Positions 1 to 32,000 of a stretch of 32,000 nt of DNA are shown here, piece after piece. The stretch is from an uncultured Actinomycetota bacterium. GTDB taxonomy: Bacteria; Actinomycetota; Actinomycetes; Actinomycetales; Dermatophilaceae. The translations under genes were made by a program, and so were the position numbers. Position 1 is the stretch's first letter. Each line of letters starts with the position of its first letter. The stretch lies in NCBI GenBank assembly GCA_963730365.1, contig CAVSRM010000011.1:179110-211109 (forward strand). Direction: 5' to 3'. The notes under the pieces were generated by a model. It was given only the letters and a program-made list of their open reading frames with translations, did no database searches and was not told the origin of the DNA.

Positions 1-2
1 CG

Positions 3-83
3 GAGGACGTCACCGGCACGCTGACCGCGTCGGCCCCGGACAACTGGGACTCCTCGTCGACGACGGTGACCGCCACGTGGTGA
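3..83 (+). CDS. 3' end of an upstream CDS (partial, function unknown); peptide ...EDVTGTLTASAPDNWDSSSTTVTATW*
   Basis: Frame 3 is open from the window edge to TGA at 81-83. All 26 codons end in G/C, as in real genes of this genome. Confidence 0.35.
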   Translation, partial: EDVTGTLTASAPDNWDSSSTTVTATW

Positions 84-212
84 CGGAGTGAGGGTGCGAC
101 GTCACGCACGTCGGTGACCGAGCTCATCTGGGCTCCTGGGGTCGGGGGACGGCGCCGCCGGGGTCGCCGTCCGCTCGTCGGTCTGGTGATGACGAGACCG
201 CTGAACAGGCTT

Positions 213-227
213 GTGCGCCAAGCGCAC
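213..227. terminator. Short perfect hairpin GTGCGC-caa-GCGCAC between two convergent CDSs; possible bidirectional terminator
   Basis: 6-bp perfect inverted repeat read directly. It lies between the stop at 81-83 (+) and the stop at 248-250 (-). There is no U-tract. Confidence 0.3.
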
Positions 228-247
228 CGCGGCGATTGCTCCCCGGG

Positions 248-685
248 TCACGATCCGCCGTCCTGGGTGAGGACCATGCCGTTGGTGTCGTCGCCCACGG
301 TCAGCGTGTCGCCCTCGAGAGCGAGTGACGGCGAGGACGTGAGGAGCTCGGTGAGCCACACGTCCTGGTCCATGAGGGCCGGGTCGCAGGCCATCATGGT
401 CGATGCGGCCTGGGAGTCGAACTCGAGTGTGCCGTCATCGGTACTCACGCCGCCCGCGATGGTGTTGCACCCGGCGCGGGCAGCGAGGCTGTCGGCCTCG
501 AACGAGAGAGTGACCTCGCTGCCCTCGACGAGGTCGTGGCCGTACACCTCGGTCGAGGTGAACGACCGCCCCGCGAGGTCCACCGACTCCTGGCCACAAC
601 CGCTGAGCCCGAGCGCGAGGGCCGCCGTGCCGCTCACTGCTCTCGCGAGCAGGGCAGCGCGGGGGTGGTGGGGGGTTGAGCGCAT
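248..685 (-). CDS. META-domain (HslJ/DUF306-like) lipoprotein, 145 aa
   Basis: Internal ATG at 685 of the 323-aa ORF gives MRSTPHHPRAALLARAVSGTAALALGLSGC, a signal peptide plus lipobox (LSGC). The body has the META pattern (...ARAGCNTIAGG...ASTMMACDPALMDQDVWLTELL...LEGDTLTV). The upstream 178 aa are Arg/Pro/Ser-rich shadow sequence. Confidence 0.8.
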   Translation of the reverse strand: MRSTPHHPRAALLARAVSGTAALALGLSGCGQESVDLAGRSFTSTEVYGHDLVEGSEVTLSFEADSLAARAGCNTIAGGVSTDDGTLEFDSQAASTMMACDPALMDQDVWLTELLTSSPSLALEGDTLTVGDDTNGMVLTQDGGS

Positions 686-788
686 GATGACCTCCGAGGT
701 CCTTGCCAGCCGGTGGGCGATGCGGGAAGAGCGGTAAGCGGGAAGAGTGGGAACGGTTTCTGCAGGGGAGTGCGGGAGGCCGGGACCG

Positions 789-1310
789 TCAGGTGCTGTC
801 GCGCTTGGCCTGCCGACGTGCGCCCGATGCCGTGGTCTGGGCCCGCTTGCGTTCCGTGCGTGGCCCACGGGTGGAACGATCACCGCGCGGCTTCGACACC
901 TGGTCGGAGCCGGACAGGTCGGAGCCCTTCTCGCCCTCCGCGCCCCCGCTGGAGACCCCCCAGCGCACCGACCGCGCCGCCTCGAGGCGCTCGGCCTTGA
1001 GCTCTCGTGATGCCTGCTGGGCGAGGACCGCGAGGCGACGGCTGACCCGGGCGAGGGCCTCCTCGAAGGCCTCGGCCCGCGTCTTGGCCTTGGTGTTCGC
1101 CGGTCGCGCCTTGCCCCGTGCTCCCTTGGCCGGCACCCGGGCCGAGGCGCTGCGGCGGTACTGCCCGACGTACTTGTTCCGGGCCCGACGGATGCGCTGG
1201 TGCAGCTCCAGCACGGCATCCTCGTCGAGCTCGGCGAGGGCGTCCTTCTCGGTCTGGGAGACGAGAAACCGCTCGTTCGGTGTCAGGGCAGCGAGCAGGG
1301 TGGCATTCAC
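789..1310 (-). CDS. Conserved hypothetical protein with a helical N-terminus and a highly basic Arg/Lys-rich C-terminus, 173 aa
   Basis: GTG at 1310 is preceded by AGGAGA with a 6-nt spacer (ggcccAGGAGAatcgcGTG). Third-position GC is high. I recognise no family. Confidence 0.6.
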   Translation of the reverse strand: MNATLLAALTPNERFLVSQTEKDALAELDEDAVLELHQRIRRARNKYVGQYRRSASARVPAKGARGKARPANTKAKTRAEAFEEALARVSRRLAVLAQQASRELKAERLEAARSVRWGVSSGGAEGEKGSDLSGSDQVSKPRGDRSTRGPRTERKRAQTTASGARRQAKRDST

Positions 1311-1508
1311 GCGATTCTCCTGGGCCAGGGCCCCCGTCTTTGGAGGACTGCACAAGCGTCCCAGTCGTGGCTGCCGCTGCACAAGGTCTCGTCCAGGCGT
1401 TCATCCCGGGCTTCGACATCGGCTGACGTCTCCGTCGGGCAAGCGCTAGCGTCGGCGTGGTCCGCCTCTGGCCCGGGCGCCCGCCACAGACACGTCCGGA
1501 AGGGTGCC

Positions 1509-3068
1509 ATGAGCCCGATCTCGATCACGCTGCTCATCCTCGCCGTCGCCGTGGTGGCCTTCATGTCCGGCCGTCTGCCCATCGGCATCGTCGCCATCGG
1601 TGTCTCGATCTCGTTGTGGGCCACGGGGATCCTCGAGCTCGGCGAGGCGCTCGCCGGGTTCGGCGACCCGACGGTGATCTTCATCGCCACCCTCTTCGTG
1701 GTGAGCGAGGCCCTCGACTCCACCGGCGTCACCGCCTGGGTCGGCCAGCAGGTGATCCAGCGAGGCGGCGAGGAACGGACTCCGCTGCTGCTCTCGGTCT
1801 GCCTGCTCGTGGCGCTCGTCACGGCGCTGATCAGCGTGAACGGCGCTGTGGCGGCCCTCATCCCCGTCGTGGTGGTCGTCGCAACCAAGGTCGGGCTCCC
1901 GCCCTCGCAAATGCTCATGCCCCTGGCCTTCTCGGCGCACGCGGGCTCGATGCTCGCCCTCACCGGCACTCCCGTGAACATCATCGTCAGCGACGCCGCC
2001 GAGGCGGCGGGGGAGGGCGGCTTCGCCTTCTTCGAGTTCGCCCTCGTGGGCATCCCGCTGCTCGCCGGCACGCTGCTCGTCATCATCGTCTTCGGCCGGC
2101 GACTCCTCCCCGTTCGGGCCCCGACGATGCTCCCGCAGGACGTCTCCGAGCACGCCCGCGAGCTGAGCGAGCAGTATGCGCTGCCCGAGAACACCGAGCT
2201 GGTGAGCGCCGAGCGTGGCATCACCGAGGTGGTCGTCTCGCCGCGCTCGGAGCTGATCGGGAGCCACCTTTTCCCGGGCATGGTGACCCCCAGCGGTGAC
2301 CTCGTCGTCATCGGCCTGCAGCGGGGCGGTGAGGACCTCAGGGACCGCGACTCGGTGCTGCGGGCCGGCGACACCCTCCTCGTGAGCGGCACCTGGGACG
2401 CCCTCGAGGAGAACACCGCGGGCTCGGAGGTGCTCGCCGTGGTCGATCCCTCGACCGTGCGGCGCGGCGTGCCGCTCGGTGTCGGCGCCAGGCGGGCCAT
2501 CGTCATCCTTCTCGCCATGGTCGTGCTCCTGGCCACCGGGGTCGTGCCGACGGTGATCGCCGGTCTGCTGGCAGCCTGCGCCATCGTGCTCACCGGGGTG
2601 CTCACCCCCACCAAGGCCTACCGGGCGGTCTCGTGGACCACCGTCGTGCTCGTCGGAGGCATGATCCCGTTGTCGACGGCCTTCGTCTCGACCGGCACGG
2701 CGGACGCGATCGGCAACGCCCTGCTCGATGTGGTGGGCGACTCCTCACCGCGCCTCGCGCTGCTCGGCATCTGCGTCATCACCATGGTGCTCGGTCAGCT
2801 CATCAGCAATACGGCGACCGTTCTCATCATGGTGCCTATCGCCTTGGCTGTGTCCGGGGACCTGGGCACCTCGGTGCTCCCGTTCCTCATGGCGCTCGCC
2901 ATCTCCGGAGCCGCCTCCTTCCTCACCCCCGTCGCGACCCCGGCGAACACGATGGTGCTCGAGCCGGGGGGCTACCGGTTCGGCGACTACTGGAAGCTCG
3001 GTCTCCCGCTCGCGCTGCTCTTCCTCGCCGTCGCGGTGCTCTACGTCCCCGTCGTGTGGCCGCTGTGA
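1509..3068 (+). CDS. SLC13/DASS-family anion permease with a central TrkA-C (RCK_C)-like segment, 519 aa
   Basis: ATG at 1509 follows GGAAGGG. The N-terminus MSPISITLLILAVAVVAFMSGRLPIGIVAIG... and later ...SNTATVLIMVPIA...FLTPVATPANTMV are typical CitT/ArsB-superfamily repeats. The cytoplasmic insert ITEVVVSPRSELIGSHLF...VLRAGDTLLVSG resembles TrkA-C. Confidence 0.85.
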   Translation: MSPISITLLILAVAVVAFMSGRLPIGIVAIGVSISLWATGILELGEALAGFGDPTVIFIATLFVVSEALDSTGVTAWVGQQVIQRGGEERTPLLLSVCLLVALVTALISVNGAVAALIPVVVVVATKVGLPPSQMLMPLAFSAHAGSMLALTGTPVNIIVSDAAEAAGEGGFAFFEFALVGIPLLAGTLLVIIVFGRRLLPVRAPTMLPQDVSEHARELSEQYALPENTELVSAERGITEVVVSPRSELIGSHLFPGMVTPSGDLVVIGLQRGGEDLRDRDSVLRAGDTLLVSGTWDALEENTAGSEVLAVVDPSTVRRGVPLGVGARRAIVILLAMVVLLATGVVPTVIAGLLAACAIVLTGVLTPTKAYRAVSWTTVVLVGGMIPLSTAFVSTGTADAIGNALLDVVGDSSPRLALLGICVITMVLGQLISNTATVLIMVPIALAVSGDLGTSVLPFLMALAISGAASFLTPVATPANTMVLEPGGYRFGDYWKLGLPLALLFLAVAVLYVPVVWPL

Positions 3069-3173
3069 CAGCGTCGCCGGCCGGGCGCGCCGGGAGGCAC
3101 GTCGAAGGTGCGGACAAACAGCATCCGCCGGTGGTTTGATTCGGCGAGTGCGTCCAGTCAGGAGGAGGTCGTC

Positions 3174-4382
3174 GTGAACCCGGTCCTTGCGTTCGTGGTC
3201 GTCATGCTGGTCTGGACGGTCAGCGACTACGTCGCGAAGAAGACGCAGTCGCTGCTCTCCTCGCTCTTCGTCGCCTCGATCATCTTCCTGGTCGGCTTCC
3301 TCACCGGGATCTTCCCCGAGGACCTGCTCGCCAGTTCCTCGCTCCTGGCCCTCGCCGGCGTCGTGGTCGGCTTCATCATCGTCCACCTCGGCACGATGAT
3401 CAGCCTCGAGGACTTCAAGAAGCAGTGGAAGACCTTCCTCATCGGCTTCGCGACGGTCGTCGGCATCGGTATCGCCCTGTGGGTCGCGAGCATCATCTTC
3501 GGCGGCAGCATCTCCGGGACGGCTGAGGAGGGCTACGCCCAGGCCCTCGACTTCGTGGCCGCGGGCACCGGGGCCCTCAGCGGGGGCACCATCTCGGTAC
3601 TGCTGATCCAGGAGGCCGCGCTGGGGGTGGGCCTCACAAGCATCGCGATCTTCCCCGTGCTCATCGCGGCCCTGCAGGGCCTGGTCGGCTTCCCCCTCAC
3701 CTCGATCATCCTGCGGAGAGAGGCGACGCGGCTGAAGGGTGAGTACCGCGCCGGGAACCTCGCCACCGTCGTCGAGGAGGTGCAGGAGGAGAGCACCGAG
3801 GAGGGCCGGCTCCCCGCCGCGTTCCGCACGACGGCGGGGACGTTGTTCGTCGTTGGCGTGGTCGTGCTCGTCTCGATGGGTGTCAACGACCTCACCGACG
3901 GGATCCTCAACACCTTCGTCGTCGCGCTCATCCTCGGCATCGCCCTGCGCACCTTCGGCATCTTCAAGCCGTCAGTGCTGTCGGGCATCGACGCGTTCGG
4001 CCTGATGATGCTGGCGATCATGATCCTCATCTTCGGCCCGCTCGCCACGGTCACGCCCTCCGACGTCAGCGAGCTGGCTGTGCCGCTCCTGCTCGCCTTC
4101 GTGTTCGGTGTGGCCGGCATCGCGGCGTTCGCGGGGCTCGTGGGCAAGCTCGTGGGGTACTCGGTCCCGATGTCCATCGCCATCGGGTTGACCTCGCTCT
4201 ACGGCTTCCCGGGCACGATGATCCTGTCGCAGGAGGCGGCCAGGGGGGCCGGGGAGTCGCCCGAGGAGGTGGCCGCCATCGAGCACGAGATCCTGCCCAA
4301 GATGATCGTCGCCGGCTTCTCCACCGTGACGATCACCTCGGTCGTGGTCACCGGCTTCGTCGTGGGGTGGATCGGCGGCTGA
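3174..4382 (+). CDS. Polytopic membrane protein, putative secondary transporter of unassigned family, 402 aa
   Basis: GTG at 3174 sits 3 nt after GGAGGAGG. There are about 10-12 hydrophobic segments in two halves, split by a charged loop (RREATRLKGEYRAGNLATVVEEVQEESTEEGR). GC3 is high. The family is not recognised from sequence alone. Confidence 0.65.
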   Translation: MNPVLAFVVVMLVWTVSDYVAKKTQSLLSSLFVASIIFLVGFLTGIFPEDLLASSSLLALAGVVVGFIIVHLGTMISLEDFKKQWKTFLIGFATVVGIGIALWVASIIFGGSISGTAEEGYAQALDFVAAGTGALSGGTISVLLIQEAALGVGLTSIAIFPVLIAALQGLVGFPLTSIILRREATRLKGEYRAGNLATVVEEVQEESTEEGRLPAAFRTTAGTLFVVGVVVLVSMGVNDLTDGILNTFVVALILGIALRTFGIFKPSVLSGIDAFGLMMLAIMILIFGPLATVTPSDVSELAVPLLLAFVFGVAGIAAFAGLVGKLVGYSVPMSIAIGLTSLYGFPGTMILSQEAARGAGESPEEVAAIEHEILPKMIVAGFSTVTITSVVVTGFVVGWIGG

Positions 4383-4503
4383 GGAGAGATCCGGGGAGTG
4401 CCTGCTCCCGCGGACTGGTCAGGGTGGATAGTCTCGGAGACGGACACGACGAGGTGTCCCACCGGCCCCCGGTGACGCCCCGAGCAAGGAGTGCCAGCGC
4501 ACC

Positions 4504-7500
4504 ATGTCGAAGCCCCAGGCCAGGACCCGCGAGGACCTCCTCGCGAAGATCGCGGCAGTGTGCGCCGACGCCGGTCTGGATGGGGGTGCGTCCGACTTCG
4601 TCCATCGCTACTTCCGGCACGTCCCGCTCGACGAGCTGACCACGCGAGACCCCGACACGTATGCCGGTGCCGCCAGCAGCCACCTCGAGCTGGCCCGAAA
4701 CCGGCCGCCCGGAGTGTCGAACGTGCGGGTCTACAACCCCAGCACCGAGGTCGACGGCTGGACCAATCCCCGGACGATCATCCAGGTCGTCACCGACGAC
4801 ATGCCCTTCCTCGTCGACTCGGTCACCGGCTGCCTGGTCAGTGCCGGCATCGACATCCACCTCATCGTCCATCCGCAGCTCGTCGTGAGCCGCGACGCCA
4901 TGGGCGTCCTCCAGCGGGTCGAGTCCCGCGAGGTCACGGGTCGAACCCGGGGCGGCAGCCTCGACAACCTCGCCGAGTCGTGGATGACCCTGTCCATCGA
5001 CCGGGAGAGCGACGAAGAGCGCCGCGCCGCCCTGGAGGCGCAGGTCAGGAACGTGCTGGAGGACGTGCGGCAGTCCGTCGAGGACTGGCCCAAGATGCGG
5101 AGCAAGTGCCTCGTCCTCGCGGCCGAGCTCGAGGGCTCACCCCCCGTGGGGATCGACGAGGCGGAGGTCGCCTCCTCGACCCGGTTCCTGCGGTGGATGG
5201 CCGACAACCACTTCACCTTCCTCGGGTACCGCGACTACGTCCTCCGCGAGCTCGACGGCGGCGAGGTCATCGCACCCGTGGGCGGGTCGGGCCTGGGACT
5301 GCTCCGCTCGGACCCGCCGGCCGGTGCCGACCCGGACCGCCTCACCCGCGCGGCCTCCGAGAAGGCGCACGAGGCGAACATCCTGGTGCTCACCAAGGCC
5401 AACTCGAAGTCCACCGTCCACCGGGTCACCCACCTGGACTATGTCGGGGTCAAGGCCTACGACGAGGAGGGAGTCGTCGTCGGGGAGCGTCGCTTCCTCG
5501 GCCTCTACGCCTCGACCGCCTACACCGAGTCCGTCCTCAACGTGCCGCTGGTCGCAGAGAAGGTGCACGCCGTCCTGGAACGCGCGGGGGTCGCGTCCGA
5601 CAGCCACACCGGCAAGGACCTCCTCGAGGTGCTCGAGAGCTACCCGCGTGACGAGCTGTTCCAGGCGTCTCTCGACCAGCTCTACGACACGGCGATGGCG
5701 GTGACCCAACTCCAGGAACGACGCCGCACGAAGCTGTTCATCCGCGAGGACGACTTCGGGCGGTTCGCGTCCTGCCTCGTCTTCATCCCGCGTGACCGCT
5801 ACAACACCTCGGTCCGGCTGAGGATGGCCGAGATCCTCAAGGACACCTTCGGCGGCGAGGACGTCGAGTTCTCGGCGAGGGTGAGCGAGTCGGCCCTTGC
5901 CAGAGTGCAGTTCGTCGTGAGGGTCGCCCGCCACAAGCGGATCCGGAGCCTGGACCGCACCGAGGTCGATGCTCTCGAGCAGCGCCTCGTGGAAGTGAGC
6001 CGCACCTGGTCGGACCGGCTGGGCGACGTGCTGCGCAGTGCCTACGGCGAGGAGGCCGGCGACGGCCTGCTCGACCGGTTCGGCCGGGCGTTCCCGACGG
6101 CATACGAGGAGACGTTCACGGTCAACCAGGGGCTCGCCGACCTGCACCACCTCGACCGGCTCGGCGACGAGCGCGGCACCAGCGTTGCCCTGTACCGTCC
6201 CGCCGGCGCGCCCGACGACATCCGTCGGTTCAAGCTCTTCCGCGTCGACCCGCTCTCGCTCACCGACATCCTGCCGATCTTCAGCGACATGGGCGTCGAG
6301 GTGGTCGACGAGCGGCCGTTCGAGGTCAAGCGCTCCGACGGCCTGCCCCTGCACGTCTACGACTTCGGGCTGCGAGTCCCCGACGGCTCCATCTGGGATG
6401 CCGTCAGCCACGACGAGCTCCGCGACCTGTTCGAGGGTGCCGTCTCGGCGGTGTGGGACGGGAGAGCGGAGTCCGACGGTTTCAACAAGCTCGTGCTCGC
6501 GGCCCACCTGGCCTGGCGCCGCGTCGTGGTCCTGCGGACGGTGGCCAAGTACCTCCGCCAGACCCGGGCCACCTACTCGCAGACCTATCTCGAGGATGCC
6601 CTCGTGACGCACCCGGAGATCGCCCGCGACCTCGTCGAGCTGTGGGAGACGCGCTTCGACCCCGAGCGCTTCGCCGGCGAGGCGGGCGAGGAGCGCGACG
6701 AGGCGGAGGAGGCGGTCGCCGAGCGCATCATCGACGCGCTCGACGAGGTCTCCTCACTCGACCACGACCGCATCGTGCGGGCCTTCGTCGGCGTGATCCG
6801 CGCGGGGCTGCGCACCAACTTCTACCAGTCGGGTGACGGCGACGCCGAGCACAAGACATATGTCTCGCTCAAGCTCAACCCGAAGGCCGTCCCCGACCTG
6901 CCTGCCCCCCGCCCGCAGTTCGAGATCTGGGTCTACAGCCCCCGGGTCGAAGGGGTGCACCTGCGGTTCGGCCCCGTCGCCCGCGGCGGGCTCCGCTGGT
7001 CGGACCGTCGTGAGGACTTCCGCACGGAGGTGCTCGGCCTGGTCAAGGCCCAGATGGTCAAGAACGCCGTCATCGTGCCCACGGGGTCCAAGGGTGGGTT
7101 CTATGCCAAGCAGCTGCCCGACCCCGCGGTCGACCGCGATGCGTGGCTGGAGGAGGGCAAGACGGCATACCGGATGTTCATCTCCGCCCTGCTCGACATC
7201 ACCGACAACCGGGTGACCGGAGAGATCCACCCACCGGAGCGGGTGGTGCGCCACGACCGAGACGACCCGTACCTCGTCGTCGCGGCCGACAAGGGGACGG
7301 CATCGTTCTCCGACATCGCCAACGGCGTCGCACAGTCCTACAGCTTCTGGCTCGACGACGCGTTCGCCTCGGGTGGGTCGGCCGGATACGACCACAAGGC
7401 GATGGGCATCACCGCGCGTGGCGCGTGGGAGTCCGTCAAGCGGCACTTCCGCGAGATGGGGGTCGACACCCAGACCGAGGACTTCACCGTGGTGGGTGTC

Positions 7501-9402
7501 GGGGACATGAGCGGAGACGTGTTCGGCAATGGCATGCTCCTCTCCGAACACATCCGACTGGTTGCTGCCTTCGACCACCGGCACGTGTTCATCGACCCGG
7601 ATCCGGTTGCGGCAGAGTCGTTCGCCGAGCGCAAGCGCCTGTTCGAGATGCCTCGTTCCTCGTGGGCTGACTACGACACCAGCCTGATCTCGAAGGGAGG
7701 AGGGGTCTTTCCGCGCAGCCTGAAGTCGATCGACATCACCCCGCAGATGGCCGCTGCCCTCGGCATCCCCGAGGGGACCAAGCGGATGACCCCGTCGGAG
7801 CTGATCCACGCCATCCTGCTCTCGCCCGCTGACCTGTTGTGGAACGGCGGCATCGGCACCTACGTCAAGGCGAGCACGGAGGACCACCTCTCCATCGGCG
7901 ACCGCGCCAACGACTCCATCCGCGTCGACGGCAAGGAGCTGCGCGTGAAGGTCGTGGGGGAGGGAGGCAACCTCGGTCTCTCCCAGGCCGGCCGGATTGA
8001 GGCGGCGTTCAGCGGCGTGCGCGTCAACACCGACGCCATCGACAACTCCGCAGGTGTCGACACCTCCGACCACGAGGTCAACATCAAGATCCTGCTCGGC
8101 GAGGTGGTGCGCAGTGGCGACCTCGACACCGAGCAGCGCAACGAGCTCCTTGCGTCGATGACCGACGACGTCGCCGACCACGTGCTGCGCGACAACTACG
8201 AGCAGAACGTCCTGCTCGGAAACGCGCGCGCCCAGGAGCACTCGATGGCCAGCGTGCACGAGCGGCTCATGCACTGGCTGGAGGACCGCGGCGACCTCGA
8301 CCGTGGCCTGGAGTTCCTGCCCAGTGACGCCGAGCTCGAGAAGCGCGCTCACGAGGGCCTGGGCCTGAAGAGCCCCGAGTTCTCGGTGCTCGTCGCCTAC
8401 GCGAAGCTGGCCCTGAAGGAGGACATCCTCGCCAGCGACATCCCCGACGACCCCTACTTCGAGGCCACCCTCGGGGAGTACTTCCCGCCGCCCATCCGGG
8501 AGCAGTATGCCGACGAGCTCGCCGAGCATCCGCTCCGCCGGGAGATCGTCACGAACTCGATCGTCAACTCGATGGTCAACCGCGGTGGCATCACCTTCGC
8601 GTTCCGTGCTCAGGAGGAGTCGGGCGCCAAGGCGGAGCAGGTCACGCGGGCTTTCGTCGTCTGCCGCGAGGTCTTCAACCTGGCCGAGTACGTGCGCGAG
8701 GTCGAGCAGCTCGACAACGTCGTGCCGACCTCTGCCCAGACCGCGCTGTACCTGGAGTTCCGCCGGCTCCTCGACCGGTCCATCCGCTGGTTCCTCACCT
8801 CGCGGCCGGCCACCCTCGACATCGGTGCCGAGGTCGACCGGTTCGCAGGCGTCGTGCGCGAGCTGGCGCCGCGGGTGCCGGAGCTCCTCCGCGGCGACGA
8901 GGAGGAGCGCCTGGCCCAGCGCGCCGAGGAGCTCGTCAACGTCGGGGTCCCCGAGGAGTTCGCGCTACGGGCGGCTGGGTTGCTCGACCAGTACTCGCTG
9001 CTCGACATCATCGACATCGCGAGCGACACCGGCCGTGAGCCGACCGACGTGGCGCCGCTCTACTACCACGTGTCCGAGCGCTTCGGCATCGACGCCATGC
9101 TCACGAAGGTCACCCGGCTCCCGCGGGACGACCGGTGGGACGCTTTGGCGCGCGGAGCCCTGCGCGACGACCTGTATGCCGTGCTCGAGTCGCTCACCCG
9201 GTCGGTGATCGAGGCGTCCGGCGACGTCGGTGACGACCCGGACGCGATGTGGCGCGCCTGGGAGGAGGCGAACGCCGAGTCGATGGAGCGGTCGAAGACG
9301 GCACTCTCCGCGATCCGGCGCCTCGAGCACCCCAACATCGCGGCGCTGTCGGTGGCGCTGCGCACGCTGCGCTCGGTGATCCGCGTCGGCGCCTCCTCCT
9401 GA
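4504..9402 (+). CDS. gdh: NAD-specific glutamate dehydrogenase, large (about 180 kDa) Bac_GDH type, 1632 aa
   Basis: The size and sequence blocks are characteristic of this family. Examples: ...RFLRWMADNHFTFLGYRDY..., GLRWSDRREDFRTEVLGLVKAQMVKNAVIVPTGSKGGF, VVAADKGTASFSDIAN, VGVGDMSGDVFGNGMLLS, VVGEGGNLGLSQAGRIE. It is an ortholog class of M. tuberculosis Rv2476c. Confidence 0.95.
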   Translation: MSKPQARTREDLLAKIAAVCADAGLDGGASDFVHRYFRHVPLDELTTRDPDTYAGAASSHLELARNRPPGVSNVRVYNPSTEVDGWTNPRTIIQVVTDDMPFLVDSVTGCLVSAGIDIHLIVHPQLVVSRDAMGVLQRVESREVTGRTRGGSLDNLAESWMTLSIDRESDEERRAALEAQVRNVLEDVRQSVEDWPKMRSKCLVLAAELEGSPPVGIDEAEVASSTRFLRWMADNHFTFLGYRDYVLRELDGGEVIAPVGGSGLGLLRSDPPAGADPDRLTRAASEKAHEANILVLTKANSKSTVHRVTHLDYVGVKAYDEEGVVVGERRFLGLYASTAYTESVLNVPLVAEKVHAVLERAGVASDSHTGKDLLEVLESYPRDELFQASLDQLYDTAMAVTQLQERRRTKLFIREDDFGRFASCLVFIPRDRYNTSVRLRMAEILKDTFGGEDVEFSARVSESALARVQFVVRVARHKRIRSLDRTEVDALEQRLVEVSRTWSDRLGDVLRSAYGEEAGDGLLDRFGRAFPTAYEETFTVNQGLADLHHLDRLGDERGTSVALYRPAGAPDDIRRFKLFRVDPLSLTDILPIFSDMGVEVVDERPFEVKRSDGLPLHVYDFGLRVPDGSIWDAVSHDELRDLFEGAVSAVWDGRAESDGFNKLVLAAHLAWRRVVVLRTVAKYLRQTRATYSQTYLEDALVTHPEIARDLVELWETRFDPERFAGEAGEERDEAEEAVAERIIDALDEVSSLDHDRIVRAFVGVIRAGLRTNFYQSGDGDAEHKTYVSLKLNPKAVPDLPAPRPQFEIWVYSPRVEGVHLRFGPVARGGLRWSDRREDFRTEVLGLVKAQMVKNAVIVPTGSKGGFYAKQLPDPAVDRDAWLEEGKTAYRMFISALLDITDNRVTGEIHPPERVVRHDRDDPYLVVAADKGTASFSDIANGVAQSYSFWLDDAFASGGSAGYDHKAMGITARGAWESVKRHFREMGVDTQTEDFTVVGVGDMSGDVFGNGMLLSEHIRLVAAFDHRHVFIDPDPVAAESFAERKRLFEMPRSSWADYDTSLISKGGGVFPRSLKSIDITPQMAAALGIPEGTKRMTPSELIHAILLSPADLLWNGGIGTYVKASTEDHLSIGDRANDSIRVDGKELRVKVVGEGGNLGLSQAGRIEAAFSGVRVNTDAIDNSAGVDTSDHEVNIKILLGEVVRSGDLDTEQRNELLASMTDDVADHVLRDNYEQNVLLGNARAQEHSMASVHERLMHWLEDRGDLDRGLEFLPSDAELEKRAHEGLGLKSPEFSVLVAYAKLALKEDILASDIPDDPYFEATLGEYFPPPIREQYADELAEHPLRREIVTNSIVNSMVNRGGITFAFRAQEESGAKAEQVTRAFVVCREVFNLAEYVREVEQLDNVVPTSAQTALYLEFRRLLDRSIRWFLTSRPATLDIGAEVDRFAGVVRELAPRVPELLRGDEEERLAQRAEELVNVGVPEEFALRAAGLLDQYSLLDIIDIASDTGREPTDVAPLYYHVSERFGIDAMLTKVTRLPRDDRWDALARGALRDDLYAVLESLTRSVIEASGDVGDDPDAMWRAWEEANAESMERSKTALSAIRRLEHPNIAALSVALRTLRSVIRVGASS

Positions 9403-9419
9403 CCGGTGGCCGCGGTGCT

Positions 9420-9443
9420 CTCCCCTCCGCGAGCGAGGGGGAG
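9420..9443 (+). terminator. Hairpin CTCCCCTC-cgcgagc-GAGGGG(G)AG, 18 nt after the gdh stop; candidate intrinsic terminator
   Basis: 8 paired bases with one bulged G and a 7-nt loop, read directly. No U-tail follows, which is common in actinobacteria. Confidence 0.4.
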
Positions 9444-9506
9444 CCCGGGGTCCGGTGGCCGGCGGCGTCCCGGTCCCGGGTGGGTGCGCCGGGCCCCCGG
9501 GGTGCC

Positions 9507-9518
9507 GTGACCTAGGCT
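9507..9518 (+). promoter_or_regulatory. GTGACCTAGGCT element; TAGGCT (-10 like, TANNNT) lies 7 nt upstream of the pdtaS GTG, suggesting a leaderless transcript
   Basis: TAGGCT is at 9513-9518, then 7 nt, then GTG at 9526. No Shine-Dalgarno sequence lies between them. The identical 12-mer with identical spacing recurs at 11551-11562. Confidence 0.45.
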
Positions 9519-9525
9519 GCGGCGC

Positions 9526-11007
9526 GTGAGCACGTTGGCCGAGATGCTGCGCAAGACCACCGACCTCAAGCCTGCCGAGTCGGAGTGGCTCCACCTGCTC
9601 ATCGGCGACTGGCAGCTCATCGCCGACCTGTCCTTCGCCGACCTCGTGCTGTGGGTGCGTGGGGGCCCGGACGGCTGGCGCGCCGTGGGGCACGTGCGTC
9701 CCAACACCGGGCCGATGGTCTTCTACGACGACATCGTGGGCAGAACGTCGAGCCGCGCCCGTGCGGCGATCCTCGACGAGGCCGCCCGCAGCCAGTCGAT
9801 GGTCGCCAAGCCGGTGACCACCCTTCGCGAGGACATGTCGATCCGTGAGGATGCCGTGGCGGTCGTCCGTGACGGCCGCGCCATCGCCGTCATCACCCGG
9901 CACACCAACCTCACGGGTGGCCGCACACCGAGCCGTCTGGAGCTGACCTACCGGGACCTGGCCGATGCCCTGATGCGGATGGTGGCGGCCGAGGACTTCC
10001 CCTCGGTCTCCGCCCCGACGGGCATGCGCCGCGGAGCCCCGCGGGTCGGCGACGGGGTCATGCACCTCGATGCCGAGGGTGTGGTGCGCTATGCGAGCCC
10101 CAATGCGGTGTCCGCGGTGCACCGGATGGGCCACCTCGGTGACGTGGTGGGGGAGGTCCTGGCCCAGATCGTCGCCGACGTCGCGGCTCGGGGCGGACAC
10201 TCCATCGACGAGTCGCTCGCGGTCGTGGCGATGGGCCGCGCCGCCTGGCGCTCCGAGGTCGAGACCGAGACGGCGGTGGTGACGTTGCGCGCCATCCCGC
10301 TGCTCGTCGACCGCACCCGCACCGGCGCGATGCTGCTGCTCCGGGATGTGTCCGAGCTTCGGCGGCGCGAGCAGGAGCTGCTCACCAAGGACGCGACGAT
10401 CCGAGAGATCCACCACCGGGTGAAGAACAACCTCCAGACGGTGGCTGCGCTGCTCCGCCTCCAGGCACGCCGGGTGCCCGATGAGGGCGCCCGGGCCGCT
10501 CTCGACGAGGCCGTGCGCCGGGTGGGGACCATCGCCCTGGTCCACGACACGTTGAGCCACGGCTTCGACGAGATGGTGGACTTCGACGAGATCGCGCTCC
10601 GCGGCCTGCGCGCGGTCGTCGAGGTCGCCACCCAGGAGAACCGGGTGGAGTCGAATCTCAAGGGAAACTTCGGGCGGGTGCGGGCGGAGGACGCCACGGC
10701 GCTCGCCATGGTCATCTCCGAACTCGTCCAGAACGCCGTGGAGCACGGTCTCGCACACCGCGACGGGACGATCGAGGTCGCCGTGCGACGCGACCCGGGC
10801 GAGGACGGAGAGGAGCTGCTGACCGTGACGGTCACCGACGACGGAGTGGGGCTACCCGCGGGCTTCCGGCCCGGCCTTGCGGGTCTGGGCACCCGGATCG
10901 TCACGTCCTTCGTGCAGGACCTGCGGGGGCGGATCCGCTGGGACAAGCAGTCGCCCAGCGGGACGAAGGTGGAGTTCGTGGCGAAGCTTCGTTCGGTCCA
11001 CCGCTGA
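9526..11007 (+). CDS. pdtaS: Sensor histidine kinase PdtaS (GAF/PAS sensor plus HisKA_2 plus HATPase), 493 aa
   Basis: N-terminus STLAEMLRKTTDLKPAESEWLHLLIGDWQLIADLSFADLVLWV. H-box EIHHRVKNNLQTVAALLRLQ. ATPase motifs ELVQNAVEHG and DDGVGLP. It is adjacent and convergent to whiB1, as Rv3220c is to Rv3219. Confidence 0.9.
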   Translation: MSTLAEMLRKTTDLKPAESEWLHLLIGDWQLIADLSFADLVLWVRGGPDGWRAVGHVRPNTGPMVFYDDIVGRTSSRARAAILDEAARSQSMVAKPVTTLREDMSIREDAVAVVRDGRAIAVITRHTNLTGGRTPSRLELTYRDLADALMRMVAAEDFPSVSAPTGMRRGAPRVGDGVMHLDAEGVVRYASPNAVSAVHRMGHLGDVVGEVLAQIVADVAARGGHSIDESLAVVAMGRAAWRSEVETETAVVTLRAIPLLVDRTRTGAMLLLRDVSELRRREQELLTKDATIREIHHRVKNNLQTVAALLRLQARRVPDEGARAALDEAVRRVGTIALVHDTLSHGFDEMVDFDEIALRGLRAVVEVATQENRVESNLKGNFGRVRAEDATALAMVISELVQNAVEHGLAHRDGTIEVAVRRDPGEDGEELLTVTVTDDGVGLPAGFRPGLAGLGTRIVTSFVQDLRGRIRWDKQSPSGTKVEFVAKLRSVHR

Positions 11008-11026
11008 GCGTGCGGACCGGTCGTGG

Positions 11027-11275
11027 TCAGCCCGCGCGGCGGGCCCGTGCGTTGCGCCGCTTGAGCGCGCGGCGCTCGTCCTCGGACATCCCGCCCCACA
11101 CACCGGCATCCTGACCCGACTCGATCGCCCACTTCAGGCAGGTGTCGGTGACCTCGCACCGACGGCACACAGCCTTGGCCTCCTCGATCTGAGCGATCGC
11201 CGGGCCGGTGTTCCCGATGGGGAAGAACAGCTCGGGGTCCTCGTCGAGGCAGGCAGCGCGGTCGCGCCAGTCCAT
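11027..11275 (-). CDS. whiB1: WhiB-family [4Fe-4S] transcription factor, WhiB1-like, 82 aa
   Basis: MDWRDRAACLDEDPELFFP...CRRCEVTDTCLKWAIESGQDAGVWGGMSEDERRALKRRNARARRAG. It has four Cys, the GVWGG turn and a basic tail, and is nearly colinear with M. tuberculosis WhiB1. AAGGAG lies 8 nt upstream of the ATG. Confidence 0.93.
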   Translation of the reverse strand: MDWRDRAACLDEDPELFFPIGNTGPAIAQIEEAKAVCRRCEVTDTCLKWAIESGQDAGVWGGMSEDERRALKRRNARARRAG

Positions 11276-11364
11276 GGATGAAGCTCCTTGTCAGGGGGTA
11301 GCGGGTGGTCGAGCACCTGCAGGGTGGCGTGCAGGAGAGCAGCGGTGCATCCTTGCAGCCACAT

Positions 11365-11391
11365 ACGGACGTGTTACGCACAGACGTCCGT
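11365..11391. promoter_or_regulatory. Perfect 8-bp inverted repeat ACGGACGT-N11-ACGTCCGT in the whiB1 / membrane-protein divergent intergenic region
   Basis: Read directly. It lies 90-116 nt upstream of the whiB1 ATG. It may be an operator or a 5'-UTR stem-loop. Confidence 0.3.
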
Positions 11392-11550
11392 GGCGTTACT
11401 CTACCGTGACCTACCCAATCGGGCTAGCCATAGCCGCGGGTGAGTCGCGCCACGGTGCCGTGGATCCGTCATTGGGCACAACTTCGACATTCCGTCAACG
11501 GAGGGGGCCGACTCCATGTTCCCGCCGTGCTCGGGCCGGGCGGCAGACCG

Positions 11551-11562
11551 GTGACCTAGGCT
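11551..11562 (+). promoter_or_regulatory. Second copy of GTGACCTAGGCT; TAGGCT lies 7 nt upstream of the GTG start at 11570 (leaderless-type arrangement)
   Basis: TAGGCT is at 11557-11562, then 7 nt, then GTG at 11570. The 12-mer and spacing are identical to the copy at 9507-9518. Confidence 0.45.
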
Positions 11563-11569
11563 TCCGGGC

Positions 11570-11965
11570 GTGCCTGTCCCGTCCTCACGCGGCGCCCGCC
11601 GCATCGCCGCCGCCCTCACGGCGGTGCAGTCCCTCGCGCTCGCCGGCTTCGCAGCGTTCTACCTCTATGAGCTGGTCATCGGCGAGGGCAGTGACACCGG
11701 TCGCGTCGTCATGTCGGCCCTGTTGATCCTGGGCGCGGCCATCGCCCTCGCCGTGCTCGCCCGGGGCTGGCTCGGTGCCGGAGAGTGGCCGCGCACCCCG
11801 ACGGTCGTGTGGAACCTGCTCCTGCTCCCTGTCGGTTGGACCCTGGTCCAGTCCGGACTGCTCGCCGTGGGCTGGGCCGTGCTGGTCGTTGCCGTCGTGG
11901 CGACCCTCGTCGCCTTCTCCTCCCGACCCGACCACCCCCCGACCGAGGGCGACACCGCCGGCTGA
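11570..11965 (+). CDS. Small integral membrane protein (about 4 TM), 131 aa
   Basis: About 90% G/C at third positions in this frame (13 of 131 codons end in A/T). There are four clear hydrophobic helices (AAALTAVQSLALAGFAAFYLY, VVMSALLILGAAIALAVLA, VVWNLLLLPVGWTLV, LLAVGWAVLVVAVVATLVAF). The family is unknown. Confidence 0.65.
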   Translation: MPVPSSRGARRIAAALTAVQSLALAGFAAFYLYELVIGEGSDTGRVVMSALLILGAAIALAVLARGWLGAGEWPRTPTVVWNLLLLPVGWTLVQSGLLAVGWAVLVVAVVATLVAFSSRPDHPPTEGDTAG

Positions 11966-14900
11966 TGCCCCATCGGCGAGCACCTGCACCTCGGTGACGG
12001 ATCCGTGCGCGATGAACAGGCCTCGACCCGGAACTGCCGGGATGCCGTGGAGGCTTGCTGCCCCCAGGGCGTCCCCGTCGCCGGGCTGGGGGCGGAGCAG
12101 CAGGCCGGCGCGCTCGCGACACACCTCGACGTCCACCCCCCGGAACCGTGTGGCCACCGCGCGTGGGGTCGTGGCGACGACGACGAGGCCGTCGTCACGG
12201 TCGGCGAGCTCCGCGACCTCCCGCACCACCGACTCCCCGGCTGACCCGTCCAACAGGTCGGCATCGTCGACGAGGAGGACGAGGTCGGGGCAGCGCCGCC
12301 GCAGGTCGACCAGCGGACCGGGAGCCGAGTGCTCCGCCACCACGCACCCCGGCACGCCCTGCCACTCGGCGGGGCTGGACGACAGGACCGCCACGGTGCG
12401 GCTGCTGGCGAGCGCGGACCCAGCCAGAGCCTGGAGGGCCGTCGTGCGGCCCGAGCCACGAGGCCCCACCAGGGCCAGCCGCCGTCCGATGATGTCCGGG
12501 ACGATCGAGAATGGCTGGGGCTCGTCGCCGGCGACGCCCAGCAGCAGCCCACGTCGATCGGTGGGCCGCAGGCAAGGCAGGGCGAGCACGGCCGAGCGCC
12601 GCACGTGGGTGGGAAGTGGGCGAAGCCGCAGCGGGGGCCGGGCGGTCGGAGCAGTGGCCGATGCAGCGGCCACGGAGGCCACGTCGCCCGGACCAGGTCG
12701 CGCGAACTGCAGGTGCAGACGGTCGGCGACGCGCACGGCCCGGCCGGGTGGTGGGTCCGCGATCAGGTCGCGGGCGGGCACGCCGGCGAGGGCAGCGGTC
12801 AGCGCGTCGATCGCGCCGAGGAGGAACAGGTCGGCGCCCAGCCCGGCCCATCGCGGCTGCAGCAGCGAGCGCCCACCGGTGACCACGCCCCTCACCCCGA
12901 CGGAGGCTCCGTCGCGCAGCAGCCGGACCAGGTCGTCGGCCAACTGGTCGTGGTCTGCGTCGGGTTGCGACTCGACGAGCTGGTCCCACCCGTCGACCAC
13001 CATGAGGATGGCGGGCTGTGGCGGCTGGGTCTGGTGGTCCCGGGCGGCGCCCAGGCGGTGGTCCACCTCGGCGCGGAGTCGCCGCACGAGGTGGCGGATC
13101 GTCGTGTGGTCCCCGACCCTCAGTCGGGTGCCGAGGTGGTGCAGCCCGTCGAGGTCCCGCAGCGCTCCGCCGGTGCCGATGACGTGCAGGTGGAGATCCG
13201 TCGCCGGCTCGGCCGTTGCCGACGCCAGGGCCACCCCGAGCGCAGCGGTCGTCCTCCCCGACCCGGGCGGCCCGGAGAGCAGCCACGTGCCTTGCGGTGG
13301 TCCGAGCGCGGAGATGAGCTGGCGGTCGGGCTGGTCGAGCAGCGCCACCCCCTGCCTGCACCCACCAGGTTCCCGGACGTTCGAGAAGCCGACCACGGTG
13401 GGAAGCGGAGCGAGCCACGGGGCCCTCGGCGGGTGTCCGCCGCGACCCGAGTGGGCCGCCACGATGGCGTCGACGATCGAGCCAGCAGGGTCGAGCACGT
13501 CCGGTGCCGCGTGGACGTCCACGGCGTCGAGCGAGAAGGCGTGGTCGAGACTGCCTGGACCCACCGACCTGTGGGATCCGGTCGTCCGTCTGCTGCTCCG
13601 CCTCCGGTCGGTGGGGTCACTCGGGCGCACCTGCAGCCATGGCCCGGTCGCCGCGGCCGAGTGCGACAGGGCTGCGGCCTGGAAGGTCGCCACGTGGCCG
13701 TCGCCTCCTCGCGCCATGGCTCGGCCCGGGACGTCGGAGGGGAGCTCGGCGGCCCCGACGTCGTCGAGCACGTCCATCGAGTCGGCGCGGTCACGCATCC
13801 GGAACGCGATCCGGAGGTTGACGTTGGCCTGCACCTCCGCGGTCACCGCGCCGGCGGGTCGCTGCGTGGCCAGCACGAGGTGCACCCCCAGCGACCGGCC
13901 GAGCGCTGCGAGGCGGACGAGCCCCGACACGAAGTGGGGCAGCTCGTCGACCAGGGCCCGGAGCTCGTCGATGACGACGACCAGCCGGGGAACGGGCTCG
14001 CTGTCGGCCGCTCGACGGAGCTGGAACTCCGCGAGGTCCCGCGCACCCGCATCCGCGAAGAGCCTCTCGCGCCGCCGCAGCTCCGCGCCGAGCGACCTCA
14101 GCGCGCGGTCGACCAGCTGCTCGTCGAGGTCGGTGACGACCCCGACGACGTGAGGGAGCCTCGCGCAGGAGCCGAAGGCGGAGCCACCCTTGAAGTCGAC
14201 GAGGACGAAGGTGAGGTCCTCCGGCGGACAGCGCACGGACAGCGACGTGACGAGGGTGCGCAGGAACTCGGACTTGCCCGATCCCGTGGTGCCCCCGACC
14301 AGCACGTGGGGGCCGTCGCGGACGAGGTCGATGGCCAGGACTCCGCCGGGCGACAGGCCCACCGGGGCCACGGGCGGCCGGGGTGTGGCACGGTCCGACC
14401 GCTGCACCGGGCCCCACGATGCGGCCACCGTCTCGGCCGTGACCTCGGGCACCGCCAGCACCTCCGCCAGGCTCACGGACCTCGGGAGCGCCCTGGTGGA
14501 GCCCGGCTCGGCCGCGGGCCGAAGTGGTGCCAGGGCGCGTGCCAGGCGATCCACCCACCACGCGCCGACCAGGTCCGCGGAGAGGGACACCTCGCCGCCG
14601 TCGGACTCCAACCGCCACCGTCCCGGACGCTGGGTGAGGACGGCGCCACACCCTCCGGCCAAGGCCGCACCGGTGGTCGCGGCGACGATGACCAGCGCAC
14701 CGGCAACCGGTCGCCAAGCCCACGGTGCGCCCTCGAGGGAGCCGGGGTCCGGGGCAACGACCACAAAGGTCACCGGCGCCGCGGCGTGGTCCGTGCCGGC
14801 GGCGTCAACGGCATCCGAGGTGTCCCACCAGTGCGGGAGGAGCCGCACCCAGTTCCATGAGGGGTCCGACGTCGCGACGCCGATCCGAAGAAGGGACGGG

Positions 14901-16150
14901 GGCACGTCCACCGCGAGCTGTCCGATGAGCCAGCTGATGACGCGGTCGGTGGTGCCACGGTCGCCGACGACGCCCAGGCGCCGCGCCCTCAGGAGGTCAA
15001 CCGTGACCGGCACGAGGCGAGCCGTCGGACGGGTGCTGGTCGGCCCCTCGACCCAGGTGACCTCGGCCGGCAGGTCACCCAGCCCCAGCCGCAGTCGCTG
15101 CGGGCCCGGGTGCTGCCACAGGCCCGGGTGCCGGTGCTCAGCGGTCTGGAGGACGCGGTGGGGGTCGGGCCTGCTGTCCCGACGTCGCGCGCACTCGAGG
15201 GTGAGGTGGGCGTCGAGGCGAGTGCGGGCCTCAGCCGTCGCCACGCGGTGCGCCGCCCGGGCCTCGCGGTGCTCGCGTCCGGCGCCCAACCGGTCAGCCA
15301 GCGCACTGCCGAGCATGACGGTAGGCCCGAGCAGCGCGAACGCCAGCATCTGGGGACCGAGGAGGACGGCCAGCAGCCCGGCCACCGGGATCGGGACCAG
15401 GGCCCCCACCCACGGGACCCGGGTGCGTCTGCGGTCACCGGGATCGACCGGCGCGGTGACGACCGGGGAGGGGTCCACCGGCCGGGGCAGGTGGCTGGGC
15501 CGGACGGTCAGCCGACCGTCCCCGGTGTTGGTCACGGGCAACCCCGCGCCCGGGCGACGGCGAAGGGCAAGGGTCGAGGCGCCGACGACGATCGTGGACG
15601 AGGTGTCGACACTGGTCGGCCCCTCGGTGCGCCGGCCGTCGACCACGACACCGTTGGTCGATGCTCCGTCGTCCACGGTGACGCCGGACGGGGTCACCGC
15701 GAAGGTCAGGTGGACGCGGCTCATGGCGTCGTCCGCGACCCGCAGACCCACGCCGGGCGACCTCCCGACGGCCAGGCCCGGCGGCGCGAGCAGGGCGGAG
15801 CGGCCGGAGTCCGGACCGCCGACGACCGCGACGTCGAGAGCGCCGGCACGAGGCGACGGCGGGCCGCCCCCGGCATCCGGTGGGGATGGGACGCCGGGGC
15901 CACCGCCGCTGGTCGACTCCCGCCCCCCGAGCACGGCGACGGAGGCTCCGTGCACCAGTGGCGGAACCCCGACGCGTGCGTCGGCCGGAACCGGTTGGCC
16001 GCGCGACCACAACGACGGAACGGGTTCGGCGAGGTGCTCGGCGAGGGCGTCGCAGAGGTGCGTCGCCGACCGTGTGCCGCTCCACGACACGACGAGGTCC
16101 ACTGCTCGCGAACGGCGTCGCGGCAGGTGAACGGTCAGGACCATCTCCAC
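11585..16150 (-). CDS. FHA-domain FtsK/SpoIIIE-family ATPase, EssC/EccC-like, about 1521 aa
   Basis: Domain order: small N-terminal beta-grasp-like segment, FHA, 2 TM, one degenerate P-loop domain, three P-loop domains. N-terminus VDLVVSWSGTRSATHLCDALAE. FHA: LAVGRSPGVGLRVADDAMSRVHLTF...TNGVVVDGRR. TM pair: VPWVGALVPIPVAGLLAVLLGPQMLAFALLGPTVMLG. Degenerate P-loop LGVVGDRGTTDRV, then GGTTGSGKSEFL (Walker B LVVVIDELRAL, ATQRP), GPPGSGRTTAAL and GPRGSGRTTALQ. The start is either GTG 16150 (TACCGT -10-like, 6 nt upstream) or ATG 16144. The last about 127 aa are antisense to the gene at 11570-11965. Confidence 0.85.
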   Translation of the reverse strand: MEMVLTVHLPRRRSRAVDLVVSWSGTRSATHLCDALAEHLAEPVPSLWSRGQPVPADARVGVPPLVHGASVAVLGGRESTSGGGPGVPSPPDAGGGPPSPRAGALDVAVVGGPDSGRSALLAPPGLAVGRSPGVGLRVADDAMSRVHLTFAVTPSGVTVDDGASTNGVVVDGRRTEGPTSVDTSSTIVVGASTLALRRRPGAGLPVTNTGDGRLTVRPSHLPRPVDPSPVVTAPVDPGDRRRTRVPWVGALVPIPVAGLLAVLLGPQMLAFALLGPTVMLGSALADRLGAGREHREARAAHRVATAEARTRLDAHLTLECARRRDSRPDPHRVLQTAEHRHPGLWQHPGPQRLRLGLGDLPAEVTWVEGPTSTRPTARLVPVTVDLLRARRLGVVGDRGTTDRVISWLIGQLAVDVPPSLLRIGVATSDPSWNWVRLLPHWWDTSDAVDAAGTDHAAAPVTFVVVAPDPGSLEGAPWAWRPVAGALVIVAATTGAALAGGCGAVLTQRPGRWRLESDGGEVSLSADLVGAWWVDRLARALAPLRPAAEPGSTRALPRSVSLAEVLAVPEVTAETVAASWGPVQRSDRATPRPPVAPVGLSPGGVLAIDLVRDGPHVLVGGTTGSGKSEFLRTLVTSLSVRCPPEDLTFVLVDFKGGSAFGSCARLPHVVGVVTDLDEQLVDRALRSLGAELRRRERLFADAGARDLAEFQLRRAADSEPVPRLVVVIDELRALVDELPHFVSGLVRLAALGRSLGVHLVLATQRPAGAVTAEVQANVNLRIAFRMRDRADSMDVLDDVGAAELPSDVPGRAMARGGDGHVATFQAAALSHSAAATGPWLQVRPSDPTDRRRSSRRTTGSHRSVGPGSLDHAFSLDAVDVHAAPDVLDPAGSIVDAIVAAHSGRGGHPPRAPWLAPLPTVVGFSNVREPGGCRQGVALLDQPDRQLISALGPPQGTWLLSGPPGSGRTTAALGVALASATAEPATDLHLHVIGTGGALRDLDGLHHLGTRLRVGDHTTIRHLVRRLRAEVDHRLGAARDHQTQPPQPAILMVVDGWDQLVESQPDADHDQLADDLVRLLRDGASVGVRGVVTGGRSLLQPRWAGLGADLFLLGAIDALTAALAGVPARDLIADPPPGRAVRVADRLHLQFARPGPGDVASVAAASATAPTARPPLRLRPLPTHVRRSAVLALPCLRPTDRRGLLLGVAGDEPQPFSIVPDIIGRRLALVGPRGSGRTTALQALAGSALASSRTVAVLSSSPAEWQGVPGCVVAEHSAPGPLVDLRRRCPDLVLLVDDADLLDGSAGESVVREVAELADRDDGLVVVATTPRAVATRFRGVDVEVCRERAGLLLRPQPGDGDALGAASLHGIPAVPGRGLFIAHGSVTEVQVLADGASAGGVALGRGVVGSGGEGDEGRHDGNDQHGPAHGEQSGLDQGPTDREQEQVPHDRRGARPLSGTEPAPGEHGEGDGRAQDQQGRHDDATGVTALADDQLIEVERCEAGEREGLHRREGGGDAAGAA

Positions 16151-16156
16151 GTCGCC

Positions 16157-16162
16157 ACGGTA
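16157..16162 (-). promoter_or_regulatory. TACCGT (TANNNT) -10-like hexamer 6 nt upstream of GTG 16150; possible leaderless start of the FtsK-like gene
   Basis: The reverse complement reads ccaaTACCGTggcgacGTGgagATG. GGAG abuts the ATG with no spacer, so a Shine-Dalgarno-driven start at the ATG is unlikely. Confidence 0.3.
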
Positions 16163-16375
16163 TTGGCCACCGCCGACCTCGCGATGATGTTGTCCACAGC
16201 CCACGCACCCGGTCGTCGAACCACGCGGGTGCCGTTGTGTGGGGGTCCGTCCGGTGGACGCCGGACGTCAAGGCGCCCAGGTCGCGGCATGCCCAATGTC
16301 ACAGTCCCACATCGGTCCACCGGGTCTACCGTGGAGACAGAGGTGTATGTCAATCCCCACCGCCCGGGAGGCGTG

Positions 16376-17572
16376 ATGGTGGAGACCCGGTTGATCGACG
16401 TCGATGGTCTGCAGTCGCTCATCGACGGCCTCCTCACCATGGGGTACACGGTGATCGGACCGACGCTGAGGTCCGGAGCGATCGTCAACGCACCGATCCG
16501 CGGACTGGACGACCTGCCACGGGGGTGGGGGGACGAGCAGGCTCCCGGCAGCTATCGGCTTCGCCGCCGTGACGACGGTGCCCTGTTCGGCTTCGCTGCC
16601 CCTGCCCAGTCGGCCAAGCCCGTCTTCTTCCCCACCGAGCAGGTGTTGTGGCGGGGTCGGCGCACCCCGGACCGCCGCGGCCTGGAGGTCGACCCGGAGG
16701 TGGGGGCCGATGCCGACGCGGCGGGGGACGGCCCGCCCTACGCGCTCCTCGGCGTGCGGTCCTGCGACCTCAGCGCCGTGGGCATCCACGACACCGTCCT
16801 GTCGGGGCGCGGCTTCGGTGACGCGCACTACGCCCGCCGCCGGTCGGAGGCGTTCATCGTCGCGGTCGCGTGCTCCGAACCGGGTGGCAGCTGCTTCTGC
16901 GCCTCGATGGGAACGGGGCCGAGGCCCGAGTCGGGCCGCGGCGCCCCGTTCGACCTGTCGCTGACCGAGGTGCTCGACGGCGGGCACCGTTTCGTCGTCG
17001 AGGTCGGCACCGAGCGCGGAGCAGAGGTCCTCGACGCCGCGGGCGCCGGGCCCGCCGCCCGGCGGGACGTCGACGCGGCGGATGCAGTGACCGACCGGGC
17101 CGCCGGGCGGATGGGTCGTCGCCTCGACACCCGTGGGCTCAAGGAGCTGCTCTACGCGAGCGCCGACAGCCCGCAGTGGTCCGAGGTGGCGTCGCGGTGC
17201 CTGTCGTGCACGAACTGCACGATGGTGTGCCCCACCTGCTTCTGCACCACCGTCGAGGACGTCACCGACCTCTCGGGCGAGGAGGTGGAGCGGCACCGGG
17301 TCTGGGACTCGTGCTTCACCTCGGCGTTCTCCTACATCCACGGCGGCACCGTTCGCGAGTCGTCATCGTCGCGGTACCGGCAGTGGATGACGCACAAGCT
17401 GGCGGCCTGGCAGGACCAGTTCGGCTCCTCGGGCTGCGTGGGCTGCGGCCGCTGCATCACGTGGTGCCCGGCCGCGATCGACATCACCGCGGAGGCCGCC
17501 TCGCTGCGCGGGCTTCCCGGGTCGAACCTGCCCGAGGACACCCCGTCCCCGGTCGTTCCCGGAGGCGTGTGA
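16376..17572 (+). CDS. hyhB: [NiFe]-hydrogenase group 3b beta-type subunit (AsrA-like 4Fe-4S protein), 398 aa
   Basis: ATG at 16376 lies 5 nt after GGGAGG. Cys clusters: CSEPGGSCFCASMG, CLSCTNCTMVCPTCFC, GCVGCGRCITWCPAAI. It is the first gene of a translationally coupled hydrogenase operon. The 422 upstream codons of the 820-aa ORF are shadow of the FtsK-like gene. Confidence 0.85.
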   Translation: MVETRLIDVDGLQSLIDGLLTMGYTVIGPTLRSGAIVNAPIRGLDDLPRGWGDEQAPGSYRLRRRDDGALFGFAAPAQSAKPVFFPTEQVLWRGRRTPDRRGLEVDPEVGADADAAGDGPPYALLGVRSCDLSAVGIHDTVLSGRGFGDAHYARRRSEAFIVAVACSEPGGSCFCASMGTGPRPESGRGAPFDLSLTEVLDGGHRFVVEVGTERGAEVLDAAGAGPAARRDVDAADAVTDRAAGRMGRRLDTRGLKELLYASADSPQWSEVASRCLSCTNCTMVCPTCFCTTVEDVTDLSGEEVERHRVWDSCFTSAFSYIHGGTVRESSSSRYRQWMTHKLAAWQDQFGSSGCVGCGRCITWCPAAIDITAEAASLRGLPGSNLPEDTPSPVVPGGV

Positions 17573-17582
17573 AGGAGCAGTC

Positions 17583-18044
17583 GTGCAGACCATCGCGGAG
17601 TACCTCCCCCAGCACCCGTTCTTCCAGGGGCTCGATGAGTCGGTGGCCGCCCTCCTCGCGGGGTGCGCGCGCAACGTGCACTTCCGCCCGGGCCAGCACC
17701 TCTTCCACGAGGGTCAGCCCGCAGACACGTTCTACGTCGTGCGGCGCGGCCGGGTCGCCCTCGAGGTGCACACTCCCGCGGGGCCGGCCGTGGTCGTGGA
17801 CACCGCCCACGAGGACGACGTCGTGGGGTGGTCCTGGATCGTGCCGCCCTACCGCTGGACCTTCGACGCCCATGCGACCGAGGAGACCAGCGCGATCGCG
17901 TTCGACGGTGCCTGCCTGCGCGAGAAGGCCGCCGCTGACCCGGCCGTCGGCTACGCGCTGATGCAGCGGGTCGTGAAGGTGATGTCCGCCCGGGTGCAGT
18001 CGGCGCGGATCCGACTCCTCGACCTCTACGGGGCCCGGACATGA
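17583..18044 (+). CDS. Stand-alone cyclic-nucleotide-binding-like (CAP effector fold) domain protein, no DNA-binding domain, 153 aa
   Basis: GTG at 17583 lies 5 nt after AAGGAG. It shows the pattern FFQGLDESVAALLAGCARNVHFRPGQHLFHEGQPADTFYVVRRGRVALEV typical of cNMP-binding beta-rolls. At 153 aa it ends before any HTH. It is coupled to hyhG by an ATGA overlap. Confidence 0.8.
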   Translation: MQTIAEYLPQHPFFQGLDESVAALLAGCARNVHFRPGQHLFHEGQPADTFYVVRRGRVALEVHTPAGPAVVVDTAHEDDVVGWSWIVPPYRWTFDAHATEETSAIAFDGACLREKAAADPAVGYALMQRVVKVMSARVQSARIRLLDLYGART

Positions 18045-18904
18045 CCACGTCGACCGGCCGCGTCACCGGCACGCCCCCGCTGGAGGACCCCTTCCTGCCG
18101 CGCCGGTTCGTCGTCGGGCGCCGGCGCCAGGACACCCGCGACACGTACACCCTGGTGCTCGACCCGGTCGACGGTGTTCCGCTGACCTTCGCACCCGGCC
18201 AGTTCACGATGATGCTCGCCTTCGGCGTGGGGGAGGCCCCCATCTCCATCAGCGGTGACCCGGCCCATCCGGAACGGCTCGAGCACACGGTCCGCGACGT
18301 CGGCGCCGTGACGGGCTCGCTGGTGCGGGCCGCGCCGGGCACCGAGCTCGGCATCCGGGGTCCGTTCGGCACCGGCTGGGAGGTGGCCTCGGGCCGCGGC
18401 GGCGACGTCGTGTTCGTCGCCGGTGGCATCGGGCTCGCACCCCTGCGCCCGGCCGTCCTCGAGGTGTGCGCCTCACGGTCCGACTACGGACGGGTGCTGC
18501 TCCTCTACGGCGCGCGGACTCCGGAGGACGTCCTCTTCGGCGACGACCTCCAGCGGTGGGGCCGCGACCACGAGATCGACGTCCAGGTGACGGTCGACAA
18601 CGGCCAGCACGCCTGGCGGGGCCGGGTCGGCCTGGTCACCCAGCTCATCGCCCGGGGTGGGTTCGATGCGACGAACACCCTGGCTCTCGTCTGCGGGCCC
18701 GAGGTGATGATGCGGTATGCCGGGGCGGCGCTGGCCGAGCGCGGCGTGCCCCCCACCCGGCTGCGGCTGTCGATGGAGCGCAACATGATGTGCGGTGTCG
18801 GCCTGTGCGGCCACTGCCAGCTGCGCGAGCTGTTCATCTGCGTCGACGGCCCGGTGCTCACCTACGACGTGCTCGAACCCCTCATGGCCAGAGCGGAGCT
18901 GTAG
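18041..18904 (+). CDS. hyhG: [NiFe]-hydrogenase group 3b gamma-type subunit (AsrB-like FAD/NAD(P)-binding oxidoreductase with C-terminal [2Fe-2S]), 287 aa
   Basis: Ferredoxin-reductase-like blocks ([44 protein letters not shown]). C-terminal [11 protein letters not shown]...C cluster motif. Confidence 0.85.
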
Positions 18905-18906
18905 CG

Positions 18907-19758
18907 ATGTCCTTCACCGAGAGCCACGACCTGCTTCCCGCCGGCACCACGCGGAGGCGACCGACGCTGGCCGTGTGGAAGTTCGCCTCCTGTGACGGCT
19001 GCCAGCTGACCCTCCTCAACTGTGAGGACGAGCTGATGGCCGTGGCGGGGCTCGTGGAGATCGCCTACTTCCCCGAGGCGACCCGCGCCGTGGTCGAGGG
19101 GCCCTACGACGTCTCCCTCGTCGAGGGCTCGATCACGACCCCGGGCGACCTCGAGCGCATCCAGCAGGTCCGCGAGGTGTCCCACCGGCTCGTCACGATC
19201 GGTGCGTGCGCCACCTCCGGCGGCATCCAGGCGCTGCGCAACTTCGGTGACGTCGCCGAGTTCCGCTCCATCGTCTACGCGCACCCCGAGTACCTCTCGA
19301 CGCTGTCCCGGGCGACTCCGATCTCCGCCCACGTCGCGGTGGACTTCGAGCTGCGGGGATGCCCGGTGGACAAGCACCAGCTGCTCGAGGTGCTCGCCGC
19401 ATCCATCCAGGGCCGACGACCCCACATCTCCTCGCACAGCGTGTGCGTGGAGTGCAAGCGACGCGGCACCGTCTGCGTCACGGTCGCTCAGGGCACGCCG
19501 TGCCTCGGGCCGGTGACCCAGGCGGGCTGCGGCGCGCTGTGCCCGACCTTCGAGCGGGGCTGCTACGGCTGCTTCGGGCCCCAGGACACCCCGAACACCT
19601 CGGGCATCGCCGCCCGGCTCACCGAGCTGGGCATGGGCGAGGACGAGGTGATGCGGGTCTTCCGGACCTTCAACGCCGCGGCGGAGCCGTTCCGGCGGGA
19701 GAGCGAGCGGCACGAGCCGGCGAAGCGGGCGGGAACCACCGAGGAGGCGGGCCGATGA
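18907..19758 (+). CDS. hyhS: [NiFe]-hydrogenase small (delta-type) subunit, 283 aa
   Basis: ATG at 18907 is 2 nt after the hyhG stop. N-terminal [23 protein letters not shown]. Further blocks: [19 protein letters not shown], and the distal cluster [12 protein letters not shown]...[27 protein letters not shown]. Confidence 0.85.
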
Positions 19759-21065
19759 CGCACAAGCTCACCGACGGAGGTCAGGTCATGCACGTGGGCA
19801 CCCTGGCCCGCGTCGAGGGGGAGGGGGCGATGCACATCGAGTACCGCGACGGCGTCGTCTCACAGGTGCAGCTGCGCATCTACGAGCCCCCGAGGTTCTA
19901 CGAGGCGTTCCTGCGGGGCCGGGCGCACACGGAGCCACCGGACATCACCGCGAGGATCTGCGGAATCTGTCCGGTGGCCTACCAGACGAGCGCCTGCTGG
20001 GCGGTCGAGGACGCCTGCGGTGTCGAGGTGACCGAGCAGATCCGGGCGATGCGCAGGCTGTTGTACTGCGGCGAGTGGGTCGAGAGCCACGCCCTGCACA
20101 TCTTCCTGCTCCACGCCCCCGACTTCCTCGGCTACGACGGCGCCATCGAGATGGCGGCCGACCATCCCCAGGTCGTCGAACGAGGGCTGCGCATCAAGAA
20201 GGCCGGCAACGACCTCATGGAGGTCGTCGGCGGCCGCTCGATCCACCCCGTCAACGTCCGGGTCGGCGGCTTCTACCGGATGCCGACCCGTGAGGAGCTC
20301 CGGGCGGTGCGCGGCCGCCTCGAGCGCGCGCTCGAGGATGCGCTGGCGACGGTGCACCTCGTCGCCGGGTTCGACTTTCCCGACATGGAGCAGCCCTACG
20401 AGTACCTGTCGCTGCGGCCGGAGAGCGGGTACCCCATCGAGGCCGGCAGCGTCGTCACGTCGTCGGGCGGGGCCTTCCCCGTGCGTGACGTCGGCGAGCA
20501 CATCCGCGAGTTCCACGTCGAGCACTCCAACGCCCTGCACGCCCGCCTCGACGGGTCGCTGGAGCCCTACTCCGTCGGGCCGCTCGCCCGGTACTCCCTG
20601 AACTCGGACCGGCTCTCCTCACTGTCGAAGGAGGCGGCTGCGGATGCCGGGCTCGGCCCGACCTGCCGGAACCCGTTCCGGTCGATCGTCGTCCGGGGTG
20701 TCGAGCTCGTCGAGGCCCTCGTCGAGGCGTTGCGGATCATCGACGGCTGGACCGACGGTTCCGTGCCGAGTGTCCCCGTGCCGCCGCGGGCCGGGGAGGG
20801 CTTCGGCGCCAGCGAGGCCCCGCGCGGCACCCTCTTCCACCGCTACGTCCTCGACGAGGGTGGGATCATCCGGGACGCGCAGATCATCCCGCCCACGTCG
20901 CAGAACCAGCGCAGTGTCGAAGCCGACCTGCGCACGATGGTCCAGGCCTGGTCGGGGCTCGACGACCACGCCCTCCAGCACCGCTGCGAGCAGGCCATCC
21001 GCAACTACGACCCGTGCATCTCCTGCGCGACCCACTTCCTCGACCTCACCGTGGACCGACGATGA
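19755..21065 (+). CDS. hyhL: [NiFe]-hydrogenase large subunit, group 3 type, 436 aa
   Basis: ATG at 19755 (ATGA overlap, GAGGAGG upstream). Blocks: LARVEGEG, the N-terminal Ni-binding motif [10 protein letters not shown], and the C-terminal DPCISCATH followed by a short cleavable tail FLDLTVDRR. Confidence 0.92.
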
Positions 21066-21592
21066 GCCCGGGCAGGGTCCTCGTGGTCGGGCTCGGGAGC
21101 CCCGACCGGGGCGACGACGCCGTCGGCCTGCACGTCGCCCGGGGCATCGCCGCGCAGGGGGACCCGTGGGTGGAGGTCGTCGAGCACGGTGACCCCACTG
21201 ACCTGGTCGAGCTCTGGAGGGACCGCGAGCGGGTCGTGGTCGTGGACGCCGTCCGCTCGGCCGGCAGTGTCCCACCGGGAACGCTCACGCTGCTCGAGAC
21301 CGGTGCCGGCCTCGATCCCTGGACCGACGGTGCGTGGGAGCAGACCGGCCGCGGCGGCACCCACGCCTTCGGGCTCGCCACGGCCGTCGAGCTGGCCCGG
21401 GCCCTGCACCGCCTTCCGGGCCACCTCACGGTGCTCGGCGTCGAGGCGGCGGGCTTCGCGCAGGGTGCGCCGCTGTCGCCGCCCGTCGCGGCTGCGGTTC
21501 CCGCCGCGGTCGGCGCCGTGCTCGACGTCGTCGCGGACGCGTTCGCCACCCCGGTCACCTACGAGAGGGGATGGGCCGATGTGCCTCGGTGA
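21062..21592 (+). CDS. Hydrogenase maturation endopeptidase (HycI/HoxW/HyaD family), 176 aa
   Basis: ATGA overlap with hyhL. Blocks: VLVVGLGSPDRGDDAVG, VVVDAV, GGTHAFGL. Confidence 0.85.
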   Translation: MSPGRVLVVGLGSPDRGDDAVGLHVARGIAAQGDPWVEVVEHGDPTDLVELWRDRERVVVVDAVRSAGSVPPGTLTLLETGAGLDPWTDGAWEQTGRGGTHAFGLATAVELARALHRLPGHLTVLGVEAAGFAQGAPLSPPVAAAVPAAVGAVLDVVADAFATPVTYERGWADVPR

Positions 21593-21953
21593 GATCGCCC
21601 GGGTGGTGGAGGTCGGGCCGGAGCGCACGGCCCTGGTCCGCTCGCCGCAGCGGGACTCCCGGGTGTCGCTGCTGACCCTCGACGGACCGGTCGCCATGGG
21701 GGAGTGGCTGGTCTGCCACTCCGGCTTCGCGCTCGGCCGGGTCTCGGCGGAGGAGGCCCGCGCCGCGTCCTCCATCCGGGCCACGACCGGCACCGTCGCC
21801 GGCTCCGCCCCAACGACGTCTCCCGGCGTGACCTCCACCGCAGCGACCGCCGCTGCGGCGACCCGCACCGCAGCGACCGCCACAGCCCCGACCTCCGCTA
21901 CCGAGGCGGGGCCTGCCGCACCCCCTGTCATGACGAGGAAGGACCCACCATGA
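21579..21953 (+). CDS. hypC: HypC/HybG/HupF-family hydrogenase chaperone with an atypical roughly 55-aa Thr/Ala/Pro-rich C-terminal extension, 124 aa
   Basis: It starts MCLGEIARVVEV (obligatory N-terminal Met-Cys) and contains GEWLVCHSGFALGRVSAEEA. It overlaps the protease stop by 14 nt and the next gene by ATGA. Confidence 0.8.
   Translation: MCLGEIARVVEVGPERTALVRSPQRDSRVSLLTLDGPVAMGEWLVCHSGFALGRVSAEEARAASSIRATTGTVAGSAPTTSPGVTSTAATAAAATRTAATATAPTSATEAGPAAPPVMTRKDPP
21836..21881 (+). repeat. 16-bp direct repeat CACCGCAGCGACCGCC x2 with 30-bp period inside the hypC tail
   Basis: Copies at 21836-21851 and 21866-21881, read directly. They encode (S)TAATA.../(R)TAATA... Confidence 0.7.
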
Positions 21954-22879
21954 ACGCAACGCGACGCACCGGCATCCTGCTGGCCCTGATCACGGCGGCC
22001 ATCAGCGGGGTCGCGGTGTTCCTCAACTCCTTCGGCGTGAGGGCCTTCGGCAGCGCAACGGTCTACACGTCGGCCAAGAACCTCGTCGCCGCCGGGGTGC
22101 TCCTCGCCGTGGTCATGCTCGGCGCCCGCCACGGCGCGCGGCTGACCCGTCCCACCGGCCGGAGGCAGTGGCTGGCCCTGGTGTCGATCGGGATCATCGG
22201 CGGCAGCGTGCCGTTCGTGCTGTTCTTCGAGGGGCTGGCCCAGGCCTCCTCCCCGCAGGCGGCCTTCATCCACAAGACGCTCCTGCTCTGGGTGGCGCTG
22301 CTGGCGATCCCGTTCCTCGGTGAGCGGCTCCAGTGGGGACACTGGCTGGCCATCGGGCTCCTCGTCGTGGGCCAGGTGGGCCTGGCCGGTGGGCTGCCGA
22401 GCGCGTTCGGGGTGCCCGGGGCGCTGATCCTCGCCGCCACGGTGCTGTGGTCCGTCGAGGTCGTCGTGGCCAAGAGGCTGCTCGCCGACGTCTCGTCGTG
22501 GACGGTCGGGCTGGCAAGGATGGGGCTGGGGTCGGTGGCCCTGCTCGGCTGGCTCGCCGTGCGCGGTCAGCTCGCTGGCCTGTTCACGATGACGGCCGCA
22601 CAGGCCGGGTGGGCGCTGCTCACCGGCATGTTGCTCGCCGGCTACGTGGGCACCTGGTTCGCGGCCCTGTCGCGGGCGCAGGCACTCGACGTCACCGCCG
22701 TGCTCGTCCTTGCCGCCCCCGTCACGGCCGGCCTCAACGCGGCGGTGAACGGGGTCTCCCTCGCCCCTCAGGCGGCGTGGCTCGCGATGCTCCTGCTCGG
22801 CGGGGCGATGGTGGTCTGGCTCGCTGGCAGACGCACCGCCGTGGATGCCGGGCCCGCCCTGGCGGATGCGGGCGGCTAG
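21950..22879 (+). CDS. EamA/DMT-superfamily transporter (10 TM), 309 aa
   Basis: ATG at 21950 in an ATGA overlap with hypC. It has two EamA-like halves (MNATRRTGILLALITAAISGVAVFLN... and ...GALILAATVLWSVEVVVAKRLL...). Confidence 0.8.
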   Translation: MNATRRTGILLALITAAISGVAVFLNSFGVRAFGSATVYTSAKNLVAAGVLLAVVMLGARHGARLTRPTGRRQWLALVSIGIIGGSVPFVLFFEGLAQASSPQAAFIHKTLLLWVALLAIPFLGERLQWGHWLAIGLLVVGQVGLAGGLPSAFGVPGALILAATVLWSVEVVVAKRLLADVSSWTVGLARMGLGSVALLGWLAVRGQLAGLFTMTAAQAGWALLTGMLLAGYVGTWFAALSRAQALDVTAVLVLAAPVTAGLNAAVNGVSLAPQAAWLAMLLLGGAMVVWLAGRRTAVDAGPALADAGG

Positions 22880-22883
22880 GGCG

Positions 22884-23654
22884 ATGCCCTCGCCGATCAG
22901 CGGTGCGCTGCGGTTCGCGGCCTACGCCTACCCCCCGAACGCCCTGGGTTACTGCGGCCCGGACGCGTCGCACCAGCTCCTCGAGCAGGTGGCCGCCGGC
23001 GTCGACGACCCGGACCTGCGCGGGCTAGCGCGTGGCTTCGAGGGTGCCTGGCCCTATCTGGAGCTCATCGCCGCCGCCAACGGGATCGGTGACGCCCTCG
23101 ACCCCCGCGTCGTCGAGGCCTACTGGGTCGGAAACGACCTGCTCCGCCAGGTCGGGCCCCGGCTGATGGGCGACTCCCTCGAGAGCCGGTTCCGCTCCCG
23201 GGCCGGGAGGTCCTGGCCCAGGATGGTCGACGCCGTGCCGGCGGGCGCGTTGCCGCACCACTCGTTCCACGTGTTCGGGGTCTACCCCTGGCTCGGCCTG
23301 TTGCGGGAGGGACGGGTCGAGGAGCCGCTCCACGTGCTCGACCGTTGCCGGGTCCGCTGGGGACAGGTCGTGTCGGTGTGCGGGGCCACGGCAGTCGTCC
23401 GGGCCCGGCCCCTGCGGTGGGACGGCCACCGATTGTTCCTCGCCGATGCGCACGACGAGGTGGCGGTGCTGCACCACGACGGTCACGCCCTCGCGGGCGC
23501 GGTTCGGGCCGGGGACTGGTGCTCGCTGCACTGGGACTGGGTCTGTGAGCGTCTCAGCCCGAGGCAGCTTGCCGACCTCGTGGGCCACACGCGGCGCCAG
23601 CTCCGGGTCGCCAACGGCACGCCGTTCCCCGCCCCGGCCGCGGTGCTCGCCTGA
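22884..23654 (+). CDS. Conserved hypothetical protein, DUF6390-like (family name from memory), with a HypC-like C-terminal segment, 256 aa
   Basis: ATG at 22884 is 4 nt after the EamA stop; the alternatives 22866 and 22845 would overlap it. N-terminal LRFAAYAYPPNALGYCGPD block. C-terminal RVRWGQVVSVCGATAVVRA...VRAGDWCSLHWDWVCERLS resembles the HypC OB-fold pattern. Confidence 0.6.
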   Translation: MPSPISGALRFAAYAYPPNALGYCGPDASHQLLEQVAAGVDDPDLRGLARGFEGAWPYLELIAAANGIGDALDPRVVEAYWVGNDLLRQVGPRLMGDSLESRFRSRAGRSWPRMVDAVPAGALPHHSFHVFGVYPWLGLLREGRVEEPLHVLDRCRVRWGQVVSVCGATAVVRARPLRWDGHRLFLADAHDEVAVLHHDGHALAGAVRAGDWCSLHWDWVCERLSPRQLADLVGHTRRQLRVANGTPFPAPAAVLA

Positions 23655-23758
23655 CGCCCTCACGCGCGTCCCGCCCTGGTACGGGTGCCGCGTCGTCCAC
23701 GGGTGTTCCGCTGTGCATCTCCGCGCAGCGACCGCCATCCTTCACGGCCGATCCCGTG

Positions 23759-23776
23759 CGCTCACGCCGTTGAGCG
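23759..23776. terminator. Hairpin CGCTCA-cgccgt-TGAGCG between convergent genes
   Basis: 6-bp stem read directly. It lies between the stop at 23654 (+) and the stop at 23805 (-). Confidence 0.25.
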
Positions 23777-23804
23777 TGCCCCGCACCTGCTGGGTGGTTC
23801 CCCG

Positions 23805-24278
23805 CTACCGCCGCTCGGCAAGAGAGCGGATCCAGGGCATCACCGCAGTGGGATACAGGGGCAAGGGCTCCCTCGTGTCGTCGAAGGAGCGCCAGACGAC
23901 CGGCACGACGCTGCCATCGCTCTCCGTCAGGACGGCGTTCCTGGCAGCGGGCTGAGGATCGAGTCGGCCTGAGTACACGAACACGATTTCGTGCGCAGTC
24001 ACCCCATCGATCCGGAAGATGTTCTCCACGCTGGCCAGGAAGGCAGGGTTCTGGACCGTGGCTCCGAGCTCCTCGTCGACCTCGCGCAGGACCGCGTCGT
24101 GATGGCTCTCGCCGAACTCGACGCCCCCGCCGACGAGGCGGTGATAGCCGTGCGGGTTCTCAGTGGTCGGGGCGTTGAGGGTGACGGCATGGGCGGTGAG
24201 GTCATCGTTCGGCGCGATCAGCATCACCTTGACCCGGATGGAGCATCGATCTGCCGACACCCGGTCCAGCCTAGCCAT
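23805..24278 (-). CDS. NUDIX hydrolase, 157 aa
   Basis: Nudix box GGGVEFGESHHDAVLREVDEELG (GX5EX7REUXEEXGU). Confidence 0.85.
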   Translation of the reverse strand: MARLDRVSADRCSIRVKVMLIAPNDDLTAHAVTLNAPTTENPHGYHRLVGGGVEFGESHHDAVLREVDEELGATVQNPAFLASVENIFRIDGVTAHEIVFVYSGRLDPQPAARNAVLTESDGSVVPVVWRSFDDTREPLPLYPTAVMPWIRSLAERR

Positions 24279-24340
24279 CGACCGAGCGCCTGCAACGAGA
24301 TTCGCTTGCGAGGCCGGGAGCGCAGGGACAGGCTCGGGGC

Positions 24341-25087
24341 ATGACGTCGAGTGACCTGTGGGACGTGGACGCCGCCACCCGGGTACGACGATCCGTCCTC
24401 ACGCATGTTCAGCCCTGAGATCCTCGAGCCGACCGTCGACTTCCTTGCCAGCCTCGCCGGAGATGGGCCAGCGCTGGAGTTCGCGATCGGAACCGGACGC
24501 GTTGCCATCCCCCTTGCCGAGCGCGGCGTGCCCGTGAGCGGCATCGAACTCTCGGAGCCGATGGTCGACCAGCTCCGCCGCAAGACATGCGCCCTGGACA
24601 TTCCTGTCGAGGTCGGCGACATGGCCACCACCGTGGTTGCCAATGAATACGCGCTGGTGTACCTGGTCTTCACCACCATCGGAAACCCGAGGACCCAGGA
24701 AGAGCAGGTCGACTGCTTCCGCAACGCCGCCCGGCACCTCGCGCCCGGAGGTCACTTCGTGATCGAGCTCGGGGTTCCCACACTACGCCGCTTCCCCCGG
24801 GCCAGAGTGCCGTGCCTTTCGAGGTCAGCACCCAGCACACCGGCGTGGACACCTACGACATGACCACGCAGCAGGGAACGTCACACCACTACACCCGGGC
24901 GGAGGACGGAACCTACCGATACTCCACGAGCAACTTCCGCTACATCTGGCCGGCCGAGTGCGACCTCATGGCCCGGCTGGCGGGCTTGGAGCTCACCGGT
25001 CGTTGGTCAGACTGGCACCGGTGCCCGTTCACGGCGGAGAGCACGAGCCACGTCTCGGTGTGGACTCGACCGGCGGCAACCACCTGA
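24341..25087 (+). pseudogene. Class I SAM-dependent methyltransferase disrupted by two single-base indels (or assembly homopolymer errors)
   Basis: Three consecutive frames carry one colinear protein. They read MTSSDLWDVDAATR (24341 frame), then YDDPSSRMFSPEILEPTVDFL...LEFAIGTGRVAIPLAERG...FVIELGVPTLRRFP (24351 frame), then PGQSAVPFEVSTQHTGVDTYD...SVWTRP (24812 frame). The shifts fall at the GGG run 24381-24383 and the C5 run 24794-24798. Confidence 0.7.
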
Positions 25088-25132
25088 CGCGGAGTGGGTG
25101 CGTTGGGGTCCTCAGCGAGCTCCGGTCCGCTC

Positions 25133-25148
25133 GTCAGCCGCTGCTGAC
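25133..25148. terminator. Hairpin GTCAGC-cgct-GCTGAC between convergent ORFs
   Basis: 6-bp perfect stem read directly. Confidence 0.25.
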
Positions 25149-25151
25149 GTA

Positions 25152-25454
25152 TCAGTCGCCGCCCACGGCGGCGATGAAGCTCAGCCACAGCAGGCTGAGG
25201 AGGCCAACCAGGAGGAGAGAGATCATCACCGGTCGGTCCCAACGGCGAAGGAACGCGAAGATGAGCGTCAGGGCGATGCCCGGAAAGGGGAGCAGCACCG
25301 TGGCAGCGACACCGACCGCGGGGCCACCACCGCTGGCCGATCTCTCCAACCGCCCCTCGCGGCGGCGGCGGACGCCTGAACGGTGGGGAACGTGTCGGGA
25401 CAGCCGAACCGGCCCGACTCCCGGTGAGGAGCGGGCCGGTTCCAGGTGTCCCAC
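25152..25454 (-). CDS. Possible small membrane protein; only the C-terminal about 48 aa look genuine and the start is uncertain (GTG 25298 or GTG 25454)
   Basis: The C-terminus VLLPFPGIALTLIFAFLRRWDRPVMISLLLVGLLSLLWLSFIAAVGGD forms two hydrophobic helices with mostly G/C third positions. The N-terminal half is Arg/Gly-rich and dubious. Confidence 0.3.
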   Translation of the reverse strand: MGHLEPARSSPGVGPVRLSRHVPHRSGVRRRREGRLERSASGGGPAVGVAATVLLPFPGIALTLIFAFLRRWDRPVMISLLLVGLLSLLWLSFIAAVGGD

Positions 25455-25494
25455 GGAGCGGTCGGGACCTATTGTCCTCCCCGGCGGGCGTGCG

Positions 25495-26367
25495 TCAGTG
25501 GTTCGGATGGGTCTTTCCGTCGGAAGCGAAGAAGGAGACGCAGTCGCCCTGGTTCTTGAAGGTCGGGCTCGTGGAGGTCATCCACCCGCCGTCCTTGCAC
25601 TGGTCCTTGCCCGCGAGCGTGACTGCGTGTTCGAGGTCGTACGCGGTCGTGTCGCCGTTCAGTCCCAGCGTCAGGGCGTCCGCGTTGCCGCTGAACGTGC
25701 CCGCCGGCCCTTTACCGACGTTCACACCGAACGAGAGGATGACGGCGTCAGGGTTTGCCGCCTGGATCTCGGCAAGCGACACGAAGTGGTCGAACGCCGG
25801 AAGGTCCGGAATGGTGCGGGTCGACCACCAGCCACCGGTGTACGAGGAGCTGGTGTGGCCGAGTGCGTTCCACGTCTGCCAGGTGTCGTTCACGACCGGG
25901 TTGTTCGTGTTGGCCGTGGTGCCGTAGGCGTAGACGGGCTCCCAGACCAGGGTCGTGTACGTGTCACAGGTCCCGCCGGATACACCTCCGGCGCAGATCT
26001 CCATGTTCAGTGACGGGGCGACGTTGCCGGGCATCGTGGATGAACTTGCCCGGTAGGTCGCGTAGCTGACGGCGTTGACCGCGCTCAGCGGCTGCCCGAA
26101 CACGGTGCCCGTGGACAGGGTGACCTTGCCGTCGTCGGGGACGTTGAACTCGAAGCTACCCGTGCCCATCGGCGGAGTCGACGGGCCGTTGACGAAGGCC
26201 CCGCTGGCGCCGCCCGACGCGGACAGGGTCCATCCGTCGCCGAGGCTGTCTTCGTTCACGGTCACGGTCGTGGTGTTTACGGCAGATGCCGGTCCAGCGA
26301 CCCCGACCAGCCCCGCCACTGCGACCGCGATGACGGCCAGATATGAGCTTTTGCTCAAGGTTCTCAC
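25495..26367 (-). CDS. Secreted protein of unknown function with a Sec signal peptide, 290 aa
   Basis: GTG at 26367 follows AGGGAAAG. Signal peptide: RTLSKSSYLAVIAVAVAGLVGVAGPASA/VNT. The mature part is Thr/Gly/Asn-rich and ends in a Cys-pair motif, KDQCKDGGWMTSTSPTFKNQGDCVSFF. G+C is somewhat lower than in the core genes. Confidence 0.75.
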   Translation of the reverse strand: MRTLSKSSYLAVIAVAVAGLVGVAGPASAVNTTTVTVNEDSLGDGWTLSASGGASGAFVNGPSTPPMGTGSFEFNVPDDGKVTLSTGTVFGQPLSAVNAVSYATYRASSSTMPGNVAPSLNMEICAGGVSGGTCDTYTTLVWEPVYAYGTTANTNNPVVNDTWQTWNALGHTSSSYTGGWWSTRTIPDLPAFDHFVSLAEIQAANPDAVILSFGVNVGKGPAGTFSGNADALTLGLNGDTTAYDLEHAVTLAGKDQCKDGGWMTSTSPTFKNQGDCVSFFASDGKTHPNH

Positions 26368-26433
26368 TTCTTTCCCTATGAAGACGCGGAGGGTTGGATG
26401 CCCACGCCCGGCACCTCTGCCCCCTGCTGATGA

Positions 26434-26457
26434 CTTGCGTACGCAAGGCTACGCAAG
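26434..26457. promoter_or_regulatory. Perfect 14-bp palindrome CTTGCGTACGCAAG plus an extra half-site TACGCAAG, overlapping a -10-like TAGCCT (minus strand); operator-like site upstream of the secreted-protein gene
   Basis: Read directly. The palindrome is at 26434-26447 and the repeat half-site at 26450-26457. The minus-strand TAGCCT is at 26446-26451, 67-90 nt upstream of GTG 26367. Confidence 0.35.
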
Positions 26458-26683
26458 CACCTCCCAACGCCGGCACCACCAAGATTGATGAATTGACCTG
26501 ACGCAATTCGACAAGTTCTCGGGCCACCGGGTGAGTTCTCCATTTTCGGAGCGCGGCGCCACCCCTTCCCGAGAGAATGCACGTGCGTCATCCATTGTTT
26601 GTCGAATGCGCCGGGCAGGCGGGCCCCGACGGTGGGTCGAGGTCTTGCCCGTCCGATGCCGCCGCGACGGTGCCTTCTGAAAT

Positions 26684-27817
26684 CTACGTGCGCACGGGCC
26701 CGGCGCTGGCCACGTCGTCGACGACCTCGATGATCGTCCGGGTGTTCGCCAGCAGTGCCCCGTAGACCGGCCATGAGATCCGGGGTAGCTGCCCGTCCGA
26801 CAGGTCGGCGACCAGGTCGCCGACATCCTGACGCAGGGGCGCGACGTCGGGGTTCGGCTCGGCCACCGAGCGTCCGAGCGCGGCCAGCAACGGGAGGTAG
26901 CGGTCGCGGAACCTCGGGTCCCACTCGAGACCGGCGCGGCGGGTCTCGACGATGTGCCTGGCCATGCTTCGGGCCTGTGCGACCCCTTCCTCCAGGCGGA
27001 TGAGGACGTCACCCAGATGGGCCGGGGTGCTGTCGTCGTGCAGGCGGCGGCGTGGGTTGAGGCGTCGGCTCTCGTCCGAGAAGGAGACGAGCGACCAGGC
27101 CCGGTCGAGGTCCCCGTCGATGGACCGGGTCCGCTCGATCCAGTCGTCCTCCGCGGAGCCCTCCGTGGGCTGGAGGGCCTCGGACGCCATGTCGGTGAGC
27201 AGGTCTCCCAGGCGACGGGTCACCCGGTCCACCTGCGCTTGGGCGCTCCTGTCGTCCAACGGTGGGATCACGAGCAGATTGACGAGGAGGGCGATTCCGA
27301 CGCCCAGGGCGGTGTCGAGAAGACGGTCCGGGAGCAGGTCGATGGCGGCTCCTTGTGACTGCTGCTCGCCCGTGGTGATGACGAAGAGGGCAGTGGTGGC
27401 GATCAGGGTCCCTTCATGGCGCACCCACGGCAGTCGCGCAAGGGCGAGCCCGGCGAGGAGGGCGATCGTGAGCGCGAGGGTGGACGGTCCGAACACCTGC
27501 AGCACCACGAAGGACAGGACGATCCCGGCCGCGACGGAGGCCACGGTCTCGACTCCACGGCGCACGGTGCGCTGCACCGTCGCATGCACGGTCAGCAGCG
27601 CCACCCAGGGGGCCAGGAACGGCTGGTGCAGCCCGAGGACGCTGTCCGCCAGCACCCACGACAGAACCGCCGCCGTGGTGGCCTTGACGACCTGAAGGGC
27701 ATCGGTCGCGGCGACCGCGGAGCCGGCCCACCTCGTCAGGGCCCCAAGCGCCTGCCGGCACCGGTCTCCAAGGCCACGGCTCGTTTCGGGGGTCGCCCCG
27801 GGGCCGGTCGTCAACAC
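26684..27817 (-). CDS. FUSC / aromatic-acid-exporter (ArAE)-like membrane protein, 377 aa
   Basis: GTG at 27817 lies 5 nt after AGGAGG. The N-terminal half has about 5 TM (LQVVKATTAAVLSWVLA..., PWVALLTVHATV, VASVAAGIVLSFVVLQVF, LALTIALLAGLALA, LGVGIALLVNLLVIPPL). The C-terminal half is a helical cytoplasmic domain, as in FUSC-family proteins. Confidence 0.8.
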   Translation of the reverse strand: MLTTGPGATPETSRGLGDRCRQALGALTRWAGSAVAATDALQVVKATTAAVLSWVLADSVLGLHQPFLAPWVALLTVHATVQRTVRRGVETVASVAAGIVLSFVVLQVFGPSTLALTIALLAGLALARLPWVRHEGTLIATTALFVITTGEQQSQGAAIDLLPDRLLDTALGVGIALLVNLLVIPPLDDRSAQAQVDRVTRRLGDLLTDMASEALQPTEGSAEDDWIERTRSIDGDLDRAWSLVSFSDESRRLNPRRRLHDDSTPAHLGDVLIRLEEGVAQARSMARHIVETRRAGLEWDPRFRDRYLPLLAALGRSVAEPNPDVAPLRQDVGDLVADLSDGQLPRISWPVYGALLANTRTIIEVVDDVASAGPVRT

Positions 27818-28070
27818 TGGCGCCTCCTGCTGGAGCTCGACGGCGTGCCAGCGGGCAACCAGGGATGGGCCGTCGATCGCCTCGTTGCCCAACCTCGCGG
27901 CTCCGCTGAGCGTTCGCAGTGAACGCTACCGCTCGTCGTGGCACGCAGACCCGAGGGCACGGTCCCCCTTTATCCACAGGTGACGCTGCTCGGGGTGCGG
28001 ATCGGCCGAGGGTGCGGTTCGCTAGGCGGGTCGTGAGGCCCCGAGGGGGTGGCCACTGATCGGGAAGGGG

Positions 28071-28337
28071 ATGGCCGTGGACGCGGTCCGGACGCTCGAG
28101 ACCGAGGTGAGGGAGCTCATCCGGCGCTCCGGACTCGACCCTGCCCACGATGAGGCTCAGGTGCGTCGCCTCGTGCGCGACGCGGTGAGTGACTACGACG
28201 AACGGTCAGTGCACGGGGGGATGCCGGTTCTCGCCGACATCGAGGCAGCCTCCCGGGCGGTCTGGGACACCGTGGCCGGCTTCGGGGCACTGCAGCGGTA
28301 CTTCGACGATCCGAGTGTCGAGGAGATCTGGGTCTAG
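28071..28337 (+). pseudogene. tadA: 5' fragment (88 codons) of a CpaF/TadA-family Tad pilus secretion ATPase
   Basis: The ATG follows GGAAGGGG. The peptide ...VRRLVRDAVSDYDERSVHGGMPVLADIEAASRAVWDTVAGFGALQRYFDDPSVEEIW matches the conserved N-terminal region of CpaF/TadA ATPases (normally about 400-450 aa). It stops at TAG right after EEIWV. No ATPase core follows in any frame. Confidence 0.75.
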
Positions 28338-28509
28338 CGTCGCCTGACCCTGGGGTCAACGGCCCCCGCCACGGCTCACCGACGCGTGTGAGCCTAGCGA
28401 GGTCGAACAGGAATGGCCCCGGGCGATGGGTGGGTCACTTCGCCCACTGTGGGGCAGCGTCACAGCGCCCAAGCCTCCGGGCTTGCCGGAACCTGTCAAC
28501 CTCGTTGGG

Positions 28510-29535
28510 TCAGTTCTTCGTTCGGGTTGTTGAGTCGGTTGGGTCTGGCTTGTTGATCCAAGTGGTGCCGGGCAGGTTCGGGGGTTCGGGGTGCTTGCGG
28601 ACGAACCTCTCGGGGTTCGTCGCGTAGGCGACGCTGAGGGTCTTGGCGCGGGCCTCTTGGACGGTGCTGGCATGGCCGTGGTGGACGTCGAACGGGGTGT
28701 GCATCCCGATCCCGGAGTGGCGGTGGTCCTGGTTGTACCAGCGGTAGAAGATGCTGCAGAACGCTCGGGCGTCCTCGAGGGATCCGAAGGTCTCGGGGAA
28801 GTCGGGCCGGTACTTCAGGGTCTTGAACTGCGACTCCGAGAACGGGTTGTCGTTGGAGCAGTGCGGACGCGAGTGAGACTTGGTGACGCCGAGGTCGGCG
28901 AGCAGAAACGCGACCGGTTTCGAGGCCATCGAGGAACCGCGGTCGGCGTGGATGGTCAGCTGGTGCCGCTCGACTTTCTGCTTGGCGATCGTGTCGCCCA
29001 GCAGCCGCTCGGCCAGCTCCTTGGACTCCTTCGTGGCGACCATCCAGCCCACGGTGTAGCGGGAGTAGATGTCGATGATCGAGTACAGGTAGTAGTAGGT
29101 CCACTTTGCCGGGCCGGTGAGCTTGGTGATGTCCCAGGACCAGCACTGGTTCGGGCCGTGCGCGACGAGCTCGGGCTTGACCCGTGGCGGGTGCACTGCC
29201 TGGCGGCGCCGTTCCCGCACGCCGCCGTGGGTCCGGCGCAGGAGTCGGTACATCGTGGACTCCGAGCACAGGTAGCGGCCTTCGTCGAGCAGGATCGCGT
29301 ACACCTCGCCCGGGGAGAGGTCGACGAACCGGGGCTCGTGGAGCACCGCGAGGACCTCGGTCCGCTCGGTAGCCGTCAGCGCCCGCGGCTGGGGTTGGGG
29401 CTCACGTGCCGCCTGGGCCGGGGGCGGGCTCTTGCGGTGCCACCGGTAGTGCGTCGCGCGGGGTCGCCCGACCGCGGCGCAGGCAGCCGCCACACCCACC
29501 AGGGGCTCGAGTTCGGTGATCGCCCCGTCGGTCAT
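28510..29535 (-). CDS. IS3-family transposase OrfB (HTH plus DDE integrase core), 341 aa
   Basis: rve-type DDE triad context: [39 protein letters not shown]-terminal HTH: [20 protein letters not shown]. Confidence 0.9.
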
Positions 29536-29966
29536 CGCTCGCTGTCGTTCCTGCTGCTGTCGGTCGCGAGGGTGTCCAACAGAGCCGAGAGTTTTCCCTG
29601 CACCTCGATCACGCGGCGTGCCGTGTCCAGCTCCGCGGCGAGGCGCTGGTTCTCCTTGCGCAGCCGGGCTGCCTCACGTTGGGCCGGGTCGGCCGGCGCC
29701 GCCCCGCCCGGCTTCCCGAGCGCCGCGAGGGCGCCCTTGTCGCGCTGCTCGCGCCAGGCGCTGATCAGCGAGGTGTACAGGCCCTCGCGGCGTAGCAGCG
29801 CTCCCTTGCCGGCCCGGTCGGCTGCCTCATACTCGGCGAGCACGTCACGCTTGTACGCCGCGGTGTAGGTCCGTCGGCGTGCCCGCTCGGGGACCTCGGG
29901 ATCAGGAACATCACTCACCACTCCAGATTGCCTCGCCTCGACCGGCTGCGGCACTGTCGTCGTCAT
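29532..29966 (-). CDS. IS3-family transposase OrfA (HTH plus leucine-zipper-like helix), 144 aa
   Basis: ATG at 29966 lies 8 nt after GAAGGAG. Blocks: [16 protein letters not shown] and a C-terminal coiled coil, [30 protein letters not shown]. Its stop overlaps the orfB ATG (ATGA). Confidence 0.85.
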
Positions 29967-30055
29967 CAGGGGAACTCCTTCCCCGCCCTCCAAGGCACTG
30001 ATCAGGACGGTCCTGGTGCCTCACACAAGGCTGACAGAGAGGGGAACCCCGGACG

Positions 30056-31426
30056 TTAGCGGGACAGGTACTTTTTGATGCAGTGGAGTGCGCCCAGGGC
30101 GATAGCCAGGTGGCTGAAGTCGGCGAGTTGGTGGACGGTGAAGCCGAGCCCTTCCCAGATTTCGCGGTGTTTGGCATCCACAGTAGCCAGAGGGGCGCTA
30201 CTTCCGTGTCCGTAAGTCGGCAGCCAAACATCACGACTGTCGCCGTCAATCTGCACAAGACAATTGTTCGACGTGGCGTGGTACCACCGCAGCGTTCCCT
30301 CAACCGCGACGACGTTACCCTCGATCTCGACCCGACGAGCACGGTCGTCCACCAGCGCTGGGACGAGCGGCAATGGCGTCCGGATCACCTGGAAGCCCAG
30401 ACTTTCGAGCTGGGCAGCGATGTCGTCGTACTCGGACTGCATGTTGAACGCCCGCGTCGAGTCGCCCAAGAGCTCGTCTGCTAGGCCAGGGTCGCCGACC
30501 AGGACGCGGTACGGGCCGTCAGGCGTTGCCCGACCGGCGAGGGATACGAACATGTCAATGTGGAAGATCGGCTGGCGTAGCCCTTCCCCGCCCAGCTCGT
30601 TTAGGTACATCTTGCCCCCATACTCCGATACGAACTTGTCGGGCGGCCGGGACAGGGGCTGGGACTCGAGGAAGTGGAATTCCTTGCTGGGGTCAAGGGC
30701 ATCGCGGAATAGCTGCCGGATGAACCGCTCCTGAGTATCGCGGTCGCCGATAGGGAAGTCCCGTATCGCATCCTCCTCAATCGCAGTCATGATCGACTCG
30801 TCCAAGTCGTCACGCCCAATCAGAACGAACTCGTCACCGATCAGCATGTTCCCGCCTTGAAAGGAGAGGGGGAGCTGTGTGGACGCCAGATCTGGGGACG
30901 CCTCCGCCACTAGGTCCGCCACAAGGCCGTCACCGTACCGCGGGAAACTGTATGGCTCGACCAGATAGGTCTCGACCACACCATCGCTGCTGGCGTCCGT
31001 CACCACGGTGCACGCATCCTCAGCCCAAATGCTGAAGGCGAGGTGGTGGGGGGTCTGGACCAATTCGATCTCGCGGCTGTCTCCCGCCTGTTTGATGATC
31101 TCCTGCAGCTCCTCGAGACCGTTGGGGTGCACCGCGAACGTGACACGGGTTGACGCCGGTAGTTGCTGCAGGAGGTCGACGAAGGTGTGGCGGTGAGGGG
31201 GTACGGTGCCGTCTTCATACGCGGGGTATCCCGCATACCACAGCATGATGTGCCTGATCGGGCCGTGAGCCAACGACACCAGAGACGGTGACTGCAACCC
31301 CGGCGTTGGCAGTGGCTTGACCTCGAAACCCTCGACGGTGTCGAAGCGGTCGTCGCGCTTTAGGCAACGCAGCGGGGTACTCAGCGGCAGCGGCGCAGTC
31401 TTCTTCAGGACGACTCTCTCAGGCAT
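30056..31426 (-). CDS. Divergent pentein-fold guanidino-group-modifying enzyme (agmatine deiminase / Porphyromonas-type PAD-like), 456 aa
   Basis: Family-ordered motifs: MLWYAGYP, SIWAEDACTVV (compare DxWxRDxGP), SFQGGNMLIG (compare EGGN), PIFHIDMFVSL (compare GHxD), WYHATSNNCLV, and the C-terminal catalytic-Cys motif LGALHCIKKY (compare GGxHCxT). ATG 31426 lies 6 nt after AGGAGA. It has a TAA stop and many A/T-ending codons, so G+C is visibly lower than in the core genome. Confidence 0.7.
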   Translation of the reverse strand: MPERVVLKKTAPLPLSTPLRCLKRDDRFDTVEGFEVKPLPTPGLQSPSLVSLAHGPIRHIMLWYAGYPAYEDGTVPPHRHTFVDLLQQLPASTRVTFAVHPNGLEELQEIIKQAGDSREIELVQTPHHLAFSIWAEDACTVVTDASSDGVVETYLVEPYSFPRYGDGLVADLVAEASPDLASTQLPLSFQGGNMLIGDEFVLIGRDDLDESIMTAIEEDAIRDFPIGDRDTQERFIRQLFRDALDPSKEFHFLESQPLSRPPDKFVSEYGGKMYLNELGGEGLRQPIFHIDMFVSLAGRATPDGPYRVLVGDPGLADELLGDSTRAFNMQSEYDDIAAQLESLGFQVIRTPLPLVPALVDDRARRVEIEGNVVAVEGTLRWYHATSNNCLVQIDGDSRDVWLPTYGHGSSAPLATVDAKHREIWEGLGFTVHQLADFSHLAIALGALHCIKKYLSR

Positions 31427-31637
31427 TCCGGATCTCCTCATCGGACGACAACGTCAGCCCGAAGACCTGTCGGGCAACTCGAAAGTCCCACACCCACCAA
31501 TACTCTGACAAGGCCCAAATGCGCAGCGCCGTAACGATGGTTTCATCGGTGAGCATGACGCTGTCATGACGCGACAGTTCTCGATGCACGTCGGTCTGCC
31601 CCGGCGAAAGGAGGCGCAGCAAACCACCGACTGTCAT
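31419..31637 (-). CDS. Small hypothetical protein (72 aa), Trp-rich, translationally coupled to the pentein-like gene
   Basis: Its stop overlaps the downstream start (aATGccTGA, 8-nt overlap). Codon usage matches the downstream gene. The peptide contains ...TALRIWALSEYWWVWDFRVARQVF... I recognise no family. Confidence 0.4.
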   Translation of the reverse strand: MTVGGLLRLLSPGQTDVHRELSRHDSVMLTDETIVTALRIWALSEYWWVWDFRVARQVFGLTLSSDEEIRNA

Positions 31638-31772
31638 TGTCGCGAGAAATGTCGCTGACGTTCCGGGCGAGACCTCCCCTGCGCCTACCTGGTGGGGCTC
31701 GAGTCCTGCCCCCGGGCGAGCGGAGGCGAGGAGCAGGGCCCGGACGAGCTCGGTGTCGGTAGCTCGGTCAGG

Positions 31773-32000
31773 TCAATCCGCAGTCCGTCGGGCGACCTCG
31801 ACCAATCGTGTGATCCCGTCGGCAGCGAGCCCGACCGGCGGCAGCTCGCCGTAGGGCCATCGGGGCATCCGAAGCTGGTCGGTGTTGATGCCGAAGTCCA
31901 CAAGCCCGAGCCCCACCCTCGGAATTCCTTCGCAAGCCCCGGTGTACTCAAGCGCCGCGCTGCGGACGGTGAGGAGCAGTGCGGTCAGCACGGCGATCTG
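31773..32000 (-). CDS. 3' end of a CDS running off the window (function unknown)
   Basis: The frame is open from the window edge to TGA at 31773-31775 (...LEYTGACEGIPRVGLGLVDFGINTDQLRMPRWPYGELPPVGLAADGITRLVEVARRTAD*). Third positions are mostly G/C. It is in the same frame as the 72-aa ORF downstream. Confidence 0.35.
   Translation of the reverse strand, partial: QIAVLTALLLTVRSAALEYTGACEGIPRVGLGLVDFGINTDQLRMPRWPYGELPPVGLAADGITRLVEVARRTAD

Follow-up and report, generated by a model that had tools for sequence, protein, structure and literature searches.

A pentein-fold enzyme gene overlapping a subtilase gene on a lower-GC actinomycete island: a possible protease-coupled guanidino hydrolase

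Introduction

Bacterial protein citrullination is, to our knowledge, represented by very few systems, the Porphyromonas PAD (PPAD) and the citrulassin PAD of Streptomyces, the former of which works together with proteases, the Arg-gingipains. The closest described relatives of the enzyme reported here fall within two families, the agmatine deiminases and Porphyromonas-type PADs (PF04371; e.g., 2jer, 1vkp, 6nib and 4ytb) and the PADs (PF03068), which encompass human PAD1-4, the Streptomyces citrulassin PAD and cyanobacterial proteins, and are found, with a bias towards Actinomycetota and Cyanobacteria similar to the one described below, in highly diverse genomic contexts (bioRxiv 10.1101/2020.07.16.207027). 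As far as gene arrangement is concerned, an enzyme gene tightly coupled to that of an S8 or trypsin-like protease is the feature shared with the protease-effector defence modules (PMC12642450) and the NucA-peptidase conflict system (PMC7159879), in the descriptions of which the words “deiminase” and “pentein” do not occur.

The locus described here lies within the window, as we will call the whole stretch of 32,000 nucleotides that was analysed, and encodes what we take, at roughly even confidence, for a guanidino hydrolase coupled to a protease and probably acting as a peptidyl-arginine deiminase, residing on a lower-GC island, its copy in the window being probably a decaying one.

A predicted pentein fold with candidate active-site residues in place

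The gene in question (30056..31426, minus strand; delineated from the open reading frame, its homologs, an AF2 model and Foldseek) sits in an open frame spanning 30056-31441, of which the ATG at 31426 is the supported start, yielding 456 aa, because a GAGGAG Shine-Dalgarno sequence lies 7 nt upstream of it (31434..31439, minus strand, by sequence reading, and inside the coding tail of the subtilase gene discussed below) and because the homologs begin there. The initial annotation had remarked on a TAA stop codon (at 30056-30058) and on lower GC, both of which hold, the GC content of the block being 0.62 vs. ~0.70-0.75 in the rest of the window, and the GC3 of the gene 0.77 vs. 0.85-0.96 for the other genes of the window; its further remark that the block casts almost no long shadow ORFs is inaccurate, as there are shadow ORFs of 133-156 aa across the gene.

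The AF2 model of the protein (pLDDT 91.6, pTM 0.88) retrieved 49 PDB matches at E<=1e-3 with Foldseek, and all of them, ranks 1-49, are penteins, the guanidino-group-modifying enzymes with a five-fold pseudo-symmetric beta-beta-alpha-beta propeller, comprising agmatine deiminases, PPAD, PAD1-4 and DDAH (best E 8e-14; TM per target 0.6-0.74). The agmatine deiminases and PPAD came out best (E 8e-14 to 1e-10) and the PADs, which share the fold as well, followed at E 4e-10 to 1e-7, so that the pentein call made originally from the letters alone was right (E 1e-13 to 1e-8 against agmatine deiminase, PPAD and PAD taken together). In sequence searches, the query matched nothing at threshold among the Pfam (PF04371 included), NCBIfam, PADLOC and PHROG models, phmmer of the single protein against the PDB returned no match, and an ornithine transcarbamylase that surfaced among the PDB sequences with profile A1 (E 1.6) was dismissed as a chance match.

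All five motifs that had been read off the protein (MLWYAGYP, SIWAEDAC, FQGGNML, FHIDMF and GALHC) are there in the order claimed, and they are indeed diverged, with WAED in place of WxRD and GALHC in place of GGxHC. In an alignment of 56 homologs (41-59% identity), the residues W134, E136, D137, G191-G192-N193, F288-H289-I290-D291-M292 and H448-C449 are invariant, among them the candidate catalytic D137 (31016-31018), H289 (30560-30562), D291 (30554-30556) and C449 (30080-30082; all on the minus strand), and the residue pattern of the superfamily, i.e., an upstream guanidinium-binding Asp, a His-x-Asp pair and a catalytic Cys near the C-terminus, is present in the canonical order in the sequence alignment. 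Judging by its model, the 456-aa protein has a pentein fold, with all of the candidate Asp-His-Asp-Cys residues of the active site retained, and, as far as can be read from model and sequence, it is apparently an active enzyme of the arginine/agmatine-deiminase fold.

Compared with PF04371 proteins, with which it has in common the five-bladed pentein fold (in its predicted model) and the motif order W..D, (E/Q)GG(N/S), H.D and C-terminal HC nucleophile, the protein is about 90-130 aa longer and has an N-terminal extension and insertions; the excess of ~100 aa over agmatine deiminases and the ~60-aa extension noted earlier hold approximately, the PDB chains matched by the model having 317-372 aa. 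Residues 1-46 show no regular structure in the model (pLDDT 67-80), and this ~46-residue extension harbors an invariant Arg20. Unlike PPAD, the protein has neither a signal peptide nor a T9SS domain, and, since its N-terminus lacks any hydrophobic signal-like stretch, the enzyme probably stays in the cytoplasm.

Family assignment and genomic neighborhoods

With 1315 cluster representatives (402 homologs were found for the query), the family is a large and unclassified one standing beside the agmatine-deiminase/PPAD (PF04371) and PAD (PF03068) families, and its members, biased to actinomycetes and filamentous cyanobacteria, are labelled “hypothetical” in the databases. Faint similarity to PF03068 was seen in 14 of the 56 members (E 0.02-0.14; 11-14 bits, the cut-off being 25), with the query itself yielding no match, and is limited to the last ~35 residues, the Cys segment, where “DF..(F/Y)....G..HC” aligns weakly with profile positions 348-382; the PAD_N and PAD_M domains are missing. 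PF04371 was weakly matched by three of the 56 (best E 0.012), and distant relatives score 18-22 bits against its cut-off of 25. One relative, found at E 5e-34 and named “agmatine deiminase family protein” by PGAP, carries SIWAQD, EGGN, QPIFHIDM and GSVHCITK. The citrulassin PAD, on the other hand, is a true PF03068 member, which rules out a citrulassin-type PAD here and sets the present family apart from that one.

The neighborhoods are highly diverse, 168 Pfam families being represented among 150 immediate neighbors, and most family members are stand-alone genes in unrelated surroundings. None of the closest relatives P0002, P0005, P0016 and P0017 adjoins a protease. N-carbamoylputrescine amidase, arginine decarboxylase and carbamate kinase are absent from the top 25 Pfam families of those 150 neighbors, and putrescine/agmatine-pathway genes, putrescine carbamoyltransferase included, are absent from the annotated loci L081-L085. 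This neighbor content rules out an ordinary agmatine deiminase within a putrescine operon and, together with the lack of any Pfam or NCBIfam match, bears out the original impression of a diverged protein without a place in a described pathway.

A broader metabolic reading, in which the enzyme would hydrolyse a free guanidino compound (agmatine, arginine or some other one) and its protease neighbor would be incidental or clade-specific, has to be weighed at this point. Agmatine deiminases being the top structural matches, distant relatives bearing the agmatine deiminase name, and most members being single genes amid ordinary metabolic neighbors all fit such a role; however, the missing putrescine/arginine-pathway families, the query scoring nothing on PF04371 and the NCBIfam agmatine deiminase models, the altered WxRD and GGxHC motifs, the leaning of the weak Pfam similarity towards PAD (14/56 vs. 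3/56 for PAD_porph) and serine proteases adjoining the gene in four independent arrangements make us regard it as rather unlikely.

The subtilase gene, the 72-aa frame and the IS3 element

Immediately upstream of the pentein gene, a Trp-rich 72-aa ORF (31419..31637, minus strand) had been proposed as a separately encoded partner protein, and there is indeed an open frame with its own ATG, which also figures among the genes called for the source contig and whose TGA (31419-31421) overlaps the pentein start in the ATGccTGA junction (31419-31426) exactly as had been described. The same 72 residues are, however, identical to residues 364-435 of P0123, a Peptidase_S8 protein of 435 aa that the sister contig (L083; 99.55% identity to the window by blastn, with 2 gaps) encodes intact and with which the 72-aa sequence clusters; the Trp-rich tail is also conserved at the C-termini of full-length P0124 and P0125, and tblastn for the ORF as a small gene returned nothing at 80 related loci. 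What lies in the window is the 3' part of a divergent Peptidase_S8 gene (31419..32000 and past the window end, minus strand; blastn against L083 and PF00082) that differs from its L083 counterpart by an extra base near 31787 and a missing base near 31746, an indel pair generating a premature in-frame stop at 31773-31775, up to which the frame of the 72-aa ORF stays open, and by a V-to-G substitution at 31711. The 72-aa ORF is, on this sequence comparison, not a separate gene but the broken-off tail of the neighboring subtilase gene, and we give next to no credence to an independent small partner. The indels could be assembly errors instead of real mutations, and the ORF may serve as an example of a spurious “small partner protein” arising from a frameshift in an assembly.

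The subtilase itself is rare and divergent (~435 aa, no obvious signal peptide): only three homologs of the P0123 type were found among 5.8 billion proteins, and a metagenome scan with the S8 profile, as well as the subtilase profile A3 searched against the PDB, yielded nothing. PF00082 is matched by P0123, P0124 and P0125 at 43.9, 35.0 and 26.5 bits, respectively (cut-off 21.8), over profile positions 109-255 of 288 only. The oxyanion Asn and the Ser of the Asp-His-Ser triad would be N161, in an invariant AAGN, and S234, in an invariant GTS; the likewise invariant D9 and H81 are candidates for the Asp and the His, but D277 belongs to a second Asp-like motif. The AF2 model, built from 4 sequences, has a pLDDT of 41 and is unusable.

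The two-gene module inferred at the outset does, therefore, exist, with the subtilase rather than a 72-aa protein as the partner: as read from the sequence, the true module is a subtilase gene followed by the pentein gene, with overlapping stop and start codons, an arrangement that makes translational coupling of the two probable. The pentein gene lies directly downstream of a P0123-type S8 gene in all four lineages known to have the latter, separated by a 4-nt overlap in L086 and a 1-nt gap in L087 and degraded in L088-90; altogether, the cassette is disrupted in two of the four lineages. On the sister contig, the order is S8 (435 aa), pentein (456 aa) and IS3; further along the island there come PNP_UDP_1 and PIN-TPR-GreABC genes, as would fit a role in conflict or defence.

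The IS3-family element (approximately 28494..30036, minus strand, ends by reading; rve, rve_3 and HTH_Tnp_1) consists of orfA (29532-29993, minus strand; weak HTH_Tnp_1) and orfB (28510-29535, minus strand; rve 76 bits, rve_3 56 bits) between imperfect TGTCA... terminal inverted repeats, and its end lies ~19 bp away from the stop codon of the pentein gene, at the identical site in the sister contig. Lower GC and adjacency to an IS3 are thus both real, whereas the notion of the gene being IS3 cargo is ruled out, as IS3 elements bring no cargo along and this one, a plain element of 1.5 kb, just inserted 19 bp downstream. This insertion, the premature stop in the S8 gene and a Y207D replacement in the pentein (at least 90% of homologs keep the Tyr) indicate that the window copy of the cassette is probably decaying. 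The intact L083 counterpart of the pentein, P0121, has S52 and Y207.

Proteases and conflict-type genes beside other family members

Protease genes are paired with deiminase-type penteins in other bacteria too, and in several instances defence-type genes lie alongside. In L007-10, L016 and L101, the gene immediately following the pentein codes for a different S8; a third S8 type lies downstream in L140, and, on a Paenibacillus plasmid, the pentein gene is followed at 17 nt by one encoding a trypsin-like domain (identified by eye) fused to a NucA nuclease. L038 was not counted as a further adjacent-S8 case, its S8 being two genes away with an opposite-strand gene in between. No link between two of the S8 subfamilies was detected (hhalign probability 1.7%; local iterative HMM searches did not converge), and they were treated as independent acquisitions; as several of the protease-linked loci fall within single clades, the independent events are few, ~4. 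In the MFD/L082 clade, and confined to it, the pair stands in an operon of the order SIR2 - nSTAND1/WD40 - SIR2 - nSTAND1/WD40 - PD40 - pentein - S8, with an 85-aa gene after the S8 in the L082 type, and yet another family member neighbors Cmr4-6 and TIR genes.

Such arrangements invite the reading of the pentein as a latent effector within a protease-effector defence module, in which a triggered protease would cleave the pentein and the latter would deiminate host or invader proteins or deplete arginine, arresting growth; the trigger might, for example, be a phage, and the cleavage the removal of the ~46-residue N-terminal extension. The association with S8 (in three lineages) and trypsin-like proteases parallels the modules in which an effector adjoins its protease (PMC12642450), an adjacency seen here in all four P0123-type lineages and with three further protease types; one clade shares a tightly spaced operon with two SIR2-nSTAND1/WD40 pairs, PNP/PIN-TPR-GreABC, trypsin-NucA and Cmr/TIR genes neighbor other members, the actinomycete and filamentous-cyanobacterial bias matches that of such systems (PMC7159879), and the disruption of the cassette in half of its lineages is what would be expected of costly conflict genes. 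Then again, PADLOC models match neither the pentein nor the S8, a literature search yielded no paper linking a deiminase to defence, most family members have neither a protease nor a sensor as a neighbor, and the operon of the window lineage contains no sensor gene (STAND or similar), all of which leaves both the general scheme and the phage-triggered, extension-removing version of it unlikely in our estimation.

Proposed function

The protease-coupled guanidino hydrolase, as we picture it, would hydrolyse its substrate through the covalent thiouronium mechanism that this branch of the penteins shares, releasing ammonia, and its most likely substrate would be peptidyl-arginine in a protein or peptide that is also handled by the protease. 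The part of the protease might be to generate the target or make it accessible, in the manner of the Arg-gingipains with the Porphyromonas PAD, or else to process the deiminase itself.

A family of more than 1300 clusters that soil Actinomycetota and filamentous cyanobacteria commonly encode, that keeps the active-site residues of a deiminase and yet escapes every curated model tried seems worth attention in its own right, and its repeated independent coupling to serine proteases leads to the testable hypothesis of a protease-linked arginine-modifying activity in bacteria. The pairs located within STAND/SIR2, NucA and CRISPR/TIR neighborhoods might, moreover, connect to the bacterial roots of apoptosis-like/immune pathways. 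A bolder proposition, one we would call speculative and would not expect to hold, is that the family as a whole makes up an unrecognised class of conflict-system effectors or accessories, protease-gated deiminases that would citrullinate host or invader proteins or destroy a guanidino metabolite; were it true, then, in actinomycetes and filamentous cyanobacteria, protein citrullination would join the chemistry of bacterial immunity or of programmed cell death.

Lastly, the two enzymes might together tailor a ribosomal peptide natural product, with the subtilase as the leader peptidase and the pentein converting Arg to citrulline, a role that we deem very improbable. Bacterial PADs do citrullinate lasso peptides (bioRxiv 10.1101/2020.07.16.207027), and small ORFs of 80-122 aa adjoin several cassettes; however, no conserved cyclase, dehydratase, transporter or recognisable precursor lies beside the cassettes, the citrulassin PAD is unclustered with its substrate genes in addition to belonging to another family, and the small ORFs are non-homologous between the cassette types. 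A neighbor gene of ~100 aa was found at three loci only (restricted search).

Family, fold and active site of the pentein

Searches with the 456-aa protein against Pfam, NCBIfam, PADLOC and PHROGs returned nothing at E<=10 except a chance wecB match, and PDB sequence searches, be it with the single pentein or with a 56-sequence profile, gave no match. The AlphaFold2 model built from the 56-sequence alignment, in turn, was confident (pLDDT 91.6, pTM 0.88), and the 49 significant matches of this model in a Foldseek search against the PDB were penteins only: agmatine deiminases (AgDI; 1xkn, 2ewo, 2jer, 1vkp and 6nib, E 8e-14 to 1e-11), Porphyromonas protein-arginine deiminase (PAD; E about 1e-11), human PAD1-4 (E 4e-10 to 1e-6) and DDAH (E 1.6e-6). 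Residues invariant in the 56-homolog alignment (W134-A-E136-D137, F189, G191-G192-N193, Q285-P-(I)-F288-H289-I-D291-M and G445..H448-C449) represent the Asp / His-x-Asp / Cys set of the AgDI/PAD branch in its canonical order. Sub-threshold Pfam matches point the same way, with PF03068 (PAD) being touched by 14 of the 56 members (through the last ~35 pentein residues and profile positions 348-382 of 395, i.e., the Cys segment) and PF04371 by three; among more divergent members, scores on PF04371 rise to 18-22 bits (cut-off 25). A relative from a Vibrio plasmid (28% identity, E 5e-34), which PGAP names "agmatine deiminase family protein", shares the motifs SIWAQD, EGGN, QPIFHIDM and GSVHCITK. 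As the model with its Foldseek matches, the conserved residues and the weak Pfam matches all agree, the pentein fold proposed in the initial annotation is therefore correct, and the protein is apparently an active member of the AgDI/PAD branch that belongs to neither curated family: an AgDI/PAD-like mode of action is predicted, whereas its scores stay below the thresholds for membership of PF04371 and of PF03068. The citrulassin PAD family was also considered and rejected, since the citrulassin PAD, unlike the 456-aa pentein, is a true PF03068 member.

The relatives are numerous, and those found by a word search (402 clusters at 90% identity) are all unnamed or "hypothetical". An exhaustive profile search retrieved 1315 cluster representatives at E<=1e-3 (313 at E<=1e-30), and a relative is encoded on 175 stretches from GTDB species representatives, mainly Acidimicrobiia and other Actinomycetota (Lentzea, Kocuria, Blastococcus, Micromonospora), with the family also being present in heterocystous cyanobacteria (Scytonema, Calothrix, Tolypothrix) and a few Bacteroidota and Acidobacteriota.

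The pentein gene and its broken subtilase partner

The pentein frame is open over 30056-31441 on the minus strand; the supported start is the ATG at 31426, which has a GAGGAG Shine-Dalgarno sequence 7 nt upstream, is equivalent to the Met at which the aligned homologs start, and gives the 456-aa product, identical to protein P0001. All five pentein motifs claimed for this ORF were found in the order claimed, and its TAA stop, the ATGccTGA junction between its start and the stop of the upstream frame, and the lower GC of the block (0.62 versus ~0.70-0.75 for most of the window) are likewise real, GC3 being 0.77 versus 0.85-0.96 in other window genes. An IS3-family element (about 28494-30036; rve and rve_3 domains are found in orfB, and orfA matches HTH_Tnp_1 weakly) ends 19 bp from the pentein stop codon.

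What did not hold is the interpretation of the 72-aa ORF (31419-31637, minus strand) as a separate partner gene, as it is the tail of a broken subtilase gene, identical to the last 72 residues of P0123, a 435-aa Peptidase_S8 protein with which it shares a 90% cluster in an exact look-up; when the 72-aa sequence was used as a tblastn query, none of 80 related loci gave a match. On contig L083, the gene for P0123, the pentein gene (456 aa, 8-nt overlap) and the same IS3 follow one another on one strand, and window positions 28439-32000 are 99.55% identical to this contig with two gaps only, namely an extra base near 31787 and a missing base near 31746 in the window. The 41 nt between these indels are thereby read out of frame, with a stop ("VARRTAD*" instead of "VARRLRIDLTELPTPSS" on L083), and the frame of the 72-aa ORF is open upstream as far as this stop; the subtilase gene itself runs past the window end at 32000. 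P0123 scores 43.9 bits against Pfam Peptidase_S8 (gathering score 21.8), with only profile positions 109-255 being matched, and the full-length homologs P0124 and P0125 end with a conserved version of its Trp-rich tail (LTD..L..AL.IW.A..F.W.WDFR).

The two indels may be real or may be consensus errors. The window subtilase gene also carries a V-to-G substitution versus L083, and two of the three substitutions in the pentein gene are non-synonymous and at conserved sites (S52L, position 31272, codon 52; Y207D, position 30808, codon 207; the remaining change is synonymous), Tyr207 being conserved in at least 90% of 56 pentein homologs. This pattern fits relaxed selection, and the window copy of the cassette is probably decaying, with L083 serving as the intact reference.

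Conservation of the subtilase-pentein cassette

Subtilases of the P0123 type are extremely rare: a search of 5.8 billion proteins turned up three homologs, and all three have a pentein gene directly downstream. At L086, the two genes overlap by 4 nt and the pentein (P0004) is 55% identical to that of the window; at L087, they are separated by 1 nt and the pentein is, again, 55% identical. The third case comprises three metagenome contigs (L088-L090), which are 99.8-100% identical and show the same lesions in three samples: the subtilase body and its Trp-rich tail, a 67-aa ORF, lie in different frames that switch directly after "HQVG", and the pentein, interrupted by an inserted low-GC stretch, is left with an N-terminal ORF of 82 aa. 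The likelier explanation is a degraded cassette that became fixed in a population, a programmed frameshift being the less likely one. Given the adjacency at all of these loci, a subtilase-then-pentein cassette, probably translationally coupled, is conserved at 45% (subtilase) and 55% (pentein) identity, although two of the four lineages carry it in disrupted form. The two-gene module suggested initially thus exists as an overlapping, probably coupled pair, the partner in which is the subtilase and not a 72-aa protein. In the pentein tree, cassette members fall within one larger clade that also holds the protease-less P0002 (NUDIX gene upstream), P0016 and P0005.

A protein of ~100 aa with an N-terminal C..W.AW...MPG...L.V.G.C pattern and no Pfam match adjoins the pentein at three loci in three orientations (L086 2855-3148; L087 1239-1547, minus strand; L111 2900-3220); at L086, it is just downstream of the pentein, a position occupied by IS3 in the window and L083.

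Neighbourhoods of the wider family

There is no universal partner, as the 150 genes immediately flanking family members at 81 genome loci span 168 Pfam families, the commonest being TerC (8, from Lentzea synteny) and Peptidase_S8 (6). None of the top families are putrescine-pathway enzymes, and hydrolysis of a free guanidino metabolite, the reading to which the agmatine deiminase matches of the fold would lend themselves, is regarded by us as rather improbable. Some loci look mundane and count against the conflict-type contexts described below: L081 (which has a GH38 mannosidase), L084, L085 and the contig of P0005.

Serine proteases, on the other hand, recur beside pentein genes in independent forms. 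A different subtilase of 470-473 aa follows the pentein after 19-42 nt at L007-L010, L016 and L101, and a third type (598 aa) lies 54 nt downstream at L140. At L082, the pentein and a subtilase of the 470-473-aa type belong to a single co-directional cluster in which the genes are 4-49 nt apart (SIR2_2, nSTAND1-WD40, SIR2_2, nSTAND1-WD40, PD40/RTX, pentein, S8, 85-aa ORF). Small ORFs directly follow the downstream-type subtilases at L082 (85 aa, 12777-13034) and L140 (122 aa, 5469-5837); they have no significant Pfam match and end with motifs such as "DPAVVSIEPAYKL", which we take to resemble subtilase propeptide / I9-inhibitor domains. On Paenibacillus polymyxa M1 plasmid pPPM1a (L172 6869-10007), a 601-aa fusion begins 17 nt downstream of a 438-aa "hypothetical" pentein; its N-terminal half is trypsin-like (GHGTGF...NNHV and GSSGS motifs, by eye) and the other half is a DRGH NucA nuclease (a non-specific endonuclease according to PGAP), this core architecture being that of the "NucA-peptidase" conflict system of Kaur et al. 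(PMC7159879).

Further conflict-type genes are found nearby. On L083, just past the window end (1944-7190, GC 0.62-0.68), two unannotated ORFs (100 and 80 aa) upstream of the subtilase are followed by HTH-PNP_UDP_1 (567 aa) and PIN-TPR-GreABC (941 aa) genes on the opposite strand to it, a pair predicted to be a conflict system immediately adjoining the cassette. On an Aureispira sp. plasmid, a distant relative (L174 5869-7272; 25% identity, E 1e-20) is flanked on one side by a type III-B CRISPR Cmr4-6 module and on the other by four consecutive TIR genes accompanied by a nucleoside 2-deoxyribosyltransferase-domain gene, and an S-type pyocin is encoded near the Vibrio plasmid relative. With such neighbours in view, the pentein could be a protease-gated defence effector; literature searches on deiminases in defence returned nothing relevant, the words "deiminase" and "pentein" are absent from the conflict-system survey PMC7159879 and the protease-effector study PMC12642450, and we consider this reading rather improbable as well.

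Proposed function

What the analysis shows is a pentein fold with conserved catalytic residues, encoded by a gene that is coupled to one for a subtilase and has no agmatine-pathway context; the superfamily is well known, but the family within it is unclassified, and its recurrent protease coupling is new. By the family's established chemistry, D137 and D291 would hold the guanidinium carbon for attack by Cys449, with H289 as the general base; ammonia would leave, and the thiouronium intermediate would be hydrolysed to a ureido product. The genomic context suggests as substrate a protein or peptide arginine on which the protease also acts, or else the protease might process the pentein. A protease-coupled guanidino hydrolase, whose substrate is probably protein or peptide arginine, is the overall reading, to which we would give about even chances. 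The ~46-residue N-terminal extension has an invariant R20 in the alignment and no regular structure in the AlphaFold2 model.

The remainder of the window

The rest of the window looks like an ordinary actinobacterial chromosome, with genes including a NiFe hydrogenase, a FUSC-type exporter and, unrelated to the pentein finding, a 1632-aa NAD-glutamate dehydrogenase (4504-9402, plus strand) and an EccC/type VII-like FHA-FtsK/SpoIIIE multi-ATPase of ~1539 aa (11585-16204, minus strand); a WhiB-like 82-aa ORF (11027-11275) was identified by eye. An 88-aa ORF without a match in a Pfam search (28071-28337, plus strand), presumably resembling, by eye, the N-terminus of a CpaF/TadA-type secretion ATPase, stops ~150 bp short of IS3, and because the remainder of such a gene is missing, the island/IS boundary may have undergone a deletion or rearrangement.
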